This document shows, piece after piece, positions 1-64,000 of a DNA stretch of 64,000 bases (the stretch's first letter is position 1; each line of letters begins with the position of its first letter). Source of the DNA: an uncultured Candidatus Saccharibacteria bacterium. GTDB lineage: Bacteria > Patescibacteriota > Minisyncoccia > Minisyncoccales > UBA10102. Under the pieces are notes generated by a model. The model was not told where the DNA came from. It saw only the letters and a list, made by a program, of their open reading frames with translations, and ran no database searches. The stretch is from the NCBI GenBank assembly GCA_964479725.1, contig CAYZNF010000006.1, positions 5,518-69,517 of the forward strand, written 5' to 3'. Both the position numbers and the translations under genes were made by a program.

Positions 1-14
1 CGGATGATATTTTT

Positions 15-965
15 GTGGCTTCGGGGAGCGTGCTTTTATTCAGCCCCGCAAATTATTCCTTTCCCGATACTGTAACCACCCAAACCTCTTTTCCTACGAG
101 AAGTTTTACCACTACCCACAGCGAGACCAGCGGGTTGGGTGCGGTAAATGGCACCATTGTTACGACAGGTACTTCTTTTCGGTGTATTGGAAATTGTGAG
201 TATACTCTTCGTCCCGGAGAAAGCAAGACCGTAGAAATTGAGTTTCATCCTGTGGCGACAGGAGATTTTACCGGAACAATCAAGTCCAACAACGCTAGCC
301 ATACGGGGGGTGCGAGCTTGAACGGAAAAGGAGTGCAGGAGGTCAGTGTGCTTTCCTTTAAACCCGCATCTATTGATTTTGGTGAAGTCAATCCGGGAGA
401 GACAGAAAAAAGGGTGTTAATAATTAATAATCTGTCCGGAAGTCGGGTGGAAGGTATAATTTCTGTAAGCGGTTCTGATTCTTTTTCTTGTACAAACAAC
501 TGCAACTATGCTCTCGATCCGGGAGATACACAGTCAGTTGGTATTCAATTTATTGCTCCTACCGATCCTTCAGGAACTACATACGGTGCAGTGATTTCTG
601 GCACCCAGCCTGGAACAGCGACGATATCGGCAAAAATTGCTGGCGGAGGCGGGGGTGATAACAACGGCGGAGGGAATGGGGAAAGCAAAGACTCGACTAC
701 TATTCGTTTCAAAAACCCCCTAGGGGAAGGCACCACATTTACCGGGCTAATTACCAAAATTGTCGAGTTTCTTATTACCCTCGCCCTTATTATTCTGCCC
801 ATTATCATCGTGTGGGGCGGGCTGATGTTCCTTACTGCCGCGGGAGAACCCGCCAAGATCCAGAAGGCAAAGCAAATTCTAACCTATTCGGTGATTGGCT
901 TTGTCATAATGTTGCTGTCTCGAGCAGTTATAGAGTTTGTGCAAAATCTTCTTGGTGTAAAATAA
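15..965 (+). CDS. Surface/secreted protein with two beta-sandwich-like repeats and a C-terminal TrbC/VirB2-type (T4SS-pilin-like) two-helix hairpin; probably 5'-truncated by the window edge
   Basis: The listed start is GTG and the frame stays open to base 3. Two internal repeats are visible (FRCIGNCEYTLRPGESKTVEIEF and FSCTNNCNYALDPGDTQSVGIQF), followed by a Gly-rich linker. The C-terminus IIIVWGGLMFLTAAGEPAKIQKAKQILTYSVIGFVIMLL matches the hairpin of ORFs 4092..4481 and 4515..5195. Confidence 0.6.
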   Translation: MASGSVLLFSPANYSFPDTVTTQTSFPTRSFTTTHSETSGLGAVNGTIVTTGTSFRCIGNCEYTLRPGESKTVEIEFHPVATGDFTGTIKSNNASHTGGASLNGKGVQEVSVLSFKPASIDFGEVNPGETEKRVLIINNLSGSRVEGIISVSGSDSFSCTNNCNYALDPGDTQSVGIQFIAPTDPSGTTYGAVISGTQPGTATISAKIAGGGGGDNNGGGNGESKDSTTIRFKNPLGEGTTFTGLITKIVEFLITLALIILPIIIVWGGLMFLTAAGEPAKIQKAKQILTYSVIGFVIMLLSRAVIEFVQNLLGVK

Positions 966-970
966 GCAGG

Positions 971-2356
971 CTATCTCCACGAAGAAAGCCACATGCGGTT
1001 TTGGAGTGCGTTATCATCCAGGGGAAAGCCGTATGTAAGGGGAATAAAATAGGCAAAAGCTACGAGTGAGGCTAAGCCCAGCACAAGCAAAATAGGCAGG
1101 GCGTATTTTGCTTTGCCGATAATATATGAGAATATCAGTATCGCAAAAACAAGGGGAATGAAATAGTGGTACAGGAACATCACGCGGGAAATGAGCATGA
1201 AAGGCAAAAAACTCACAAAATATCCTGCGAGAAGAAAATAAAGAGTCTCGTCTTTCCGCAGCGAACGGGATAGGAGCAGGCCCAAAAGCGCCAGCCCTAT
1301 GCCCATGGTTGATCCCCACCAAACAACAGGATTTCCCAGGAGATAAATATATCTATTGTCTTCCGTCCAGTAAAAAACCGTCCTTGCCATTAAGGGCCAG
1401 GAATGCCACTCGCTTCCATAAGGATGTGTTGCCGTAAAGTCCTTGTTGGTAAGGTATTTTACTGCGTTCAATTCCAGGAATTTTTCTACGGTATTCAATT
1501 CGCCTTGGCGGAATTTTTCTGACATAAAAGCGTCTCCTGGACCTGCTTTTGGCAAAAGGGCAAAATGCACAGTAAATACGGCAAAGTAAAGCAAAAAGGG
1601 TATTACGGAAAGAAGAAAAATAAATTTAGGGAACAAAAAAATTTTTCTTTCTTCTCTCGGAACAAAAAAATTCACAATCATATCTTTAGCAAAGATAAGT
1701 GCGGCCAACGCAGGAAAAGCAAGACCTGTCCATTTTACCGAAAAACTAAAGGCAAAAAATGCACCTGCAAGAAAAAGAAAGGGTAAGTAATAGTTTTTGC
1801 GGCGCGAGCTAAAGAAAAATGTGAGTCCTAAAACTCCAAACAAAAGTAAAAAAGCGTCGGGCAGAGCCAGACGGGTGTGAGCAAGGAGTCCGTTTTCGAG
1901 GAGGATAAACAGGCCGGCAAAAAAAGAAACAAGCCGGCGAACACCCAGAGAACGCATTAAAAAGTACACGGCAAGAGGCAAAAAGCTTCCAGCCAGGGCA
2001 GGCAATACGCGCAGGGCATGGATATTCGAGAGTTCTTTGCCTATGTGCTCAAAAGAGAAAGAAGCGTCTTGGTAGCCAAAAAGCCATCCGCTCAAGGTTA
2101 TGAGGAGGGAGCCAAGTGGCGGGTGAATATCGAAAAAATATTTGCCGGAAAGGTATCCGTTTGAGAATGTCCCATAATGGACTTCGTCAAATACTACCTG
2201 GTCGGGGTAGGAAATAAAAAGGAAATGCAGTAAAAAACTTGCCAAAAGCAAAAAAGCAATGCCAAAGATGGGTAATTTGCTAGATAGCGTAGAGGGCATA
2301 GTCGGTATTTTCATAAATAAGCTTAAAATTACTGTCGAATAACTGTTTTTGCACAC
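971..2356 (-). CDS. GT-C family dolichyl/polyprenyl-phosphate-mannose protein mannosyltransferase-like glycosyltransferase (PMT/GT39-like)
   Basis: The first-loop motif FDEVHYGTFSNGYLSGKYFFDIHPPLG is typical of PMT/GT39 enzymes, and the protein has many hydrophobic helices. It overlaps the upstream gene by 77 nt, so an internal Met (MKIPTM) may be the true start. Confidence 0.7.
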   Translation of the reverse strand: MCKNSYSTVILSLFMKIPTMPSTLSSKLPIFGIAFLLLASFLLHFLFISYPDQVVFDEVHYGTFSNGYLSGKYFFDIHPPLGSLLITLSGWLFGYQDASFSFEHIGKELSNIHALRVLPALAGSFLPLAVYFLMRSLGVRRLVSFFAGLFILLENGLLAHTRLALPDAFLLLFGVLGLTFFFSSRRKNYYLPFLFLAGAFFAFSFSVKWTGLAFPALAALIFAKDMIVNFFVPREERKIFLFPKFIFLLSVIPFLLYFAVFTVHFALLPKAGPGDAFMSEKFRQGELNTVEKFLELNAVKYLTNKDFTATHPYGSEWHSWPLMARTVFYWTEDNRYIYLLGNPVVWWGSTMGIGLALLGLLLSRSLRKDETLYFLLAGYFVSFLPFMLISRVMFLYHYFIPLVFAILIFSYIIGKAKYALPILLVLGLASLVAFAYFIPLTYGFPLDDNALQNRMWLSSWR

Positions 2357-4037
2357 CCCAGTCGTACTTAACTAAGGGATCGAGCAAAATATATGAAATG
2401 TTGTATTTTTCCAGAACGTCTTTTCGCTGGTAGGGGTTTTGATAAAAAGCTCTTGTATCATCCAGTCTTTTCTGATAAGGAATTCCCCGTGTCCAGAGCC
2501 ACCCTGGATATCCAACGAGTACGGGTTTTCCAGCAAGCGAAGCAACAGGATTAATATGCGAGGGTCCGGTGAGGATAACTGCTTTATCTGGAACGTTTTG
2601 TTTTATGAATTTCGCGGCTTCCCAAGCGTTGGCGGTAAAAAGCACGGGGGGATTATTCCGAATCTGAATTATACGGGGAATAAGGTCTAAAACGGCGCCG
2701 TGCGTGGAGAGGATAAGAAACACGATCAAGAGTCCCCATCCCAATGCTTTCCATGTTGAGGCTATTCGGCCAAAAAGGAAAATAATAGGTATTACCGCGA
2801 AAAATTGAAAGTATACGAGGATTTTGTTGTTATCATAATCCCATGGCTGGAATTGAATGGTTTGCACAAGGAAAAACAGGGCAAAAGCCGCGGCGGCAAA
2901 TGTAAGTATGGGTAATGACTGTTTACCCCTTTTAAACAGATATATTGAAAAAATAAAAAAGGCGGGCAGGATGACGCCGAAGTTCATCCAGGTATAATTA
3001 AGGTAGGCAATCAACTTGGAGAATGCTGTGGGCAGGGGCGGATAAACAACAGATCCGTAGGCTGGATCTGTCATCCATCCCAGGCGAAAGCGCAAGAAAG
3101 ACTGCACGGAGGATTCAAATGCTCCATTGAAGAAGTGGGCGAGATAGGCAAGCTGTGGCAGGGCGGTTGCTCCTCCTATAAGCAAAACAGCAGCGTAATT
3201 TTTAAAGCGGGTAAAATCTTTTTTTAGCAAAGCGCTCACGGCAAAAAATACAAGCATAGTTCCTATGGCAATGAATGAATGAATATGCGAGAGGGGAGCT
3301 ATGCCAAAAAGGATGCCCAAAAGCGCGATATGCCGCTTTTTTAATAAGCCTTCGGTTTTGAGGAGAATAAGCAGAATAACTAAAAATAGAAATAATCCAA
3401 GCAGGAAAGGGTGCTGATGGAGGAATACAAGGCCAAAGGGCGATCCCCAGGCAATATTTTGCTCTGGGTATTGGTTTGCCAATTGGGTAATGAAAGACAC
3501 ATGGTTGACAGCCATGTAGGAAAAAAACTGGGGAATATCCATCCCTTCTTGGAGGAACTTGTCTTTGAGAGTTCCATATGCGCCAAATCCCGATCCAAAA
3601 AGAAAAATCAATACTCCAAAAAGAGCCAGTACCTTGCCTTTGAATATTTTTTGGTATACCAAAAATAGCAGAGCGATATTTGCCAGCGCCAATATTAAAA
3701 TAGGCGCTTGGAAAGCGAACATCCACGAATTGGTAAGGCGCAAGAGTATTCCGCTAAAAAAATTGAGTAAAAAGTGGTAGGTTAGGGGCTCCCCAATGAA
3801 GATAGGTTCTTCCAGGTTAAAGATATTGCCAAAGGCAAACTTGCTTATTTGGGTCATCCTTAAAGCAACGTCCCCATTGCCAGCAAAGGTAGTGAGAATA
3901 TTGCCTTTTTCGTCAATCCAAAACGACGAAACAAGGAAAAATATATGGACAAGGGCAATCGCGGCGAGTACCGACCCTATGCCAATATTGAGCAAGTTAT
4001 TTTTGATCCAGTTTTTTGGGGCAAAAAAAATATTCAT
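2280..4037 (-). CDS. Polytopic membrane protein, candidate second GT-C-type glycosyltransferase with a C-terminal soluble domain
   Basis: 585 aa with more than 10 hydrophobic segments and an acidic first loop (WIDEKGN..GDVAL). The soluble tail begins around NPPVLFTANAWEAAKFIK. It is co-oriented and overlapping with the PMT-like gene. The function is inferred from architecture only. Confidence 0.45.
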   Translation of the reverse strand: MNIFFAPKNWIKNNLLNIGIGSVLAAIALVHIFFLVSSFWIDEKGNILTTFAGNGDVALRMTQISKFAFGNIFNLEEPIFIGEPLTYHFLLNFFSGILLRLTNSWMFAFQAPILILALANIALLFLVYQKIFKGKVLALFGVLIFLFGSGFGAYGTLKDKFLQEGMDIPQFFSYMAVNHVSFITQLANQYPEQNIAWGSPFGLVFLHQHPFLLGLFLFLVILLILLKTEGLLKKRHIALLGILFGIAPLSHIHSFIAIGTMLVFFAVSALLKKDFTRFKNYAAVLLIGGATALPQLAYLAHFFNGAFESSVQSFLRFRLGWMTDPAYGSVVYPPLPTAFSKLIAYLNYTWMNFGVILPAFFIFSIYLFKRGKQSLPILTFAAAAFALFFLVQTIQFQPWDYDNNKILVYFQFFAVIPIIFLFGRIASTWKALGWGLLIVFLILSTHGAVLDLIPRIIQIRNNPPVLFTANAWEAAKFIKQNVPDKAVILTGPSHINPVASLAGKPVLVGYPGWLWTRGIPYQKRLDDTRAFYQNPYQRKDVLEKYNISYILLDPLVKYDWGVQKQLFDSNFKLIYENTDYALYAI

Positions 4038-4091
4038 ACCTCAAATACCACAGTATAATCATAGCATAATTTTACCGGATCAAATCTGGGC

Positions 4092-4481
4092 TTGGAGGAA
4101 AATTTAAGGATGTGTTATAATACAAAAATGCGAAAAACACTTTTTTTTCATGCGGGCTGGGTTTCGGCTTTGAGTTTGTTTCCCCGCATGAGTTATGCCC
4201 AAGAAGGGGAACGCGCTCCGGAAATTCCTTACGAAAATCTGCCCGGCATGGAAGCCATATTGCAGTTGGGCGGAGTGATATTCCACTGGTTGCTTATTAT
4301 AGGGCTTGTCATAGCTCCGATTGTCGTTCTGTACGCCGGATTTTTGTTTTTGACGGGAGGAACAAATCCCGAAAATATTTCCAAAGCTAAGCAAGTTCTG
4401 CTGTATGCTATTATAGGGTTGGTAGTAATTATCCTGTCGGGAGCAGTGGTCAACATTGTACGGGATTTGCTGGGAGTATGA
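4092..4481 (+). CDS. Small TrbC/VirB2-type (T4SS-pilin-like) membrane hairpin protein
   Basis: The likely start is MRKTLFF at 4128, with a signal-like N-terminus ending SYAQ. The C-terminus VVLYAGFLFLTGGTNPENISKAKQVLLYAIIGLVVIILSGAVVNIVRDLLGV is paralogous to the tails of 15..965 and 4515..5195. Confidence 0.65.
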   Translation: MEENLRMCYNTKMRKTLFFHAGWVSALSLFPRMSYAQEGERAPEIPYENLPGMEAILQLGGVIFHWLLIIGLVIAPIVVLYAGFLFLTGGTNPENISKAKQVLLYAIIGLVVIILSGAVVNIVRDLLGV

Positions 4482-4514
4482 TGTTGTTGCGTAAGAGGAA
4501 ATTAGCCAGTATCA

Positions 4515-5195
4515 TTGAATAATGCAAAAGGTCGCAAAGAAAGAAGTTTTATGCTGAAAAATATGTTTGTGAAAAAAGTTTTGGCAACAATGGTTTTGTC
4601 CGCGGTTGTCGCGTTGGTGGGCGTTACCGCCGTACTAGCTCAAGCCGCTCCGACATTGAGCGCGACTCGAGGGAACGGCTATGTTGATCTTTCGTGGGGC
4701 GGGAACACGAATGCGACTGTGTATCGCGTAAATGGCAGTTGTCCTGGGAGTAATCTTACGAATGTAATTCAAAGCAGTGTTACTGCGCCATATCGCGATT
4801 CTGGCTTAACGAATGGACAAACCTACTGCTATCAAATAGCTGTTTCTTCTAGCTTTTCCAATCAGGTAGCAGCAACGCCAGGCGTAGGCTTTAGCCCAGC
4901 AACCCCAGATCCAACATTTGGCGCAACTCCCGACCAAAACAAGTTGCCTCAAAGTGTCAACGATATATTAAGATTCTTTTCGGGACTGGCAACCTGGTTC
5001 TTCGTGGGATTGATGCTGATAGTAACATTCCTCGTGCTGTACGGAGCGTTCCTGTTCCTTACTTCACAGGGAAATCCAGAAAAGACACAGCAGGCAAGAG
5101 GTTTGCTTTTATGGGTGGCAATTGGCATAATCGTTGCCGCTTTGGCGTGGGTATTTCCGCGAATTGTGCAAAATTTCGTCGGAGTTGGGCAGTAG
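4515..5195 (+). CDS. FN3-like domain protein with a C-terminal TrbC/VirB2-type hairpin
   Basis: The listed start is TTG, with an alternative ATG (MLKNMFVKK) at 4551. It has a signal peptide ending LAQA and an FN3-like segment (YVDLSWGGNTNATVYRV...GLTNGQTYCYQIAV). The tail is LVLYGAFLFLTSQGNPEKTQQARGLLLWVAIGIIVAAL. Confidence 0.65.
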   Translation: MNNAKGRKERSFMLKNMFVKKVLATMVLSAVVALVGVTAVLAQAAPTLSATRGNGYVDLSWGGNTNATVYRVNGSCPGSNLTNVIQSSVTAPYRDSGLTNGQTYCYQIAVSSSFSNQVAATPGVGFSPATPDPTFGATPDQNKLPQSVNDILRFFSGLATWFFVGLMLIVTFLVLYGAFLFLTSQGNPEKTQQARGLLLWVAIGIIVAALAWVFPRIVQNFVGVGQ

Positions 5196-5216
5196 AATAA
5201 ATGTTCGCAAGTTCGA

Positions 5217-5253
5217 AAACAGCCCTGAGCGTAGTCTAAGGGCTGTTTTGTTT
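5217..5253 (+). terminator. Rho-independent terminator after the pilin-hairpin gene
   Basis: aaaacagccc-[14 nt loop]-gggctgtttt followed by gttt, about 22 nt after the stop at 5195. Confidence 0.6.
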
Positions 5254-5303
5254 GGCGTTGAAATTATGGGGAAAACGGAGTATAAAAAGAGGGAGTAAAG
5301 CAA

Positions 5304-5441
5304 CATCAGGATGGAAGGGAACGTACTACAGCTTCTTATCGTCCATTTACACTTCTTTTAGTTGAAGAGTATGAAATTCGAAAAGATGCAAGAGTACGAG
5401 AAAAGTACTTGAAGTCTGGAGTAGGCAGAGAGTGGATTAAA
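5304..5441 (+). pseudogene. Remnant (C-terminal two-thirds) of a small GIY-YIG family ORF, abutting tRNA-Leu
   Basis: The translation HQDGRERTTASYRPFTLLLVEEYEIRKDARVREKYLKSGVGREWIK aligns with the intact 31330..31569 protein (RHNSGHVPATENRRPVKL...FEFEKYLKSGSGRAFLNK). The N-terminal GIY-YIG half is missing, stops lie upstream, and the frame runs into the tRNA. Confidence 0.55.
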
Positions 5442-5445
5442 ATAT

Positions 5446-5527
5446 GCCGCGGTGGCGGAATTGGCAGACGCGCCAGCCTTAGGAGCTGGTGGGGCAACCC
5501 GTGAGAGTTCGACTCTCTCCCGCGGCA
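5446..5527 (+). tRNA. tRNA-Leu (anticodon UAG)
   Basis: Acceptor GCCGCGG/CCGCGGC, anticodon stem-loop CCAGC-CTTAGGA-GCTGG, long variable arm, T-loop GTTCGACTC. No CCA is encoded. Confidence 0.85.
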
Positions 5528-5533
5528 CTATAT

Positions 5534-6724
5534 ATGGCAGGCAAAAATTTTTGCGAAGAATGCGGACAGCCGAATTTATACCACTTCAACACGTGGCTGG
5601 AAGAATTGGGCAGTCACCTTCTCCCTCCATTAAAATTGGCTCCCAAAATCGAATCACTATTCGATGTTTTTCTTGAAAAGCTTTTTATCTTCCTAAAACT
5701 TGCGCAATTGCGGCCGGATTTTAAAAGCTCCGACATCCAGCTTCGGTCGTCTTGTTTTATTGATGAAATGAAAAAACGGGGAGCGGTTTTTTATGCCTTG
5801 CAGTCAATTTTTGGATTTACCAGCCACTTTAAAATGGAGATTAGCGGAAAAATTTTCCGATTTGAAACCCTGCCTGCGGCGGATTTTGAAAGCAAATACA
5901 CATCCAAAATTGTTGATGACAAGGAACTAGCCAAACGCCACTGCGAAAAAGGCGGATTTCCGGTTGCCCGAGGCCGGTCGTTTTGGTTTTGGCAAAAAAA
6001 TAAAGCGATTCAATTCGGGCGGAAAATTGGTTTTCCTCTTGTCGTGAAACCAAGAGGGGGGTCGGTGAGCCGGCATGTTACGACAGACATACAAAGCGAA
6101 GAGCATCTTGAGAAAGCGATCCGCCGCGCGATTGTTTATTCCCCGGCATTTATTGTTGAAAAATTTATTACCGATGGTTTTGTGTATCGAGCCACAGTCA
6201 TTGATTTCGATTTTACAGTATGCGTTACGCAGGTTCCTGCAAACATTACGGGTGATGGAGTTTCAACAATACGTAAGCTTATCGATGAAAAGAACAGCAG
6301 ACCCGACAGGGGAGAGTCTCATCAAAAACAGTTTACGCTCTACAAAATCGCGGAAAACGAAACTACACGGGCATTGCTTGCTGAAAGGGGATACGGTTAT
6401 GAAACAATTCCAAAGAATAGAGAAATTATATACCTGCAAAAAGATCCGTTTCTAAAATTGGGAGGCGATCTTGTTGAAGTAACGCCAAGTATTCATAGAG
6501 ACAATTTGAAGCTCTTTCGCGACTTGGCGCGTTTTTTTGATATACGGATAACCGGCATCGATTTTTTGGCGCATGATATCGGCATGTCCTGGAAAAACCA
6601 GCCTTGCGCTGTTTTGGAGTTAAATAGCATGCCATGTATTGAGTTGCACCATTTCCCGTCTTCCGGAGCGCCAACAAATCCCGCCAAAGCGCTGGCAGAT
6701 ATGTTTTTCAAGTACTATCTATGA
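5534..6724 (+). CDS. ATP-grasp family ligase (resembles the N-terminal plus ATP-grasp part of cyanophycin synthetase; no Mur-ligase-like domain)
   Basis: ATP-grasp-like core: FPLVVKPRGGSVSRHVT...FIVEKFITDGFVYRATVI...ITGIDFLAHDI...AVLELNSMPCIELHHFP. The ORF-track start at 5489 overlaps tRNA-Leu, so Met at 5534 (MAGKNFCEECG) was chosen. Confidence 0.55.
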   Translation: MAGKNFCEECGQPNLYHFNTWLEELGSHLLPPLKLAPKIESLFDVFLEKLFIFLKLAQLRPDFKSSDIQLRSSCFIDEMKKRGAVFYALQSIFGFTSHFKMEISGKIFRFETLPAADFESKYTSKIVDDKELAKRHCEKGGFPVARGRSFWFWQKNKAIQFGRKIGFPLVVKPRGGSVSRHVTTDIQSEEHLEKAIRRAIVYSPAFIVEKFITDGFVYRATVIDFDFTVCVTQVPANITGDGVSTIRKLIDEKNSRPDRGESHQKQFTLYKIAENETTRALLAERGYGYETIPKNREIIYLQKDPFLKLGGDLVEVTPSIHRDNLKLFRDLARFFDIRITGIDFLAHDIGMSWKNQPCAVLELNSMPCIELHHFPSSGAPTNPAKALADMFFKYYL

Positions 6725-7290
6725 GCGTTCTAATTCTCAATGCCGCAATATTTTTGGCTGATTTTGGGTTGTTTGGCTTTCTTTTATTGTTTTTAATTTT
6801 GGCGGCTGATGCTGTTTGGCGTGGACACTACCTGCCCACCAGTAATAGAGCGAGAAGAAACATAGCGAAAATCGTATCGGAGCATAAATCTGCCAGTAAA
6901 TTTTACGATTTAGGTTGCGGGCATGGCGGCCTCGCGCTCTATATAAAAAGCAGGTTTCCCTCTCTTTGTGTGCGTGCCATAGATAACAGTTTGGTCAGGA
7001 TTTTATTTGCCAAAATGACAGCGCTGTTTTTGTTGCGCCGTGTCCAATTTATTCAAAAAAACATTTTTGACGCGGATATAAGCGATGCCGACATTGTATA
7101 CGCCTACCTATGGTATGATTTGCTTCCGCCCCTGGAGAAAAAACTCCGAAAAGAGCTGAAACAAGGTGCGATTGTTATTACCAATACGTCACATTTTCCA
7201 AATTGGGAGCCAATAAAAAAAATAGTTACCCACACAAAAATCACGGGAATCCCAGATTTCGAAACTTTGTTTGTGTATCGAAAAGATTAA
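6721..7290 (+). CDS. Class I SAM-dependent methyltransferase with an N-terminal membrane anchor
   Basis: Motif I FYDLGCGHGGLALYI, preceded by a hydrophobic N-terminus. ATGA start/stop overlap with the ATP-grasp gene. Confidence 0.6.
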   Translation: MSVLILNAAIFLADFGLFGFLLLFLILAADAVWRGHYLPTSNRARRNIAKIVSEHKSASKFYDLGCGHGGLALYIKSRFPSLCVRAIDNSLVRILFAKMTALFLLRRVQFIQKNIFDADISDADIVYAYLWYDLLPPLEKKLRKELKQGAIVITNTSHFPNWEPIKKIVTHTKITGIPDFETLFVYRKD

Positions 7291-7294
7291 AACC

Positions 7295-7924
7295 CTAACT
7301 TTTTATCTTGATTTTCTTCATCTTTACCCTCTCGTCTACCTTGGGTAGGCGCAAGGTTAGGATTCCGTTTTTCATTGTGGCTTCAGCCCTTTCTATGTCT
7401 ACTGGCTGGGGGAGGATGATTTGCCTTGAAAAAGGACCCCAATAGCATTCCTGGTAAAAATATTTCTTTTCTTCCGCTTCGTGGGGATTCTTTCTTTCCC
7501 CGAAAATGGTTACAATATCTTCTTCTATGCTTATTTCCAGCTCTTCGGGACGCACTCCTGCGATTGTCGATTGGATGACAATTTCCCCGTCGGTCTGGTA
7601 TACATCTGCGGCAAGCTCTCCTTCCGCGACAAACCATTCCTGCCCTTCCTGGTCTTCTTCCGATTTTGCCGGGCTGGTTTCTTCTTCGGATTCGGTGTCT
7701 CTTACTTCAACCTTTTTCTTTTTCTTGCCTTTTGACGCTTGAACCGCGGGAGTTTTTTCTTCGGGATCTGGCGTCACCGCTTTTAAGGCCGAACTTTTCT
7801 TTGGTTTTTGTTCTTCTGCTGTATCTATTCCATTTGTCTGGCTTGCCGGTTCTTCTGTTTTTTCGTATTCTTCCAGATGCTCGATACCTACTCCTTTCTT
7901 AAGTTTTTCAAAAAATGAAGGCAT
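7295..7924 (-). CDS. Hsp20/alpha-crystallin small heat-shock protein with a long charged N-terminal extension
   Basis: ACD-like region LAADVYQTDGEIVIQSTIAGVRPEELEISIEEDIVTIFGERK...ATMKNGILTLRLPK. Confidence 0.8.
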   Translation of the reverse strand: MPSFFEKLKKGVGIEHLEEYEKTEEPASQTNGIDTAEEQKPKKSSALKAVTPDPEEKTPAVQASKGKKKKKVEVRDTESEEETSPAKSEEDQEGQEWFVAEGELAADVYQTDGEIVIQSTIAGVRPEELEISIEEDIVTIFGERKNPHEAEEKKYFYQECYWGPFSRQIILPQPVDIERAEATMKNGILTLRLPKVDERVKMKKIKIKS

Positions 7925-8683
7925 TTATGTTTTGCAGACGCTTTTCGTATTCCTTAGCTTCGTGAAAGCCAAAGAAACGAAAAAGGCCAGAATTACTAAT
8001 ATAAGTGTGGGTATAAGCAGGTATGAAGTGCTTTTGTCCCCTAATGTATATATATAAAAATTGAACACTCCATGCAACCCCGTTGCTATTGCAAGTCCCG
8101 TAATGGTGTAGAAAAAATGATACTTTTTGCGTAGGAAAGACAAGGCAATAAAGTAGCCGAATAGTCCGGAAGCCAGCGCGTGAAGGAATATGGCCCCCAC
8201 AGAGCGGAATACGTTTACCCACAGGATTTGATCGAAAGTATTAGCTTGGGCAACATCAATAAGGCGCCACATATACAGCATATTTTCCATTGCGGCGAAG
8301 CCCAGGGCGGCAACCACCATATAAACCATGACATCCACAGGCTCGTCGAGGTTTTTATTGGAAAAGGCGCCAAATCGGGCTCCCAGGTATTTAAATGTTT
8401 CCTCGACCAGAGCAACGATCGCAAAAAAATATACGAAGGAATAGATCGTACTTGTTTCTGCTAGGGAAGTAAGTCCCAAGAGATGTTGGGCATACCTTTC
8501 TATAACCAGCACCGGCAAAGTAGCAAACATGCCCAAGACAAAGACCCAAAGTATCATTTTTTTTGGTTCGGGGTGCCTGTCTTTTTTGAGGTAGTAGCCT
8601 AACCAAAGAATGCTCGGCATAAATCCGATCAGGAGGTAAAATAAGGTGCGATAATTCGCGTGCTGGTTCAAGAATTCATCCAT
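7925..8683 (-). CDS. PrsW-family intramembrane protease-like protein
   Basis: Multi-TM protein with LVEETFKYLG and FLHALASGLFGY motifs, as in PrsW proteases. No gap to hsp20. Confidence 0.6.
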   Translation of the reverse strand: MDEFLNQHANYRTLFYLLIGFMPSILWLGYYLKKDRHPEPKKMILWVFVLGMFATLPVLVIERYAQHLLGLTSLAETSTIYSFVYFFAIVALVEETFKYLGARFGAFSNKNLDEPVDVMVYMVVAALGFAAMENMLYMWRLIDVAQANTFDQILWVNVFRSVGAIFLHALASGLFGYFIALSFLRKKYHFFYTITGLAIATGLHGVFNFYIYTLGDKSTSYLLIPTLILVILAFFVSLAFTKLRNTKSVCKT

Positions 8684-10827
8684 TCTTCGATCATTAGCGT
8701 CTTCTTTTTATTTTTCAGGGGAAACTGCTGGTATATTTCTTCAGAAATAAATGGGGCAAAGGGATGAAGCATTTTTAGGGAATCAGCGAGAATGGAAATA
8801 AGAATATATTGCCGCGATTTTCTTGTTTTTGCGTTCTGGAGCACTGGTTTTGATTCTTCAATGACTTTATCTGCGAAAGTATGCCACAAATAGTGGTACA
8901 AAGTTTCTGCCGCCAAAGAAAAGCGGAAAGAATCCATGTTTTTTGTTATCTGTTTTACCGCGGCATTAAATTGTTTTAGAATTTTTTGGTCATTTTTTGT
9001 AAGTTTGGGCGTGGTTCTTGGAGGAACGTAATCCTCGGTGTTTATTAATATGAATCGGGAAATATTCCATATTTTGTTCATGAAGTTTCTGTATCCGCGT
9101 ATTTTGTCCTCTGAAACAACGAGATCCTGGCCTGGCATATTACCTACTACCAGGGCATATCGCAAAGCATCCGTGCCATATTGTTCGGCAACTCCCAAGG
9201 GATCGATAACATTTCCCTTGGATTTGGACATTTTTTGGCGATCTTTGTCTCGTACCAAGCCGTGCAGATATACGTATTCAAAGGGTATTTCTCCTGTCCG
9301 GTATATGCCAAGCATGATCATCCTGGCCACCCAAAAGAAAAGAATGTCATACCCTGTTTCCATGACGGCAGTGGGGTAAAAGGTTTTAAAATCTTTATGG
9401 ATTGGGAAGCGCAATGTTGCGAATGGCCATTGTCCCGAAGAAAACCAGGTGTCAAATACATCCGCGTCCCTTTGCAAATTAGTTCCTTTGCATTTCGGGC
9501 ATCTCGCAGGAGTTTTTCCGTCGGTAATAAGCCACTCCTCGTGTTCGAGGGACGAGCAATCGCCGCATTTCCACGCAGGTATGGCAATGCCCCACCAGTT
9601 TTGCCTGGAAATATTCCAATCTTTAATATTGCGCATCCAATGGAGATAGATTTTTCCTTGGTTGGCTGGCAGGATTCTGATTTTTTTAGCGGTTACTGCC
9701 TTGATTGCTTCTTTGGCAAGTGGCTGGATGTTGATAAACCATTGCTTCATGAGCATTGGCTCAATAACGTTTGAGCATTTGTAGCACACTGCTACCGTGT
9801 GGGTGTAATCAGGGTCGATTTTTTCCATGAGTCCTGCTTCTTGCATGTCTGCGGCTACTTTTTGCCTTGCTTCCTGAACTTTCAGCCCGGCATATGGTCC
9901 TGTTTTTTCGTTGAGCTTTCCGTCCAATCCTATAACCTGCAGGGGACCCGGAATTTCTTCCTTATGGCGCAGCCACATTTCATAGTCGTTTGGGTCATGG
10001 GCAGGCGTTACTTTTACGGCTCCTGTTCCAAACGAAGGGTCTACATACTCGTCTGCGATAATCTTAATTGTACGTTTGCCCAAAAGCGTATCTACCTCCA
10101 CTTCCTTGCCAATATACTGTTGATAGCGCGGATCTTTTGGATTTACTGCAATGGCTGTATCGCCAAATTTTGTTTCGGGGCGGACGGTAGCTAAAATAAT
10201 TGGGCCATATTTTATATAGTACAGGGGATCAATACGTTCCTCGTGCTTTATTTCCAGTTCAGAGAATGCAGTTCGGTGTTTGGTGCAATAATTAACCAAG
10301 CGTTCACCTCGATAAATCAATCCTTCATCTGCCATTTTTTTGAATGTGGCGTAAACAGTTTTGACGATTTGGGGATCTAAGGTAAAGGTTTCCCGCGACC
10401 AATCGCAGGAGGCCCCAAGTTTTTTCAGCTGATTTCGCACAATATCGCGGTTTGCCTGGGTATAGTTCCACACTTCTTGGTAGAATTGTTCTCGTGTCAT
10501 TTCGAGCCGCGAGCGGCCTTGTTTTTCCAGCTTTTTTTCGTATACCACCTGGGTTTCAAAACCCGCGTGATCCATGCCTGGCAGCCACAACGCTTTTTTG
10601 CCCTTCATTCGGTTATATCTGATCATTATATCCTGCAAGGTAACAAAAACCGCGTGTCCTATGTGCAAAGGATCGTTGGCATTCGGGGGAGGCATTATAA
10701 TAGTAAAGGGCCTTTTGTGCCGGATGGGTAATTTGTCTGGATTAAAAAAGCCGCTCTTTTCCCAGAGCTTGTATATCCTGTCCTCTGCTTGTTTCGGCTC
10801 GTACCCCTTAGACAGTTCGGGTTTCAT
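8668..10827 (-). CDS. valS: Valine--tRNA ligase (short form, 719 aa)
   Basis: HIGH-type PLHIGHA, KMSKSKGN, editing-domain motif TGAVKVTPAHDPNDYE, and a ValRS-like N-terminus YEPKQAEDRIYKLWEKSGFF. Confidence 0.9.
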   Translation of the reverse strand: MKPELSKGYEPKQAEDRIYKLWEKSGFFNPDKLPIRHKRPFTIIMPPPNANDPLHIGHAVFVTLQDIMIRYNRMKGKKALWLPGMDHAGFETQVVYEKKLEKQGRSRLEMTREQFYQEVWNYTQANRDIVRNQLKKLGASCDWSRETFTLDPQIVKTVYATFKKMADEGLIYRGERLVNYCTKHRTAFSELEIKHEERIDPLYYIKYGPIILATVRPETKFGDTAIAVNPKDPRYQQYIGKEVEVDTLLGKRTIKIIADEYVDPSFGTGAVKVTPAHDPNDYEMWLRHKEEIPGPLQVIGLDGKLNEKTGPYAGLKVQEARQKVAADMQEAGLMEKIDPDYTHTVAVCYKCSNVIEPMLMKQWFINIQPLAKEAIKAVTAKKIRILPANQGKIYLHWMRNIKDWNISRQNWWGIAIPAWKCGDCSSLEHEEWLITDGKTPARCPKCKGTNLQRDADVFDTWFSSGQWPFATLRFPIHKDFKTFYPTAVMETGYDILFFWVARMIMLGIYRTGEIPFEYVYLHGLVRDKDRQKMSKSKGNVIDPLGVAEQYGTDALRYALVVGNMPGQDLVVSEDKIRGYRNFMNKIWNISRFILINTEDYVPPRTTPKLTKNDQKILKQFNAAVKQITKNMDSFRFSLAAETLYHYLWHTFADKVIEESKPVLQNAKTRKSRQYILISILADSLKMLHPFAPFISEEIYQQFPLKNKKKTLMIEEWMNS

Positions 10828-10834
10828 GTCTTTA

Positions 10835-11923
10835 TCATTGTAGCCTTAAATTGGGCTTTGCTTCAATAGGCGTTGACGGATCTATGTATTCGCCGTTCCT
10901 GAATTTTACAAGTCCGGTTATTGCTATCATTGCTCCGTTGTCCGTGCTCAAGGTCGGAGAGGGAGCAAGAAATGCAATTGTTGATTGCCAACTGCTGATT
11001 GCTAATTGAAGCTGGCGGCGCAACTCGTCGTTTGCCGCCACTCCTCCGCCGATGATTATGCTTTTTGCCCGGAATTGTTTTGCCGCCCGCATAGTCTTTG
11101 CGACCAAAACTTCTACAATAGCGGCCTGGATTTCATGGGCCATTTCCTGGATATAATCTTTTGATTTTCTTTCCCTGGCAGATCGGGATTGGTAGTCGTA
11201 TAAAACCGCCGTCTTTAAACCGGAAAAACTAAAGTCATAGTCTTTCGTACGTATCATCGGGCGCGGCAATTTAATTTCGAATTTTGAATTTCGAATTTCG
11301 AATTTTGTCGCCTCGGTGGCAATAGCTGGTCCTCCAGGATATTCCAGCCCTAAAATACGCGCGGTTTTGTCAAACGCTTCTCCGGCTGCATCGTCCCGAG
11401 TTTCTCCTATAATTTCGTACTTTCCGATATTTCGCACAACTATTAACTGGGTATGTCCTCCGGAAACAATCAAGGCAACGGATGGAAATAAACTCGAATT
11501 TGTTTGGAAATTGGAAATTAGAAATTTGGAATTCTCATTGCTCAGTAGAGCAATGAGCAGGTGTGCTTCAATATGGTCCACGGGAATCAAGGGAACTTTC
11601 CATTGTTCAGCTAGATTTTGGGCAAAAACGATGCCGGTCCAAAGGCAAGGAGAAAGACCTGGTCCATAGGTTATGGCAATTGCGTCCAGTTTGGGGTTAT
11701 TTTTATCTAAACCCGTTTCTTTGAGGGCACGAGACAAGGTTATTGGCAGGTTTTTTTCATGCTCTCGCTTGGCGAGGGTGGGGTAAACTCCTCCATATTC
11801 TTTATGCAGGCTGATCTGCGAGGCAATCACATTGGAAAGAATAACAAAATCCAGCTCTTCCGAGCTTTCAAGGATGGCAATGCCCGTGTCGTCGCATGAG
11901 GTTTCAATGCCCAGTATTCGCAT
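10835..11923 (-). CDS. tsaD: tRNA N6-adenosine threonylcarbamoyltransferase TsaD
   Basis: MRILGIETSCDDTGIAIL, LIVSGGHTQL, DDAAGEAFDKTARILGL and DFSFSGLKTAV motifs. The start is reset to the conserved Met at 11923; the ORF track extends to 12208. Confidence 0.88.
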   Translation of the reverse strand: MRILGIETSCDDTGIAILESSEELDFVILSNVIASQISLHKEYGGVYPTLAKREHEKNLPITLSRALKETGLDKNNPKLDAIAITYGPGLSPCLWTGIVFAQNLAEQWKVPLIPVDHIEAHLLIALLSNENSKFLISNFQTNSSLFPSVALIVSGGHTQLIVVRNIGKYEIIGETRDDAAGEAFDKTARILGLEYPGGPAIATEATKFEIRNSKFEIKLPRPMIRTKDYDFSFSGLKTAVLYDYQSRSARERKSKDYIQEMAHEIQAAIVEVLVAKTMRAAKQFRAKSIIIGGGVAANDELRRQLQLAISSWQSTIAFLAPSPTLSTDNGAMIAITGLVKFRNGEYIDPSTPIEAKPNLRLQ

Positions 11924-12036
11924 ATCTACGTTGTACTTTGTTTGACTCCTTTTTGCAATTCTCAAGATTTTGTTGAGTTCGTTTTTTTTTGGTATAATTG
12001 CATGAAGTGCTTTGATGAATTGCTGTATGTTTTCCC

Positions 12037-15000
12037 ATGGAACAAAAGAGGAGAAAACGCAGAAAAAAATCTGCTGTAGATATTTGCCCAAGGGAGCCGA
12101 AGATTTCTGTTGAAAAGATTTGTTTTTACAGTAAACCCAAGCGACAAAGAAACTCTGCCGTGAGGATTTTGGGTTTGGCAAGAAATAAACATCTGGCGAG
12201 AAAAACAATCGCTCTCGCTATGGCAAGTTCTCTTGTCGTAGGGGCGTTTCTTTTTTACGCTCCCGTGACTCAAGGAGCTATGTATACCTATTTTCAAACA
12301 AGCTGGGCTGGAAATGCCGACACTAATGCGCCCTTTCCTGTCCATGGGACGAACCAGACTGGGTGGACAAAATATTATTCAAAGGACGCAGGCGTAACCG
12401 CCGGCACGGAATTGACTCTTACTGCTACAGCAAATTCAGCAACGCAAACATCAAGCACAGATTTTAACGCTGGAACTCTTTCTTCTACAAGCGTAAGCGG
12501 AACCGGAGACAGCGCAGATGTCGTGTTGGAGCTGGCAGATGGCGACGGTTCATTAGTTACCGCTTTTGATTCAGATGGTGTGGTGGTAAGCGATCCCTCG
12601 AGCGGAAATGATTTTATCGACGCAATGGCTATTGATAGTAGTTATGTGTATCTCGTTGGACGACAAAATTCAGGGGTGTGGCGTATCGAAAAGCGGAATA
12701 TCACAACCGGCGCTCTTGAAACTGCTTTCGATACCGATGGCATCGTGACAAGCGACCCTACGGGGTCGAATGATAAAGCGGCTGCCGTAGCCGTAGACGC
12801 TTCTTATATCTATGTTGCGGGGTATCAGGCTACGGGGGGAGATTGTTCCACCGGAAGCGATTGCTGGCGTATCGAAAAGCGGAATATCACAACCGGCGCT
12901 CTTGAAACTGCTTTCGATACCGATGGTATCGTGACAAGCGACCCTACAAACGGTTCAGACGCCATAACTGCAATCGTTGTGGACAGCGATTATATTTACT
13001 TGGTAGGGTATCAAGCCACGGGAGGGGGATGTTCTGCTGGGGGTAGTTGCTGGCGTATCGAAAAGCGGAATATCACAACCGGCGCTCTTGAAACTGCTTT
13101 CGATACCGATGGTATCGTGACAAGCGACCCTACAAACGGTTCAGACGCCATAACTGCAATCGTTGTGGACAGCGATTATATTTACTTGGTAGGGTATCAA
13201 GCCACGGGAGGGGGATGTTCTGCTGGGGGTAGTTGCTGGCGTATCGAAAAGCGGAATATCACAACCGGCGCTCTTGAAACTGCTTTCGATACCGATGGCA
13301 TCGTGACAAGCGACCCTACTAGCGGATCTGATGTTATAACCTCTATTGCGATCGACTCTAGCTATATCTATTTGGGAGGGCATAATACTTCGACAAGATG
13401 GCGTATTGAAAAGCGGAATATCACAACCGGCGCTCTTGAAACTGCTTTCGATACCGATGGAATATTGGATTACGAGCCCTCTGGCTTTACGGCAAGACTT
13501 TACGATATTGCCATCGATTCTTCTTTTATATATCTGGGTGGTTATCAATACGACGAAGGAGGGTGCTCCTCAAATGACTGCTGGCGCATAGAAAAACGGA
13601 ATATCGCTACAGGAGCTCTCGTCACTGCGTTTGACACAGACGGAATTATTAAAAACAATCCGAGCACCGACTCTGATTATGTAACTCAACTTTCTGTGGA
13701 TGCTGATTATCTCTATGCCGCAGGAGTTCAAGGAGCAAGTTGTGCGATTTCGATGAGTTGCTGGAGAATCGAGAAGCGCAATATTACGACCGGAGCTCTT
13801 GTCACGTCGTTTGATACTGATGGTGTGGCGACAAGCGATCCTTCAGACTGGACAGATCAATTATGGGCAATGGCCTTGGATTCTTCTTTTGTGTATGTAG
13901 GGGGTCATAAAGCAAATTCGTGTTCCAGCGGAGGGTTTTGCTGGTATGTGGAGAAACGTACCAATTCAGTATATGCCGCAACAGGAACCATTACATCATC
14001 AGCAATAGACACTACCGCGAATATTGAATTTACCACAATATCATGGACAGAAACCTTGCCCGCAAACACGGATATTACGATACAATTGGCCCATTCTACA
14101 GACAACTCGACATGGTCGGATTATTTGGGGCCAGATGGAACTACGGGTACATCATTTACGACATCTAGCGGAGAAAATATAGCTTCTGCATTTGATGGCA
14201 AGCGCTATATAAAATATAAAGCAACTTTTACTACTTCGGACACTTCCGCGACTTCTACGCTTTCAGATATTACTATTGCTTATACAGCATATTCATCCTC
14301 TGCAACACTCACGAGTTCCCCATACGATTCCTCAAGCTCTGGGAATGTGCTTTCGAGTATTGCTTGGACGGAAACAATTTCAGCAGGAACTACGGATGTT
14401 AAGTTTCAATTAAGGACCTCTGCTGATAATACTACGTGGAGCTCGTGGGCGGGGCCGAACGGAACGGACTCGGATTATTTCACCAACCCTGCGGGAGGAG
14501 AGGCTATGCCTTCCGCATTTACCAGCGGCTCAAACGATCGATGGCTGCAGTACAAGGTGTGGCTAACGACCACGGATGGAGACACGACTCCCACTCTTTC
14601 TGATATAACAATTACGTATGTGGTCAATGCGACTCCCGATTTTGACGCCACCTACGGAAACAGCGGAGTATCTGCTTCGCAGGGATCCGATGGAACGGTA
14701 ACTATCAACTTTAAGGTGAGAGATACCGACTCTACGAGTGGTACGGTTACTCCTACATTCAAGTATTCTACCGATGGAGGAAGCTCATTTAACACAATTA
14801 CTTCCGGCTTATCTTCTGGAGCCACAGACGCAAAGGCAGTCGAAACAAGCGCCTATACTTTGCATACTGTTACTTGGACTCCTTCAAGCCAAGGGGCTAT
14901 TGGAACATCTACCTATGAAGAAGACTTTCAAGTGCAGGTGGTAGTGAACGACGGAGAGCTGGCAAATGCTGAAGCAAGTCAAGCCTCCGCCAATTTTACG

Positions 15001-18000
15001 ATGGACACCACTCCTCCTGCATCCGGAGCGGTAGACATTGATTCTACAACCAACCAACTCACTATTTCAGTTACAGACAGTAGCGCTGTAGCAATGAAAA
15101 TTTCGAATGATTCTGATTTATCAAGTGATGGATCGAATGATGATTCGGGGAGCTGGATAGCGTATGGAACGGATGCCAACTCGGATGGATTTGGAGATAC
15201 ACCCTTGGCGGCTAGTGTTACAAAAAGCTGGACTCTTACTGGCAGTGATCCTGAAACAGTGTATATTCAGTTTAAGGATGCCAAAGGCAACACTACAAGC
15301 GCTATTTCATCCACCACTCCTCGAAAACCGTCAAATATTATTTATCAGGATATTTCAAACACCGGAACCTCTGAATGGAAAATATTTATTGCGTGGGGAA
15401 TAATTACAGCGCCTACGCCCGGGTTCGCCAACTACAAGGTATATATTTCAACCGATGGCAGTACCTATTCTTTGGAATCAACAATTACAGAGCGCAATAC
15501 CAATTACTATATTGATACCGAGCTTTCCACCGGTACCACTTATTACTATAAGGTGAGATCGGAGGATTCGAACGGCAACATATCAGAGTGGTCAAGCGTG
15601 GTGTCAGATAATCCCGATGGGCAAGGAGGGAGCGATTTAACTTCACCTGCCGTTACGGCCGTAACCGTGTACGACACGCAAACAACATCGGCTACCATTA
15701 CCTGGACAACAGATGAGCTTTCTAATTCTACTGTTGGCTATTCAACCGACAGTTCTTATTCTACCGAAACAGGAGTTTCTTCAATGGTAACATCCCATTC
15801 GGTGACAATTACTGGTCTTTCTGCTAATACTGCATATAACTTCCGGGTAAAATCCACCGATCCCTCGGGCAATATATCGAGCTGGGCTACTTCTTCCCCC
15901 TTTACCACGGATGCCGGTCCCGCAATTTCAAATGTTTCCTCAACTTCTGTGACGAATATCACAGCCACTATTGCTTGGGTAACGGATATTGCTTCAGACT
16001 CCACCGTTATATACTCTACCAACTCCAATCTCTCGAGCTCCCAGCAGACTAACAGTAGTTCTTTGGTAGCCAGTCATTCGGTTTCTTTGTCTGGTCTTAC
16101 GCAGGGAACCGTATATTACTATTCTGTGCGTTCTACAGACGCCAGCAGCAACATAGCCAACGACACAAATGGCGGCTCTTACTACACGTTTACTACAACG
16201 ACAGACTCTACCGGCCCTACGATTTCAGGCATAAGCGCCACTGCAGCTACTAACAGTGTGACTATCATTTGGACAACAAATGAGCTGGCAACTTCCCAGG
16301 TAGAGTATGGTGCGACAAGCGCTTATGGAACCACGACCACTCAAGATAGTTCTCTTACCATACAGCATGCCGTTGTCATAAGCAGTCTTTTCGAAGGAAC
16401 GACCTATAATTTTAGGGTAATTTCGCAGGACGCGAACAGCAACTCTACGACAGGATCGAACAATACATTTACGACAAGCGAATCTGCGGAACTAGATCCG
16501 ACTCCAGCCACTGCTCCGGTTATTTCAAGTGTTACCGCGGCGGTAGTGAGTGAAACATCGGCTACCATTACCTGGACAACCAATGAAAATTCAACGTCGC
16601 AGGTATTTTACGGCAGGACAACCGCTTACGGCAGTCAAACCACTCAAGACAGCACTCTTACCGTCCAGCATTCCGTAACGCTTACCGGGCTTACTCGCGC
16701 AGATATGTATTATTTTAAAGTGCGTTCTTTGGATTCGTCGAACAATGCGGCGGAAAACGATAATTCCGGGCAAAGCTATAGTTTTACGACTTTGCAGGAA
16801 CGTAGCGGGGGAGGAGCGGGAGGAGGAAGTAATACGGTGATTACTGTCGAAAAAATAATCGAAAGGGTTGTAGAAAAGAAACCTGCTCTTGAGGAAATGG
16901 TCAAAATAGTTCAGCAAGACGCAACCGATAAGGCGCAGGAAATCAGAGAATTATCAACGACGGAATTTTTTGACAGTCTTGTGAAACGCACCCAAGAAAA
17001 TGACAAAGGAGACGTGTTCAGGCATCTTACCGCCGCGCTTAACGAAATATCAAAAGAGGTTTCTCCGCCGGAGATTTTTAGCGTGGACGCAAGTCCGCGT
17101 CCCACTGTTTCCACGATTATCTGGAAAACGGATGTTCCCGCGAATTCCTTGGTTTCATACGGGAAGCTTGCCGAAATTCAGCGCACTCCCGAACCTGTTT
17201 ACTTGATGACCGTGGGACAGCCGGAAGAAGAGGTTCTTGATCATAAGGTGGTTTTGTATGATTTGGACCCCTCGTCAGAGTACGGGTTTCAAGTGTATTC
17301 AAAGCCCAAAATAGGCCGGCACGGGGAATCGCAGCATTTTGAGTTTAAAACGCGGGCGCAATTAGCAAGCATTGATAGCCGCCAAATAAAGAATGTTTCA
17401 GAACGTTCCGCTACATTTGTTTGGGATTCTACGGATGCCACAACTTCGGAGGTGGTGTATACTCCATACCGGCAAGGGCGTCTTTCGGTGCAAGAATCGA
17501 AAACAAAGGTGCAAGAGGACCGTACCCTGCGGCACGAGATTGCCGTAAACGATCTGGAACCAGGCACAACCTATTCCATTGAATTGCGCGGCAAGAACAA
17601 GAGCGGGGAAATTATTTCAGATTCTATTCCGCAATTCAGCACCACCGAAGACGTAACCCCTCCTCAAATTACCCAGGTGAGGACAAATTCCGCTATGGCT
17701 TCGAACGGGGAGCAAATCCAAACAATTATTTCTTGGGCTACAAATGAGCCGACAACGCGCCGGGTATTTTATCAGGAGGGGGTGGGGCAGAGCGGGGCTG
17801 CGCCCCTTAGCACCGCGCTTGAGCCGAGCTTTTCGACATCTCACACCGTTGTTATCACTTCACTCAAACCTGCCACGGTATATAAATTTTGGGTGGAAGC
17901 CGCGGATTCAAAGGGGAATAAATCGGTTTCAAATAATTATACATTGTTTACACCCCAGAAAAAGCAATCAGTCGTACAATTGATTTTCCAAAATCTGGAG

Positions 18001-18036
18001 CAGAATTTCCAATGGACGGAGCGTCTTAAGTTTTAG
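12037..18036 (+). CDS. Giant secreted surface protein: N-terminal beta-propeller-like repeat array (about 8-9 blades of about 60 aa) followed by multiple FN3/PAP-N-like beta-sandwich domains
   Basis: Signal-like segment ARKTIALAMASSLVVGAFLFYAPVTQG; the true start is probably GTG at 12160 or ATG at 12220. The motif WRIEKRNITTGAL(E/V)TAFDTDGI occurs 8 times. At least 8 domains of the type TSATITWTTDE.S.S.V.YG....Y.......S..H.V.++GL...T.Y.FRV.S.D..GN are present. Confidence 0.8.
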   Translation: MEQKRRKRRKKSAVDICPREPKISVEKICFYSKPKRQRNSAVRILGLARNKHLARKTIALAMASSLVVGAFLFYAPVTQGAMYTYFQTSWAGNADTNAPFPVHGTNQTGWTKYYSKDAGVTAGTELTLTATANSATQTSSTDFNAGTLSSTSVSGTGDSADVVLELADGDGSLVTAFDSDGVVVSDPSSGNDFIDAMAIDSSYVYLVGRQNSGVWRIEKRNITTGALETAFDTDGIVTSDPTGSNDKAAAVAVDASYIYVAGYQATGGDCSTGSDCWRIEKRNITTGALETAFDTDGIVTSDPTNGSDAITAIVVDSDYIYLVGYQATGGGCSAGGSCWRIEKRNITTGALETAFDTDGIVTSDPTNGSDAITAIVVDSDYIYLVGYQATGGGCSAGGSCWRIEKRNITTGALETAFDTDGIVTSDPTSGSDVITSIAIDSSYIYLGGHNTSTRWRIEKRNITTGALETAFDTDGILDYEPSGFTARLYDIAIDSSFIYLGGYQYDEGGCSSNDCWRIEKRNIATGALVTAFDTDGIIKNNPSTDSDYVTQLSVDADYLYAAGVQGASCAISMSCWRIEKRNITTGALVTSFDTDGVATSDPSDWTDQLWAMALDSSFVYVGGHKANSCSSGGFCWYVEKRTNSVYAATGTITSSAIDTTANIEFTTISWTETLPANTDITIQLAHSTDNSTWSDYLGPDGTTGTSFTTSSGENIASAFDGKRYIKYKATFTTSDTSATSTLSDITIAYTAYSSSATLTSSPYDSSSSGNVLSSIAWTETISAGTTDVKFQLRTSADNTTWSSWAGPNGTDSDYFTNPAGGEAMPSAFTSGSNDRWLQYKVWLTTTDGDTTPTLSDITITYVVNATPDFDATYGNSGVSASQGSDGTVTINFKVRDTDSTSGTVTPTFKYSTDGGSSFNTITSGLSSGATDAKAVETSAYTLHTVTWTPSSQGAIGTSTYEEDFQVQVVVNDGELANAEASQASANFTMDTTPPASGAVDIDSTTNQLTISVTDSSAVAMKISNDSDLSSDGSNDDSGSWIAYGTDANSDGFGDTPLAASVTKSWTLTGSDPETVYIQFKDAKGNTTSAISSTTPRKPSNIIYQDISNTGTSEWKIFIAWGIITAPTPGFANYKVYISTDGSTYSLESTITERNTNYYIDTELSTGTTYYYKVRSEDSNGNISEWSSVVSDNPDGQGGSDLTSPAVTAVTVYDTQTTSATITWTTDELSNSTVGYSTDSSYSTETGVSSMVTSHSVTITGLSANTAYNFRVKSTDPSGNISSWATSSPFTTDAGPAISNVSSTSVTNITATIAWVTDIASDSTVIYSTNSNLSSSQQTNSSSLVASHSVSLSGLTQGTVYYYSVRSTDASSNIANDTNGGSYYTFTTTTDSTGPTISGISATAATNSVTIIWTTNELATSQVEYGATSAYGTTTTQDSSLTIQHAVVISSLFEGTTYNFRVISQDANSNSTTGSNNTFTTSESAELDPTPATAPVISSVTAAVVSETSATITWTTNENSTSQVFYGRTTAYGSQTTQDSTLTVQHSVTLTGLTRADMYYFKVRSLDSSNNAAENDNSGQSYSFTTLQERSGGGAGGGSNTVITVEKIIERVVEKKPALEEMVKIVQQDATDKAQEIRELSTTEFFDSLVKRTQENDKGDVFRHLTAALNEISKEVSPPEIFSVDASPRPTVSTIIWKTDVPANSLVSYGKLAEIQRTPEPVYLMTVGQPEEEVLDHKVVLYDLDPSSEYGFQVYSKPKIGRHGESQHFEFKTRAQLASIDSRQIKNVSERSATFVWDSTDATTSEVVYTPYRQGRLSVQESKTKVQEDRTLRHEIAVNDLEPGTTYSIELRGKNKSGEIISDSIPQFSTTEDVTPPQITQVRTNSAMASNGEQIQTIISWATNEPTTRRVFYQEGVGQSGAAPLSTALEPSFSTSHTVVITSLKPATVYKFWVEAADSKGNKSVSNNYTLFTPQKKQSVVQLIFQNLEQNFQWTERLKF
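12679..13460 (+). repeat. In-frame tandem repeats (186-bp period) inside the giant gene; units 12865..13050 and 13051..13236 are nucleotide-identical
   Basis: Direct comparison shows the two 186-nt units are identical base for base. The first ~60 nt (tggcgtatcgaaaagcggaatatcacaaccggcgctcttgaaactgctttcgataccgatgg) recurs at 12679, 12865, 13051 and 13237, and with one change at 13399. Confidence 0.95.
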
Positions 18037-18039
18037 TGC

Positions 18040-19338
18040 ATGACCGAGCAACCCGTTATACAACTGAAAAACATTTCTTTAGTACACAATCTTGGCAAGG
18101 CCAATGAAATGGCGGCTTTAACGAACATCAATTTAGAGATCTATTCGGGAGAGTACCTTATTATATTTGGCCCTTCCGGCTGCGGGAAATCGACCCTTCT
18201 TTATTCCATGAGCGGAATGGAAACTCCAACCGCGGGAACAGTTACGGTTGCCCGCCAGGATTTCATTAACATGACCCCCAACCAGTTTGTGAGTATTCGG
18301 AGGTCTTGGATGGGGACAATTTTTCAAGCGTACAACCTTATCCCAAGCCTGAATGTTTTAGACAATGTTATGTTGCCCCAAACATTTGCCGGAGCTTTGC
18401 ATGATATAAAACGAAGAAAAGCGCTTGAACTGCTGGAAAATATGAAAATTGGGCATCTTGCAAAACGTTTCCCCACCCAATTATCGGGAGGGCAGCAGCA
18501 GCGTGTGGCTATCGCGAGGGCCTTAATATTTAATCCGCCAATCCTTCTTGCCGATGAACCCGTGGGCAATCTTGATTCGGAATCCGCGGCGACCGTTATG
18601 AAACTTTTGGCGGATTTGAACGAGCAGGGCAAAAAAACTATCGTCCTTGTTACCCACGAACCCTATCATCTTCATTATGCCCATCGGGTAGTATATATGA
18701 AAGACGGAAAAATCGTGCGTCAAGCCGCGAATCCCCAGAGAAAGCCCATTGCCCCAATAACGGGCAGGGGCGGAGAAACTTCTTCCGGCGCTTTCTTGCC
18801 TTCGCTTCCTCATCTTTCGGCGGAACAGCTCCAAATAAAAGCATTGGTTCAGCATCTTTTGCATCAATTTACTCTTGAGGAAGTTGAAAGAATTGAAGAA
18901 GGTGTGGGAAAAAGAGTGGAGGGACAGCTCGATGCCGCGGCTTTGTTGGTATACCTAGACAAGCCCTTTGAAGAAGGGGGCGCGGGTCTTTACAAACAGC
19001 GCGCAAGAGAATTTTCAGAAAAAATTGAGCGTATTCTTTCCAGGTCGAAGTTGCTGAAGAATGTTTCGAGCAATACCGCAGAAGAAAGCGATGTTGATAA
19101 AAAAGCTAGGGAAATCAGGAGGCATCTTCTGGAAGATTATTCAGGGGTTATGGGCAGCAGCGATCAAGTGCAGCGTCTTGATCGCTTTGTGCGTCTTCGG
19201 TTGGAGGGGAAAATCAACAAAGAGCATTTCGAAAAGTATCTTGATGCGCCCCTAAAGTCCGGGGGCGCTGGATTGGATAAGAGAACCGTCCGCAAATTCT
19301 CAAAAACAATGGAATTCCTTTTGGCTAAATATTCCTAA
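18040..19338 (+). CDS. ABC transporter ATP-binding protein (MacB/LolD-type) with a ~200-aa C-terminal extension made of two related modules
   Basis: Walker A GPSGCGKSTLL, signature LSGGQQQRVAIARAL, Walker B LLADEPVGNLD. The extension carries YLDKPFEEGGAGLYKQRAREFSEKIERIL and YLDAPLKSGGAGLDKRTVRKFSKTMEFLL. Confidence 0.85.
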   Translation: MTEQPVIQLKNISLVHNLGKANEMAALTNINLEIYSGEYLIIFGPSGCGKSTLLYSMSGMETPTAGTVTVARQDFINMTPNQFVSIRRSWMGTIFQAYNLIPSLNVLDNVMLPQTFAGALHDIKRRKALELLENMKIGHLAKRFPTQLSGGQQQRVAIARALIFNPPILLADEPVGNLDSESAATVMKLLADLNEQGKKTIVLVTHEPYHLHYAHRVVYMKDGKIVRQAANPQRKPIAPITGRGGETSSGAFLPSLPHLSAEQLQIKALVQHLLHQFTLEEVERIEEGVGKRVEGQLDAAALLVYLDKPFEEGGAGLYKQRAREFSEKIERILSRSKLLKNVSSNTAEESDVDKKAREIRRHLLEDYSGVMGSSDQVQRLDRFVRLRLEGKINKEHFEKYLDAPLKSGGAGLDKRTVRKFSKTMEFLLAKYS

Positions 19339-19342
19339 AACA

Positions 19343-20542
19343 ATGAAAGCTATCGATCTTTTAAAGCTCTCAACGAGAATGTTCCGGACGCGTTTTCTGC
19401 GCACCTTTTTGACGATTTTTGGAGTGGGAGTGGGTATAGGAGCCATTTTATTTTTAGTTTCTCTCGGGTATGGGCTGCAGCGCCTCATACTTCAGCAGAT
19501 TACTACAGCAGACTCCTTGCTTTCTCTCGACGTTATGCCCGCAAATGAAGAGTTGATCCCTCTTGATAAGGAAAGTCTTGAAAGCATCTCTTCCATACCC
19601 AATGTGCAGGAAATACATCCTTTGGCCGCTTTTTCGGGCCAAATTACCTTGAACGCTCTTACATCGGACATTGTTTTATATGGTGTTGATTCCGCCTATT
19701 TCCGTTTTGGGAGGGTAGAAACCCAGCAAGGCAGGCTCTTTGATAATTCTGCTGTCCGAGAGGTGGTAATTTCGTCGGCATTGGTGAAGTCTTTTGGATT
19801 GGATCTGGCGCAAGTCGAAAATCAGGAGGCGAATTTTACCCTTTTTATCAAAGAGGCAGATCCCGACGCTAACGTAAAGATCGAAGAGTTTTCGGAGAGC
19901 TATAAAGTGATGGGAGTTATCGAGGATGACTTTTCGGGCTTTGCATACATTCCTCTTCGAGCAATAGAGGGCGAAGGGGTACTTATACAAAAATATAGCC
20001 AGGCCAAGGTAAAGGTTTCAGAGACAAAGTATATGGAGGAAATCAGGGGGCGCATCATCGAAATGGGTTTTATGGTTTCGGCTTTAGCCGAAACCGTGGA
20101 TGAGGCAAATAAGGTGTTCACGGTGATCCGTATTATACTGGCGGTCTTTGGGTTGATTGCCCTCTTTATTTCGGCGATAGGTATGGCCAACACCATGACC
20201 GTTACTTTGCTTGAACGCACCAATGAAATAGGTATCATGAAATCTATTGGGGCTTCCAATAAAGACATTGGCCTCATGTTCTTAATGGAATCTTTGGTAA
20301 TGGGATTTCTGGGGGGCGTGGGGGGGATAGGCATTGGGTTTGTTGGAACAGAAATTTTTAACGGAATCTTGAATCTTGTGGCTCGCGGTTTCGGGGGGCA
20401 GTCTATAGATCTTTTTTATACTCCTCCCTGGTTTCTTGCTTTCGTGATGGTGTTTTCAACATTTGTGGGCTTTGCCACGGGGATTTTCCCTGCGCGGCGG
20501 GCGGCTAAAATGAATCCTTTGCAGGCCTTGCGGTATAAGTAG
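19343..20542 (+). CDS. ABC transporter permease, FtsX/MacB family
   Basis: N-terminal TM, large extracytoplasmic domain, and three C-terminal TMs with an FtsX-like segment (ANTMTVTLLERTNEIGIMKSIGAS). Ends with PLQALRYK. Confidence 0.8.
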   Translation: MKAIDLLKLSTRMFRTRFLRTFLTIFGVGVGIGAILFLVSLGYGLQRLILQQITTADSLLSLDVMPANEELIPLDKESLESISSIPNVQEIHPLAAFSGQITLNALTSDIVLYGVDSAYFRFGRVETQQGRLFDNSAVREVVISSALVKSFGLDLAQVENQEANFTLFIKEADPDANVKIEEFSESYKVMGVIEDDFSGFAYIPLRAIEGEGVLIQKYSQAKVKVSETKYMEEIRGRIIEMGFMVSALAETVDEANKVFTVIRIILAVFGLIALFISAIGMANTMTVTLLERTNEIGIMKSIGASNKDIGLMFLMESLVMGFLGGVGGIGIGFVGTEIFNGILNLVARGFGGQSIDLFYTPPWFLAFVMVFSTFVGFATGIFPARRAAKMNPLQALRYK

Positions 20543-20600
20543 GGCAGTATTGATTTTTCCGTATTTCTCATTTATAATTCTAACGTAACGAATGCCCTAT

Positions 20601-20655
20601 ACATAAATTTCCGAAGGAAATTTATGTCGGGCTTAACGCAAATCAAATTTGCGTT
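20601..20655 (+). other. Two perfect AT-rich hairpins immediately upstream of tRNA-Glu
   Basis: acataaatttcc-gaa-ggaaatttatgt (12-bp stem, 20601..20627) and aacgcaaat-caa-atttgcgtt (9-bp stem, 20635..20655). Confidence 0.7.
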
Positions 20656-20659
20656 TAGA

Positions 20660-20734
<75 letters not shown>

Positions 20735-20793
20735 CATAAAGTTTTCGCTAAGCTTCGTGTGGACTTTGTCCGTTTACTCCAAACAGGAATATA

Positions 20794-22389
20794 ATGATAG
20801 ATATGGCAAATTCCCAGGAAAAATACTATCTCCATATAGGGAGGTGGAGCGACCTAAAAGACCCAAAGGAGCGCACCCTGTATCGCCTTTTTGAAATTTT
20901 GCCTGGAGCTTTTACCTTTGGAGTATTTGCCTTGGCTGTCTTGCTTTCCTGGCTGACGCCAGCCTGGGTATCGCTTTTTATTTTGATTTTTATATTATAT
21001 TGGTTCGCCCGTTTGGTGTATTTTGGTTTCCATTTGAAGGCGTCGTACAGCCAAATGCGCTCCAACGAAAAAACAGACTGGCTAGAAAAGCTCAATGAGC
21101 TTTCTCCTTCCCAGTATCAAGCTCCTGTTTCCAGCTGGCACGATCTTTATCATTTAGTCATTGTCCCCACCTATCAAGAGCCTTTGGAAATTTTGCGTGC
21201 CACTTTATCATCCCTCCGGTATTCTGACTATTCGAAAGAAAGGATGATTGTCGTGTTGGGTATGGAGGAACGTGCGGGAAAAGAAGGCCGGCAAACAGCA
21301 GAGCTTTTGGAGAAAGAGTTCAAAGATATGTTTTTTAAATTTCTGGTCACCGCGCATCCCGATAATCTGCCAAACGAAACTGCAGGAAAGGCTTCAAACG
21401 AAACCTGGGCCACAAAAAAGGCAAAAGAAGAAATAATTGATCTCCTTGGTATCCCTTATTCCCGCGTAATCTTGACCTCGCTTGATTCAGACAGCGTGGT
21501 GTTCCCTAAATACTTCAGCTGTCTCGCGTATTATTTCCTTACTACCCCAAAACCCTTGCGCACTTCTTTTCAGCCAATCCCATTGTTCTTCAATAACTTA
21601 ATGGAAGCTCCGGCAATTTCCCGGGTATTTTCCTTTAACTCTACGTTCTGGCACATGATGAACCAATCCCGGCCCGAAAAATTGATCACGTTTTCCACGC
21701 ACTCAATGAGCTTTCAAGCTGTGGTGGACGTGGGGTTCAAGCAGACAAATGTCGTATCCGATGATTCCCGCATTTTCTGGCAGTGCTATTTGAAATATGA
21801 CGGCGATTATAAAACCCAGCCTGTTTATTATCCTATTTCCATGGATGCAAACGCTGCCCTAAGTTTTTGGCAAACCCTAAAGAATATCTACAAACAGCAA
21901 AGAAGATGGGCGTATGGGGTGGCGGATGTGCCATATTTCCTTTTCGGATTTTTAAAGAATAAAAAAATTCCTTTTTGGAAGAAAGTTTCGCCAGCTTGGG
22001 AAGTATTTTTTGGATTTTGGTCGTGGGCGTCGGTTTCCATAATGATTTTTCTTCTAAGCTGGCTTCCTTTGTGGCTGGGAGGGGAAAGCTTTTCACAGAG
22101 CCTTATTTCTTACAACCTGCCTCGCCTGACAAGCGGTATGCTGCGCGTAGGAATGCTGGGCTTGTTGGGTTCTATATACCTAATGTTCCTGTTGTTTCCT
22201 ATCAATTTCTCCGTCCATGGAAGAAGGAAAATAATTTTCTTTGTGCTCCAGTGGGCTCTACTGCCCGTAGTAATGGTTTTTTCTTCGATTCCCGCTCTTG
22301 AGGCCCAAATAAGGCTGATGGCCCAAAGATACTTAGGCTTTTGGGTTACGCCCAAGTTTCGTCAAAAATCGCAAAACACGAAACAGTAG
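20794..22389 (+). CDS. Membrane-embedded processive family-2 glycosyltransferase (cellulose/chitin-synthase-like)
   Basis: VIVPTYQEPLEIL, TSLDSDSVV (DxD-like) and the QQRRWAYG (QxxRW) motif. TM helices occur at both ends. Confidence 0.7.
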   Translation: MIDMANSQEKYYLHIGRWSDLKDPKERTLYRLFEILPGAFTFGVFALAVLLSWLTPAWVSLFILIFILYWFARLVYFGFHLKASYSQMRSNEKTDWLEKLNELSPSQYQAPVSSWHDLYHLVIVPTYQEPLEILRATLSSLRYSDYSKERMIVVLGMEERAGKEGRQTAELLEKEFKDMFFKFLVTAHPDNLPNETAGKASNETWATKKAKEEIIDLLGIPYSRVILTSLDSDSVVFPKYFSCLAYYFLTTPKPLRTSFQPIPLFFNNLMEAPAISRVFSFNSTFWHMMNQSRPEKLITFSTHSMSFQAVVDVGFKQTNVVSDDSRIFWQCYLKYDGDYKTQPVYYPISMDANAALSFWQTLKNIYKQQRRWAYGVADVPYFLFGFLKNKKIPFWKKVSPAWEVFFGFWSWASVSIMIFLLSWLPLWLGGESFSQSLISYNLPRLTSGMLRVGMLGLLGSIYLMFLLFPINFSVHGRRKIIFFVLQWALLPVVMVFSSIPALEAQIRLMAQRYLGFWVTPKFRQKSQNTKQ

Positions 22390-22396
22390 TTCGTAT

Positions 22397-24496
22397 TTAT
22401 TCCAAATGAAGTTTTTCTCGCATCTCATGCACCCTTTGTTTTAAGAGGGGATATCGGGAAAGGGAAATGTTTTCTTCCAAAATTTGCTTTGCCGCTTCTC
22501 TTGCTTCTTCTACGAGCCGCAGGTTTGTGAGCTGTTCCATGGCAAAATCGGGCAAGCCCCATTGCTTTGTGCCCGTAAAGTCGCCAGGGCCGCGTATTGC
22601 AAGATCGTGTTCCGCAAGCTCAAATCCGCTTGCGGCTTTTTGTATTGCCTCAAGCCTTTGTTTTGTTTTTGGAGAATAGGATTCGGTAAACAAAAAGCAG
22701 TATGATTGATGCTCACCCCGTCCTACGCGTCCGCGGAATTGATGGAGCTGGGCCAATCCAAAGCGCTCCGCTCCTTCTATCATCATGACTGCGGCGTTGG
22801 GTATGTCCACACCAACTTCAATAACCGATGTTGATACCAGAATATCGATTTTGCCGAATTTGTATTTTCTCATGACCTCCTCTTTTTCCTTTTGGGGCAT
22901 TTTGCCGTGGAGCATGGCCACTTCCAAATCCGGGAATACCTCTTCTGAAAGTTTTTTGTATTCTTGTTTTACATTTTTTATTTCCCCCTTTGCTTTTTCG
23001 TCTTGCTCTTCGTTTTCTTCGATTCTTGGACAAATGACGAATACCTGCCTGCCCTGGTTTACTTGCTCTTGGATGAATTCGTATGCCTTGTTGCGTCCTT
23101 TGGGAGGAATGATTTTGGTAATAATTTGTTTTCTTCCTTTTGGAAGTTCGGTTATAAGGGATAAGTCAAGATCCCCATAAATCGTCATGGCAAGGGTGCG
23201 GGGTATGGGAGTGGCGGTCATAGACAGAAGATGGGGGATAAGGGTGCTTCCATGGAGAAGCTTTGCCCTTTGTTTTATGCCAAAACGGTGCTGTTCGTCA
23301 ACGATGAGCAAGCCCAAATTGCCGAATTTAACTTTGTCTTGGATTAAAGAATGGGTTCCTATCAGTACCTGTACCTCCCCCCTTTTTATTTTTTCCAGCA
23401 GTTTTGTTCTTGATATTTCAATATAGTCGTTAGGAAGTTTCGGCGAGGTATATCTATCTGTTTTCCCTGTGAGCAGGCCGATGGTAACTCGCAGGGGAGC
23501 CAAAACCTGGCTTATGGTTTTAAAATGCTGCTGGACAAGTATTTCGGTGGGAGCCATAAAAGCGGCTTGATACCCTGCCCTGACCGCGGAATAGGCCGCC
23601 ATTGTTGCTACTACTGTTTTTCCAGAACCGACATCCCCCTGAAGAAGACGGTTCATGGGGCGCGGCTTTTCCATGTCTTTTAAAATATGCCACGCGGCTT
23701 TCTTTTGGCCGTCGGTAAGCTGAAAAGGCAATCTCGAAACAAGATTTTGCATCTGCTCGGAAGAAAAAGAAATAGAAGGAGCTTTGACCGAAGCAAGCTT
23801 TTTCCTTTCCGACAATATGAAAAGCATGATATGGAAAAGTTCTTCAAAAGCAAATCGTTTTTTCGCGATTTGTATTTTTTCTTCCGAGTCGGGGAAATGG
23901 GCTTGAGCCAGTGTTTCTTTTATGGGAGGGAACTGGCGGTTCTTGAGGATGTGTTCGGGCAGGGTTTCGGGAATATCCTCTAATTGAGCCAGTGTTTGTT
24001 TTATAATCGATCGAAGCCATCTTGAACTTACCCCTGCTGTTTCAGGATACACAGGCACAATCCTGCCAAGATGGGTAAGAGGAAGGCCTTGCCTTTCTTT
24101 TTCGTAAGAAGGGTTTGATAGGTAAATTCCTTTCTTGTCTCGTATGATTTTGCCCGCCAAGTAAACAACTTCCCCTTGTTTTAAGGTATCTATTAAATAC
24201 GGCTGGTTAAACCAAAGAACCCGCACAGCTCCTGTTTCATCCTGGAGTATTGCCTGTACAATGGAAAAACGCTTTTTAAATGTCCTTTCTGAAGTTATTT
24301 CCAATAGGGCGCCTTTTAGGCAATACACCTGGTCTTCTTTTATTTGGCTTATTGGAGTTATGATCGAAAAATCCTCGTGGGTTCTGGGAAAACGAAAAAG
24401 AAGATCACGTACCGTGGTGATCCCCATACTCTTCAATCGTTTTTGATATTCCGGCCCCACGCGGGGAACTTTTGAGACTGGGGTAGATAAAGTCAT
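22397..24496 (-). CDS. recG: ATP-dependent DNA helicase RecG
   Basis: Wedge/OB N-terminus, helicase motifs GDVGSGKT, DEQHRFG, SMTATPIPRTL, QLHQFRGRVGRG, and TRG-like GPGDFTGTKQWG. Confidence 0.9.
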   Translation of the reverse strand: MTLSTPVSKVPRVGPEYQKRLKSMGITTVRDLLFRFPRTHEDFSIITPISQIKEDQVYCLKGALLEITSERTFKKRFSIVQAILQDETGAVRVLWFNQPYLIDTLKQGEVVYLAGKIIRDKKGIYLSNPSYEKERQGLPLTHLGRIVPVYPETAGVSSRWLRSIIKQTLAQLEDIPETLPEHILKNRQFPPIKETLAQAHFPDSEEKIQIAKKRFAFEELFHIMLFILSERKKLASVKAPSISFSSEQMQNLVSRLPFQLTDGQKKAAWHILKDMEKPRPMNRLLQGDVGSGKTVVATMAAYSAVRAGYQAAFMAPTEILVQQHFKTISQVLAPLRVTIGLLTGKTDRYTSPKLPNDYIEISRTKLLEKIKRGEVQVLIGTHSLIQDKVKFGNLGLLIVDEQHRFGIKQRAKLLHGSTLIPHLLSMTATPIPRTLAMTIYGDLDLSLITELPKGRKQIITKIIPPKGRNKAYEFIQEQVNQGRQVFVICPRIEENEEQDEKAKGEIKNVKQEYKKLSEEVFPDLEVAMLHGKMPQKEKEEVMRKYKFGKIDILVSTSVIEVGVDIPNAAVMMIEGAERFGLAQLHQFRGRVGRGEHQSYCFLFTESYSPKTKQRLEAIQKAASGFELAEHDLAIRGPGDFTGTKQWGLPDFAMEQLTNLRLVEEAREAAKQILEENISLSRYPLLKQRVHEMREKLHLE

Positions 24497-24503
24497 TGCC
24501 TAG

Positions 24504-25064
24504 TTATTCTACCAGGATTTTAACCTTAGGCCATCTTGTTTTCCAGCGTTTTGTCTTGAGTCTCTGCCGGTAATCTTCTAAATGAGAATATTTGGGGTTT
24601 GGCCGTATTACCATGTCGACTAAATCGTTAATTCCAAAAGGCGCTATGAGCTTAAGGCGATTCGTATCTGAAATAGTAACAGCAACGCATGTGGCGGTTT
24701 CGACCCAGTGGGCGAGAGCATCTTCGGAAGAAGCATACGGGGGGTCATTATTTTTCAAATGCATCCTAGCCTGGTTTTTTATAGACCATGCCGTTTCCGG
24801 TATTTCTCTTCGCAGTTTTTCTTCGTAAGCCTCGTCTGTTTCGGGGTGCAGGGTAGAAGGGTCAAAATATATAAGATCAATGTTGCCCGAGGGAGTGGGT
24901 CTTGAATAGCCATGCAGGACATCCCATACTCTGTTTCGCACAAACCCAGCTCCAATCATCCAATCTGAAAGCTTCAGCCCTTGCGCCGCCTTTAGGATAT
25001 TCATCATCCAGGTGTCATTCCTTATAAGGGTCAAAATCGTTTCTTTGTCCATGTTGCGGTTCAC
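24504..25064 (-). CDS. Nucleotidyltransferase-family protein (DUF925/NTP_transf_6-like)
   Basis: WMIGAGFVRNRVWDVLHGY...DIDLIYFD pattern, typical of small nucleotidyltransferase-fold proteins. Confidence 0.5.
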   Translation of the reverse strand: MNRNMDKETILTLIRNDTWMMNILKAAQGLKLSDWMIGAGFVRNRVWDVLHGYSRPTPSGNIDLIYFDPSTLHPETDEAYEEKLRREIPETAWSIKNQARMHLKNNDPPYASSEDALAHWVETATCVAVTISDTNRLKLIAPFGINDLVDMVIRPNPKYSHLEDYRQRLKTKRWKTRWPKVKILVE

Positions 25065-25103
25065 TGTAGTTCAGGGTCTAGTTTGATTGTAGCAGATTGT
25101 ACC

Positions 25104-25125
25104 AAAAACGCCCTTGCGGGGCGCG
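25104..25125 (-). terminator. Orphan rho-independent terminator (minus strand) at the left edge of the GC-rich island
   Basis: The minus strand reads gcgccccgcaagggcgttttt. No convincing minus-strand gene ends just upstream of it. Confidence 0.5.
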
Positions 25126-25288
25126 AATAGGGTTAATGCGGAGTATTTTCTATACCCCTAGCCAGGGATAGAGCCAAAAGAGCCGATGCATGTTCGTGTT
25201 GTTTTCGTGTGTCATGCTTGAGGCAGTTGGTCAATAGCTCGTGCGTTGACAGACTCAAGAATGTTGAGCTATTATTATAGCCAAAGCC

Positions 25289-25513
25289 ATGAGAATCACT
25301 TACAGTCGATCTGTAGATGCAGCCTATATCTATCTGGTGCCGAGTATTCATGCTGGAGAAGTTGCACATACCTATCCATGCGACCCTGCAACCATTGGTT
25401 ATATGATTAACCTTGACTTCGATGTATCTTGGCGGCTCCTGGGAATTGAAGTGCTCGATGCCAGCAAGCATCTTCCGCAAGACATACTAAAGGGCGCGGA
25501 ACCGATGGAATAG
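25289..25513 (+). CDS. DUF2283-family small protein
   Basis: MRITYSRSVDAAYIYL...INLDFDVSWRLLGIEVLDASKHLP matches the characteristic DUF2283 pattern (MKITYD..DALYI.L ... GIEIL.AS). Confidence 0.65.
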   Translation: MRITYSRSVDAAYIYLVPSIHAGEVAHTYPCDPATIGYMINLDFDVSWRLLGIEVLDASKHLPQDILKGAEPME

Positions 25514-25518
25514 ATGCG

Positions 25519-26064
25519 GTGTTGCAACAACCGACAGGGGCTCAAGCAGTATTAATGATTATGAGCAAACAAATCCGGTTCTACATGACCGAAGGTGACG
25601 AGACTGCTTTCATGGATTTCGCCAGGACAACTGGCGAGGTCTATGTAATACCTGATAATTGGGCCACAGCCGAGATCCCCCTCTTGTCATCCTTGCCTGA
25701 ACCAGAAACCGACATTTTTTGGTGGAGCGTTTCACTATACAACGCGGCGATCTCGAAGAACCTTGTCAGCGTCTATGTTCCTCAACAACACTACTATGTC
25801 CTCGATTCTATGCAGTCTTCGGTGGTTGAATTTGCTCGTTCCATCCAACAAGAAGATATGCTCATAGCCGGGCGCCTATACCTCAATATGGAGAAGCTTG
25901 AACAAGGGCATCTGGTTAAAAAGGAACCCGAACTAGACCGCTGGTACAATGGCTTGGTGCGTTGGCTCCGGCGATACGCCACTCACAGAGAAGGGGTCTG
26001 GGTTGCCCCTGGTGCTGCGCGATGGGCCTCCATGGGAGGTCGTCTCGTCAAGATGCATTTATGA
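25519..26064 (+). CDS. Hypothetical protein (island)
   Basis: GC-rich ORF with a likely start at MSKQIRFYM. No recognised motif. Confidence 0.4.
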   Translation: MLQQPTGAQAVLMIMSKQIRFYMTEGDETAFMDFARTTGEVYVIPDNWATAEIPLLSSLPEPETDIFWWSVSLYNAAISKNLVSVYVPQQHYYVLDSMQSSVVEFARSIQQEDMLIAGRLYLNMEKLEQGHLVKKEPELDRWYNGLVRWLRRYATHREGVWVAPGAARWASMGGRLVKMHL

Positions 26065-26169
26065 GACGAGCGTTGGGCTTATGACACATCGAGACATTAC
26101 AATGATCCAGAAGAGGCTGTGCGTTTCACTGTACAAGTTAAACAAGCCAGATTTTCCAGCGAGTGCACC

Positions 26170-26817
26170 ATGAATACCAAGCACTATCGACTCAGCAACA
26201 ACTCGTTTCATACGCGCGGTTTTGCGTGGGCAACAAGCATGGTTCCCAAGTCCGATGTTTACTATCGCAAGTGTCCTTGCGGTGCGATAGAAACGTATCC
26301 AGTTGGAGCATTCGGTGTCGTCATTGATAGCGGGATGAAGTATCCAGATATCCTTGGGTGCGGAGCCTATCCGATGCTGATCGTAGCGGAACGCGTTGTG
26401 GACATTTGGAGGAGTACAACGCGAGGGGGCTTCCTCATCTATCCAGTGGACATCGCAGAAGTGCGCTCAAAGAGCCTCAAGGCTGTGACGCCACCTCGCT
26501 ACTATCGGGTCGAGGTCGAAGGGCGCTGCGAGATCGATTTGGGGGCGAGTGGTGGCGTACTACTCCATCAATGCGAGTGTCACCACCTGATAACGGAACC
26601 ACCGATGCTCGATCGCTTCATCATGCAACCAGGTTCTTGGGACGGAAGCGACCTATTCCGAGATCATGATCTCTACCCGAGAGTCACGTTCTGCACAGAG
26701 AAAGTGATGGAAATAGCGTCGGAGCACCGGCTCACCAATTTCCGCTTCGAGCCGATGCAGGGCCCCTTCGACTACGCCTCGAAGGGGATTGACTACCTAC
26801 ATGGCAAGAGATCATGA
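26170..26817 (+). CDS. Putative polymorphic-toxin immunity protein (Imm11/DUF1629-like; tentative)
   Basis: ATG at 26170 (MNTKHYRL). C-terminal pattern GSWDGSDLFRDHD...VTFCTEKVMEIASEHRLTNFRFEPM resembles Imm11-type proteins. The context is other immunity genes. Confidence 0.35.
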   Translation: MNTKHYRLSNNSFHTRGFAWATSMVPKSDVYYRKCPCGAIETYPVGAFGVVIDSGMKYPDILGCGAYPMLIVAERVVDIWRSTTRGGFLIYPVDIAEVRSKSLKAVTPPRYYRVEVEGRCEIDLGASGGVLLHQCECHHLITEPPMLDRFIMQPGSWDGSDLFRDHDLYPRVTFCTEKVMEIASEHRLTNFRFEPMQGPFDYASKGIDYLHGKRS

Positions 26818-27072
26818 ACGTGGATGTGCACGAGGTACCCCGTCAACAATGTGAGTCCCACATGCGAAGAGGCAGGCAACGTGTCTGCTGACTGCAATTC
26901 GCCTGCAGCAGTCCAGTGCCAAGGTCTACTTCGACAGGCTCAAGTAGTAACAATGATATGGAAATCATCAACACGACAATCAGAGGAGTCACTGTGTATC
27001 TCACGCTTGACGAGTTGCTTGTCTTGAACAACGCGCTGTAGTATTGGGGGAGAGGAAAAACTATTTTATACC

Positions 27073-27453
27073 ATGTCATTTACATATTCAAACGAATCCA
27101 ATACATTTTCGGGTCCGAGTACGCTAACCGTCCATATCCGGGAGGGGATGGTACGCAAGGCGGAGCTTCTAGAAGAGCTAGCTGCGCAGCTAAGGTTTCC
27201 TTGGTACTTCGGCCAGAACTGGGATGCGCTCGACGAATGTCTCCAAGATTTCCACTGGATGGATTATGACCGAATAGTGCTAGTTCATCATGATTTGCCT
27301 TTGCAAGACCAGGCCACAGAAATGAGGACATATCTAGAGATTCTCCGAGATGCGTGTGATTTCTGGGCTGCGCGCTCCAGACCCGTTTTTGTCGTTGTAT
27401 TTCCCCCTTCATGGAAGCATCTGATCGAGGCTACTTTGAATACGATTGGCTAG
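27073..27453 (+). CDS. Barstar-family ribonuclease inhibitor (orphan immunity protein)
   Basis: ELLEELAAQLRFPWYFGQNWDALDECLQDFHW matches the barstar core (L..FP.YyG.N.DAL.DCL). No barnase-like gene is adjacent. Confidence 0.7.
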   Translation: MSFTYSNESNTFSGPSTLTVHIREGMVRKAELLEELAAQLRFPWYFGQNWDALDECLQDFHWMDYDRIVLVHHDLPLQDQATEMRTYLEILRDACDFWAARSRPVFVVVFPPSWKHLIEATLNTIG

Positions 27454-27753
27454 AACGAAATTAAATGCTAAATAGTTCGTCGCAAAGAAACTTACGTCCT
27501 GGTCAATAATTGACAAGGGTAGTATAAGTATCTACATACATGAGTATAGTCAATGTCATACTCCAAGACGAGTCGGGAAGGACCATTGAACAAATTGGGA
27601 AAAACCCATTGCCTCTCGATGCACTCCTTTCTTACTTATGGGTCAACGTGAATCTGGTGTCAAGCACAAACTGTAAGTTGCTTCAGTCGATCAAGCATCG
27701 TCACTCCAAACGTCAAGAGCGGCCCGCCGCGAAGGTGAACCGCTCTGTTCAGA

Positions 27754-27942
27754 TTAGCCAATCATGTTTCGAAACACGAAACCGAGGCCGAATACGCCCA
27801 GAAAGATGAAAGCCCACCCTATACGAATGAGTAGTCCGCCAACCTCTTGGCGCTCAGATCGTAGCCTTTGGCATTCCGCAATGAGTTCCTCGCGAGTCAT
27901 CGAGTGCAGGTCCTTTAGTCCTTCATTGTTTTGGATATCCAT
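27754..27942 (-). CDS. Small C-terminally membrane-anchored protein, REELIAECQ paralogue 1
   Basis: MDIQNNEGLKDLHSMTREELIAECQRLRSERQEVGGLLIRIGWAFIFLGVFGLGFVF shares the REELIAECQ motif plus TM architecture with 29480..29647. Confidence 0.45.
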   Translation of the reverse strand: MDIQNNEGLKDLHSMTREELIAECQRLRSERQEVGGLLIRIGWAFIFLGVFGLGFVFRNMIG

Positions 27943-28198
27943 CGTACACCTCGGTGGCATCTGGCATTCAGGGTTCTACTTCCCCCATACCATATGTCCG
28001 AGGTGCGGGCAATATATGTCCTGGGGATACATCAGGGACTGTCCAGTCAGGGGTATTTCTCGAATTGCATTGTTCAGATTGCGGCGATCTGGTGGCGCCA
28101 AGAGGCGGTCGAGTAGCGGCTCAAGTATAGAGCGCCTGCCGTTTGCGGTTCAATACCAAGAGGCCACCTCAAGATGCGAGGTGGCCTCTTGCTTTGCA

Positions 28199-28375
28199 GA
28201 TGGTGCGAAGCTTGTGGATAGAAGTAGGGACGGGGGCGGACCGGTCGCGCAGACGTTCACCTACGACGTCCTCAACCGGCTCACGGAGGTCCAGATCCCC
28301 GATGGCACGGCGGGCGCCGGGGTCTTGACCGGCTACGTCTTTGCTGGTACAGAGAGAGTAGTAACGGATGAATAA
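28199..28375 (+). pseudogene. Rhs/YD-repeat fragment
   Basis: QTFTYDVLNRLTEVQIPDGTAG fits the YD-repeat consensus (xxYDxxNRLTxV). The upstream part of the ORF (27764..) has no protein-like character. Confidence 0.4.
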
Positions 28376-28384
28376 TTGACTCCT

Positions 28385-28771
28385 ATGATACCTAAATCAG
28401 TCGCGCTACGTCTCGTATTGTCCGTGTTGGCCCTCGTCGGCGTGTACATTTTAGGATCTGTTGCGTTTCATCATCTACAGGTTCGGAAACTAACAGCACA
28501 TCACGCCACTGAGTTCGCAATATCCATTCAAACTGACATCGAAAAGGGATGCTTGCTCGACCTACCCAGCGTGTTGCGTGTCTTGGAGTACAGCAAGGAT
28601 AAGGCGGTCGTGTTCGGGAGGGCACCAGATGGATCTTCATTCATCATGAGATTCAGTAGACAAAGGCAAGGAGGGTGGTCAATGATAAATAGCGGTGTAT
28701 GCCACTACGAAGTGCTGAAGTCTAATTCTGGCGGTTCCGCAGATAGCCTTATCTTTCCCTGGTTCTACTGA
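28385..28771 (+). CDS. Hypothetical N-terminally anchored protein, positioned like an immunity gene after the Rhs fragment
   Basis: ATG at 28385, TM segment VALRLVLSVLALVGVYILGSV. It starts within 10 nt of the Rhs-fragment stop. Confidence 0.4.
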   Translation: MIPKSVALRLVLSVLALVGVYILGSVAFHHLQVRKLTAHHATEFAISIQTDIEKGCLLDLPSVLRVLEYSKDKAVVFGRAPDGSSFIMRFSRQRQGGWSMINSGVCHYEVLKSNSGGSADSLIFPWFY

Positions 28772-28833
28772 GAATGTCCCGGCGACGTGGGCAAGCATCT
28801 TCGCACTTCACTCTGGATCACTGCGCTCTATAG

Positions 28834-29028
28834 TCGCTCATCCTTGATCAGACGGGTCAGTTGCGAGCGGATGGGGATGAACAAGCACGGGCCATCGAGG
28901 AGACTCTGATCGTAAACAACCCAGGTTTCAAAAACAAAAGGCATAGCATTAGCCCAAAGAAGGCGATCTACGAAGAGGCTGTTCAGTGGGGAAGACAGTA
29001 TCTCAAGAAGCACGGCTACCTGCGGTAA
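28834..29028 (+). pseudogene. C-terminal fragment of a GIY-YIG/URI-type nuclease toxin domain
   Basis: A start-less frame after the TAG at 28831 reads ...EQARAIEETLIVNNPGFKNKRHSISPKKAIYEEAVQWGRQYLKKHGYLR. The E..LI....P...N pattern matches the distal half of GIY-YIG/UvrC-N-type nucleases. Confidence 0.35.
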
Positions 29029-29052
29029 GACCAGCCAAGGAACTTATCTCTT

Positions 29053-29277
29053 ATGAATCTGCGCATCCTCAAGAAGTCAAGGAAAGTCCCGCGTATGGGC
29101 GACATCTTTGCACTCCAAGCAAGGGACAACCAGTATCTATTTGGCCGGGTGATCCGAACTGATGCCCGGTACGGCTCTCTTGATGAGTTGATTCTCATAT
29201 ACATATACCGCACATTCTCACCTGAGAAACACCATCATAGGTTGCGGGAGTTGGAAACTAGGGGTGTTGAGGGCTGA
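29053..29277 (+). pseudogene. Truncated immunity-protein-like ORF (Imm26-like N-terminus)
   Basis: KKSRKVPRMGDIFALQARDNQYLFGRVIRTD resembles the N-terminal GD(v/i)Fa.pl.dg.y.fGrV pattern of immunity proteins. At 74 aa it is probably truncated. It lies 25 nt after the toxin fragment. Confidence 0.35.
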
Positions 29278-29479
29278 TCCCTCCACTTGTGAAGAGGGAC
29301 CGGGATCTTCGGGGGTCATTCCGCAGCGCTGCGGCGTCGGAGCAGGGTGCTTGACAGCGATTGCGGAATACCCCAGAAAGAGGGTAGAACAAACGGTGGG
29401 TCACAAGCCCGGGCTGCGGCGCGGGCTCTGGCCCTAGTCTGCGCCCCGGCTGGTGACCTTCCGATGAGGGAGGTCATAC

Positions 29480-29647
29480 ATGGAATCTCAGAGAAGGCGA
29501 CCCCTGGAGGAGCTCAGCCGAGAGGAATTGATCGCGGAATGCCAGGCCTCGCGCAAACGCACAGCCAAGGCTTGGGTGTACAGCTTGTCTGCGGGAGCAT
29601 GGATTGCAGGCATGACCGGTATCATTCTCACCCTCGTCCTCTGTTAG
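29480..29647 (+). CDS. Small C-terminally membrane-anchored protein, REELIAECQ paralogue 2 (55 aa, below the ORF-track cutoff)
   Basis: Manual translation gives MESQRRRPLEELSREELIAECQASRKRTAKAWVYSLSAGAWIAGMTGIILTLVLC*. Confidence 0.45.
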   Translation: MESQRRRPLEELSREELIAECQASRKRTAKAWVYSLSAGAWIAGMTGIILTLVLC

Positions 29648-29745
29648 ACACCCAAGTATTGCTGGCAAGGAAGGATCTCCAGAGGTAAACTACCACCCTT
29701 AGTTCTACTGAGGGTGGTTTTTCCTAATGAGCAGTTCCTTGGATT

Positions 29746-30124
29746 TTGAGAGGGGCGTCGCAAGCGTTCGTAGCGAGAGTTCTATTCGTGGTCGGCAGTG
29801 CGAGGAGGCTCATAGGTGTTGCAAAGGAGGAGTTCCAGGAGCGCAAGGCCGAACTCGAGCACGAGATCGCGGCGGCGCGCATCTCCCTGAACGAGTGCCG
29901 GATCGACGAGCTCGACGTGGCGGGGCTGCTGGCGTACGCCGCGGCGTTCATGCGGGACCTCCCCCGGCAGTGGTTTGACCTACCCCCCGAGCGGCGGACG
30001 AGGTTCCAACGCCTCGTGTTTCCCGAGGGAATCCCGTACGACCGGGAGGGCGGATTTGGAACCTGCCGTTTGGGGCTTCTGTACGAGCTGAACCGCCGGT
30101 TTGCGGCCGGCGGATCACGCGGGG
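29746..30124 (+). pseudogene. C-terminal remnant of a large serine recombinase-type integrase, ending at tRNA-Arg
   Basis: Coiled-coil-like EEFQERKAELEHEIAAARISLNE, then DLPPERRTRFQRLVFPEGIPYDREGGFGTCRLGLLYELN, reminiscent of recombinase C-terminal tails. There is no catalytic N-terminal domain, and the ORF runs into the tRNA. Confidence 0.4.
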
Positions 30125-30197
30125 TGTGCCCGAGAGGATTTGAACCTCTGGCCTCTTCCTTCGCAGGGAAGCGCTCTATCCACTGAGCTACGGGCAC
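30125..30197 (-). tRNA. tRNA-Arg (anticodon GCG)
   Basis: Reverse complement GTGCCCGTAGCTCAGTGGATAGAGCGCTTCCCTGCGAAGGAAGAGGCCAGAGGTTCAAATCCTCTCGGGCACA; anticodon arm CTTCC-CTGCGAA-GGAAG. Confidence 0.85.
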
Positions 30198-30310
30198 AAT
30201 TAGCCAAAGCAAAAGCTTGGCGTACGCATTGTAGCTTATTTCCTCTAAAAAATAAAGGTTGATTTTTAGGAGATTTAGGGTACAATGAGGCTGGTTTGAC
30301 ATTAGCCCCT

Positions 30311-30397
30311 GGAGAGGTGGCTGAGCGGCTGAAAGCAGCACACTGCTAATGTGTTAAGGGAGCAATCCCTTCGAGGGTTCGAATCCCTCCCTCTCCG
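30311..30397 (+). tRNA. tRNA-Ser (anticodon GCU)
   Basis: Acceptor GGAGAGG/CCTCTCC, anticodon loop CTGCTAA, long variable arm AAGGGAGCAATCCCTT, T-arm GAGGG-TTCGAAT-CCCTC. Confidence 0.85.
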
Positions 30398-30463
30398 CCT
30401 TCGGTCGATGAAGCGACCTTCGGCGGACACAGTCCGCCAGAAGGTTGCGAAGGCGACCTTCGC
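30397..30463 (+). repeat. GC-rich triple-hairpin element, copy 1 (directly after tRNA-Ser GCU)
   Basis: gccttcggtcgatgaagcgaccttcggcggacacagtccgccagaaggttgcgaaggcgaccttcgc. Three stems are visible (cgaag/cttcg, ggcggac/gtccgcc, cgaag/cttcg). It matches 31259..31325 at 61 of 67 positions by direct count. Confidence 0.85.
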
Positions 30464-30509
30464 CCGCAATGTGCTATAAATAACTAAATAACAACTTAAT
30501 TTTTATTCG

Positions 30510-30902
30510 ATGAGCGAAGAAGCTGGGCAACGACCAAGAACGCTTACCAAAACCTATCATATTATTTTCGACGCGATCGGAGTAGATCAATCTTTACTGC
30601 AAAGTGAAGAATTTATCTTTAGTCTTTTGCTTGAAATCCCAAAAAAGATTGATATGAAGATTCTTTCAGGCCCTCATCTTGTTCGAGATTATGATACGGG
30701 GCACGAGGGGCTAAGCGGATTTGCCATTATTGATTTTTCTCATGTCTCAATCCATACCTTTGCTGATAGCCAAGAAGCATACATAGATATTTTTTCCTGC
30801 AGGCCTTTCGACGAAAAAGCCATTCGGAATTATCTTTTCGAGAAGCTAGGCGTTGCGCCAGAACAAGTGCAAACTCATGAAGTAAATTATAGGTGGGGAT
30901 AG
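30510..30902 (+). CDS. S-adenosylmethionine decarboxylase-family (pyruvoyl, SpeH/SpeD class 1-like) proenzyme
   Basis: FAIIDFSHVSIHTFADSQEAYIDIFSCRPFD corresponds to the (E)SH(I/L)SIHTWPE...D(I/V)F(T/S)C core of small bacterial/archaeal AdoMetDC. The residue before the processing Ser is Phe rather than Glu. Confidence 0.65.
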   Translation: MSEEAGQRPRTLTKTYHIIFDAIGVDQSLLQSEEFIFSLLLEIPKKIDMKILSGPHLVRDYDTGHEGLSGFAIIDFSHVSIHTFADSQEAYIDIFSCRPFDEKAIRNYLFEKLGVAPEQVQTHEVNYRWG

Positions 30903-30936
30903 GAAGAGGGGAGCGAAAAAAACAGGTTAGTAAAAC

Positions 30937-30972
30937 GGAGGGGTGTCCGAGCGGTTTAAGGAGACAGTCTTG
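30937..30972 (+). pseudogene. 5' half of a tRNA-Ser-like gene (with duplicated leader), no contiguous 3' half
   Basis: GGAGGGGTGTCCGAGCGGTTTAAGGAGACAGTCTTG parallels the first 36 nt of the intact tRNA-Ser at 31060. About 27 nt of the upstream leader are also similar (30910.. vs 31033..). Similarity ends inside the anticodon loop. Confidence 0.6.
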
Positions 30973-31059
30973 CTCCCTGTTTGTCCAAGAGCAGAGCGAT
31001 TGGCAACAAACAGCAGTCCGCCGCAATGGAGTGGAGGCGGAAAAACTGGTTAGTAAGGC

Positions 31060-31146
31060 GGAGAGGTGGCCGAGTGGTTGAAGGCGACAGTCTTGAAAAC
31101 TGTTATATCCGAAAGGATATCGTGGGTTCGAATCCCACCCTCTCCG
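31060..31146 (+). tRNA. tRNA-Ser (anticodon UGA)
   Basis: Acceptor GGAGAGG/CCTCTCC, anticodon arm ACAGT-CTTGAAA-ACTGT, long variable arm TATATCCGAAAGGATAT, T-arm GTGGG-TTCGAAT-CCCAC. Confidence 0.85.
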
Positions 31147-31230
31147 CCTTGCTAGTGAGTTCTCCGCCTTCTCCCTCGACTTCGCTCTGGATTCGGCGGA
31201 TTGCTCTCGGTTACAAAATCAAAGATTTTG

Positions 31231-31258
31231 ACCGAGAGGGAAGAATCCCACCCCCTCT
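31231..31258 (+). pseudogene. Degenerate tRNA 3'-end fragment (T-arm/acceptor-like)
   Basis: gagagggaagaatcccaccccctctg resembles ..GGGTTCGAATCCC(A/T)CCCTCTCCG. Its CCCCTCT could pair with the GGAGGGG of the 5' fragment at 30937 (G-U at 1:72). Confidence 0.45.
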
Positions 31259-31325
31259 GCCTTCGGTCGCCGAAGCGACCTTCGGCGGACGAAGTCCGCT
31301 AGAGGGTTGCGAAGGCGACCTTCGC
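31259..31325 (+). repeat. GC-rich triple-hairpin element, copy 2
   Basis: gccttcggtcgccgaagcgaccttcggcggacgaagtccgctagagggttgcgaaggcgaccttcgc; see copy 1. Confidence 0.85.
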
Positions 31326-31329
31326 ATAT

Positions 31330-31569
31330 ATGAGTTACACTGTTTACATTCTAAAATGTGCAGACGGAAAACCGTATACTGGCTGCACAGATAATCTGGA
31401 AGAAAGATTATATAGACACAACAGTGGTCATGTTCCGGCAACTGAAAATCGCCGACCCGTTAAACTTATCACGCATGTAGTTTTTATTGATAAATACAAA
31501 GCTTTTGAATTTGAGAAATACTTAAAGTCTGGTTCCGGTCGAGCCTTCTTGAATAAGCATTTAATCTAA
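31330..31569 (+). CDS. Small GIY-YIG nuclease-superfamily protein (UPF0213-like, 79 aa)
   Basis: YTVYILKCADGKPYTGCTDNLEERLYRHNSG...FEKYLKSGSGRAFL, i.e. GIY/YIG-type N-terminus, conserved R..H and E motifs. Confidence 0.75.
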   Translation: MSYTVYILKCADGKPYTGCTDNLEERLYRHNSGHVPATENRRPVKLITHVVFIDKYKAFEFEKYLKSGSGRAFLNKHLI

Positions 31570-31573
31570 AATT

Positions 31574-32125
31574 ATGTTTGACCTTTTTAAGAAAAAACAG
31601 CCAACACGATCTGAAGATGAATTGCGCCTAAAAGCCGCCGGAGTTAATTTTGCTATCTTTACAATTTCAAACGAAATCAATAAGTCCTTGCAAAAGGAAG
31701 TCAAGGAATTAAATAAATTAAAACAAGAAGAAATAAATCATATATTTTTTGTGGTGTCTTATGTAGCATTATTTCAAGCTCAAAAATTTTTCTGGGAGAA
31801 TTTTATTCGTGATGAGGAAAACGCAAGAATCTTTGAATCTCATTTATTTCGTATGTTTGAAAAAACATCGGGCGTTGATCCAAAATCACACATACAAGAT
31901 TTAGTTGAGTATGTCCAAAAGGGGGAGCCCTCGAGAGAAGTTCAATATATTGGCAGTAAAATATGCAAAATACTGGGAAAGGAAGATGCATTTTTGATGC
32001 TGGAAATCTCAAAAGTATTTGCCTCATTTCTGAAACATGGTTTTTTCGAATCAATGAAGCGAGCTTGGGAATTGCCTAACGAAACATTGAAAGAGATGGC
32101 TGATAAATTGGAAAATTCGGATTAG
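31574..32125 (+). CDS. Hypothetical, predicted all-helical protein
   Basis: Clean 183-aa ORF, 4 nt after the GIY-YIG stop. No recognised motif. Confidence 0.45.
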   Translation: MFDLFKKKQPTRSEDELRLKAAGVNFAIFTISNEINKSLQKEVKELNKLKQEEINHIFFVVSYVALFQAQKFFWENFIRDEENARIFESHLFRMFEKTSGVDPKSHIQDLVEYVQKGEPSREVQYIGSKICKILGKEDAFLMLEISKVFASFLKHGFFESMKRAWELPNETLKEMADKLENSD

Positions 32126-32256
32126 AAAGAATTTGCCGTCAAACCGAACGAAACTCGGAGTTCCGCTGAAAGCGGAACGAAAAACTTGAAATCGTCCAAT
32201 CCAAAGGGGTCGTTTCCGCAGACGGGCGGAAGGGGATTTTTTTGGGGGGAATTCCG

Positions 32257-32338
32257 CCCGCCGACCTGCCCGCCGAAGTTAGAACGCAGGCGGGGCCCAG
32301 CCAGTTCCGTTCGGATATTTTCAGACAGACACCGCCAA
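32257..32338 (+). repeat. 82-bp perfect direct repeat, left copy
   Basis: cccgccgacctgcccgccgaagttagaacgcaggcggggcccagccagttccgttcggatattttcagacagacaccgccaa is identical to 33658..33739 by direct comparison. Confidence 0.95.
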
Positions 32339-32422
32339 CCGCCGCTTAATCGAGTTGATGGAAGGGAAAATCAGCCAAGTTTTAAGCGAGGTATAGTTGT
32401 GTATAACTTCTTTACATTGCTA

Positions 32423-32451
32423 TTGACAAGAAATTCTACATCGCTTACAAT
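32423..32451 (+). promoter_or_regulatory. Consensus sigma70-type promoter upstream of the toxin-antitoxin pair
   Basis: TTGACA-17 nt-TACAAT (ttgacaagaaattctacatcgcttacaat), about 78 nt upstream of ATG 32529. Confidence 0.6.
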
Positions 32452-32528
32452 GGAGGTGTGAGTATTATTAATTCAGAAAATATCCTTATGTCTGAAGATA
32501 AACATAACGCAATATTTTCAAAATAACT

Positions 32529-33311
32529 ATGCTTGCTAAATTTATTCAAGAACAACGCAAAAAGCGCAACCTAACGCAAGAATTTTTGGCGTCCGCGCTT
32601 AAAATTTCTCGCCCGACTTATATGCAAATTGAGCAGGGTGAGCGAGATTTAACTATTACCGAAGCCAAGAAATTGGCGGAAGTTTTTGATATTCCATTTG
32701 AAAATTTTTTGGAGGGAAAAGAAGACATGAAAATCGTTGTAAAGATTGAGGGTAAAAAGAAACAAAAACAAGAAGCCGAGGGCGAAATTCGCATCAGTAT
32801 CCCGCAAGAGAAAGCGGAAAAGTTTGAGCAGACGCTTTTGTATATCCTCGCAAAAATCGGCGGCAAGCCGAACATCGGGCAAACCGTGCTCTATAAGTTA
32901 TTGTATTTTATTGATTTTGATTATTACGAAAAATTTGAGGAACAACTGATTGGCGCAAAATACATTAAAAATCATTATGGCCCCACCCCAGTGATGTTTG
33001 CCAAGTTTATTGAACGTCTGGAAAAAAAGGGTAGGGTTGAGAAGATAAAAAGTAAGTTTTACAAGCACGAGCAGACCAAGTACCTCGTCAATCCGAACGA
33101 GGCGCTTAACTTATCTGCGCTTTCGGCGCAGGAGCTTGCTCATATTGATTGGGAAATTGACCGTCTTGGCGATTTAACCGCCACGCAGATTTCCGCGTTA
33201 TCTCATCTTGATACGCCATGGATTATAGCAAAAGACAGAGAGCCGCTGGAATACGAGCATGTATTCTATCGACCAGAAGAAACCTCTGTAAGAGAATATG
33301 AACCGCTTTGA
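32529..33311 (+). CDS. Antitoxin: XRE-family HTH fused to a Panacea (DUF4065/SocA-like) domain
   Basis: HTH: IQEQRKKRNLTQEFLASALKISRPTYMQIEQGERDLTITEAKKLAEVF. Panacea-like: GGKPNIGQTVLYKLLYFIDFDYYEKFEEQLIGAKYIKNHYGPTP. Confidence 0.75.
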   Translation: MLAKFIQEQRKKRNLTQEFLASALKISRPTYMQIEQGERDLTITEAKKLAEVFDIPFENFLEGKEDMKIVVKIEGKKKQKQEAEGEIRISIPQEKAEKFEQTLLYILAKIGGKPNIGQTVLYKLLYFIDFDYYEKFEEQLIGAKYIKNHYGPTPVMFAKFIERLEKKGRVEKIKSKFYKHEQTKYLVNPNEALNLSALSAQELAHIDWEIDRLGDLTATQISALSHLDTPWIIAKDREPLEYEHVFYRPEETSVREYEPL

Positions 33312-33654
33312 TGCTCTCGCAGAATTTGAAAAAGAATTCAAGCGACTTTCTAAAAAATATAAAACACTAGATGATGACTTTGAAAAGTTTAAGAAACTTT
33401 TACTTGTCGCCCCAACTGGCGTTGGGAAAAATTTTGTCATCATCCATTCAACTGAAACTATCAATATAGTGAAAGCGCGTATGGCGTGTCGCGCTCTCCG
33501 TGATCGTTCTTTGCGGATTATTTACGCATACCACGTCGCCGCTTCAAAAGTTGAATTTATTGAGATATACTTCAAAGGCGAAAAAGAGAACGAAGATCGA
33601 GAGCGAATCAAGGAGTATTTGAAAAATCAAAACCCCGCCCGCCACCCAATTTGA
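33298..33654 (+). CDS. Toxin candidate, RelE/ParE-superfamily-like
   Basis: 14-nt overlap with the antitoxin. KARMACRALRDRSLRIIYAYHVAASKVEFIEIYFKGEKENEDRERI fits the RelE/ParE-like ...R(I/V)IY......i.f+.iy.K... pattern. Confidence 0.55.
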   Translation: MNRFDALAEFEKEFKRLSKKYKTLDDDFEKFKKLLLVAPTGVGKNFVIIHSTETINIVKARMACRALRDRSLRIIYAYHVAASKVEFIEIYFKGEKENEDRERIKEYLKNQNPARHPI

Positions 33655-33657
33655 GGT

Positions 33658-33739
33658 CCCGCCGACCTGCCCGCCGAAGTTAGAACGCAGGCGGGGCCCA
33701 GCCAGTTCCGTTCGGATATTTTCAGACAGACACCGCCAA
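33658..33739 (+). repeat. 82-bp perfect direct repeat, right copy
   Basis: Identical to 32257..32338. It starts 4 nt after the toxin stop codon. Confidence 0.95.
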
Positions 33740-33765
33740 GTTTTACATTCTGCAATTTTGACTTA

Positions 33766-33794
33766 TTGACATCTTGGGACGGGAGAATTACAAT
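33766..33794 (+). promoter_or_regulatory. Consensus sigma70-type promoter upstream of the hydrogenase-like operon
   Basis: TTGACA-17 nt-TACAAT (ttgacatcttgggacgggagaattacaat), 52 nt upstream of ATG 33846. Confidence 0.6.
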
Positions 33795-33845
33795 AGTGGC
33801 GGATAATGTGCGGTTTGTGTAAGGAAATTTGCGCCATAGGCGCGT

Positions 33846-34400
33846 ATGTTTCAACTTTTAAAGAAAATAGCCACTACCCCAAAAACTGTAATTCCAAGAA
33901 GTTCTTTTGCTGTTTCCCCTAATGGCGAGCTCGATAAGCTTGGGGGACAGCTTCAAACGGCCGTAAACAAATGGTTTAAGGGTTCCCTGGCAATTAGGGA
34001 AGTGGACGCGGGGTCTACCAACGCCTGTGAGCAGGAATTGGTGGCCCTATCAAACTCTTTTTATGATATAGAGCGGTTTGGCATACACTTTGTGGCTTCT
34101 CCCAGGCACGCTGATATATTGTTTGTTACTGGGCCTGTTTCGCGCAATATGGCATATGCCCTGCGCAGCGCTTACGAAGCGACTCCCACTCCGAAAATAG
34201 TGGTGGCGGTAGGGGATGATGCCATTTCCGGAGGAATTTTTAAAGGTTCTTATGCCGTTTTAGACGGTGTTGCAAGCGTGATTCCTGTTGATTTTGAAAT
34301 TTCGGGAGATCCTCCATCGCCCGCAGATGTTCTGCGCGCGCTTGTTTCTATAGTTGAAAAAATCGGCGAAGAAAAGAGTCGTGTCAAAAAACACTCTTGA
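33846..34400 (+). CDS. NuoB/HycG/MbhJ-like small subunit with 3 of 4 Fe-S cysteine ligands substituted (Ehr-type)
   Basis: IREVDAGSTNACEQEL...ERFGIHFVASPRHADILFVTGPVSRNM...VAVGDDAISGGIF...VIPVDFEISGDPPSP aligns with the recalled HycG sequence VDCGGCNGCEIE...GACGNSGG...IPGCPPTP. Ligand positions read T, C, D, D. Confidence 0.8.
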   Translation: MFQLLKKIATTPKTVIPRSSFAVSPNGELDKLGGQLQTAVNKWFKGSLAIREVDAGSTNACEQELVALSNSFYDIERFGIHFVASPRHADILFVTGPVSRNMAYALRSAYEATPTPKIVVAVGDDAISGGIFKGSYAVLDGVASVIPVDFEISGDPPSPADVLRALVSIVEKIGEEKSRVKKHS

Positions 34401-34406
34401 TTATAT

Positions 34407-36464
34407 ATGATAGAGTCTGCCATATTGCAGTACGGTTTTTATCTTGCCATAAGTCTTTTTGCCCTAGGCGCTTTGGGAGCGCTTATTTTTGGGCGTTTTG
34501 GAGAGGGGAAAATAGCAAATTGGGTTACTCACGGACTGGCGGCGGCGGGAGCTTCTATAGGCCTGATATTCGGAGTCGTGGTCCTTCTTTCCCGTGAAAC
34601 GCTTTCTATCACTCTGCCGGTGTCTTTGTCATTCTTGTCGTCATTCATTAATCTGCGCGTGGATGCTTTATCGGCCTTCTTTATTATTACGATTTCTTTG
34701 ATTTCTTTGGTTGCTTCTTTGTATGGTTTGGGGTATCAACGCCAATTCTACGGCAAATATAACCTGGGGATTTTCGGATTCTTTTACGGTTTGTTTTTAG
34801 CGAGCCTTTTGTGCGTGGTTACTTTCAATAACGGTTTCTACTTTATGATTGCGTGGGAAGTGATGGCTCTGGCGTCCTATTGCCTGGTTATTTTTGAGCA
34901 TCGGCAAGAAAAAAACGTCCGAGCCGGTTTCCTGTATTTTGTAATGTCGCAAGCCGGAACAGCGTTTATTTTGATTGCTTTTTTGCTTTTGTATCGCTGG
35001 ACAGGTTCTTTTAGTTTTGATGTTTGGCGCCAGGAATTCGCAAGTTTATCTGTATTGTCGCAAAACATTGTGTTGTCTGTGGCCCTTGTGGGTTTTGGCA
35101 TGAAAGCAGGTATTATTCCTCTGCATGTTTGGCTTCCCGAAGCACATCCCGCGGCTCCCTCGCATGTTTCCGCATTAATGTCGGGGGTCATGATCAAAAC
35201 AGCTATTTTTATGCTTATCCGTTTCTTTTTTGATTTTTCGGGAAATGTTTCGGTGTCATGGGGCCTTATAATCCTTGTGTTAGGATCAATTTCCGCGCTT
35301 TTGGGCGTTTTGTACGCCCTAGCCGAGCATGACTTAAAGCGGTTGCTGGCGTACCATAGCGTAGAAAATATTGGCATTATTTTACTTGGGTTGGGCAGCG
35401 CGATCGTGTTCGCGGGAATGGGCTTTATGTCGCTTGCTTTTTTGGGTATGGCCGCCGCGTTATACCATACGTTAAACCACGCCGTGTTTAAGGCCCTGCT
35501 GTTTCTTGGAGCCGGGTCTGTCATTTCTCAAACTCACACCCATTCTATTGAAGAATACGGAGGTTTGTTGCGGCGCATGCCATACACCGGATTCTTCTTT
35601 CTTGTGGGGGCTGTTGCCATATCCGCTTTGCCGCCTTTGAATGGGTTTGCCAGCGAATGGATGACTTTTCAAGCGCTTTTTGCGGGCCTTGGGGAGGGTG
35701 AACTGATGATAAAGAGCGCTTTCATTTTTGCTATTGTATCGCTTGCGTTGGCGGGCGGTTTGGCGGCTGCTTGCTTTGTGAAGGCATTTGGAGCTACATT
35801 TCTGGCTAAGCCTCGCAGCGAGGCGAGCGGCAAAGCAAAAGAATCTTCAGCTCCGCTTTTGATTGCTATGGGTATTCTAGCCGCCGTGTCATTGGTTTTA
35901 GGTCTTGGCGCGGGCATGGTAGTTCCTTTACTGACTCAAGTGGCGCAAAGCATTAAGCTGGGTTCGGTATCTATGCATGCTCCCGCAGTTTTGGCTAGCG
36001 ACGTACAGGTTGGAGAGGGTTTTGCCGCGCTTTCTATGCCGGCGGTCGCTGTTGGCATTGTTGCCTTGGCTGGCGCGGTATTTTTGGCAATAAAGTTATT
36101 CACAAGCAAGCGCAAGGAGGAAGTGCGCCAGACCTGGGATTGCGGAGCTGTCCGCACGCCTCGCATGGAAATCACCGCCACAAGTTTTTCTCGATCGCTT
36201 ATCGCAATTTTTCGCGGCATTTTAAAGCCCACGAAACAGACGGATATTCATTATCAGGATGCCGCGAGCAGGTATTTTACAAAGTCAAAAAAGGTGATTA
36301 TCGAACTGCCCAACGTATACGGCAAATATATGTATGATCCCATAGGTGATGTTTTGGTAAGAATTTCTGAATGGACAAAAAAAGTGCAGGGAGGCAATGT
36401 TAACATCTATTTGCTTTATATTTTTGTAACATTGATAGGATTGCTTATATTCGCTACATTCTAG
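34407..36464 (+). CDS. NuoL/HyfB/MbhH-like antiporter-type membrane subunit
   Basis: 685 aa, polytopic. Proton-antiporter-family motifs WEVMALASYCLV, GIIPLHVWLPEAHPAAPSHVSALMSGVMIK, LAYHSVENIG. Confidence 0.8.
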   Translation: MIESAILQYGFYLAISLFALGALGALIFGRFGEGKIANWVTHGLAAAGASIGLIFGVVVLLSRETLSITLPVSLSFLSSFINLRVDALSAFFIITISLISLVASLYGLGYQRQFYGKYNLGIFGFFYGLFLASLLCVVTFNNGFYFMIAWEVMALASYCLVIFEHRQEKNVRAGFLYFVMSQAGTAFILIAFLLLYRWTGSFSFDVWRQEFASLSVLSQNIVLSVALVGFGMKAGIIPLHVWLPEAHPAAPSHVSALMSGVMIKTAIFMLIRFFFDFSGNVSVSWGLIILVLGSISALLGVLYALAEHDLKRLLAYHSVENIGIILLGLGSAIVFAGMGFMSLAFLGMAAALYHTLNHAVFKALLFLGAGSVISQTHTHSIEEYGGLLRRMPYTGFFFLVGAVAISALPPLNGFASEWMTFQALFAGLGEGELMIKSAFIFAIVSLALAGGLAAACFVKAFGATFLAKPRSEASGKAKESSAPLLIAMGILAAVSLVLGLGAGMVVPLLTQVAQSIKLGSVSMHAPAVLASDVQVGEGFAALSMPAVAVGIVALAGAVFLAIKLFTSKRKEEVRQTWDCGAVRTPRMEITATSFSRSLIAIFRGILKPTKQTDIHYQDAASRYFTKSKKVIIELPNVYGKYMYDPIGDVLVRISEWTKKVQGGNVNIYLLYIFVTLIGLLIFATF

Positions 36465-36475
36465 GTGCATTCACT

Positions 36476-37408
36476 ATGACTGCTATAACTTTTTCCATTA
36501 TCCAGGCGTTGCTTCTTTCGGCGCTTTCTCCGTTGCTGATTGGAGTCATACGCAAAATCAAGGCAAGAATGCAAAATAGGGTGGGAGCCAGCGTGTTTCA
36601 GCCGTATCGCGATATCATTAAGCTGCTGCACAAAGACGAAATAATTTCGGAGGAAGCTTCGTGGATTTTTCGTTTTGCCCCTTATTTGATTTTTACCAGT
36701 ACCTTGCTTGTTAGCATGGGAATTCCCATTTTGACGACCTTAACCGTTTTTGCTCCTGCCGCGGATTTTCTGGTGTTCATATATGTCATAGCTTTGGGGA
36801 CTTTTTTCCTTGCACTTGCCGGCATGGACACAGGAAGCTCTTTTGGCGGGTTTGGCTCAAGCCGTGAAATGACCGTAGCGGCTTTGGCGGAAGCCGGATT
36901 ATTGTTTTCCTTGCTTTCGGTTGCTTTGATCGCGCATTCGACTAATTTTGGCCAAATAGTCGCGAATATTCAGTTGCTGCCTCTGGTCAGTCTGGTACCC
37001 GTTTTTATAGCTTTCGTAGCATTCTTGATTGCTCTGGTTGCCGAGACCAGCAGAATGCCCATAGATAATCCGTCCACGCATTTGGAGCTTACGATGATCC
37101 ACGAAGCAATGATATTGGAGTATTCGGGCAAGCGCCTGGCGCTCATAGAATGGGCAGCTTCGAACAAACTCTTGATTTTTGTCGCGCTTGCCGCCAATCT
37201 GTTTTTCCCATGGGGGATAGCGCAGGATTTCTCTCTTCAGGCCCTTATGCTGGCTTTTGCTATTTTCGCGGTTAAAGTTTTCCTGATCGGAGGCGGAATA
37301 GCCTTTGTCGAGTCGGTCATTGCCAAACTTCGTTTCTTTCGTATTCCGGACTTGCTGCTGACTTCCCTGGTCCTGGGAATCATTGCCATAGGAATAATCA
37401 TGATGTAA
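36476..37408 (+). CDS. NuoH/HyfC/HycD-like membrane subunit
   Basis: 310 aa. RKIKARMQNRVGASVFQPYRDIIKLL N-terminus and ETSRMPIDNPSTHLELTMIHEAMILEYSG are typical of NuoH/HycD. Confidence 0.8.
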   Translation: MTAITFSIIQALLLSALSPLLIGVIRKIKARMQNRVGASVFQPYRDIIKLLHKDEIISEEASWIFRFAPYLIFTSTLLVSMGIPILTTLTVFAPAADFLVFIYVIALGTFFLALAGMDTGSSFGGFGSSREMTVAALAEAGLLFSLLSVALIAHSTNFGQIVANIQLLPLVSLVPVFIAFVAFLIALVAETSRMPIDNPSTHLELTMIHEAMILEYSGKRLALIEWAASNKLLIFVALAANLFFPWGIAQDFSLQALMLAFAIFAVKVFLIGGGIAFVESVIAKLRFFRIPDLLLTSLVLGIIAIGIIMM

Positions 37409-37411
37409 ATT

Positions 37412-38074
37412 ATGTCTATTTTTTTGTCGCCAATCTTTTTGAGCATTCCGATCATCGCGTTTCTTTCGGTAATTTTTATGAATTTAGCGCGCAGAAACGA
37501 AGTGCTGATCAATCTTTATATTCTGCAGTCTTTAGCCGTATTTTTGGGCTTGCTAAAAATGGCATTCCAGCACGCGGAAATAAGCCTTATCCTTGTTGCG
37601 GCTTTGACTATTGTCGTGAAAGGAGTTGCCGCGCCTATGTTTTTTTATCATCTTGTGAAGAAACAGAAAGTGCAAAGCAGCGCTACCGCGTATTTGAGCA
37701 CGCCCCTTACGCTTTTGGTGCTTATGGGCTTGACCGTCTTTGCGTATTCAAAACAGTTTGATTCCGTTGCTTTTCTGGCGGGGAACGGTTTAGGAGCTTA
37801 TCTGCCTCTTGTTTTCAGCAGTATTCTGATTTCATTGGTGCTGATTATCAACCGAAAAGGGGCATTTTCGCAGATTATCGGCATACTTTCATTGGAAAAC
37901 AGCATAGTTCTGCTAGCCTCTTTTATAGGGCTGCAGTACCCAATTTCTTTGGAGCTCGGCATTCTGTTCGATATAGCCGTGTGGGTCGTTGTTGCCACGG
38001 TGTTTATCGCGCTTTTGCATAAGCATTTTGGGTCGCTTAATGTTACCGACATGAAACGGCTTAAGGAAGAGTAA
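37412..38074 (+). CDS. HyfE/NuoK-like small membrane subunit
   Basis: 220 aa, about 7 hydrophobic helices, positioned as in hyf operons. GILSLENSIVLLA resembles HyfE. Confidence 0.6.
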   Translation: MSIFLSPIFLSIPIIAFLSVIFMNLARRNEVLINLYILQSLAVFLGLLKMAFQHAEISLILVAALTIVVKGVAAPMFFYHLVKKQKVQSSATAYLSTPLTLLVLMGLTVFAYSKQFDSVAFLAGNGLGAYLPLVFSSILISLVLIINRKGAFSQIIGILSLENSIVLLASFIGLQYPISLELGILFDIAVWVVVATVFIALLHKHFGSLNVTDMKRLKEE

Positions 38075-38078
38075 TAGT

Positions 38079-39530
38079 ATGCTTATTCTTCTTATTTTTT
38101 TTATTCCATTAGCTGCCGCTTTTCTGTCGCTTTTAGCGCCGCGCGGCAAGAAGAATTGGCTGGAGATAGGCTCTTTGCTCGCTTCTTTGGGAGAGATGGG
38201 AGTAGTGTTTATTATAGCCAAAGAGGTTTTGATATCGGGCAATTATCCTGTTTTTTCCATTTTTGAGATAGACGCTTTAAGTTTGCTTTTTATCGCGCTG
38301 ATCAGTTTGGTAGGATTTGTGGCGGTGATGTATTCTATAGGGTATTTGAGGGAAGAGGTGAAAAAAGAAATTATCGGATTTCGCAGGGTAAGGCAGTATT
38401 TTGTCCTGCTGCATCTTTTTATTTTCGCGATGCTTGTTGCCGTATGCGCGCACCATCCTATCGTCATGTGGCTTGCCATTGAAGCTACCACCCTTTCAAC
38501 GGCATTCTTGATAAGTTTTTACGGCAAGCCTTCTACCATTGAAGCCGCGTGGAAATATTTAATCTTGAATTCCGTGGGTTTGCTGCTTGGTTTTCTCGGC
38601 ACGCTTATTTTTTTGGTTTCCGCTAATGAAGCGGGAGGCGAACATGTATTTTTAGACTGGCAGGCATTGCGCGACGCGGCTCCTTTTATTTCTTCTCTTG
38701 CGGCAAAGGTGGGTTTTGTGTTCGTATTGATTGGATACGGCACAAAAGTCGGACTAGCCCCAATGCATACCTGGAAGCCCGACGCATACGACAAAGCTCC
38801 CGTTCCAATTGCGGCGCTCTTGTCGGGAGTATTGCTGAACGTGGCATTTCTCTCGATTCTGCGCTTTAAAGCAGTGGTGGACGATGTTTTGGGATCCTCA
38901 TTTTCCAGCCTTCTCCTTATCTTTTTTGGCATTGTCTCAATTTGCGTGGCGATGCTGCTTATTTTTGGGCAGAAGAATTATAAGCGTCTTCTGGCATATT
39001 CCAGTATTGAGCATGCGGGAATCATGGCTATAGGATTCGGAATTGGCGGGGCGGCGGCATTTTTTGCTCTTTTGCACATGTTATATCACGCGCTTTCAAA
39101 GTCATTGCTATTTTTTGCCGCAGGCAATATATTCCTTAAATACAGTTCGGCGAATATTGCCAAGATCAAAGGAGCCCATAGCGTTTTGCCCATTACGAGT
39201 CTGGTGTTTATAGGAGGAGCCTTGGGGCTTCTTGGCCTGCCTCCTTTTGGAATATTTTTGACAAAATTTGGAATATTGGCAAGCGCTATTGAAGAGTATC
39301 CCATAGTTGCTGTTTTTCTGGTTTTCGCGCTTGCCTTGATATTTATCGGATTTTTGCGGCATATTTCAGAGATGTTTTTCGGTGTATCGCCAGAAGGCAC
39401 GCAAAAAGGGGAAGCGAATCTTTGGACGCTTGTGCCTTTGCTGTGTTTGGCGGCGTTATTTATTCTGTTAAGTTTATTCATGCCTTCAATGCTCAAAACA
39501 ATGCTACTTGACGGAGCCGTCTTGATTTAA
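38079..39530 (+). CDS. NuoN/NuoM/HyfF-like antiporter-type membrane subunit
   Basis: 483 aa. WLAIEATTLSTAFLI, GLAPMHTWKPDAYDKAPVPIAALLSGVLLN and LLAYSSIEHAG motifs. Confidence 0.8.
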   Translation: MLILLIFFIPLAAAFLSLLAPRGKKNWLEIGSLLASLGEMGVVFIIAKEVLISGNYPVFSIFEIDALSLLFIALISLVGFVAVMYSIGYLREEVKKEIIGFRRVRQYFVLLHLFIFAMLVAVCAHHPIVMWLAIEATTLSTAFLISFYGKPSTIEAAWKYLILNSVGLLLGFLGTLIFLVSANEAGGEHVFLDWQALRDAAPFISSLAAKVGFVFVLIGYGTKVGLAPMHTWKPDAYDKAPVPIAALLSGVLLNVAFLSILRFKAVVDDVLGSSFSSLLLIFFGIVSICVAMLLIFGQKNYKRLLAYSSIEHAGIMAIGFGIGGAAAFFALLHMLYHALSKSLLFFAAGNIFLKYSSANIAKIKGAHSVLPITSLVFIGGALGLLGLPPFGIFLTKFGILASAIEEYPIVAVFLVFALALIFIGFLRHISEMFFGVSPEGTQKGEANLWTLVPLLCLAALFILLSLFMPSMLKTMLLDGAVLI

Positions 39531-39549
39531 TAAATCTTATATCATATCT

Positions 39550-41118
39550 ATGAATATCGAAGAAATCATTTCGGCATATATTCCTTCAAAAACAGCCATC
39601 CAAAAAGAGGGAAATATGATTTTGTTCCCTATTTTACCCAAGGATATCGAACGAGTATGCCTGTCTTTTTACAATCAATATCACTTGCCGCTAAAGACCG
39701 CAGCGGCAACAGACGACAGAAAGAAAGATGGTTTTTTTCGAGTTTTCTATGTATTTGGCGTGCCGGGAAGCCAGTTGTTTGTAGCTCCTTTTATTGCCCT
39801 GAAGGAAGGGGAGTCTTTTCCTTCTCTTGCGACCAAAATCCATCAGCTTTCCTGGTATGAAAGGGAGATAAAGACATTTTTTGGCATAAACCCGGAAGGG
39901 CATCCCGATCCCAGGCCGATTATTTTGCACGAAAATTGGCCCGGCAATGTTTACCCTTTGCGTAAGGATTTTGATTGGCAGTATCGTCCGCCCAAGGCGC
40001 GCGCTTCTTATCCGTTTCAACGGGTGGAAGGTGAGGGTGTGTATGAAATTCCGGTGGGGCCGGTGCACGCCGGTATTATAGAGCCTGGCCATTTTCGTTT
40101 TAGCGTGGTGGGAGAAGAAATCGTTTCTCTCGAAGCTCGTTTGGGCTATACGCATAAGGGCATAGAAAAACTTTTTGAAGTATTGCCCTTTGAAAAGAAA
40201 GTAATGCTTTCGGAAAGGGTTTCGGGCGACAGTTCTTTCTCCCATTCCTTGGCGTATTGCCAGGCAGTGGAAAAGCTCGGCGATGCGGAGGTTCCCAAAA
40301 AAGCTCTTTATTTGAGGGTTATATATGCTGAACTTGAAAGAATCGCCAATCACTTAGGCGATATCGGAGCTATTATGATGGATACTGCTTTTGCGTTTGG
40401 CGGAAGCAACGGGGCCAGATTGCGGGAAATAGTCATGCAATGGAACGAAAAGCTTACCGGAAGCCGTTTTTTGCGCGGAGTGAATACGGTGGGCGGAGTA
40501 ACGAAAGATATTCCGTCTGAAATCAAGCAGGATTTCAAAGCCAGCCTAGCCGCCCTGGAAAAAGATTTTAAAGAAGTTATTGAAATAGCTGAAGGCACCG
40601 CTACCTTGATGAACAGGTTGCATGGAACCGGTTCCATAGATCGCACCGTTGCTTTGGATCATGGGATATTGGGGGTAGCTGGAAAAGCAGTGGGTATAGC
40701 GCAGGATACTCGCATAGACTTTCCTTACGCCGCCTATAAAGAAATGCCCCTTCGCATGGCTTTAGAGTCAAGCGGGGATGTGTATGCCCGTTTTAAGGTT
40801 CGAATAAGCGAAGTTTTGAATTCTATCGAAATCATACGGCATGCTTTGCGCACCATGCCAAACGGGGATATTTGCACGCTTTCGTTGCCTCGGCTAAAAA
40901 AGCAAAGCTTTGCTTTCAGCCTTGTAGAGGGATGGAGGGGGGATATTGCGTACTTTGTAGCCACGGATGAACAGGGAACGATAACGCGATGTAAGGTGCG
41001 CGATACGTCATTTTTGAATTGGGCTATTATGGGATACGCCGTAACTAATGATGTGGTTCCCGATTTTCCTTTGATCAACAAAAGTTTCAACCTGTCGTAT
41101 TCCGGAAACGATTTATAG
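39550..41118 (+). CDS. NuoC+NuoD / HycE/HyfG-like large subunit lacking all four NiFe cysteine ligands (Ehr-type)
   Basis: NuoC-like N-terminus (SWYEREIKTFFGINPEGHPDPRPIILHENWP..YPLRKDF). GPVHAGIIEPGHFRFSVVGEEIVSLEARLGYTHKGIEKLFE is present. The L1 position reads SERVSGDSSFSHS (expected RxCGxCxxxH). The C-terminus reads FNLSYSGNDL* (expected DPCxxCxxR). Confidence 0.85.
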   Translation: MNIEEIISAYIPSKTAIQKEGNMILFPILPKDIERVCLSFYNQYHLPLKTAAATDDRKKDGFFRVFYVFGVPGSQLFVAPFIALKEGESFPSLATKIHQLSWYEREIKTFFGINPEGHPDPRPIILHENWPGNVYPLRKDFDWQYRPPKARASYPFQRVEGEGVYEIPVGPVHAGIIEPGHFRFSVVGEEIVSLEARLGYTHKGIEKLFEVLPFEKKVMLSERVSGDSSFSHSLAYCQAVEKLGDAEVPKKALYLRVIYAELERIANHLGDIGAIMMDTAFAFGGSNGARLREIVMQWNEKLTGSRFLRGVNTVGGVTKDIPSEIKQDFKASLAALEKDFKEVIEIAEGTATLMNRLHGTGSIDRTVALDHGILGVAGKAVGIAQDTRIDFPYAAYKEMPLRMALESSGDVYARFKVRISEVLNSIEIIRHALRTMPNGDICTLSLPRLKKQSFAFSLVEGWRGDIAYFVATDEQGTITRCKVRDTSFLNWAIMGYAVTNDVVPDFPLINKSFNLSYSGNDL

Positions 41119-41129
41119 GCCGATTTACC

Positions 41130-41882
41130 CTAGCCTCGCGCCGCGACAATTCCAAAAATCCTAAAAGCTCCAGCCTTCTTGAGAACTTTTGCGCATTCGC
41201 GGAGCGTACTGCCGGTTGTATATACATCATCCACAAGCAGGATGTTTTTGTTTTTTACCGAAGAGGGAGAAATTACCCGGAAAGCATCTTTTACATTTGT
41301 CTTGCGTTCTTTTTCCGATAGTTCAGCTTGAGCGAGAGTTGCTTTTGTTTTTACGAGCAGATTTGCCGCAAGGGGTATGGCAAGGCCCAAAGAAAGCTCT
41401 TTTGCCAAGAGTTCCGCGTGGTTAAATCCGCGCCAGCGCAATCTTTTTTTGTGCAATGGGACCGGAACGAGGAGATATTCTGATGTTTTGATTGTATTTG
41501 TTTTTGCGGCAGAGAATATCGGCAGTATTGGTTTGTCCGCAAGCATGAGATGGGATATAATAAGAAAAGCCAAAGAAGAAGAAAGATCTTTGATGAAGGG
41601 TTCGTACTTGTATTTCTTGATTGTCCGCTGTATTAGGGACTCTGTGTAAGAAGCGGCGTAAAATAATCCCGACAGATCGTGATTGCTGCCGAAAAATTGG
41701 GGAATTCGATTGATGGGAATAAGAGCCAAACAGTCGTTGCAGAAAAATGTCGATTCTTTTTGGCATGAAATGCAATGTTTCGGGAAAAAGAGATCGGCAA
41801 GAGCTGTTAATACTGTAAATTTCATTAAGCCATTGTAATCCCTTTGTGGTATAATAGACAATGATTTTTCAGTCGTTTCCAT
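41130..41882 (-). CDS. comFC: ComF-family protein (ComFC, phosphoribosyltransferase-like competence protein)
   Basis: N-terminal Zn-finger-like CISCQKESTFFCNDC and PRTase motif ILLVDDVYTTGSTLRECAKVL. The start is probably the internal Met at 41825, since the longer model overlaps pilM. Confidence 0.75.
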   Translation of the reverse strand: METTEKSLSIIPQRDYNGLMKFTVLTALADLFFPKHCISCQKESTFFCNDCLALIPINRIPQFFGSNHDLSGLFYAASYTESLIQRTIKKYKYEPFIKDLSSSLAFLIISHLMLADKPILPIFSAAKTNTIKTSEYLLVPVPLHKKRLRWRGFNHAELLAKELSLGLAIPLAANLLVKTKATLAQAELSEKERKTNVKDAFRVISPSSVKNKNILLVDDVYTTGSTLRECAKVLKKAGAFRIFGIVAARG

Positions 41883-42922
41883 TGTTTCCGAAGAGTTATC
41901 TTGGTATTGATATTGGCACCTCTGCGATTAAGCTGGTGGAGCTTTCCGGCTGGACAGAGCGCCGCACCCTTAAAAATTATGGAGAGATAAAAAGCGAAAG
42001 CCTGTATCAAGAGCCTTTTCGCACGTTTGAAAAAAACACTTTATCCCTTTCCAGCGAAGAAATCGCCAAAGCCATTAGGGCAGTCATGGAAGAATCAAAG
42101 ATACATGTCAAGAAAGCCATTTTTTCGATTCCCGACTTTTCCACATTTTTTACTAATTTTGAAATGCCTCCCATGGACAGCAGGGAGCTGGCGGAGGCGG
42201 TGCGTTTTGAGGCAAGGAGGCATGTCCCTGTACCTCTTTCTGAAGTGTCGTATGGCTGGCAAATCATAGAAGGACCCCAAAAAAAGCTTGATCCGTTTAA
42301 GATTCTCATGGTTGCAGTACCCAACGAGTCCATTAACCAATATCAGGAAATCGCGAAGATGGCGGGGGTGGAATTGGCCGGTCTTGAGGCGGAAGTGTTT
42401 GGGATTATCCGTTCATGTTTGCAGAAAGGGGACAGGGGAGTAACTATGCTCTTGGATATTGGCGCGCAAACGACTACAATTAGTGTAGTGGAAAAGGGCA
42501 TGCTCCGTTCTTCAAACAGTGTGGATATAGCGGGCAAGCAGTTTTCGGAGCGTATTGCCTCATCGGGGCGCGTTGATTTTAAGACAGCAGAGGACATGAA
42601 AATAAAGGATGGGCTTTTATTGAAGGTGGGAACTTCCGAAGTTTTGCTTCCCCAAATGGACGCGCTTTTGCAGGAGATGCATAGAATAGCGCAGTCGCAC
42701 AAGACAGACAGCGGCAAAGACGTTGAAAAAGTTGTTGTAGCGGGGGGATCGGCACTGCTTAAGGGAATTAAGGAGTTTTTTGAAAAAGACTTTGTGAAAA
42801 ATGTTTCAATAGCCAGTCCATTCCAGCATGTGTTTTATCCGCCGCTTTTGGAGGAAACCTTAAAAAAATCAGGCCCTGCGTACGCGGTGGCAGTCGGCAT
42901 GGCTCTTCGGGGATTTGAATAA
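41861..42922 (+). CDS. pilM: Type IV pilus assembly protein PilM (actin-like ATPase fold)
   Basis: YLGIDIGTSAIKLVEL, LLDIGAQTTTISVV and VVVAGGSALLKGI are actin/FtsA-like phosphate motifs. It is first in the pil cluster. Confidence 0.8.
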   Translation: MIFQSFPLFPKSYLGIDIGTSAIKLVELSGWTERRTLKNYGEIKSESLYQEPFRTFEKNTLSLSSEEIAKAIRAVMEESKIHVKKAIFSIPDFSTFFTNFEMPPMDSRELAEAVRFEARRHVPVPLSEVSYGWQIIEGPQKKLDPFKILMVAVPNESINQYQEIAKMAGVELAGLEAEVFGIIRSCLQKGDRGVTMLLDIGAQTTTISVVEKGMLRSSNSVDIAGKQFSERIASSGRVDFKTAEDMKIKDGLLLKVGTSEVLLPQMDALLQEMHRIAQSHKTDSGKDVEKVVVAGGSALLKGIKEFFEKDFVKNVSIASPFQHVFYPPLLEETLKKSGPAYAVAVGMALRGFE

Positions 42923-42927
42923 TTACT

Positions 42928-43470
42928 ATGCCAATACAAATTCTTCCAAAAAACACCCAAAAGGGGGTTGAAGCATACCATAGAACGGAAAATATTATCG
43001 TGGCAATAGCTTTAATTGCCCTGCTTTCTGTGGCCGGCGCTTATTCTCTTTTGAGATTCGTTTTCGAAAATGAGCAGGAGAAAAAAAATGCTGACTGGCG
43101 CCAAGAGTTTGCGGAGGCCGGAGGAGCTGAACAGCGCCAAATGGAAGAAACCCTGGTGCAATACCAGGGCAAAATAAATGCGGTGCAGGCTCTTTTGGCG
43201 GGACAAAAAACCCCCATTCCCATGTTCGAATTCCTTGAGAAATATACCTTGCGGGGGGTTGCTTTTTCTTCAGCCAACATTTCGGTCGCAGAGGGGAAGA
43301 TGGATTTGGTTGGCACTGCCCCGAATTTCGCGATTTTACATCAGCAAATCCTTGTCATGCAGGGCAAAAGCGAGCTACGGGGAGCGGTATTTTCCGGGTT
43401 CAAAAAAGACGAAGACGGGAGGGCGGCATTTAGTTTATCGTTGCAATTTATACCCACACCAATAAAATGA
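42928..43470 (+). CDS. PilN-like bitopic pilus alignment protein
   Basis: Single N-terminal TM (IIVAIALIALLSVAGAYSLL). Size and position after pilM fit PilN. No strong motif. Confidence 0.45.
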   Translation: MPIQILPKNTQKGVEAYHRTENIIVAIALIALLSVAGAYSLLRFVFENEQEKKNADWRQEFAEAGGAEQRQMEETLVQYQGKINAVQALLAGQKTPIPMFEFLEKYTLRGVAFSSANISVAEGKMDLVGTAPNFAILHQQILVMQGKSELRGAVFSGFKKDEDGRAAFSLSLQFIPTPIK

Positions 43471-44027
43471 GCCTTCGCATTATCATTGCCACAATTTTAT
43501 TAGGATTTTCCATGCTTGGGATTGTTTTCTTGGTAATGCCAGAGTACCGGGAATATATTTCTTTGCGCACCGTGGGGAAGGGATTGCGGGAAAACATCGC
43601 CAATAAACAGGAATATTTTAAAGATTTACAGGCGGCAAACGAAGAACTCCAAAGATACCAGAGGCAGCTTTCGTTGATTGACTACGCTGTCCCGAGCAAT
43701 TCCCAGATACCTTTTACCTATCATATGTTCTCGAATATGGCGGATGCAAGGGGCGTAAGGGTTGACGATGTTGCCATTGGCGGCGGAGAAGCAGGAAAAG
43801 ACATAGCTTTTGCCACTGATTCTGCCAGCCAAACGCGTCCGACCGGCGTAACTCTTCAAATCAGGGGGTCGTACGAGAACATAAAAGACTACTTGGAATT
43901 TTTGAATAAGGTTGCCAGGATTATCCATATAGAGTCGGTCAACCTGGAGCCAGATGCCATTCCTGACGCTGAAGAACCCCCAGGAATTTATAGGGCGTCA
44001 ATAAACCTCAAAGTATTTTCTTATTGA
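43467..44027 (+). CDS. PilO-like bitopic pilus alignment protein
   Basis: N-terminal TM, coiled-coil segment (KQEYFKDLQAANEELQRYQRQL) and C-terminal alpha/beta region. 4-nt overlap with the upstream gene. Confidence 0.5.
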   Translation: MSLRIIIATILLGFSMLGIVFLVMPEYREYISLRTVGKGLRENIANKQEYFKDLQAANEELQRYQRQLSLIDYAVPSNSQIPFTYHMFSNMADARGVRVDDVAIGGGEAGKDIAFATDSASQTRPTGVTLQIRGSYENIKDYLEFLNKVARIIHIESVNLEPDAIPDAEEPPGIYRASINLKVFSY

Positions 44028-44034
44028 TATTGAT

Positions 44035-44301
44035 ATGGCAAATATAGAAGCACAGCGGAAAAAAATCCAGCAGTACCTGCCCGCAGTATTCATCCTGCTT
44101 GTTTTCGTAGCTATTGCTTTCCTGCTTTCCAGCAAAGAAAAGCAAGCGGAATTGCAGGTTATCTTGCCTTCTTTCTCATTTCCCAAGGTTGTGATCGATT
44201 TTAAAACGCTCGAAGCGATGAATGGCTTTGTTATTCCAGCCGATCCTATTGCCGCTCCCCAGCCAGGGGAGTATGGCAAGGACAATCCTTTTGCTCCGTA
44301 A
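44035..44301 (+). CDS. Small bitopic protein in the PilP position
   Basis: 88 aa, one TM (LPAVFILLVFVAIAFLL), ends GEYGKDNPFAP. Confidence 0.35.
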   Translation: MANIEAQRKKIQQYLPAVFILLVFVAIAFLLSSKEKQAELQVILPSFSFPKVVIDFKTLEAMNGFVIPADPIAAPQPGEYGKDNPFAP

Positions 44302-44307
44302 ATTTTC

Positions 44308-46032
44308 ATGGGAATTTTAGATTTTTTAGTTCAAAAAAATATCATAGGGGTCCAAGATGCGAAAACAATACGGGCCGAGGCCGAAACTTCTGGGAAAAAA
44401 CCAGAAGATATTTTGCTTGAGAAGGGTATGCTTAAAGAAGAAAGCTTGTTCCAATTGGAAAGCGAATTATTCGGCCTGCCTTTGCGCAGGGTAGATGCCG
44501 AGGATGTTCCCCTTAAAGCCCTCGAGCTTATTTCCGAGGAATCCGCGCGATATTACAAAATGGTTCCCATTGCCGCGGAGGGCAACCTGCTGGAGGTTGG
44601 CATGGTGTATCCAAAAGACACAAAAGCCCAGGGAGCTTTGCAATTCCTTTCAAGGCAGGGAAATTTTTCGTACAAAATATCCTTTATTGCTCCAAGCACA
44701 TTCGAGGCTTTAATGAAGCAGTACCGCAGCTTGAAGGGAGAGGTAAGGCGCGCCCTGGAAGAGCTGGAGCAGGAAGTAAAAACGCAAAAGAAGCCTGGAG
44801 AGGGAAAGCGTCAGGATAATTCGAGGATTGTGGAAGAGGCGCCCGTAACCAAAATGGTGGCGGTAATTGTGCGCAATGCCGTGGAGGGAGGGGCTTCTGA
44901 TATTCACATTGAGCCGACAAGGGAAAATTTGCGCGTGCGTTTCCGATTTTTGGGTGAATTGCATTCTTCGCTGTTTCTTCCGATAAAAGTCCATCCTGCG
45001 GTAATTGCCAGGATCAAGATTCTTTCGAATCTTAAGATTGACGAGACAAGAATTCCCCAGGACGGAAGGTTTTCCATGATAGTGGACAACAGGAATATTG
45101 ATTTTCGTGTGGCAATATTCCCGACAGCTTTGGGCGAGAAGGTTGCCCTGCGTATTTTGGATCCTGAAAGCGGCGCTAAAAATTTCCAGGATTTGGGCAT
45201 TGAAGGAACAAACCTGAATAAGATCCAGGAAGCAATGAAACGTCCGTTTGGGCTTATTTTGGTTACTGGTCCCACGGGTTCCGGGAAAACTACTACGCTA
45301 TATACCATGCTCCGTGAGCTGAACAATGAAACTGTCAATATTGTAAGTCTGGAAGATCCTGTTGAGTATTTGCTCCCGGGCATGAACCAGTCGCAGGTGC
45401 GTCCTGAAGTCAACTATGACTTTGCCCAGGGTCTGCGCCAGATATTGCGCCAAGACCCCGATATAATAATGGTTGGAGAGGTAAGAGACAGTGAAACCGC
45501 TACGCTTGTCATTCACGCTGCGCTGACCGGCCATCTTGTGCTATCAACGTTACACACCAACAACGCCTTTGGCGTCATTCCGCGTTTGGTGGATATGGGC
45601 GTTGAAAAATATTTGATTCCCGTAACATTGGCAGTGGCAGTTGCCCAGCGTTTGGTAAGGAAGTTATGCATTAATTGCAGGGAAGCCGTGAAAGCAAAAA
45701 AGGGCATGAAGGAGCTTATCATGAAAGAAACGGCAAATGCTTCTCCTGATTTTCAAAAGAAAGTCGAACCATATCTAAAAGACTTAAAGCTGTATCAGCC
45801 GAAAGGCTGCAAAAAATGCGGTTCTTCCGGATACTCGGGAAGATTGGGAGTATACGAAGCTCTTTCGATGACAGACGCGCTGGCCGGTATTATTTTAGAA
45901 GATCCTTCAGAGACCAAGGTGGCAGAAGAAGCAAAGCGGCAGGGCATGGTTACGATGTTTCAGGATGGCATCTTAAAGGCGCTTGACGGCATGACGACAA
46001 TAGAAGAGGTGTTGCGAGTGGCGGAAGACTAA
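44308..46032 (+). CDS. pilB: Type IV pilus assembly ATPase PilB (GspE family)
   Basis: T2SSE N-terminal domain, Walker A GPTGSGKTTTL, Asp/His boxes, and a tetracysteine motif CINC...CKKCGSSGYSGR. Confidence 0.9.
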   Translation: MGILDFLVQKNIIGVQDAKTIRAEAETSGKKPEDILLEKGMLKEESLFQLESELFGLPLRRVDAEDVPLKALELISEESARYYKMVPIAAEGNLLEVGMVYPKDTKAQGALQFLSRQGNFSYKISFIAPSTFEALMKQYRSLKGEVRRALEELEQEVKTQKKPGEGKRQDNSRIVEEAPVTKMVAVIVRNAVEGGASDIHIEPTRENLRVRFRFLGELHSSLFLPIKVHPAVIARIKILSNLKIDETRIPQDGRFSMIVDNRNIDFRVAIFPTALGEKVALRILDPESGAKNFQDLGIEGTNLNKIQEAMKRPFGLILVTGPTGSGKTTTLYTMLRELNNETVNIVSLEDPVEYLLPGMNQSQVRPEVNYDFAQGLRQILRQDPDIIMVGEVRDSETATLVIHAALTGHLVLSTLHTNNAFGVIPRLVDMGVEKYLIPVTLAVAVAQRLVRKLCINCREAVKAKKGMKELIMKETANASPDFQKKVEPYLKDLKLYQPKGCKKCGSSGYSGRLGVYEALSMTDALAGIILEDPSETKVAEEAKRQGMVTMFQDGILKALDGMTTIEEVLRVAED

Positions 46033-46039
46033 TAAACAC

Positions 46040-46408
46040 ATGTATATGGCAAAAATTTTACTTGTTGAAGACGACGCGATGTTGATTGATATTTATACCA
46101 CCAAACTTCGGGAGGCGAACTTTGAAGTGGAAGTGGCGCAAGACGGACAGGAAGCCTTGCGCGTGGTGGCGGAAAAAAATCCCGATATCATGCTGCTCGA
46201 CATTGTCCTGCCGCACATGGACGGGTGGGAGGTTTTGGAACAGCTAAAGACAAATCGTCCGGCAAACCTCAAGATTTTCGTGTTTTCAAACCTTAGCCAG
46301 AAAGATGAGATTGAAAGGGGAGCAGGCCTTGGTGTTGATAAATACTTGATCAAGGCGCATTATACGCCAAGCCAGGTCATTGAAGAAATCAAAAAAACAA
46401 TTGGATAA
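46040..46408 (+). CDS. Stand-alone response-regulator receiver (CheY-like) domain
   Basis: ILLVEDD, phospho-acceptor context IMLLDIVLPHMDGWE, and conserved FSNL..K (T/S and K positions). Confidence 0.8.
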   Translation: MYMAKILLVEDDAMLIDIYTTKLREANFEVEVAQDGQEALRVVAEKNPDIMLLDIVLPHMDGWEVLEQLKTNRPANLKIFVFSNLSQKDEIERGAGLGVDKYLIKAHYTPSQVIEEIKKTIG

Positions 46409-46415
46409 AATTCCT

Positions 46416-47495
46416 ATGCCCCAAAATGCCCAGCAAAAACTTAAATCAGTCCTCGATCTTACCATAGACCAAAACGCTTCAGACCTGCACTTGTCGGAAG
46501 GCATGCCTCCCGTGTTGAGAATTTCAAGACAGCTTGTGCACATGACTCGTGAAAAAGCGCTGTCGAAAGAGGATGTTGCCGAATTAAGCCAGGCGTTATT
46601 GACGCCTGTACAGCAGGGAAAACTCGAAAAAGACAGGGACGTTGACTTTTCCTACAAACATGAAGAGCGGGCGCGATTCAGGGTTAACATCTTCTACCAG
46701 CAAGACTCTTTGAGTATTGTATTGCGATTGATACCAACCCAAATCCGTACTTTGGAGGAATTGGGTCTGCCGCCTATTCTGCATCGGTTTGCTGAAATTA
46801 CCCAGGGATTTGTGCTGGTTACCGGCCCCTCCAGCCATGGAAAATCAACAACTCTCGCCGCGTTAATTGACGAAATCAACCATACCAGGGCAAGCCATAT
46901 CATAACCATAGAAGATCCCATAGAATATGTGTTTAAGCAGGATAAATCAATAATAGACCAGCGCGAGGTTTTCCAGGATGCTACTTCTTTTGAACGCGCT
47001 TTGCGGGCGACCTTCAGGCAGGATCCCGATGTAATTATGGTGGGTGAAATGCGAGATCCCGAAACTATCGCCACGGCAATCAGCGCGGCTGAAACCGGGC
47101 ATTTGGTGTTTGCCACTCTGCACACCAATTCTGCCAGCCAAAGCATGCACCGTATCCTGGATTCTTTTCCTCCGGAACAGCAGGCCCAGGTAAGAGCCCA
47201 GCTTGCTTCTTCTTTGTCTGGCATTGTTTCCCAGCGTTTGGTTCCTGGCATGAAAGGAGAGCTTGTACCGGCAGTTGAAGTGCTTTTTTCCACTCCCGCT
47301 GTAGCCAACCTGATACGAGAAAACAAAGCGCACGAAATTCCATTTGTTATCGAAACTTCCGCCGCCGAAGGTATGATTTCTTTGAACCGTTCTTTGGCGG
47401 CCTTGGTAAGAGCGGGTAAAATAACTATTGAAAACGCGATGGCGTATTCTTTGGATTCAAATGAATTGCGAAAACTCGTAAAAACCCGATGGTAA
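46416..47495 (+). CDS. pilT: Type IV pilus retraction ATPase PilT
   Basis: ASDLHL, Walker A GPSSHGKSTTL, GEMRDPETI, TGHLVFATLHTN, AHEIP motif. The start is moved to Met 46416 to avoid overlap with the receiver gene (ORF track 46380). Confidence 0.88.
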   Translation: MPQNAQQKLKSVLDLTIDQNASDLHLSEGMPPVLRISRQLVHMTREKALSKEDVAELSQALLTPVQQGKLEKDRDVDFSYKHEERARFRVNIFYQQDSLSIVLRLIPTQIRTLEELGLPPILHRFAEITQGFVLVTGPSSHGKSTTLAALIDEINHTRASHIITIEDPIEYVFKQDKSIIDQREVFQDATSFERALRATFRQDPDVIMVGEMRDPETIATAISAAETGHLVFATLHTNSASQSMHRILDSFPPEQQAQVRAQLASSLSGIVSQRLVPGMKGELVPAVEVLFSTPAVANLIRENKAHEIPFVIETSAAEGMISLNRSLAALVRAGKITIENAMAYSLDSNELRKLVKTRW

Positions 47496-47499
47496 ACCC

Positions 47500-48714
47500 A
47501 TGAAGTTTAACTATCAGGCCAGAAACGGCAGGGGAGAGCTTAAAGACGGAGTTGTCGAAGCGGCCTCCGAGGACGGCGCTTTGGACGTATTAAGCCAGAG
47601 CGGCTGGTTTATCACAAAGCTTTCGCCAGCAGACGACAAGCCTATATATCAAAAAGATATACAGGTGTTTAACTCTGTTTCGGTAAAAGATGTCATGATC
47701 TTTTCCCGCCAGCTTTCTATTCTTGTGGTATCGCAGGTGTCTTTGATAGACGCTCTTTTCGCCCTGGCAAAACAGGTTGACAAAAAGCAATTCAGGGAAA
47801 TAATCAGGCATATTCAAGAGGAGGTAGAGGCTGGAACAGCATTGTCAAAGGCTTGCTCCAAGTACCCCAAGGTTTTCTCGCCTTTTTATGTAAGTATGTT
47901 GAGAAGCGGCGAAGCTTCGGGAAAGCTTTCTGAAGTATTGCAGTTTTTAGCCGAGCACTTGGAAAGGGAAAACGAGCTCACCAGCAAGGTAAAAGGAGCC
48001 ATGATTTACCCAGCGTTCATATTGCTTGTGGTGGTAGCTGTTATTTTGTTGATGACATTTTTTGTCATTCCCAATGTTTCCAGTCTTTTGGAGGGCACCA
48101 CAGGCGAAAAACAGCTACCTTTTATCACAAGAGCAATACTTGGTTTTACCGATTTTGTCATTGCCTGGTGGTGGCTTTTGCTGGGGGGCTTGGTTGTGGC
48201 TGGAATATTTTTCATGCAGTTTCGGGTTACCCCCCAAGGCAAGCGCGCAATAAGCAGGATAATTCTTGCTGTGCCGATTTTATCTCGCATATTAAAGCTT
48301 ACTTATCTTGCCCGTTTTGCCGAAAACGTCTCCACCTTGATAGTCGGAGGCATTTCAATTGTGCAGGCTTTGGAAATCACCGGGCAGGTGGTAGATAACG
48401 TCATTTACCAGGATATCTTAAAGGAAACAACCGATGCCGTGAGGAATGGAGAGCCAATGAGTTCTGTTTTAAGGCGTTATCCCGAAGAATTTCCTCCCGT
48501 GTTTACCCAAATGGTGTATGTTGGAGAGCAGTCAGGATCTTTGGACACAACGCTTGCCGGAGTTGTCGGTTTTTACCGCAGGGAAGTGAACCGTTTGGTT
48601 GATAATATGCTGGGGTTAATGGAGCCTTTTTTGATTGTTGTTCTTGGAGTTGTTGTCGGAGGAATTATGGTTGCCATTATGCTGCCGATTTATCAAGGGA
48701 TTACTTCGATATAA
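47500..48714 (+). CDS. pilC: Type IV pilus platform protein PilC (GspF family)
   Basis: Two GspF-type repeats (FSRQLSILVVSQVSLIDAL..., LARFAENVSTLIVGGISIVQAL...), 3 TM segments, 404 aa. Confidence 0.88.
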   Translation: MKFNYQARNGRGELKDGVVEAASEDGALDVLSQSGWFITKLSPADDKPIYQKDIQVFNSVSVKDVMIFSRQLSILVVSQVSLIDALFALAKQVDKKQFREIIRHIQEEVEAGTALSKACSKYPKVFSPFYVSMLRSGEASGKLSEVLQFLAEHLERENELTSKVKGAMIYPAFILLVVVAVILLMTFFVIPNVSSLLEGTTGEKQLPFITRAILGFTDFVIAWWWLLLGGLVVAGIFFMQFRVTPQGKRAISRIILAVPILSRILKLTYLARFAENVSTLIVGGISIVQALEITGQVVDNVIYQDILKETTDAVRNGEPMSSVLRRYPEEFPPVFTQMVYVGEQSGSLDTTLAGVVGFYRREVNRLVDNMLGLMEPFLIVVLGVVVGGIMVAIMLPIYQGITSI

Positions 48715-48849
48715 TGGGAAAAAAGTTTTCCACATTGTGAAGTTTGCGCTTTGCATTTATAATAAGTTGCAATGGCTGCTCAACAATGAGCGGCATTAAC
48801 CATAAAGGTCAACTATTAGTAAAAGGTCAAAAAAATTATAGCAATAAAT

Positions 48850-49395
48850 TTGTTTTATATGTTTGATAGACTGAAAAAGCACGCAAAAGGTTTTACGCTT
48901 ATTGAGTTGCTGGTTGTTATCGCTATTATCGGTATCTTGGCGGGTATTGTGCTGGTGTCGTTTGGCGGTGTTCAGGGACGAGCGCGAGACGCCCAGCGGG
49001 TTTCTGACATTAGGCAAGCTATAACAATTCTTCAGGCAGAGGGGTTTGAAAGCACATCCGCCTTAGCGGGATGTGTTCTTGCTACTGGTGCAAATGAATT
49101 GAAGGCGTGTACGGGGCCTGGAGATATAAACTTGTTTTCTACTACGCCCCTAGAAGATCCTCAAAGTTCTGCTGCACTCCCATGCAATGCTACGAACGGA
49201 ATTACGAACTGTGACTATAGCATTAGTGCCTCTGCCGCTGTCACAGCCCCTACGCTTGCAAACTGGGAAATATGCTTCTATCTCGAAAATGGAACAGGAG
49301 GATTATCGTCAGGAAGCGTGAGTGCGACAAACGACGGCAGTTCTGGAGAAGTTGATTTTCAGCTTGTGAATGAAGATTGCGAAATTCCAGCATAG
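48850..49395 (+). CDS. Type IV (major) pilin
   Basis: Class III signal HAKG/FTLIELLVVIAIIGILAGIV with Glu+5. The C-terminal region contains Cys pairs. Confidence 0.85.
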   Translation: MFYMFDRLKKHAKGFTLIELLVVIAIIGILAGIVLVSFGGVQGRARDAQRVSDIRQAITILQAEGFESTSALAGCVLATGANELKACTGPGDINLFSTTPLEDPQSSAALPCNATNGITNCDYSISASAAVTAPTLANWEICFYLENGTGGLSSGSVSATNDGSSGEVDFQLVNEDCEIPA

Positions 49396-49463
49396 TGCAG
49401 GAAACGATATAATGCAGAAAAGAAGCGCGAAAGCGCTTCTTTTCTTTTAAAAGGTATGGTTTT

Positions 49464-50438
49464 TTGTATAATAATAGTATGTCTATTTTTACAATTGATG
49501 GTTTATCTAATGAATTTATTAAAAAATCTCATGTTTGGATATTCGCCGTGCTTTTGGCGTTTGTCGGAATCGGGGGGGCTGTTTTAAGTTTGCTTATAGC
49601 GTGGGGAGGGTTGGCTGTTTTGCAGGATATTTTATCCATTCTGCCCAAAAAAATACTTGTCGTGTTTATCGCAACTCTTTTGGCAAGCGTTTTTTCTTCT
49701 GTTTTAATGCTCAAGTTTGCAGTATTTTATATTGCCAAAAAAACAGCCATCGCCGAAAGCGAGGTAAAATACTATGCTATAGCCTTGAGCGCCATAGGCA
49801 TAATCGCTTTTCTAATCAGTTTTCTTTTTATCGGGGATCTTTGGTCTGGCATGGGTTCCCAGCGCTTTTTGTTCAGTGGAGGAGCTGCGCTGGGTTTGGG
49901 CGCAGTTTTGTTCGTGACTGGTATTATTTGGCTCGACCCTTTGTGTAAAGCCGTACTTCCCACAACTAGCAGGCAGTTTGCTTCCCCGCGGGATATCGCA
50001 CTTTTTCTTATTGTTCTGGCTCTTGTCGGGGCAATGTTTTTTGCCGCGGCAAACAGAAGTTACTTGGTCCAAAATCAGAGGGATAGAGATACCGCCAGAA
50101 TGAGCGGCTTCCCTGTTTTAGTTGCCGCTATTGAGACGTATTTTAGGGATAAGGGTGATTATCCTAAGGATTTAAAGGAACTTTCTGCCCTGCCTCAAGA
50201 TAACAAGTCCGGTTATCTGTATCATTATTGCCAGGAGCAGGGATATTATCATCTTGGAGTGCTTCTCGAGTCTAAAAAATCTTTGGCTTTAGGTATGGAT
50301 CGCGATTATAAGGCCTGTGATGAAGACGATTTTTCAGGCCAAGATCCCATGCTCGACGTCATCGGCCACGCAGACGTTAGCCAAGCAGAAAAAAAACTAA
50401 TCCTCGATCATTGCATAAAGGGCATAAAGGCAACCTAG
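49464..50438 (+). CDS. Polytopic membrane protein with a C-terminal pilin/GspG-head-like soluble domain (no prepilin signal)
   Basis: About 6 hydrophobic helices, then RDRDTARMSGFPVLVAAIETYFRDKGDYPKDLKEL, which resembles the alpha1C/head region of T2SS/T4P pilins (A..AIE.Y..D.G.YP..L..L). Confidence 0.4.
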   Translation: MYNNSMSIFTIDGLSNEFIKKSHVWIFAVLLAFVGIGGAVLSLLIAWGGLAVLQDILSILPKKILVVFIATLLASVFSSVLMLKFAVFYIAKKTAIAESEVKYYAIALSAIGIIAFLISFLFIGDLWSGMGSQRFLFSGGAALGLGAVLFVTGIIWLDPLCKAVLPTTSRQFASPRDIALFLIVLALVGAMFFAAANRSYLVQNQRDRDTARMSGFPVLVAAIETYFRDKGDYPKDLKELSALPQDNKSGYLYHYCQEQGYYHLGVLLESKKSLALGMDRDYKACDEDDFSGQDPMLDVIGHADVSQAEKKLILDHCIKGIKAT

Positions 50439-50505
50439 CCAAAAACCTCTTCCTAATTTATACGTACGGATAAATAAGAAAGAGGTTTAAACGGATAAAG
50501 GGTGG

Positions 50506-51078
50506 CTAAACGAGCTGAAAGTGTTCTTTTATGGATGCATCGAATCCAATTTTTTCTGCTGTGATAAGGCGTACTTCTTCTTCAAGTCCGAAAAAATCAC
50601 GCAGAATTTGAATTTCCGGCTTGCAAGGAAAGGGATGTACCCACACACTCTTCTGAAGAGGAATAAATCCAAGTTCTCGCAGTTTAGCTCTGAAAGCGTT
50701 GCGATGAAGCACTTTAAGATTTGCAATATCAAACAGAATAATGCGCCATTTTCCATCCCATTTTTTAGGTTTGGAAATGCAAAGATCGTCAATTTGCATG
50801 TATCCGGCCAATTCTTTGCCCTTTTGAGTAAGGGAAATGCGGAAGTCATGCCCGTTTCGTTCCATATGGATAAGTCCTTTTCTGCGCAGGCGTGTGAAGG
50901 TGTCTGTAACTTCCCGCCTTTTGTATGCTTTCCTGTTTTTAAATGCCTTATAAAATATAGAGCCAGCGTATGGCGATGTTGTGGCAATGGAAAGAATGCC
51001 AGCCATAGCAAGCGTTTTAACGATATCTTTGGCAATGGCAGAACGTGGTTTCTTAAAATAGTATTTGTATTTTCTCAT
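50506..51078 (-). CDS. Putative winged-helix regulator (PaaX-like; tentative)
   Basis: FRAKLRELGFIPLQKSVWVHPFP and a C-terminal region resembling PaaX-type proteins. It is the only minus-strand gene inside the pil cluster. Confidence 0.4.
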   Translation of the reverse strand: MRKYKYYFKKPRSAIAKDIVKTLAMAGILSIATTSPYAGSIFYKAFKNRKAYKRREVTDTFTRLRRKGLIHMERNGHDFRISLTQKGKELAGYMQIDDLCISKPKKWDGKWRIILFDIANLKVLHRNAFRAKLRELGFIPLQKSVWVHPFPCKPEIQILRDFFGLEEEVRLITAEKIGFDASIKEHFQLV

Positions 51079-51191
51079 AGTAACTTGTTACATGAGTTAT
51101 TTGATAAGCTTAAAAGCACTTCCTTAATTATACGTACGTATAATTAAGGAAGTAAATTGTAGATAAAAAGGGGAGGGGGTATAATAAGCAA

Positions 51192-52094
51192 ATGATTGTG
51201 GGTGTTGTGGCAATAGTTTTTGTGTTGGGGTTGATTGTTGGCAGTTTTTTGAATGTCGTCATTTGGCGCTTGCAAACGGGGGAGAGCGTGGCTAAAGGGC
51301 GTTCGTATTGTCCCCGGTGCCGTCATCAATTGGCCTGGTATGATTTAATGCCTGTTTTGAGCTTTGCAATGCTCCGGGGCAGGTGCAGGTACTGCAAAAA
51401 GCCTATTTCCATTCAGTACCCTCTAGTAGAGCTGGGAACGGCAATGGTTTTCTTTCTAATAGCTAATTACCAATTCCCCCTCCTTCGCCAAGGCTTCGGC
51501 GGGCAAGTAATTTCCAATGAAATAGCAGTTGGTCCAGCGCAATTTGCGTCTTTGCTGTATCTTTTTGCTATTGCCAGTTTGCTTATCGTCATTTTCGTTT
51601 ATGATTTAAAGCACTTTTTGATTCCAGACAAAATTCTTTTTCCCGCAATCGGTTTAGCTTTTGCATGGAAAGTTTTTGAGCATGTACAGTTTTCCCAGGT
51701 ATCTGAAAGGGGATTAGTCCTTTTGGATCCCATAAATATGTTTTTCGGTTTTGGCATCGTGAATCCGCTCATGAACGCTCTGTTTGCCGCTCTCATCGGT
51801 TTTGGATTTTTCCTGGCTGTTTTTGCTGTTTCCCGGGGCCGGTGGATGGGCTTTGGAGATGTTAAACTGGCATTGTTTATGGGATTGTTCCTTGGCTGGC
51901 CCAATCTTCTTGTTGCGCTATTTGTTGCGTTTGTTGTTGGTGCTATAATAGGCATAGTACTGATTAGTTTGAAAAGGAAGGGGTTGAAAAGCGAAGTGCC
52001 TTTCGGACCGTTTTTGATTTTCGGGACGCTCGCGGCATTTTTGTGGGGCGATTTTCTCTTGCAAAAATATTTTGAAATAATAATGTTCGCGTGA
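51192..52094 (+). CDS. pilD: Prepilin peptidase (A24 family, PilD)
   Basis: CPRCRHQLAWYDLMPVLSFAMLRGRCRYCKKPISIQYPLVEL Zn-finger region. Catalytic Asp contexts FVYDLKHFLIPD and GFGDVKL. Confidence 0.88.
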   Translation: MIVGVVAIVFVLGLIVGSFLNVVIWRLQTGESVAKGRSYCPRCRHQLAWYDLMPVLSFAMLRGRCRYCKKPISIQYPLVELGTAMVFFLIANYQFPLLRQGFGGQVISNEIAVGPAQFASLLYLFAIASLLIVIFVYDLKHFLIPDKILFPAIGLAFAWKVFEHVQFSQVSERGLVLLDPINMFFGFGIVNPLMNALFAALIGFGFFLAVFAVSRGRWMGFGDVKLALFMGLFLGWPNLLVALFVAFVVGAIIGIVLISLKRKGLKSEVPFGPFLIFGTLAAFLWGDFLLQKYFEIIMFA

Positions 52095-52402
52095 TGGATC
52101 AGCAATTTGATCAAAAGAATACGTTGAATTCCAATCTCTTGCTTGGGATTGGATTAATTGTTATTTTGATACTTTTGACCGTATCCAGCTTATTTTTGTA
52201 CTTCAATATACAAAGAGTGGAAAAAAAGATTAACATCTTTATCGAGCAAACCACGAAAGCCGCCCAATCCCAGGCGTCCGGTTCGTATACGCCAAACGAG
52301 ACGAGCGTTTTTCCTTCTGGTTCTGGCACTCAATCAAATCCTACTCCTCGTTCTTCTGGTCGCAGTCAACCACCTCCACCCGCTCCCGCCGATTCATTTT
52401 AG
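52091..52402 (+). CDS. Small bitopic protein with a Ser/Thr/Pro-rich tail
   Basis: TM LLLGIGLIVILILLTVSSLFLYF and tail SGSGTQSNPTPRSSGRSQPPPPAP. Overlaps the pilD stop. Confidence 0.4.
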   Translation: MMDQQFDQKNTLNSNLLLGIGLIVILILLTVSSLFLYFNIQRVEKKINIFIEQTTKAAQSQASGSYTPNETSVFPSGSGTQSNPTPRSSGRSQPPPPAPADSF

Positions 52403-52424
52403 TAAATATTTTAGCATTATTGCG

Positions 52425-55139
52425 TTGATTTCAATGCTCACACTTAGAAAAATGGTATATCACATAGGCAGTATTGCTTTTTTGATTTTGTTTTTAGGAT
52501 TTTTCCAGGCGTATGGCGCCTGGACTCCTCCGAATTCAGCTCCTCCCGGAGGGAATATTGCTCCTCCCATTAATACGGGTTCTGGCGAGCAAACGAAATC
52601 GGGCAACTTGATTATCGAGGGGGATTTAAGAGGGGGGCGCAAGATCACTAATTATGGGGAGAGTTTGGATATTTATGGTCTTCCATTCGGAGGATTTCCT
52701 GGAATTATATTTTATACATACAATACCGCAGGGGATACATTTATTCCTCGGGCTCGCTTTCTATCGAATAGTCCGCCTTCAGCGTTTGACTTATTAGAAG
52801 GCACTGTTTTGCGTATATATGATACCGATGACAACGAGCGTATTCTTATGACCGGGAATGAGCTGGGGATAAAATATTTCGATAGCGCAGGAGTTTTGGA
52901 CGGAAGAGTCCGTTTAAACGCTTCGGGAAGTCAATCTTCTTTTATTAGCCCCAGCACAGCAGTCAATCCTGTCCGTTTTGGTATCGGCAATACTAACCCC
53001 GCTACAGAGCTTGACGTAACGGGCCAGATTCATGCTACGGGGGATATTTGTACGGACGCGGGAAGCGGTATTTGTCTAAGTACTGCGGGAGGCGGCGAGC
53101 AATGGATTTTGTCTGGAACAAACATATACAATGCAAACTCCGGGAATGTGGGTATTGGCACTATAAATCCCACCGCAAAACTGGAAGTTGTCGGACGAAT
53201 CCAAGCCGTGGGAGATGTTTGCACAAATTTAGGAGGAGGCGGTACGGGTACATGCTTAAGCACTGTTTCCGGGGGCGGAGTGGCAAACGGAACTTTAGCT
53301 GGCCAAACTTTGAGATGGGACGGTTCAATCTGGCTTGCCAACGGTTTGCTGTTTAATAATGGGACAAATATTGGTATTGGTGTTTCCTCTCCTCAAACCA
53401 AATTGGATATAGCGGGAGAGTTAAGAGCGAACGGGGCATTTCGAATGGGTAATGGCGTGGCAACATCGGGTGTGCCATTCGTTCCTTCTCCAAATTTTTG
53501 GATTCAGAGCGCTTTTTGGAATGGCACTTCTTCTCAATCTAGGGTTTGGAGTTTGCGGGCCGAAACGTCTTCTCTGACTAACTCGACTGTATATCTAAGC
53601 AATCCAGCGTTTGCGGATGTAATGACTATTGGGCAAAACGGTAATCTTACTGTAACTGGCGATGTTTGCACGTCTACAGTATGTCTTAATTCTGTTGGCG
53701 GCGGCGGATGGACAAGCGATGCGAGCGGTATACATAATACTACGGGAGGAGTGGGAATAGGCGGAAACTCGTGGACTGGCATACCATTGAGGCTCCACAC
53801 GAATACTGCATCAAGTAATCTTATGAGTTTTGAGAGATCAGGGGTGACAGCTCAATACAACTTTTTGATGGATGACGCGGCTACTGGCGGGAATTTGAGT
53901 ATTTCGGCGTACAACGGAATATGGATAAGAGCGTTGGCTATCACGCCAGCAGGGAGAGTGGGCATAGGAGGATTTTCTCCAATAGGGTCTGCGCTACAGA
54001 TTTTTGGGACCTCTGATGAAATTTTGCATTTAGAGCGGTCTAGCGGGGAGAGATACAGGTTTGATCTTGGCACGGACAAGGCTTTGGCCATAAAAAATCG
54101 AGTGGGTGATGTTCGTTTGAAGATTGATGAATTTGGGAACGTGTATATTCCAACCCTTGGCGCCGGAATAGGCTGTAGCGGCACAAGCGCGCTTGCAACC
54201 AACACTTCGGGGCAAATAATTTGTGATACAGACGATAATAGCGGTGTAGGCGGAGGAGGAACCGCAAACGCTTTTGCGAGAGTTGAGGATTACTTGGATG
54301 CTGTGCAATTTTCGGCAGGACCAGGGGAAGACGCTATTGAATTTACCTCTGGGCTAGGATTGATTACGACGTTCGAGCCCCTTCGAAAGCGCGTTAATTA
54401 TTCTCCTGACACATTATATCTCCAACGCCGTGTTACGCCAGGATGCGGGGCTGGCGAAGCGATTCAATCAGTTGCTCAAAGTGGAACTCCGACTTGCATC
54501 GCGGTTGGGGGCGGTGGCGGGGGAGGAGGGACTGTAACCAGCGTGGGGGCTGGAACCGGCTTAGCCGCATCTCCCGTAAATCCATTTACCGTATCGGGCA
54601 CTCTTGCCATCGATCAAACATGGCTTAATTCCTGGGGCGATGGAAGGTATCTTACCCCTGTCGCTGGCAATGCCGCTTTTGTAAATGTAGGCGGCGATAC
54701 TATGACAGGCGCGCTCACGATTAGCGCGGGCGGATTGAATGTTACCGGAAGCGCCAGTATCTCTTCTAATCTGACTCTCGGAGGAGGTTTGACCGCGAAT
54801 AGCGTGAATGTGGGAGGAGCTAGCGCCGGAAATGAACTTCATGTGCAGGGGGATGCGAAAATTACGGGCAACGCAAGTATTGCTGGAATAGCGGGTATAG
54901 GATATGAAATAGTTCAGGCTACGTGTCCTGCCGGTACTAATACTTGCACTGCGGTTTGTCCTACAATTCCAATCCAAAAACGGGTTGTAGGCGGGGGTTG
55001 TTTATTTCAGGATGGGGATGCGGAGATAAATAAGGATCACCCGTCGCTTGATGGCAGTCGCTGGATATGTACGGCTGATAACGAGCCTACGGGAGCAGAT
55101 ATTCAGGCTTACGCGATTTGTGCTAACGTAGGACCTTAG
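52425..55139 (+). CDS. Large secreted fibre/adhesin-like protein (904 aa) with Gly runs and a Cys-rich C-terminal domain
   Basis: Signal/anchor ending QAYG-AWTPPNSAPPGGNIAPPINTGSGEQTKSGNL. Repeated I/VGT.NPTAKL(E/D)V.G...A.GD(I/V)CT units. C-terminus ATCPAGTNTCTAVCP...GGGC...WICTADNE...AYAICANVGP. Confidence 0.6.
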   Translation: MISMLTLRKMVYHIGSIAFLILFLGFFQAYGAWTPPNSAPPGGNIAPPINTGSGEQTKSGNLIIEGDLRGGRKITNYGESLDIYGLPFGGFPGIIFYTYNTAGDTFIPRARFLSNSPPSAFDLLEGTVLRIYDTDDNERILMTGNELGIKYFDSAGVLDGRVRLNASGSQSSFISPSTAVNPVRFGIGNTNPATELDVTGQIHATGDICTDAGSGICLSTAGGGEQWILSGTNIYNANSGNVGIGTINPTAKLEVVGRIQAVGDVCTNLGGGGTGTCLSTVSGGGVANGTLAGQTLRWDGSIWLANGLLFNNGTNIGIGVSSPQTKLDIAGELRANGAFRMGNGVATSGVPFVPSPNFWIQSAFWNGTSSQSRVWSLRAETSSLTNSTVYLSNPAFADVMTIGQNGNLTVTGDVCTSTVCLNSVGGGGWTSDASGIHNTTGGVGIGGNSWTGIPLRLHTNTASSNLMSFERSGVTAQYNFLMDDAATGGNLSISAYNGIWIRALAITPAGRVGIGGFSPIGSALQIFGTSDEILHLERSSGERYRFDLGTDKALAIKNRVGDVRLKIDEFGNVYIPTLGAGIGCSGTSALATNTSGQIICDTDDNSGVGGGGTANAFARVEDYLDAVQFSAGPGEDAIEFTSGLGLITTFEPLRKRVNYSPDTLYLQRRVTPGCGAGEAIQSVAQSGTPTCIAVGGGGGGGGTVTSVGAGTGLAASPVNPFTVSGTLAIDQTWLNSWGDGRYLTPVAGNAAFVNVGGDTMTGALTISAGGLNVTGSASISSNLTLGGGLTANSVNVGGASAGNELHVQGDAKITGNASIAGIAGIGYEIVQATCPAGTNTCTAVCPTIPIQKRVVGGGCLFQDGDAEINKDHPSLDGSRWICTADNEPTGADIQAYAICANVGP

Positions 55140-55149
55140 CAGGACACGC

Positions 55150-57315
55150 ATGAGGTTTCCAAAAATCAAACTATTCAGAACCCTTGGCGAGGCTTTGATG
55201 ATAAGCTGGGTGTTTTTGCTTGTATTGCACCAAATCGCCGGAGGAAACGCGGCAGATAACACTACAGGATGGGCATGGTCTGATACAGTCGGATGGGTTT
55301 CGATGAATTCGACGAATGACTTTGGCTTTCGCATACAGGCGAGTTCTGATGACGCATATGATGCTCCGGAAAGCGGGTGGCCATTCAGTGATTTTACCGA
55401 TTCAGAGATCCATGCTGGCAGAACGCAAGGACAAACTATGTATGGGGGGTGGAGATGGACAGGAATTAATATTCCCAATGGGGCTACTATTCAAGAAGCT
55501 TATGTTCGGTTATACAATGCTGGATGGGGAAAGCCGGTTACTACTAATCTTGCGTTTGAAAAAAATAAGACTCCGTTAACCTTTTCAGTAACCGATACCC
55601 CTTATACTAGATGGGGAAGTGGCCAAATTACTGCACCTATCCAATGGGATTGGACAATGCACAAAGAAGATGGCGGTGTTCTTGGCGTAGAATGCGGAGT
55701 TTGCTGGGTCAAAACCCCTCCCCTAACTACGCAACTGGCAGAAATAGTAGCGTTGTTAAATCCAGGAGAGACATTGCAGGAGGTCGTATTATTGGAAGAC
55801 GGGAGTCCAACAGCGTTGCCTCCTCCGCCAGAGCCGGCTCCTAGCCATTCATGGATTGCGTTTGATTTGGGTCCTACTCATCCAAGGTATACGGAGTATC
55901 CAGACAATATGGCAAGGTTGTATGTGAGCTGGACTCACCCTACTTTAGGATCGTACTCTAATATTCCGAATGATCCGCAAAATCCAGAGTATGGCGTCCA
56001 TGTCGATCCGGCAACCGGAGATTTTTCGGGATATGCCTGGTCTGAAAATATTGGCTGGATTAAATTTGATCCTACCACAACACCTCCGGGGGAAATTGGA
56101 GCCACGCCCGCTGTTTTGGATTTGATTACTAATCAAGTGTCTGGATGGATAAGAGCATGTGCGGCTGTTGCGGATAAGGTTACTTGTGAGGGGCCGGCGG
56201 ACTCTAATGCCGGAGGATGGGATGGCTGGATAAAAATGAGAGATGCTTCCTGGGCGGAGGGAGTGCGATGGAACCCAGTTACAAAAGAACTTGAAGGATG
56301 GGCATGGGGCGGGGGTACTACCATGGGGTGGGTAAGCTTTAACTGCGAGAATGATCACGATGCTGCAAACGCTGGAGTGCAGCCGTGCACAAGCGTTGGG
56401 GGAAGAGATTATTTCGTAAAGGTGAGCATGAATGTTCCGCCGACTGCGATAAACTTAACGGTAACTTCAGGTAATTACTGTACGCCTCAACCCGATCGTT
56501 TTGATACACCGCCTTTTGCGATTTCAGATCCCCCAGTTTTTTTGAACTGGACATTTAGCGATGCCAACGCTCTGGATGCCCAATCAAAATGGAGAGTGGA
56601 AGTTACACCATATTGGGAAGACTCCCCTCCTGGACCAAATTTTACAGGTAACACATATCCTCAAGATGATTGGTATTGGAATGCTGTGTCGGGAGACTAT
56701 AATTGGACCTCTCCTGATCCCATAGGAGAAGCGAATAATGCGGGCAGTTCTTACCCGCCGATTGGGCTGTCTTATCTTAGGAATAGTATTAATCCGAGGC
56801 CATACGCGTGGAGACTCAAAGTATGGGACAGTGAGGGCGCAGAATCTGCCTGGATAAGAGGGCCTTTAATTTTAACCGCTTCAAACGCATATCCGCAAGT
56901 ATCTTTCAAGCCAATTCCTGCGAATCCCGTTGTAGGCGAAGAGGTTGTTTTCACTGATTATTCAGAATGCTATAGAAGCCAGGGATGGATTGGCAGTGAA
57001 AATCAGCTTTATCCTTGCCGAGATGTGAACGATCCGAACGGGCCTGGAGGGGATCCCCACCGCTACATTTGGGATTTTGGAGACGGCGCTGTATGCGACA
57101 GCGCTCTTGATGCGGCATGCCATCCTTTAACCAACGGAGGGTTTGTAACCCACGCATATGCAATTCCTACTGACGACCTGGATGTTTCTTTGAGAATTGA
57201 GACTGGTGTAGCTGATGGCGCTGGGGGGATTGCGAACTGCACTAATAATTTTATAAATCTTTACGACGTAACCTATCCTTTGCCAGATTGGAAAGAGACA
57301 CATCCCAACCCATAA
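55150..57315 (+). CDS. Large secreted protein (721 aa) with G(W/Y)AWS..(I/V)GW(I/V)(S/K)(F/M) repeats and a C-terminal PKD-like domain
   Basis: The repeat motif occurs as TGWAWSDTVGWVSMN, SGYAWSENIGWIKFD, (S)GWIRAC and EGWAWGGGTTMGWVSFN. PKD-like segment: VVGEEVVFTDYS...HRYIWDFGDGA. Confidence 0.6.
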   Translation: MRFPKIKLFRTLGEALMISWVFLLVLHQIAGGNAADNTTGWAWSDTVGWVSMNSTNDFGFRIQASSDDAYDAPESGWPFSDFTDSEIHAGRTQGQTMYGGWRWTGINIPNGATIQEAYVRLYNAGWGKPVTTNLAFEKNKTPLTFSVTDTPYTRWGSGQITAPIQWDWTMHKEDGGVLGVECGVCWVKTPPLTTQLAEIVALLNPGETLQEVVLLEDGSPTALPPPPEPAPSHSWIAFDLGPTHPRYTEYPDNMARLYVSWTHPTLGSYSNIPNDPQNPEYGVHVDPATGDFSGYAWSENIGWIKFDPTTTPPGEIGATPAVLDLITNQVSGWIRACAAVADKVTCEGPADSNAGGWDGWIKMRDASWAEGVRWNPVTKELEGWAWGGGTTMGWVSFNCENDHDAANAGVQPCTSVGGRDYFVKVSMNVPPTAINLTVTSGNYCTPQPDRFDTPPFAISDPPVFLNWTFSDANALDAQSKWRVEVTPYWEDSPPGPNFTGNTYPQDDWYWNAVSGDYNWTSPDPIGEANNAGSSYPPIGLSYLRNSINPRPYAWRLKVWDSEGAESAWIRGPLILTASNAYPQVSFKPIPANPVVGEEVVFTDYSECYRSQGWIGSENQLYPCRDVNDPNGPGGDPHRYIWDFGDGAVCDSALDAACHPLTNGGFVTHAYAIPTDDLDVSLRIETGVADGAGGIANCTNNFINLYDVTYPLPDWKETHPNP

Positions 57316-57338
57316 AGATGTTTTTGAAATGAAATTAG

Positions 57339-57911
57339 ATGCGAACAAGGATCAAAAAAGCATTTCGGAGCGAAAAGGGGTTTACGCTAATAGAGCTGGT
57401 CGTTGTTATTGGCATTATCGGCCTTTTGGCGGGAATTGCTGTAATTAACGCGCAGAAAAGCGACAACTCTTTTGTGCTGGCGGGGGAGGCGCAAAATCTT
57501 GCCCAGGAAATACGGCGCGTGCAGGAAATGGCAATATCAAGCAGAGAGCACGGGCCTAGCGCAATTGTGCCAAAAGGCGGGTACGGGGTTTTTATAGCGT
57601 CGACAGGAATAACACTGTTTGCAGATTGCGATGACAATGGCCTTGTGGGAACGACAACAGAATGCGGAACGTATTCTGAAATAGTAAAGGAATTTACTCT
57701 GGATCCAAAAGTAACATCGCTTGCAATCTCGGTAGATGGAGTGTCGAAATCATCCGTGACCGTACTGTATAAGCCTCCCTTGCCTGTCGTGAAAATCTTT
57801 GGAGACTCTGTTCCGACCAATGGCAATGAATCTACTATCAATCTATTGGATGCCGCCGGAAGGACAAAAACAATTACTGTAAATAGAAGCGGGTTAGTGA
57901 GTGTTAAATAG
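57339..57911 (+). CDS. Minor pilin / pseudopilin 1
   Basis: Prepilin signal SEKG/FTLIELVVVIGIIGLLAGIAV. Confidence 0.75.
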   Translation: MRTRIKKAFRSEKGFTLIELVVVIGIIGLLAGIAVINAQKSDNSFVLAGEAQNLAQEIRRVQEMAISSREHGPSAIVPKGGYGVFIASTGITLFADCDDNGLVGTTTECGTYSEIVKEFTLDPKVTSLAISVDGVSKSSVTVLYKPPLPVVKIFGDSVPTNGNESTINLLDAAGRTKTITVNRSGLVSVK

Positions 57912-57912
57912 A

Positions 57913-58434
57913 ATGCAAAAAGGATATACCTTAATTGAAGTGCTTGTTGCCCTTGTTGTAGCTTCGGTCGGGATTATGGCGGCATTTGCCTTGATACAGG
58001 GTTCCGTGGGGCCGCTTGGAACAGCCTCTTCCAGGTTTGTGGCGGCATATCTGGCGCAGGAAGGAATTGAAATTGCCACGAATATAAGAGACAGCAATTT
58101 TTTGAGAATTAGAAATGGAGATGGTATAGTTTGGAACGCTGAATTAAGCGCTTGTGCTTCCAGTACTCCCTGCAAGGGAACTTATGACAATGGCAGTGGC
58201 ACAGGACCTGTTTTGTCCACCTTTACTCCGGATGAAAAACTTCTTATAGATGGAAACGGATTTTATACTTATGATGACTATGGAGCCGGCACTTCTACAA
58301 AATTCTCCAGAATTATTACCGTTAGCGATGTGTCGGCCGATCAAATAAATGTTGTCGTTGAGGTAAAATGGGAGGAGAGAGGACAACAAAGGGCTCTCCA
58401 GGTGCAAAAAGACCTGTATAAATGGCTCCAATGA
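57913..58434 (+). CDS. Minor pilin / pseudopilin 2
   Basis: MQKG/YTLIEVLVALVVASVGIMAAF. ATG at 57913 is preferred to the GTG at 57901. Confidence 0.7.
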   Translation: MQKGYTLIEVLVALVVASVGIMAAFALIQGSVGPLGTASSRFVAAYLAQEGIEIATNIRDSNFLRIRNGDGIVWNAELSACASSTPCKGTYDNGSGTGPVLSTFTPDEKLLIDGNGFYTYDDYGAGTSTKFSRIITVSDVSADQINVVVEVKWEERGQQRALQVQKDLYKWLQ

Positions 58435-58994
58435 AAAATATTTTTAGGCGAAAGGAAAAAGGTTTTACCATAGTGGAAATAGTTGTGGCTGTTTCCGTGT
58501 TTTCTATTCTTGTCATGATTGTGTTCGGTTTGATTGTTGCCGCGATAAGAGAGCAGAGAAGGCATTACGCTTCGCAGGACGCTTTCGGTCAGTTGGGGTA
58601 TGCTTTGGAATATATGAGCAGGACACTGCGCATGGGACAGAAAGATTTGACTGGGGTGTGTATAGGGGCAAAGGAGAATTATGAATTGACCCACGTGGAT
58701 AAGGGAGTAAAATTCATTAATTTTGAAGGGGAATGCCATGAATTTTTTTGGGATACCGCCAGTGGCCGTTTAAAAGAAGTAAGAGCCGGAGAAGTGGGCT
58801 TTATAACTTCTGACACTATTGATGTCCTTAATTTTACGGTAAAACTTCAAAACCAATCGCAGTCTGCGGATTCGAAACAGCCGTTTGTAACATTACTGGT
58901 AAAAGTAAAAGGCAAGGGAGGAGAAGTGGAAGAGAGATTCGAGGCAACGATACAAACATCCCTCTCGCAAAGGAATTTGGATATTAGGAAGTAA
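58422..58994 (+). CDS. Minor pilin / pseudopilin 3
   Basis: KEKG/FTIVEIVVAVSVFSILVMIVF. Confidence 0.7.
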   Translation: MAPMKNIFRRKEKGFTIVEIVVAVSVFSILVMIVFGLIVAAIREQRRHYASQDAFGQLGYALEYMSRTLRMGQKDLTGVCIGAKENYELTHVDKGVKFINFEGECHEFFWDTASGRLKEVRAGEVGFITSDTIDVLNFTVKLQNQSQSADSKQPFVTLLVKVKGKGGEVEERFEATIQTSLSQRNLDIRK

Positions 58995-58996
58995 CC

Positions 58997-59365
58997 ATGA
59001 CAAAAGAATTTTCTGAAAAAGGAGTTTCTCTTATATTAGTGCTTATGGTGCTGGCTGTTTTGATTGCCATTGGGGCCGGCATTAGCAGGGTGCTCATTGG
59101 CCGCCTGCAGATACAGCAAGAGGTTGAAAAATCGGTTGTTGCTTTGTATGCTGCAGATACCGGGGTGGAGGCGGTATTGGTAAATAGAAATAACCCTGTC
59201 AATATCTTGGAAACTCTTTTGAGCAATGGCGCGTCATACACCGTAACAGTAACGGAAGGAGATTTATTGGGCGGCGGGGATCTGAACTGTGTCGGCAAGT
59301 ATTATTGCATCACTTCTCTGGGAAAATACAAAGGAGTGCAGAGAGCTATTGAAATCCGGTATTAA
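58997..59365 (+). CDS. Minor pilin-like protein 4 (GspK/PilX-like N-terminus lacking Glu+5)
   Basis: SEKG/VSLILVLMVLAVLIAIGAG. Last of four contiguous pilin-like genes. Confidence 0.55.
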   Translation: MTKEFSEKGVSLILVLMVLAVLIAIGAGISRVLIGRLQIQQEVEKSVVALYAADTGVEAVLVNRNNPVNILETLLSNGASYTVTVTEGDLLGGGDLNCVGKYYCITSLGKYKGVQRAIEIRY

Positions 59366-59367
59366 TT

Positions 59368-61410
59368 ATGACAAAAGAAGAAGCCAGGAAAAGAATTGAA
59401 AAGCTAAAAGGGCTTATCAACAAACATCGCTATACCTATCACGTTTTGGATGCCCCGGATATTTCAGACGAAGCGTTCGATGGTCTAAAGCACGAGTTGT
59501 GGCAGTTGGAGCAAAAATACCCGGATTTGATGACTCCCGATTCTCCAACCCAACGGGTGGGAGGGGAGGCTTTGGAGAAATTCTCAAAAGTTCAGCATTC
59601 AAAAAAAATGCTTTCCATTGAGGATGTCTTCGCCAAAGAAGAATTGGCTGACTGGGAGGAATACCTTGTGCGTTTGCTGGGGCGTTCTCCTGCAGAATAT
59701 TTCGCGGAATTGAAGGTAGACGGCCTGGCGGTTGCCTTGCGGTATGAAAACGGAACACTGAAAGTTGCCGCTACGCGCGGCAATGGCGAGGTGGGAGAGG
59801 ATATTACCCAGAATATTAAGACAATTGAAAGTATCCCCTTGAAACTGGAAGCGTATGGGAAATTGCCTGCAAAAAACATTGAACATGAAATATCGCGTGT
59901 GCTACAGCAAGGCATGCTTGAGGTTAGAGGGGAGGTATACATCGATAAAAAGGATTTTGAGAAGATAAATAAACAAAGAGAGAAGGCAGGAGAAGCGGTC
60001 TTTGCGAATCCCCGGAATCTTGGCGCTGGCTCAATACGCCAGCTGGATCCAAAGCTCGCCGCTTCCCGACCGCTGAAGTTTATTGCCTACGATGTTGTGA
60101 CTGACCATGGGCAGACTCTTCATTCAGAAGAGCACGCCATACTTAAATCTCTAGGTTTTAAGACAGATGCTACCGCGCGTATTTGTTCTTCGATTGAGGA
60201 AATAGCGGCATACTGGCAAGAGATCGGGAAAAAAAGGGAAAATTTGCCTTTCCATATTGATGGGGTGGTGGCGCTTGTTAACGACAATAAAACTTTTGAG
60301 TCTTTAGGTGTGGCGGGAAAAAGCCCGAGAGGAATCCGGGCGTTAAAGTTTTCCGGCAAGCAAGCCACGACAAAAATTTCGGATATTCGGGTGCAAATAG
60401 GAAGGACCGGTGCTGTTACTCCGGTAGCGGCATTGGAGCCTGTGCAGGTGGCTGGGGTGAAAGTCTCAAGAGCTACGCTTCACAATGAAGACGAAATCAA
60501 GAGGCTGGGGGTAAAAATCGGGGATACGGTTATTATCGAAAGGGCGGGGGATGTGATACCGGCGGTTGTGCAGGTAATCAAAGATTTGCGGACCGGAGAG
60601 GAAAAAGATTTTTCAATGCCAAAGCATTGTCCTATATGCGGCACAAAGCTTTTGCGTCCTGTCGGAGAAGTGGTGTGGCGCTGTCCCAATGCAGAATGCA
60701 GAGCGAGGAAAAGGGAATTTTTGTATCACTTTGTCTCCAGAAAAGCGTTTGATATTGAAGGACTAGGCCCCAAGATTTTGGATAAACTTATGGACGAGCA
60801 TTTGATAACCGGTCCTTCGGATATTTTTGAGTTGAAAGAGGGGGATTTGGTTCCCCTTGAACGTTTTGCCGAAAAATCCGCGCAGAATCTAGTTGCCTCA
60901 ATCCAAGGGAGCAAAAAAGTTCCTTTGCACCGGTTTATTTATTCCCTTGGCATACGTCATGTTGGTGAGGAGACTGCCCTTGATCTTGCAAAGCATTTTC
61001 GTTCGATTGAGAGACTTGCCAAAGCTTCCAAGGAAGAGATTGAACAAATTAGGGATGTGGGGGGAATAATGGCAGAAAGTGTTCAGGAATGGTTTTCGTC
61101 CAAAGAAAACAGGACAATGATGGAAGATTTATTGGGAGTCGGAGTGACCATTAAAACTCCTGCCGCAATGCAAAAAAGCCAAAAACTTAGTGGAATGACC
61201 TTTGTACTTACGGGCAGCCTTGAGAAAATGACCAGAGAAGAGGCTAAGGAAAAAATAGAAGAACTTGGGGGGGGTGTGTCGGAATCCGTGTCGAAAAATA
61301 CTGCATACGTAGTAGCTGGAAAAGAACCCGGGTCAAAATTTGAAAAGGCGCAAAAACTGGGAATAAAAATTCTATCAGAAAAAGACTTGCTAAGTTTATT
61401 GAACCCTTAA
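59368..61410 (+). CDS. ligA: NAD-dependent DNA ligase LigA
   Basis: Adenylation KVDGLA, OB fold, Zn finger CPICGTKLLRPVGEVVWRCPNAEC, HhH region, C-terminal BRCT (GMTFVLTGSL...). Confidence 0.92.
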   Translation: MTKEEARKRIEKLKGLINKHRYTYHVLDAPDISDEAFDGLKHELWQLEQKYPDLMTPDSPTQRVGGEALEKFSKVQHSKKMLSIEDVFAKEELADWEEYLVRLLGRSPAEYFAELKVDGLAVALRYENGTLKVAATRGNGEVGEDITQNIKTIESIPLKLEAYGKLPAKNIEHEISRVLQQGMLEVRGEVYIDKKDFEKINKQREKAGEAVFANPRNLGAGSIRQLDPKLAASRPLKFIAYDVVTDHGQTLHSEEHAILKSLGFKTDATARICSSIEEIAAYWQEIGKKRENLPFHIDGVVALVNDNKTFESLGVAGKSPRGIRALKFSGKQATTKISDIRVQIGRTGAVTPVAALEPVQVAGVKVSRATLHNEDEIKRLGVKIGDTVIIERAGDVIPAVVQVIKDLRTGEEKDFSMPKHCPICGTKLLRPVGEVVWRCPNAECRARKREFLYHFVSRKAFDIEGLGPKILDKLMDEHLITGPSDIFELKEGDLVPLERFAEKSAQNLVASIQGSKKVPLHRFIYSLGIRHVGEETALDLAKHFRSIERLAKASKEEIEQIRDVGGIMAESVQEWFSSKENRTMMEDLLGVGVTIKTPAAMQKSQKLSGMTFVLTGSLEKMTREEAKEKIEELGGGVSESVSKNTAYVVAGKEPGSKFEKAQKLGIKILSEKDLLSLLNP

Positions 61411-61458
61411 AACAATGCGTGTAACCAGGTTACACACATTTGGCGAAGATATTAAAAT

Positions 61459-62550
61459 ATGAAGGCTGTTTTGCATCATTTTAAAAACTACGATTGGATG
61501 CTTCTTGGATCGGCTATGCTGCTCGTGGCTTTTGGTTTGCTTTCTCTTTACAGCTTTTCTATGGGACGGGGAGACTTTTCCATTTTTTTCAAACAGCTTG
61601 TGTTTTTTGGGATAAGTTTTTTTGCGATGGTTTTGGTGTCTTTCCTTGATTGGCGGCTGATACGCAATAATCCGTATTTGATTTTGGTTTTGTATGGCAT
61701 AGGCATAGCCGCGCTTATTGGGCTGCTTCTTTTTGTTGAACCCGTACGCGGCATTCGCGGCTGGTACCAAATCGCTGGAATTTCCCTTAACCCTATCGAA
61801 TACGTAAAAATTATCCTGGTTATATTAATGGCAAAATATTTTTCAACGCGTCATATTGAAGCATACAGATTGAGACACATTATACTTTCCGGTCTTTATT
61901 TTGCCCTGCCGGTAATCCTTATTTTTCAGCAGCCCGACTTTGGGTCCGCGGCCATATTGGCCGTGCTATGGCTGGTTACACTTCTCGTCGCCGGCATTCC
62001 TTTTAAATATTTTCTAACGGTGATTGCGCTTGGCGCTATTGTGCTGGTTTTGGGATGGTCCTTTGCACTCCAGGAATACCAGAAAGACAGAATCCGCGGA
62101 TTTTTGGATCCGAGCGCCGATCCCCAGGGGATTGGGTGGAGTCCCATGCAATCCAAGATCGCTATAGGCAACGGAGGAATTTGGGGGCAGGGGCTTGGCG
62201 AGGGGACGCAAACCCAATACGGTTTTCTTTCAGAACCGCATACCGATTTTATCTTTGCCGCAATCGGCGAAGAATTCGGGTTAGCCGGCATTTTAATTTT
62301 ATTCGTTTTATTCATATTGTTTTTAGGGCGCGTTTTAAAAATTGGGTCAGAAGCAGCAAGCAACTTTCCAAGACTGTTTGCTGTTGGTTTTGCAATTCTT
62401 TTAATGTTCCAAATTATTGTCAATGTTGGCATGAATTTGGGGCTTTTGCCGATAGTCGGTCTTCCTTTGCCGTTTTTGAGCTATGGAGGGTCTTCTCTCC
62501 TCATGCTGTTTTTGGGTATCGGCATTTTGCAAAGCGTCAAAACGCATTAA
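61459..62550 (+). CDS. SEDS-family peptidoglycan polymerase (FtsW/RodA)
   Basis: QPDFGSA, IGNGGIWGQGLGEGTQ, LSEPHTDFIFAAIGEEFG and GLPLPFLSYGGSS motifs. Confidence 0.88.
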   Translation: MKAVLHHFKNYDWMLLGSAMLLVAFGLLSLYSFSMGRGDFSIFFKQLVFFGISFFAMVLVSFLDWRLIRNNPYLILVLYGIGIAALIGLLLFVEPVRGIRGWYQIAGISLNPIEYVKIILVILMAKYFSTRHIEAYRLRHIILSGLYFALPVILIFQQPDFGSAAILAVLWLVTLLVAGIPFKYFLTVIALGAIVLVLGWSFALQEYQKDRIRGFLDPSADPQGIGWSPMQSKIAIGNGGIWGQGLGEGTQTQYGFLSEPHTDFIFAAIGEEFGLAGILILFVLFILFLGRVLKIGSEAASNFPRLFAVGFAILLMFQIIVNVGMNLGLLPIVGLPLPFLSYGGSSLLMLFLGIGILQSVKTH

Positions 62551-62672
62551 CTTTACTTATCCACAGATTTTTTCTTGCATATTGCTCTTCAATTGAAGAT
62601 AATATAGAAAGCAACGATATATATCGGTAACGTTAATATGTAAGAAAGGCTACTCATCGTATTGCATGATAC

Positions 62673-64000
62673 ATGAAGGAACTTGACCCTTCGTACATTT
62701 CTCTTTTCGATGCATCTAAATCCTGCCCATATTCGCAGGAATATTTGAGTTTACGGGCAAGGCAGGGAAAATTGAAAGCGGTAAAGTCGGGGAGAAACTG
62801 GTTTACGACAGAAAAATGGCTTGAAGAGTATATCGCCAAAACCGTAGAGTATCAGCAGCGATTGCAGGCCAAGCAAGAATTAATCATAAGCCAACTTGCC
62901 GGAAAACAAATCCCGCCGCCAATTAACTTGCCTCTGGCTGAAGAAGCTTTCGTGGAGCAGTCTGTATTGCCAGAAAAATCAATTGAATTGGCAAAAGCAG
63001 AATTTCTGCCGGAAACAAAAAATAATCTAAAAACGGTTTTCTACAAGCGGGAGCCTTTTAAAAGTTTTGCCGTAGGAGTGGGGATTGGACTTGCCACTCC
63101 GGCTTTGCTGTTTTTAGTTTTTAATCTTTTGGTGAATCTTGGGGTTGTTGACAAAAGAAATATGCAGGCGGCTTTGCCAATAGAGCAAGTGAAGGGTTGG
63201 CGGGAGTTTGCGGAGAATGCTTTTGCCAAAGGAACAAATCTTGCGCAGGGAGTGGCGGAGAACATCGAAGAAGTAATGGAAGAAAATGCCATCAAAGCGG
63301 CAGAAAATTTAAATGGCAGGAAAAATACGATAGGGACAATGCATGAAAACAACAAAGCGTTTTTCGGAAGTGTCGCAGACGGCGCTGGCAATTTCCAAAA
63401 TAAAATACTTCAGAATATATCTTCTATCAAGGAGACTATAGCGAAAGAAGCGAAGAAAGGATACAAAAACACAAGAAATATTTTTGGCGCGAATATATCT
63501 GGAAATGGCACGCAAACTATTTTGCTTCCGGCAAGCAGCCAACAGAGGCAAGGGGTTGCTGCGGTCGTGCGGCAAGAAACATCTTTGGCTCAAGCCCCTG
63601 TAAAAATTTCTCCGACACCTGAAGTAAAAAATATTTCCGGAGGAGAAGCGGTGGATTCTGTTTTTGCTGCAATTGAAAAGCGTCTTGCCGCTGTGCAAAC
63701 GGGTTTGGAGAATATACGGGTGATTCCTGGACCCCAAGGACCAGCAGGACCCCCGGGACCTTCGGGGTTGGCGGGAGCTCCGGGGCCTCAAGGGCCGCGA
63801 GGGGAGCAAGGGCTCTCTGGAGGCGCGACAAGTTTTGGGATGCAATTTATAAATGCTTCTCCAAATAAGGTTTCCTTTTCCGGCAATTACGACACACTGA
63901 ATATCGGCAGGGGCAAGTTGAGCGTTGATAGCGCGGGCAACCTCACTACGACAGGCAGCGCTACTCTTGCGGGCGCGACTATCACGAACTTAACACTTTC
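62673..64000 (+). CDS. HTH-like N-terminal domain, TM, and collagen-like (G-x-y) repeat protein; 3'-truncated by the window edge
   Basis: Manual translation from ATG 62673: MKELDPSYISLFDASKSCPYSQEYLSLRARQGKLKAVKSGRNWFTTEKWLEEY... This is followed by the TM segment FAVGVGIGLATPALLFLVFNLL and then GPQGPAGPPGPSGLAGAPGPQGPRGEQG. There is no stop before base 64000, and the ORF is absent from the ORF track. Confidence 0.6.
   Translation, partial: MKELDPSYISLFDASKSCPYSQEYLSLRARQGKLKAVKSGRNWFTTEKWLEEYIAKTVEYQQRLQAKQELIISQLAGKQIPPPINLPLAEEAFVEQSVLPEKSIELAKAEFLPETKNNLKTVFYKREPFKSFAVGVGIGLATPALLFLVFNLLVNLGVVDKRNMQAALPIEQVKGWREFAENAFAKGTNLAQGVAENIEEVMEENAIKAAENLNGRKNTIGTMHENNKAFFGSVADGAGNFQNKILQNISSIKETIAKEAKKGYKNTRNIFGANISGNGTQTILLPASSQQRQGVAAVVRQETSLAQAPVKISPTPEVKNISGGEAVDSVFAAIEKRLAAVQTGLENIRVIPGPQGPAGPPGPSGLAGAPGPQGPRGEQGLSGGATSFGMQFINASPNKVSFSGNYDTLNIGRGKLSVDSAGNLTTTGSATLAGATITNLTL

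Follow-up and report, generated by a model that had tools for sequence, protein, structure and literature searches.

A decaying, very probably acquired polyimmunity island between recG and tRNA-Arg in a groundwater member of the Patescibacteria

Analysis of a 64-kb stretch of DNA (hereafter the window) from the genome of a very small groundwater member of the CPR/Patescibacteria, Candidatus Wildermuthbacteria, revealed a foreign segment lying between recG and a tRNA-Arg(gcg) gene, which is very probably an acquired and now decaying island that stems from toxin-immunity systems. As a heterogeneous polyimmunity island it belongs to an already known kind, here in an unusual host; our literature search found no paper on such an island in the Candidate Phyla Radiation. 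The complete explanation that we favour, which includes present-day protection of the cell by the island genes, is in our judgement slightly better than an even bet.

Insertion site, composition and extent of the segment

Comparison with island-free relatives, as proposed in an earlier note made from the sequence alone, showed that tRNA-Arg(gcg) abuts recG (gap of 0–197 nt) in 11 of 13 metagenome contigs from relatives, whereas the two genes are separated by 5,625 nt in the window. The remaining two relatives carry different inserts at the same spot, in one case with a Resolvase N-terminal fragment adjoining the tRNA. None of the 56 related contigs contains any of the island genes. The tRNA gene (30125–30197, minus strand) is oriented with its 3' end toward the island, and this end is occupied by the C-terminal approx. 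118 codons of a large serine recombinase gene (29818–30183, plus strand; profile positions 399–516 of 521; GC3 0.80), the final 59 nt of which run antisense into tRNA-Arg. Full-length homologues of the recombinase (520–550 aa) contain Resolvase, Recombinase and Zn_ribbon_recom domains, and about one-fifth of the gene is left here. Just before the fragment lies a strong terminator-like hairpin (29692–29718, plus strand; 12-bp stem and T-run). A search for a direct copy of the tRNA 3' end at the far end of the island was negative, the alignment scores being inside the shuffled range.

The GC content is 52.3% in positions 25126–30124 and 45.1% in the remainder of the window. Among all 5-kb windows of the 64 kb, those richest in GC begin at 25251–25751 (approx. 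3.6 sd over the mean) and tetranucleotide distance in the window scan peaks at 25001–30000; by both of these suggested checks no other 5-kb stretch of the window deviates as strongly as this segment. The shift in base composition, previously described as abrupt at about 25126, is real, and it reverts at tRNA-Arg, past which the GC content is back at 42–45%, but on the left the climb is gradual (46–47% until about 25750). A terminator-like GC hairpin with a T-run (25108–25124, minus strand) lies where the GC-rich part begins on the left. With its GC content of 45%, the genome, earlier called AT-leaning, is not strongly so.

The island had been delimited at 25126 and 30124. The latter is the base adjoining the tRNA-Arg 3' end; the former has to be moved, since the inserted DNA begins at 24497. 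The whole insert reaches from the recG start codon to the tRNA-Arg(gcg) 3' end (24497–30124; the 5,625 nt correspond to 24497–30121) and takes in an NTP_transf_6 nucleotidyltransferase gene (24504–25064, minus strand; Pfam PF06042, 209 bits). No such gene was found between tRNA-Arg and recG in the relatives, yet its GC3 of 0.46 is host-like, which suggests that it is probably an older resident. The GC3 of individual ORFs ranges from 0.44 (DUF2283) to 0.80 (the recombinase fragment), the host value being 0.459 ± 0.029. The segment is thus a mosaic and not the product of the single GC-richer donor postulated earlier, and the host-like composition of the NTP_transf_6 and DUF2283 genes indicates that the insertion was not a single event. 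Horizontal acquisition as such is borne out by the composition shift, the empty site in 11 of the 13 contigs and the truncated large serine recombinase at the tRNA end.

That assembly or binning produced the island as a chimera, by misjoining a Chloroflexota-like fragment to a CPR contig, is in our view extremely improbable. This would account for the GC jump, for the nearest relatives of one gene being found in Chloroflexota MAGs (including one with the label NC_groundwater) and for the sibling contig beginning at 28464, inside the island. However, independent assemblies span both junctions: on the left, Logan contig L009 (per-run assembly of SRR12113422) equals window positions 23879–25325 at 100% identity, and on the right, JACPIB010000039.1 (GCA_016188315.1), from a second MAG assembly, equals 28464–33739 at 99.0–99.9% identity. 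Logan contigs of two runs also cover 27005–27962 and 28693–29949. Because the sibling contig breaks at 28464, the left half of the island is confirmed independently only once, short Logan contigs aside. Moreover, nucleotide similarity to the Chloroflexota loci is zero (the resemblance is at the protein level, 50–63%, for a single gene), and the recombinase ORF continues directly into the host-side tRNA.

Immunity genes and toxin remnants

The gene at 26170–26817 (plus strand) encodes a 215-aa immunity protein which, judging from its homologues and an AlphaFold2 (AF2) model, belongs to the MXAN_0049/SitI6 double-CXXCG/Imm11 superfamily. Most of its 116 homologues come from Chloroflexota. The window protein itself has no Pfam match and lies below every Imm11 and SitI6 profile threshold, but within its family a weak Imm11 match was obtained for 10 of 34 members and a SitI6 double-CXXCG match, likewise weak, for 4 of 34. 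The sole significant PDB match of the AF2 model (pLDDT 94.4) was 6a4c, MXAN_0049 (Foldseek E 3.1e-6, TM-score 0.59, 211 aligned columns), at a sequence identity of just 15%. These coordinates give the real extent of the ORF earlier designated Imm11-like. All invariant family residues are retained, and the gene is probably intact.

In Myxococcus, MXAN_0049 has been proven to confer immunity against the AHH nuclease MXAN_0050 (PMC12077131). Homologues of the 215-aa gene are located directly 3' of Rhs or PT-HINT toxins bearing an AHH motif: a substantial AHH-motif toxin ORF lies directly upstream in 9 of 15 loci (14 genome loci and L004), with a stub of 45–72 aa in three and none in the other three. 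The toxin domains that accompany the homologues in Chloroflexota fall short of the Pfam AHH model. The cognate toxin of the 215-aa protein would be an AHH-type DNase. In the window, a stub of this toxin is recognisable, consisting of its last 12 codons (LNKPDFPASAP and stop; 26138–26173, plus strand), which overlap the immunity gene start as ATGA. The stub matches the tail of the L004 toxin (LNDPNFPASNP and stop) and scores highest (44, next 34) among the 127,930 six-frame positions of the window; a toxin-domain HMM detected no more of the toxin upstream.

A second toxin-immunity pair is represented by two fragments. The first (28879–29028, plus strand; identified by tblastn and alignment) comprises the last approx. 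46 codons and stop of a GIY-YIG (Tox-URI1-like) toxin and matches, over 28879–29019, the final 46 residues of such domains, in line with the C-terminal nuclease piece reported before; the RxxE and Asn motifs are kept, whereas the GIY, YIG and Arg motifs are lost. It is similar to Janthinobacterium and Pseudoalteromonas cassettes and a Streptococcus Rhs C-terminus (tblastn E 4e-9 to 6e-9), and these homologues match GIY-YIG weakly (E 5.8e-4). The second fragment, noted earlier as a truncated Imm26-like ORF some 25 nt further on, starts 24 nt after the first (29053–29277, plus strand; Pfam 25.2 bits, cut-off 23.3, profile positions 3–46 of 107). Its homology to Imm26 covers 29053–29211 (residues 1–54 of about 155) and is followed by an unrelated tail and stop; the remainder of Imm26 was not detected in any frame. 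The same two proteins form a conserved toxin-immunity pair in the Streptococcus Rhs protein and in the Janthinobacterium and Pseudoalteromonas cassettes. This conservation, together with the position of the Imm11-like homologues behind AHH-motif toxins, supports the previously suggested origin from polymorphic-toxin loci. The pairs Imm11/Tox-AHH, Imm26/Tox-URI1 and barstar/Tox-Barnase are all published (PMC3482391).

The third toxin remnant is an Rhs/YD-repeat core fragment of approx. 46 codons and stop (28235–28375, plus strand; GC3 0.745). Its score against Pfam RHS_repeat (18.7 bits, E 0.0023) is under the cut-off of 22, but it is similar to the true RHS region of the Chloroflexia toxin L014 (BLASTP E 9e-6). 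As described earlier, this single fragment is followed within 10 nt by a membrane-anchored ORF: the 131-aa ORF (28376–28771, plus strand), with an N-terminal transmembrane (hydrophobic) helix, starts either 0 nt (TTG 28376) or 9 nt (ATG 28385) behind it. Relatives of this ORF were sought and none were found. Its position alone does not make it an immunity gene, since the YD fragment derives from the interior of an Rhs core.

Two further genes with family assignments are probably intact. One encodes a 126-aa barstar-family RNase inhibitor (27073–27453, plus strand; Pfam 76.6 bits, cut-off 23.4), in which Tyr29 and Asp35 of Bacillus amyloliquefaciens barstar are kept and Asp39 is replaced by Glu; it matches PDB barstar with an E of 1.3e-3 and a conserved binding helix. 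The absence of a barnase partner, also claimed before, agrees with the lack of any barnase signal in the two upstream frames, out of three, that were scanned. The other encodes a 74-aa DUF2283 protein (25289–25513, plus strand; 33.9 bits, cut-off 23, profile positions 1–49 of 49). Elsewhere DUF2283 is an antitoxin-like partner of DUF4258, and L004 carries the DUF4258+DUF2283 pair; a DUF4258 gene is absent from the island. In the recommended profile-HMM searches barstar, DUF2283 and Imm26 thus all exceeded their cut-offs.

A doubtful alternative, which we rate well below our own reading, is that the segment is left over from, or a satellite of, the polymorphic-toxin arsenal of the organism itself, providing self-immunity or spare switching cassettes for AHH and barnase toxins encoded elsewhere. 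Displaced toxin tips and immunity genes are typical downstream of active Rhs/CDI loci (PMC3482391), and a YD-repeat fragment is present. Nevertheless, the 64-kb window contains no further YD-like motif, and of its 21 ORFs with 330 aa or more, the six examined include no toxin gene, be it Rhs, PT-HINT, LXG or another. Furthermore, the toxin stubs (12 and 46 codons) are too short for swapping in, and at its borders the locus has a recombinase remnant and a tRNA, not a toxin gene.

Other reading frames and expression signals

A 181-aa candidate ORF (25519–26064, plus strand; 159 aa from ATG 25585; AF2 pLDDT 41) matched only itself among 5.8 billion proteins, and nothing in Pfam, NCBIfam, PADLOC, PDB or a plasmid search; this and the 131-aa ORF may not be genes. 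An 89-aa ORF (27540–27809, plus strand), for which no family match was obtained, overlaps a 68-aa ORF on the opposite strand (27754–27960, minus strand), which was also gene-called in the Logan assembly. The latter has a paralogue of 55 aa (29480–29647, plus strand). Both end in a C-terminal hydrophobic helix and share the motif REELIAECQ (protein alignment score 56, shuffle maximum 46), and the pair corresponds to inverted repeat I1. Elsewhere in the window, a 1999-aa protein is made of Fn3 repeats.

The DUF2283, MXAN_0049-like and barstar genes are co-directional behind a near-consensus candidate promoter of the sigma-70 type (TTGACA, 18 nt, TATTAT; 25246–25275, plus strand; 11 of 12 positions, by pattern match only), situated 14 nt 5' of the DUF2283 start.

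Relation to known systems and probable role

Zhang, Aravind et al. (2012, PMC3482391) name Imm11 and Imm26 among the usual occupants of heterogeneous polyimmunity loci. Like these loci and the acquired interbacterial defence (AID/rAID) islands of Bacteroidales (Ross et al. 2019), the segment combines unrelated immunity genes lacking functional toxins with toxin remnants, a link to a site-specific recombinase and horizontal acquisition; it differs in its CPR/Patescibacteria host, in that only two or three genes look alive, and in a protective role that is here a prediction. The recombinase of rAID islands is reportedly a tyrosine recombinase, while here it is a dead large serine recombinase at a tRNA. 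The exact insertion at a tRNA 3' end, deviant composition, tRNA-proximal recombinase and empty site recall tRNA-linked genomic islands, from which the segment departs in its serine (not tyrosine) recombinase and undetected flanking direct repeats. As in Rhs/CDI orphan modules, displaced 3' toxin pieces precede cognate immunity genes (AHH stub; URI C-terminus/Imm26) at the 1–24 nt spacing of intact pairs, but there is no parent Rhs/CdiA gene upstream, Imm26 is itself truncated and the conserved pre-toxin region, which recombination requires, is missing from the stubs. The 215-aa protein equals MXAN_0049 of Myxococcus xanthus (PDB 6a4c; PMC12077131, PMC6627406) in length and fold, and its homologues follow (A/V)HH-motif toxins, which fits an AHH nuclease partner. 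In contrast to the MXAN_0050/MXAN_0049 pair, which is tied to PAAR and a T6SS, the toxin is cut to 12 codons, the identity is 15% and no delivery system is in view in the window.

We propose that 5.6 kb of foreign DNA entered at a recombination hotspot, the tRNA-Arg(gcg) 3' end, probably at least in part via an element with a tRNA-targeting large serine recombinase. The cargo is a patchwork of polymorphic-toxin cassettes of differing histories: an AHH-DNase immunity gene with 12 toxin codons, barstar, a mid-core Rhs fragment, and a GIY-YIG 3' end with an Imm26 5' end. The element is now immobile, because four fifths of the recombinase gene are missing, and several cassettes are dead. The decay recognised earlier is evident from the 12-codon toxin stub, the YD fragment, half a toxin, one-third of Imm26 and one-fifth of the recombinase.

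Such heavy decay of neighbouring cassettes indicates weak selection on the locus, which counts against our explanation, as do the undetected direct repeat, the host-like composition of two genes in the insert, the sub-threshold profile scores of the 215-aa protein and the two ORFs without relatives. The island might instead be neutral debris, acquired as described, with nothing functional and with intact-looking ORFs that have not yet mutated; we regard this as possible, though clearly the less likely reading. All five truncated pieces (AHH, YD, URI, Imm26 and recombinase), the break of the closest sibling assembly within the island and the absence of its genes from all 56 related contigs fit this view. 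Against it, the barstar and 215-aa genes have kept their full length, the latter with every invariant family residue and a model pLDDT of 94, and both lie 3' of the 11/12 promoter match. Reduced CPR genomes are also generally thought to shed useless DNA quickly.

According to the explanation that we prefer, the whole DUF2283, MXAN_0049-like and barstar genes are most likely still expressed as cytoplasmic proteins. These would bind AHH DNases and barnase-type RNases arriving from neighbouring cells and so block them, and the island may have been retained as an immunity repertoire.

Insertion site and base composition of the island

The tRNA-Arg(gcg) gene of the window (30125–30197, minus strand) points with its 3' end towards the island. 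The site was compared in 56 metagenome contigs encoding RecG proteins 47–76% identical to that of the window; 13 of these contigs had sufficient upstream DNA and a tRNA-Arg(gcg) gene, which is situated immediately upstream of recG and shares its strand. In 11 of the 13 relatives the distance between tRNA-Arg and recG was 0, 0, 0, 0, 6, 7, 12, 12, 21, 108 and 197 nt, while the same gap in the window spans 5,625 nt (24497–30121). None of the 56 contigs contained any of the island genes or the NTP_transf_6 gene (24504–25064), and the right-hand neighbours of the island (tRNA-Ser, the SAM decarboxylase gene and the small GIY-YIG gene) recurred among them.

Other inserts were detected at the tRNA-Arg/recG site: one of 1,497 nt in contig L075 (8504–10000), carrying a Resolvase N-terminal fragment adjoining the tRNA and a Na/Ca exchanger gene, and one of 989 nt in contig L061 (9012–10000), encoding a DUF6804 membrane protein. 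Since these two relatives hold different inserts at the identical spot, the site is an insertion hotspot. Both inserts start directly after the tRNA, with its CCA end, and their first ORFs have the motif EK(Y/H)RLEPYF(D/N)FGG(R/K)KIF in common.

The earlier note had delimited the island as 25126–30124. Its GC-rich segment was recovered, with a GC content of 52.3% compared with 45.1% elsewhere in the window; its left edge has to be moved, as the inserted DNA begins at recG, 630 nt further to the left. The sliding-window and tetranucleotide analysis proposed in the note revealed a shift peaking over this segment: among the 5-kb windows of the 64 kb, those richest in GC have their start positions within 25001–26501 (maximum 3.6 sd over the mean), and the greatest tetranucleotide distance from the host was observed for 25001–30000. 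The GC3 values, set beside those of the host ORFs (0.459 ± 0.029), are 0.44 for the DUF2283 gene, 0.51 for barstar, 0.62 for both the Imm11-like gene and the nuclease fragment, 0.745 for the YD fragment and 0.80 for the recombinase fragment. The compositional shift is therefore real but mosaic, and this range (0.44–0.80) speaks against the single GC-richer donor proposed previously. The NTP_transf_6 gene, whose composition is host-like, is probably an older arrival.

The locus resembles a tRNA-linked genomic island in having an empty site in relatives, but differs in that no distal direct repeat of the tRNA-Arg 3' end was found in the island (local alignments scored 20–27, and shuffled sequences had a mean of 22.5 and a maximum of 32). 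An 18-nt match at 28182–28199, considered as an att repeat, was within chance expectation.

An assembly chimera is very unlikely and was rejected as an explanation, since independent assemblies cover the two junctions, for which the earlier note had called for a chimera check. Contig JACPIB010000039.1 of a second MAG (GCA_016188315.1) corresponds to 28464–33739 with 99.0–99.9% identity and crosses the right junction, and the single-run Logan assembly L009 (SRR12113422) corresponds to 23879–25325 and crosses the left one. Two further Logan contigs, L001 (SRR12113422) and L003 (SRR12113420), cover 27005–27962 and 28693–29949, respectively. Independent coverage is thinner in the left half of the island, as 28464 is where the sibling contig begins. 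The lack of any nucleotide similarity between the island and the Chloroflexota loci that carry related genes also argues against a chimera.

The recombinase fragment and the right flank

The island ends in an ORF (29818–30183) running into tRNA-Arg; the final 59 nt of this ORF are antisense to the 3' part of the tRNA gene. When the stop-to-stop ORF (29731–30183) was used in a word-indexed search, just seven short proteins were matched. A profile built from these seven recovered 1,471 relatives in an exhaustive search, many of them 504–569 aa long and matching at the C-terminus. Five such long relatives carry a Resolvase domain plus Recombinase and/or Zn_ribbon_recom domains, and the relatives are thus large serine recombinases. 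In an HMM of 24 full-length members, window residues 30–147 occupied profile positions 399–516 of 521 (128 bits, E 6e-39). No catalytic Resolvase domain or other recombinase piece was detected by the HMM scan of all frames of 25000–30250. Searches by tblastn with the fragment against plasmids, and with its homologue P0132 against phages, gave no match, and the genomic context of another homologue, P0129, was uninformative. A terminator-like hairpin with a 12-bp stem (29692–29718; a pattern match only) lies just 5' of the fragment.

Among 25 full-length recombinase homologues (at least 450 aa; P0148–P0282), 15 had tails such as GFEPTTIRLRVECSTN or GLEPATPSVQVRCSTR, which read like an antisense translation of a tRNA T-arm. 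They seem to form a clade of large serine recombinases with genes that regularly end inside tRNA genes. If tRNA targeting is true of this clade, it would be an unusual target choice among serine integrases.

Several observations were made in the right flank. Debris of tRNA-Ser (30311–31325) includes an 83-nt repeat (30381–30463 and 31243–31325, 89% identity), the start of which lies within the 3' end of tRNA-Ser(gct), together with a degenerate tRNA-Ser 5' half (30906–30981). The SAM decarboxylase gene lies between two tRNA-Ser genes in the window and outside both in comparison contig L074. The debris and the gene order suggest a further rearrangement adjoining the island. The sibling contig (99.9% identical) lacks 64 nt (31356–31419) within the small GIY-YIG gene (31330–31569; Pfam 53.4 bits), a strain-level indel. 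A perfect 82-nt direct repeat (32257–32338 and 33658–33739) bounds a 1.3-kb segment containing a gene with an HTH/SocA_Panacea domain (32529–33311) and an overlapping 118-aa ORF (33298–33654), which may be a toxin-antitoxin cassette that was inserted or duplicated recently; the second 82-nt copy forms the exact end of the sibling contig. Left of the island, a 1999-aa ORF (12037–18036) with many fibronectin type III and purple-acid-phosphatase-N-like repeats probably encodes a giant CPR surface protein.

Immunity genes and toxin remnants

The 215-aa protein encoded at 26170–26817 contains no Pfam domain and has 116 homologues of approximately 215–220 aa that likewise lack one; those with a taxon name belong to Chloroflexi, Anaerolineae and Caldilineaceae. 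A genome scan identified 14 loci: nine in Chloroflexota, two in Planctomycetes, two in one Chthonomonadales MAG and one in an Altiarchaeota MAG. When these were analysed together with locus L004, a conserved domain of approximately 110 aa was found to end a substantial ORF directly upstream in nine of the 15 loci; a 45–72-aa stub was present in three and the domain was absent from three. Its motif is (A/V)HH.LPW.F.DWFAG.GRGL.VND..FGRWV...HQ.W. No Pfam model was reached by the domain itself, and the upstream proteins include one with Pfam RHS repeats (51.9 bits) and one with PT-HINT (67.6 bits). A trace of such a toxin is retained in the window: the 12 codons preceding the immunity gene (26138–26173) read LNKPDFPASAP*, compared with LNDPNFPASNP* closing the L004 toxin, with an identical ATGA overlap, and this was the best of the 127,930 six-frame positions of the window. 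An HMM of 11 AHH-motif toxins gave no further remnant upstream of the immunity gene, and a weak frame-0 similarity at 25920–26054 (score 35) was for that reason dropped as a toxin remnant.

An AF2 model of the 215-aa protein, based on the family alignment (pLDDT 94.4, pTM 0.89), had a single PDB match at E < 1 in Foldseek, namely 6a4c, the solution structure of MXAN_0049 (E 3.1e-6, probability 1.00, TM-score 0.59, 211 columns). The protein is thus predicted to share the MXAN_0049 fold over its full length. MXAN_0049 has been shown experimentally to be the immunity protein of the AHH nuclease MXAN_0050 (PMC12077131; PMC6627406), and Imm11 is listed as a partner of Tox-AHH, Tox-HNH and Tox-SHH (Zhang et al., PMC3482391). 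The window protein itself gave nothing at E <= 1 with the Imm11 (PF07791) or SitI6 double-CXXCG (TIGR02264) profiles. Weak matches, under the curated level, were obtained for 10 of 34 family members with Imm11 (best E 9e-4) and for four of 34 with SitI6 double-CXXCG (best E 8.8e-5). Of the earlier designation "Imm11-like", a predicted immunity role is retained, on the basis of the toxin-adjacent homologues and the MXAN_0049 fold, and the match to the Imm11 profile is not. This gene was also the common element, together with a weak DUF2283 similarity and nothing else, in tblastx and tblastn comparisons of the island with all fetched loci.

A lone copy of the family (54% identity, without an upstream toxin) occurs in the Candidatus Altiarchaeota MAG contig JAUWTD010000031.1 (L013, 5959–6714), adjoining two ORFs, one small and one of 164 aa, that by eye resemble a UPF0175/PIN-type pair. 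Either this is another orphan immunity gene, here outside the bacteria, or the contig was binned wrongly.

The barstar (PF01337) encoded at 27073–27453 scored 76.6 bits (cut-off 23.4) over profile positions 7–94 of 96. In the alignment to 1ay7_B/1bta, PWYFGQNWDALDECL stands opposite PEYYGENLDALWDCL, with Tyr29 and Asp35 unchanged and Asp39 replaced by Glu (numbered as in B. amyloliquefaciens barstar); the acidic barnase-binding helix, to which these three residues belong, is thus conserved. No barnase-type RNase was matched by Pfam in the two upstream frames scanned (of three), and the ORFs of the island include no RNase. As had been read from the sequence before, the gene is a predicted orphan.

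Other cassettes are fragmentary. The fragment at 28235–28372, the sole YD-like motif of the window, scored 18.7 bits with RHS_repeat (PF05593), under the cut-off of 22, and had no TIGR01643 match. In a four-sequence search it aligned with the part of the locus L014 toxin in which Pfam recognizes RHS repeats (BLASTP E 9e-6). It is predicted to be a mid-core piece and not a toxin tip.

The nuclease fragment (28879–29019) corresponds to the last 46 residues of (i) a 121-aa Janthinobacterium protein, (ii) an unannotated Pseudoalteromonas stretch and (iii) a Streptococcus "RHS repeat-associated core" protein (tblastn against plasmids, E 4e-9 to 1e-2; pairwise, E 4e-8 to 6e-14), each with an Imm26 gene 1–6 nt downstream. 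The full-length homologues have the GIY, YIG, Arg, RxxE and Asn motifs; the fragment retains RAIE (RxxE) and the Asn of NKRHSISPK and is without the GIY, YIG and Arg motifs. With the GIY-YIG profile, the fragment gave no Pfam match and the homologues remained under the cut-off (E 5.8e-4 and 0.1). The motifs described for Tox-URI1 are Y, YxG, R, [RK]xxE and N (PMC3482391), and Imm26 is paired with this toxin (Zhang et al., PMC3482391). In the island, the Imm26 ORF starts 24 nt 3' of the nuclease fragment and matched PF15428 with 25.2 bits (cut-off 23.3) at profile positions 3–46 of 107. The homology comprises residues 1–54 of approximately 155 and is followed by divergence, and the rest of the domain was not found in any frame; the gene is thus a pseudogene. 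These matches agree with the earlier description of the pair as a C-terminal GIY-YIG piece and a truncated Imm26, and the pair is conserved in three genera. Its closest intact counterpart, a URI-toxin/Imm26 pair on the Janthinobacterium lividum plasmid NZ_CP139977.1 (L081, 307999–316136), belongs to a series of small hypothetical genes that immediately follows a xerC tyrosine recombinase gene, a locus resembling a recombinase-associated immunity array.

The DUF2283 protein recognized earlier has the full domain by Pfam (25289–25513), and its DUF4258 partner, adjacent in L004, is missing. A sigma-70-type promoter match (11 of 12 positions; a pattern match only) ends 14 nt 5' of its start. Two small ORFs, 27754–27960 (minus strand) and 29480–29647 (plus strand), have the motif REELIAECQ and a C-terminal hydrophobic helix, are placed as inverted paralogues around the block of dead cassettes and matched no protein family. 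A 181-aa ORF had no relatives in protein or plasmid searches and is unlike the toxin ORFs preceding homologous immunity genes; its single-sequence AF2 model was unusable (pLDDT 41). A 131-aa ORF matched nothing in Pfam, NCBIfam, PADLOC, PHROGs, PDB or plasmids, and searches of the island ORFs with PADLOC and PHROGs yielded no meaningful match.

Origin and significance of the island

In all likelihood, the segment is an acquired island derived from toxin/immunity systems, and we interpret it as a decayed, tRNA-linked, horizontally acquired and heterogeneous polyimmunity locus. The empty site in relatives, the recombinase remnant and the truncated cassettes bear out the horizontally acquired, decaying toxin-immunity segment described in the earlier note. 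The recombinase remnant and the hotspot suggest that entry most likely occurred by integration of a tRNA-targeting serine recombinase element, which would have been followed by deletion and erosion. That the island is the organism's own toxin locus is improbable: six large ORFs of the window were scanned and no toxin or delivery gene was found among them, and this explanation was rejected.

As to present function, the two intact immunity proteins would most likely neutralise incoming AHH DNases and barnase-type RNases stoichiometrically, and we lean slightly towards the view that part of the island still protects the cell. That it is pure debris is somewhat unlikely; if its genes are silent debris, the gain is modest. 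A more specific proposal, drawn from gene content and to be regarded as doubtful, is that a CPR episymbiont keeps working anti-AHH-DNase and anti-barnase-type-RNase immunity against contact-delivered toxins of adjoining bacteria, with Chloroflexota as host or habitual neighbour. Chloroflexota are named because they contain the nearest AHH-immunity relatives, one of them in a MAG labelled NC_groundwater.

Islands of orphan immunity genes are well documented from gut Bacteroidales and several Proteobacteria. No account of such an island in CPR/Patescibacteria emerged from our literature searches; this kind of locus is already known, and within the literature searched the host lineage is new. The locus also illustrates cleanly how tRNA-Arg/recG serves as an insertion hotspot in Wildermuthbacteria-like contigs. 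A small useful addition is the unannotated family of approximately 215 aa without a Pfam domain, tied to the experimentally proven MXAN_0049 immunity fold.

CPR bacteria, whose genomes are very small, live among other cells or fixed to them, and any set of antidotes that they retain would tell of the attacks that they face. According to a 2026 preprint (PMC13622651), Esx secretion is turned by host Actinobacteria on their Saccharibacteria epibionts, which makes toxin attack on epibionts a topical issue. If the episymbiont proposal above is true, the island would be a first example of a CPR bacterium defending itself against interbacterial antagonism, and immunity-gene content would offer a way to infer the partners of uncultured CPR bacteria.

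Follow-up and report, generated by a model that had tools for sequence, protein, structure and literature searches.

Two juxtaposed modules of a widespread cassette family probably account for an 82-nt direct repeat around a Panacea-type toxin-antitoxin pair

The 64-kb stretch of Candidatus Saccharibacteria DNA that was analyzed (here called the window) contains, in order, a gene for tRNA-Ser(tga), a gene for a 183-aa hypothetical protein, a toxin-antitoxin (TA) gene pair and an Oxidored_q6/Mrp-like operon, the last of which is resident DNA to the right of an island (Table 1). The TA pair lies between two plus-strand copies of an 82-nt sequence, CCCGCCGACCTGCCCGCCGAAGTTAGAACGCAGGCGGGGCCCAGCCAGTTCCGTTCGGATATTTTCAGACAGACACCGCCAA, whose starts are 1401 nt apart. 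As the original prediction held, the copies are identical base for base, and the right one begins at the fourth base after the toxin stop codon (33652-33654). With up to three mismatches allowed, the repeat occurs exactly twice in the window, and none of 100 dinucleotide-preserving shuffles matched. Local alignment of the regions around both copies showed that homology ends precisely at the edges of the repeat, with none between the two regions outside the 82 nt. The pair had been described as the only genes between the copies; theirs are indeed the only credible open reading frames there, but the interval also holds the remnant of a methylase gene and a promoter-like site.

Table 1. Features of the repeat locus and its surroundings, with positions in the window.
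Feature	Position	Strand	Basis and remarks
tRNA-Ser(tga)	31060..31148	+	ARAGORN and Rfam; oriented like the E copies
183-aa hypothetical gene, cargo of the left module	31574..32125	+	ORF list; no Pfam family; TAG stop at 32123-32125
Full-length E with nested GC-rich inserts	32126..32338	+	Compared with the consensus of 32 canonical and 123+71 extracted copies
Left 82-nt copy	32257..32338	+	3' portion of the full E; starting point CCCGCCGA, inside the big hairpin's 3' arm
Terminal CCGCCA core of the left copy	32332..32337	+	Same as tRNA-Ser 3' end; joins the methylase-gene remnant
Methylase remnant	32339..32396	+	58 nt; last 19 codons (ending in NRRLIELMEGKISQVLSEV and the stop) of an N6_Mtase/Methylase_S restriction-modification gene
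Promoter-like site of the TA operon, TTGACA-17-TACAAT	32423..32451	+	Consensus scan, 11/12 matches
Antitoxin, XRE-type HTH and Panacea (SocA_Panacea/DUF4065)	32529..33311	+	260 aa; Pfam
Putative toxin	33298..33654	+	118 aa; 14-nt overlap with the antitoxin gene
Right 82-nt copy	33658..33739	+	Best read as the TA module's own E, 5' ~70 nt missing relative to the L017 homologue; CCGCCA core at 33733-33738
Promoter-like site of the downstream Oxidored_q6/Mrp-like operon, TTGACA-17-TACAAT	33766..33794	+	Consensus scan

The inferred antitoxin matches HTH_3 (E 4.5e-14) and SocA_Panacea (PF13274, residues 121-231, E 2.7e-17, 64.1 bits against a cutoff of 25.7); its match to the NCBIfam SocA_antitoxin model is weak, and a look-up of the exact protein returned no match because of three SNPs and a different start call. 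The putative toxin belongs to a CPR-wide family with 1092 homologues, the best 120 of which are 67-100% identical to it. It had been called RelE/ParE-like. Profile searches with it gave no Pfam match at E<=10 beyond noise and no NCBIfam match, and a sequence search of the PDB returned nothing below E 0.027. Its AF2 model (pLDDT 72.3, pTM 0.64, topology a-a-b-b-b-b-a) lends that assignment weak structural support: the best Foldseek match in the PDB was HigB2 (5ja8_C, probability 0.98, E 0.06, TM 0.51-0.55), followed by 8a0x_C (probability 0.89), the two lying at E 0.06-0.08 and TM 0.44-0.55, with none at E<=0.001 for this pLDDT-72 model. The toxin may thus have a HigB/RelE-like fold. We rejected the idea that its C-terminal tail was made by the junction with the repeat, the tail (NQNP.HHPI) being conserved in homologues and therefore native. 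With a Panacea domain in the antitoxin and a conserved bicistronic pairing with a small putative toxin gene, the pair is of the PanA type. It resembles the PanAT systems (Kurata et al., PNAS 2022, PMC8832971) in its HTH-fused Panacea/DUF4065 antitoxin and in being an overlapping, mobile and widespread gene pair, and differs from them in that its putative toxin is of no recognized family.

The 82-nt sequence belongs to a GC-rich element of ~140 nt, which we name E, and makes up its 3' part. Exact 22-mer scans found the middle 22-mer of E in 68 metagenome loci and its 3' 22-mer in more than 119 genome stretches, from Parcubacteria, Microgenomates, Saccharibacteria, Peregrinibacteria, WWE3 and Berkelbacteria, that is, from most CPR classes. 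Mean pairwise identity over 20 canonical copies is 94%, and there are one or two copies per locus and one to three per genome stretch (two in the window). The 3' boundary is sharp at ACACCGC(CA), beyond which the flanks are unrelated, and tRNA-Ser has the terminal CCGCCA at its 3' end as well. A search of the literature with sequence strings and keywords found no description of E, and the widespread family of mobile cassettes that carry it is apparently undescribed.

E contains an 11-bp GC hairpin, and terminator-like matches fall within the element. The predicted pairing potential of the repeat is borne out as a short hairpin; the fold of the 82-mer, however, is not above that of shuffles (z scores of +0.82 and +0.16 for the plus and minus strands). 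The loop of the hairpin occurs inverted at the DNA level in one locus (L099), and a 32-copy alignment is too invariant for covariation, with almost no compensatory variation across classes. Rfam gave no match to E at the gathering threshold over the whole window or at E<=10 over 32100-33900 and for one canonical copy, and a known RNA family was rejected on that ground. Nor is E like attC, as had been proposed: it has no R''/R' GTTRRRY boxes (the only GTT motif in the repeat, GTTAGAA, misfits GTTRRRY, and the RYYYAAC partner is absent), it folds at shuffle level, and the enzyme associated with it is a serine recombinase, not the tyrosine recombinase IntI. A MITE, a REP-type repeat and an insertion sequence were set aside as well, there being no target-site duplication, only weak inverted similarity between the ends and few copies per genome stretch; the inverted repeats seen near E belong to a recombinase gene and its arm, which are described below.

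E normally lies just 3' of co-oriented cargo genes of many kinds. Of 85 loci, 40 have a co-oriented ORF of 60 codons or more whose end lies upstream of E by no more than 25 nt, as compared with 7.8% at random positions, and 81 Pfam families are represented in 85 genes next to E. Mini-elements of 0.9-3.2 kb without a recombinase, arranged as tRNA-Ser/arm-HTH-cargo-E, are common, and 62 of 187 loci have a homologue of their HTH gene. L017, L019, L075 and L187 are further loci in which a direct pair of E encloses a small set of genes. Thus, E is the common intergenic repeat that had been named as an objection to the original prediction, being present in more than 180 loci, but its tie to cassette boundaries is real; and with at least 81 cargo families adjoining it, it is not a site specific to the TA cassette. 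A fixed link of E to the 183-aa gene, to a GIY-YIG gene or to the TA pair was not borne out by tblastn: the TA pair turned up only in L114, which shares its contig with L017, the 183-aa gene in no other locus, and GIY-YIG genes in 11 loci at no fixed position.

The recurrent recombinase of the E loci is of the serine type: a large serine recombinase (LSR) of ~500 aa with Resolvase, Recombinase and Zn_ribbon_recom domains, which itself, or whose arm, is found in 43 of 187 loci. Its ORF is bracketed by near-perfect inverted repeats of 90-113 nt. The 5' 36 nt of E correspond to LSR codons ~28-39, and the tip of E together with the arm is an inverted copy (91-100% identical) of codons 453-491. In seven loci (L028, L034, L090, L100, L118, L153 and L156) the order is E, CCGCCA, arm, 29 nt and the LSR start codon ATG. 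All 42 of 42 arms follow CCGCCA, 19 of them behind a tRNA-like 3' end and 14 behind E, and most of 18 loci scanned have a tRNA-Ser gene whose end coincides exactly with the start of the arm; across the family the isoacceptors apparently targeted are tga, cga, gga and gct. All four types of junction that site-specific recombination yields (attB, attL, attP and attR) are present in the fetched loci: tRNA-Ser to trailer, tRNA-Ser to arm, E to arm (followed by the LSR gene) and E to the same trailer. For example, tRNA-Ser(tga) in L101 and E in L099 have a 147-nt trailer in common (99.3% identical); the two loci come from different MAGs, the latter with tRNA-Ser(gga) upstream, and are not a clean pair of empty and occupied alleles. 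On the evidence of these junctions, the LSR appears to insert small gene cassettes at tRNA-Ser genes across CPR bacteria. The att-like idea of the earlier proposal is partly right, though its attC analogy is not supported: the 3' end of the repeat, ...ACACCGCCA, is apparently a half-site at which an LSR directed to tRNA-Ser attaches the element.

How do the two copies in the window fit this family? The left copy is part of a full E, which begins immediately after the TAG stop of the 183-aa gene and consists, from 5' to 3', of AAAGAATTTGCCGTCAAA, a nested hairpin, AAAAACTTGAAATCGTCC, a big hairpin (GGGCGGAA/TTCCGCCC), a nested hairpin of 30 nt and the tip GGATATTTTCAGACAGACACCGCCA; L018, L042, L052 and L053 align at 77% to window positions 32129-32338. 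A metagenome contig (L055) has the same end of the 183-aa gene followed by E (94% over window positions 32074-32143) and then a different right flank, and the left E is for that reason best read as belonging to the 183-aa gene. Because the attB of the family is the 3' end of tRNA-Ser, the tRNA-Ser(tga) gene is likely the anchor of the island. No arm remnant follows it in the window, so that the link to this particular tRNA is circumstantial. Homologues of the LSR, the arm and the HTH gene of the mini-elements are absent from the 64-kb window, and a GC-rich ORF at 29746-30186, considered as an LSR fragment, has no significant similarity to it.

The TA pair, for its part, was found (as 260-aa and 118- or 110-aa genes) in at least six other, unrelated neighborhoods. 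Its DNA is 83-86% identical in three aligned loci (L004-L013, L014 and L017), in which homology gives out at most a few bases from the repeats' inner edges and the promoter-like region upstream is conserved; the pair is, as had been proposed, a discrete module that moves horizontally. An N6_Mtase/Methylase_S gene precedes it in other genomes. In L205 an 822-aa protein ends in ...IIAANRRLIELMEGKISQVLAEI and a stop immediately before the promoter and the TA pair found here, and a fragment in L014 carries the same methylase tail. The intact methylase gene of L205 reads ...ATCGCCGCCAA/CCGCCGCTTAAT, so that at the junction in the window seven nucleotides (CCGCCAA) are common to the intact gene and the end of the left E.

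An E-like sequence directly follows the toxin stop in four of the six other contexts (L004, L017, L205/L209 and L214); L014 has a tip-like trace only, and no such sequence is recognizable at that position in L211/L212. In L017, tRNA-Ser(gga) adjoins an arm remnant, which is followed by the promoter, the TA pair, a full E, a ParE TA pair and an E tip. There the toxin stop is followed by GAGGCCCCGCCGCC, ~70 nt and CCCGCCGACC..., so that a full E stands behind the same TA pair. The right copy is best read as the E that belongs to the TA module itself, like that of L017, but with the 5' ~70 nt deleted between CCCGCCG microhomologies. Each inner junction of the TA segment thus has a 7-nt microhomology, CCGCCAA with the L205 methylase gene on the left and CCCGCCG with the sequence after the toxin stop in L017/L004 on the right. 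The core of the right copy is followed by AGTT..., like other E/flank junctions. The start point of the repeat at CCCGCCGA recurs as a junction in the unrelated loci L022, L027, L038, L049, L056, L060, L075 and L076, which suggests a deletion-prone or recombination-prone site and not a one-off switch.

The two copies share the variant TTAGAA, which none of the 68 metagenome copies of E has, and CAGACAG, which is rare elsewhere. These variants support the earlier view that perfect identity reflects a recent copying event, and because both copies share variants unseen in the 68 scanned metagenome copies, we infer that they were homogenized later.

Taken together, these findings make it probable that the direct repeat consists of two E-terminated modules juxtaposed downstream of tRNA-Ser(tga), both carrying the same att-end sequence and later homogenized. 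The sequences themselves show the family, its types of junction, the modular position of E and its linkage to the TA pair, whereas catalysis by the recombinase, the order of events at this locus and homogenization are proposed. In the mechanism we envisage, E forms the right end of small integrative cargo elements of CPR bacteria, which would be moved by the ~500-aa LSR into the 3' ends of tRNA-Ser genes through a putative recombination core, CCGCCA, common to the tRNA-Ser 3' end and the end of E. The attP-type layout would be the 25-nt tip of E, the core and the arm (GTTAGGAAATGAAGTCATTGGCTCGCC...), and then the LSR gene or a small HTH gene; integration would join the tRNA to the arm as attL, and the cargo gene and E to the former tRNA trailer as attR. 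In the window, two such modules would stand head to tail, both having lost arm, HTH gene and recombinase. The first would comprise a GIY-YIG gene, the 183-aa gene and a full E, and the second the methylase-gene remnant, the promoter, the PanA antitoxin, the toxin and an E that lacks its 5' ~70 nt. They would have met where the CCGCCA core faced the look-alike CCGCCAA in the methylase gene, either by recombination at a secondary site or by microhomology deletion, and the two copies of E would have become identical afterwards, by gene conversion or by one being copied from the other. That last step is an addition which the model needs, since 100% identical ends are not expected of modules that arrived independently. 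The left junction may be a plain microhomology deletion and not a recombinase product, because CCGCCGCTTAAT, which follows the left core, does not resemble the GTT... half-site of other junctions. A variant with two full elements and two independent deletions was considered and dropped. A repeat that arises from juxtaposed modules with the same att end is not a target duplication caused by insertion of the TA pair; insertion of a TA cassette at the repeat, one of the two original proposals, is therefore not favored, each copy belonging to the module on its left. The other, excision of the TA pair by recombination between the repeats, is possible. We found no orthologous empty site: L046, L050 and L073, which have just ~16 nt of the right flank in common with the window, are not orthologous.

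An alternative is that the TA pair was inserted in one step, with duplication, into a locus where a single E separated the 183-aa gene from the Oxidored_q6 operon. One microhomology template switch would leave the end of E at CCGCCAA for a methylase-TA donor and a second would lead back, through CCCGCCG, to where the 82-nt part begins, so that those 82 nt would be replicated twice from one template. Identical copies with private variants, homology that ends exactly at the 82-nt edges and a 7-nt microhomology at each inner junction all agree with this; but the presence of E behind the toxin in most other contexts, in full in L017, means that the right copy needs no duplication to explain it, and the start of the repeat recurs as a junction in eight unrelated loci. 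We regard this route as unlikely. To Campbell-type integration, in which a circle carrying the TA pair and the 82-nt part of E would recombine with a resident E, either inside the 82 nt by homologous recombination that depends on RecA or through an LSR acting in trans at CCGCCA, we give a similarly low probability. This was the model of the original prediction, and the reverse reaction could excise the pair. The geometry of the direct repeat suits it, E-terminated cassettes without recombinase are common, attP-like E/arm junctions exist, and a related assembly breaks exactly at the right copy, as heterogeneity or a circular or tandem form could cause. Yet a truncated methylase tail follows the left core in place of the arm seen at all 42 arm-bearing junctions, so that the circle would not carry a normal attP; recombination between independent copies of E would yield chimeras and not identity in private variants, unless donor and recipient were already the same; and the window has no recombinase gene.

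That related assembly, GCA_016188315.1, is not identical to ours, differing by indels of 66, 20 and ~47 nt as well as SNPs, and shows the same arrangement. Its contig 39 holds the 183-aa gene, the left copy, the TA pair and the right copy and ends exactly at the position equivalent to 33739; its contig 52 begins 8 nt upstream of the right copy and continues into the downstream operon. All of our loci come from metagenome assemblies, in which E, as a repeat common to many genomes, breaks contigs or can mis-join them. An assembler might have threaded the TA segment of another population between two passes through a collapsed E node, which would make the copies identical by construction. Many E matches do sit at contig ends, the contigs of the sister MAG end at the right copy, where they overlap by 90 nt, and 82 nt exceeds the k-mer sizes common in short-read assemblers. 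Nevertheless, both assemblies join the 183-aa gene to E and the TA pair, and the toxin end (TTTGAGGT) to the 82-nt copy and the operon; the window copies have variants absent from the E of other organisms, which speaks against a borrowed consensus node; and L017 independently has the same TA pair followed by E. An artefact is accordingly very improbable. Least probable of all is that E serves chiefly as a functional RNA or a terminator-like element at the 3' side of genes with which it moves, each of the two here having the same 3' UTR element and the recombinase being incidental: its place immediately 3' of co-oriented genes, its GC hairpin and its terminator-like matches would fit, but the empty Rfam searches, the shuffle-level fold and ~94% identity across classes with almost no compensatory variation and a loop inverted in L099 do not, and the sharp CCGCCA junction common to tRNA-Ser and the arm would go unexplained.

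If two juxtaposed modules are the right reading, the window shows two cassettes accreted at one site. To our knowledge, gene movement among the tiny, host-dependent CPR bacteria is poorly understood, with few plasmids, phages or integrative elements tied to them. We tentatively propose a gene-cassette shuttle of these bacteria, possibly reaching beyond them: an LSR specific for tRNA-Ser and CCGCCA, with its attP core in its own C-terminal codons and its ORF within near-perfect inverted repeats that suggest a possible invertible or self-splitting switch, would mobilize a large population of recombinase-less arm-HTH-cargo-E mini-cassettes in trans, and transfer between lineages would keep E at ~94% identity. 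Such a system would be an integron-like capture platform built on a serine recombinase, through which reduced genomes would receive genes for TA pairs, restriction-modification and metabolism. That E is nearly identical across classes implies that genes have recently moved between deep CPR lineages, and it makes horizontal transfer among them directly testable; one 22-mer scan of any genome can lead to cargo cassettes, tRNA-Ser integration sites and the recombinase. A compact LSR with candidate attP and attB sites and an unusual gene architecture is of potential interest for recombinase tools, and for annotation, once E is recognized, it accounts for many breaks in contigs and for spurious GC-rich "hypothetical proteins" in CPR MAGs.

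Several known systems share features with this family. Streptococcal CIMEs and ICEs at the 3' ends of tRNA or other genes use tyrosine integrases, and their short att repeats are the attL and attR of one element. Their accretion resembles the window in that recombinase-less, att-flanked modules in tandem yield direct att repeats around cargo; here, in contrast, each E would be the right end of a different module. Integron cassettes, including the TA cassettes of the Vibrio superintegron, likewise have a conserved element of ~60-140 nt at the 3' end of the cassette that serves as recombination site, and very diverse cargo with TA pairs among it, promoterless or self-promoted. Unlike integrons, E has neither R''/L''-L'/R' architecture nor a GTTRRRY core nor IntI, is conserved in sequence and not in structure, is associated with a serine recombinase and occurs mostly in one or two copies per locus without long arrays. 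With the large serine integrases of phages and ICEs (phiC31, Bxb1 and the TnpX/TndX type) the LSR has in common the Resolvase, Recombinase and Zn-ribbon domains with a coiled-coil region and a short core common to attP and attB; it differs from them in its apparent target, the 3' end of several tRNA-Ser isoacceptors, in an attP core that lies inside the C-terminal codons of the integrase itself, in an ORF bracketed by inverted repeats and in its many non-autonomous derivatives. Closest in habit, finally, are the tycheposons, cargo islands at tRNA genes of Prochlorococcus, most of which have tyrosine recombinases and replication modules and a minority a large serine recombinase (Hackl et al., bioRxiv 10.1101/2020.12.28.424599). 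They too are small integrative elements at tRNA genes, tRNA-Ser included, with variable cargo, and they leave partial-tRNA or att repeats whose tandem junctions build islands. The E elements differ in being 1-3 kb in size with an LSR and a single small HTH gene, in having a GC-rich right end of ~140 nt that is ~94% conserved across CPR classes, and in an att core that lies within the 3' end of the recombinase ORF.

The direct repeats on which the original prediction rested are borne out: both 82-nucleotide copies lie on the + strand and are 100% identical, they are the only two occurrences of the 82-mer in the 64-kb window at up to three mismatches (with no match in 100 shuffles), and local alignment showed that the similarity of the two neighborhoods ends precisely at the 82-nucleotide edges. 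Between the copies are a 260-amino-acid antitoxin ORF, with matches to HTH_3 (4.5e-14) and SocA_Panacea (2.7e-17), and an overlapping ORF of 118 amino acids for a putative toxin. Comparison with PanAT systems (PMC8832971) indicates, at the level of sequence, that the pair is a new representative of that kind. Sequence searches of Pfam, NCBIfam and PDB gave no family for the 118-amino-acid ORF, and the RelE/ParE-like fold proposed for it is plausible rather than established, as judged from a model (pLDDT 72, topology a-a-b-b-b-b-a) whose best PDB match was HigB2 (probability 0.98, E 0.06, TM 0.51-0.55). The folding potential ascribed to the repeat gave it no advantage over shuffled sequence (z +0.82 and +0.16), and no Rfam family matched the 82-mer.

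A search for further copies revealed that the 82-mer is not confined to this locus but is the 3' part of a widespread GC-rich element of ~140 nucleotides (E), although the suspected association with cargo boundaries did emerge. Exact matches to the middle 22-mer of E were found at 68 loci in JGI metagenomes, and exact matches to its 3' 22-mer, among one genome per species, in more than 119 genome stretches, a lower bound. The loci span classes of Parcubacteria and Microgenomates, Saccharibacteria, Peregrinibacteria, WWE3, Berkelbacteria and others, with some matches in MAGs labelled as outside the candidate phyla radiation (CPR). Extracted copies have the layout AAGAATTTGCCGCCAAAG AAAAACTTGAAATCGTCC TTTCCGCTCCGGTTCAAGGCGAG GCGGGCGGAA-GGGGGGTGTGGGGGG-AATTCCGCCCGCC GAGCCCAGCCAGTTCCGTTC GGATATTTTCAAACAGACACCGCCA, and 20 canonical copies from different species have a mean identity of 94%. 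The 3' end (the tip) is sharp at ACACCGC(CA), with unrelated flanks past that point. About 15% of copies carry a 30-nucleotide nested hairpin (CCTGCCCGCCGAAGTTTCAACGCAGGCGGG) after CCCGCCGA, which is a recurrent junction in unrelated loci. The window's 82-mer consists of the ~52-nucleotide 3' core of E plus this nested hairpin, and starts within the 3' arm of E's big hairpin; the left copy sits within a full E, and the right one is without the 5' portion. The two share TTAGAA at a position where 68 of 68 metagenome copies read TTTCAA or TTTTAA, and CAGACAG at a position where almost every other copy reads CAAACAG.

Individual copies of E show further variation. At locus L099 (L numbers denote fetched genome or metagenome loci) the big-hairpin loop is reverse-complemented (GGCGGGCGGAATTCCCCCCACACCCCCCTTCCGCCCGCC), the segment between the hairpin arms having flipped at the level of DNA. 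Small GC-rich palindromic units, of the type CCTGCCTGCCGCAGGCAGG or ...GGTTCGACAAGCTCACC..., occupy fixed points within E in L021, L033, L049, L067, L075, L080 and L083, and one such unit is inserted in frame in the gene for a 142-amino-acid toxin homologue, P0015 (LPVESSKQAMHIGRQACLSGRQAD); together these units suggest a further tier of very small mobile hairpins in CPR genomes. Exact tips also occur in L092, L096, L139, L146, L173-L176, L182, L189, L193 and several "Gammaproteobacteria" binchicken MAGs. The labels outside CPR include Nitrospinota, Dadabacteria, a delta proteobacterium (459-kb contig), Promineifilaceae, Desulfaltia, Bdellovibrionales, Anaerolineales, Thermoanaerobaculaceae, Armatimonadota and Acidobacteriota, and the GC content of the loci is 26% to 61%; mis-binning, mislabelling or transfer beyond CPR could account for them.

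The 3' edge of cargo genes is delimited by E. At 40 of 85 loci, the last 25 nucleotides before its 5' anchor contain the end of a co-oriented ORF of 60 codons or more, as compared with 7.8% at random positions. The 85 genes directly upstream represent 81 Pfam families, and the cargo includes methyltransferases, HNH nucleases, and SHOCT, glyoxalase, NUDIX, beta-lactamase-like and multicopper oxidase proteins. Direct pairs of tips enclose small gene sets at four other loci, namely a ParE toxin–antitoxin pair in L017 (729 nucleotides), 2.8 kb in L019, an IS256-like transposase in L075 and SHOCT plus DsrE in L187 (806 nucleotides); inverted pairs occur in L090, L118, L131, L153 and L178. We also found 14 mini-elements of 0.9-3.2 kb, in about nine distinct contexts (five with the same cargo), each composed of a tRNA-Ser gene joined to an arm (see below), a gene for an XRE-type HTH protein of 65-68 amino acids, one to three cargo genes, and E joined to flanking DNA, with no recombinase. 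Homologues of the HTH gene are present in 62 of the 187 E loci listed. Judged from the mini-elements and these homologues together, recombinase-less cassettes terminated by E are the common state of the family.

The probable source of mobility is a large serine recombinase (LSR). In L090, L153 and others, E lies ~110 nucleotides upstream of a gene for a protein of ~500 amino acids with Resolvase, Recombinase and Zn_ribbon_recom domains, and the LSR or a fragment of it is present in 43 of the 187 loci listed. The first 36 nucleotides of E are identical to LSR codons ~28-39 (KEFAAKEKLEIV), whereas its last 25 nucleotides and the next ~90 are a 91-100% inverted repeat of codons 453-491. The sequence beyond the CCGCCA motif on the LSR side, the arm (GTTAGGAAATGAAGTCATTGGCTCGCC...), occurs 42 times across the loci listed, directly after CCGCCA in 42 of 42; upstream of it is a tRNA-like 3' end in 19 cases, E in 14 and something else in nine. 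ARAGORN, applied to 18 loci, placed the start of the arm exactly at the end of a tRNA-Ser gene (anticodon tga, cga, gga, gct or act) in most; in L179 the called tRNA-Ser is ~110 nucleotides away. In L100 the LSR ORF runs through ...CATTTCCTAAC and TGGCGG into the antisense 3' end of tRNA-Ser(tga). Moreover, the 147 nucleotides after tRNA-Ser(tga) in L101 are 99.3% identical to those after E in L099, the homology starting in the common CCGCCA. The arm contexts and this shared trailer thus supply all four junction types: tRNA to trailer (attB), E to arm (attP-like), tRNA to arm (attL) and E to trailer (attR). Such a set is the textbook mark of recombination at specific sites, with the tip of E as putative P half-site and CCGCCA, the 3' end of tRNA-Ser, as putative common core.

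Inverted repeats of 88-113 nucleotides, 91-100% complementary, bracket the LSR ORF (codons 1-452 plus a 29-nucleotide leader) in L100, L153 and L028, one arm being codons 453-491 and the other lying upstream of the start codon. They may form an invertible recombinase switch; if inverted, the C-terminal tail would alternate between E-encoded and tRNA-antisense versions.

The toxin–antitoxin pair is itself a mobile module. The toxin has 1092 homologues, and among the best 120 of these (67-100% identity) the named sources are Patescibacteria or unclassified MAGs, with no others. The pair (260 plus 118 or 110 amino acids) is found in unrelated gene neighborhoods, adjoining Tn7-TnsA-like/ResIII genes (L004-L013), pth (L014), tRNA-Ser(gga) (L017) or ClpB/trypsin genes (L214), or lying 3' of an 822-amino-acid N6_Mtase plus Methylase_S gene (L205-L210) or of cas1-cas2 (L212). 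In the loci compared by DNA alignment (L004-L013, L014 and L017), homology to the window extends from ~32332/32381 to 33667, the inner repeat edges. The start of the presumed cassette is the end of that methylase/specificity gene, whose L205 product terminates in ...IIAANRRLIELMEGKISQVLAEI*; the junction reads ATCGCCGCCAA / CCGCCGCTTAAT in L205 vs ACACCGCCAA / CCGCCGCTTAAT in the window. In L214 and L017, two different genomes, the same second pair (a 73-amino-acid RHH-like protein and ParE_toxin) follows within ~1.5 kb, and such cassettes may travel together as pairs.

The module also has an E of its own, which in L017 comes directly after the toxin. In L017 the left end is tRNA-Ser(gga)...CCGCCA followed by a 13-nucleotide arm remnant (GCTAGGAAATGG), and then come, in order, a methylase-tail remnant, promoter, toxin–antitoxin pair, stop codon and full E (GAGGCCCCGCCGCCCGAAAAATCC...GGCGGGCGGAAGGGG...TTCTGCCCGCCGACC...), after which the RHH plus ParE pair ends in another tip. 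In L004, L205/L209 and L214 the toxin stop codon is directly followed by GAGGTCCC(G/A)CCG... and decayed E-like sequence; L014 has a mere trace resembling the tip, and L211/L212 no recognizable E after the toxin. Relative to L017, the right window copy lacks ~70 nucleotides between two CCCGCCG motifs. The end of the 183-amino-acid gene with its E recurs in L055, with a right flank that differs from the window's.

Coordinates of features in the window or, where named, in other loci
Feature	Position	Remarks
Left repeat copy	32257-32338	82 nt
Right repeat copy	33658-33739	82 nt
Full E with left copy	32126-32338	begins directly after stop of 183-aa gene
tRNA-Ser(tga)	31060-31148
Methylase/specificity gene end	32339-32396	first 58 nt of cassette; final 19 codons
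Indel, GIY-YIG gene	31354-31419	66 nt
Indel, 5' part of left E	32200-32219	20 nt
Difference, downstream operon	~39830-39876	~47 nt
tRNA-Ser(gct) end plus trailer, repeated	30381-30463 / 31243-31325	last 19 nt + 64 nt; 862 nt on; 89% identity
tRNA-Ser-like 5' fragment	30906-30981	78% to 31029-31104
GC-rich segment	25100-30200	up to 68% GC vs 46% in whole window
Possible barstar-like ORF	27073-27453
RHS-repeat-like fragment	27764-28375
Coiled-coil ORF	29746-30186	no family match
Tandem repeats	12625-13911	seven units, ~162-186 nt, 70-100% identical
Repeat pair	16261 / 16564	113 nt
Inverted repeat	50449-50491 / 51110-51152	43 nt; 81% complementary; arms 618 nt apart
GC-rich motif	51477-51508	CCCCTCCTTCGCCAAGGCTTCGGCGGGCAAGT
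L099, E	4305-4450	minus strand
L100, LSR inverted repeats	5987-6076 / 7467-7556
L153, LSR gene	3039-1519	506 aa
L153, LSR inverted repeats	1568-1680 / 3071-3183
L028, LSR inverted repeats	68-155 / 1552-1639
L214, PanA and second TA pairs	4357-6115
L017, PanA and second TA pairs	5357-6264

We propose that both Es go with the modules to their left. Two modules would lie 3' of tRNA-Ser(tga), ahead of a resident Oxidored_q6/Mrp-like operon that has a promoter-like site of its own: the first GIY-YIG, the 183-amino-acid gene and a full E, and the second a methylase remnant, promoter, PanA antitoxin, toxin and 5'-deleted E. Their boundary would be the CCGCCA core meeting CCGCCAA within the methylase gene, created either by the recombinase acting at a secondary site or by microhomology deletion. 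On this arrangement a further, putative step, in which one E converted the other or was copied into it, is needed to account for the identity of the copies and for the private variants that they have in common. No LSR, arm or HTH gene is present in the 64-kb window, and present-day mobility would therefore need a recombinase elsewhere, or RecA acting on the 82-nucleotide repeats.

E might act purely as an RNA or a terminator, but this would leave the junction pattern unaccounted for. One-step template-switch insertion duplicating 82 nucleotides and Campbell-type integration of a circle carrying the pair and E are both possible and disfavored, because E follows the toxin in most other contexts examined of the pair and the left junction has no arm. 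Finally, an assembly artefact is disfavored by the private variants in both copies and by agreement with a second assembly, the near-identical MAG GCA_016188315.1 of the same Ca. Wildermuthbacteria lineage, found by exact-protein look-ups. Its contig 39 corresponds to window 28464-33739, terminating exactly where the right copy ends, and its contig 52 begins at 33650, 8 nucleotides ahead of the right copy, and runs into the Oxidored_q6 operon; the break at the repeat implies that the repeat is hard for assemblers. Both assemblies join the 183-amino-acid gene, E and the toxin–antitoxin pair, and the toxin end, 82-mer and operon. They are not the same assembly, since they differ by three indel-type differences (see table) and a few SNPs. 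The 66- and 20-nucleotide segments are deleted in GCA_016188315.1, the former deletion disrupting the GIY-YIG gene. The 20-nucleotide site (32198) is also precisely where a Logan contig terminates; that contig comes from SRR12113420, which contains this population, and the source samples are the NC_groundwater series. All three SNPs between 31420 and 33739 are in the antitoxin gene.

The window holds other repeats and a possible island. The repeated tRNA-Ser(gct) end encloses an AdoMet_dc gene, the tRNA-Ser-like fragment and tRNA-Ser(tga), and appears to be another, more ancient duplication of the att type at a tRNA-Ser gene. The GC-rich segment, which adjoins tRNA-Arg(gcg) and contains broken ORFs, may be a foreign island in decay or a segment joined in error. 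The tandem repeats lie in an apparent large coding region. The GC-rich motif, close to the 43-nucleotide inverted repeat, is like an inversely oriented version of the nested hairpin in the 82-mer.

The E family appears to be undescribed in the searchable literature, and gives a tangible means of tracing how genes move among CPR bacteria. Apparently new are the LSR, the tRNA-Ser CCGCCA core, a conserved right end of ~140 nucleotides, an att core that lies within the recombinase ORF, inverted repeats on either side of that ORF, and the CPR-wide spread at ~94% identity. The logic of the family, with integration targeted to tRNA genes, cassettes of cargo, derivatives that are not autonomous and accretion in tandem, resembles that of known systems. 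It is familiar from CIME/ICE accretion and, by analogy, from integron cassettes. It is also seen in tycheposons (bioRxiv 10.1101/2020.12.28.424599).
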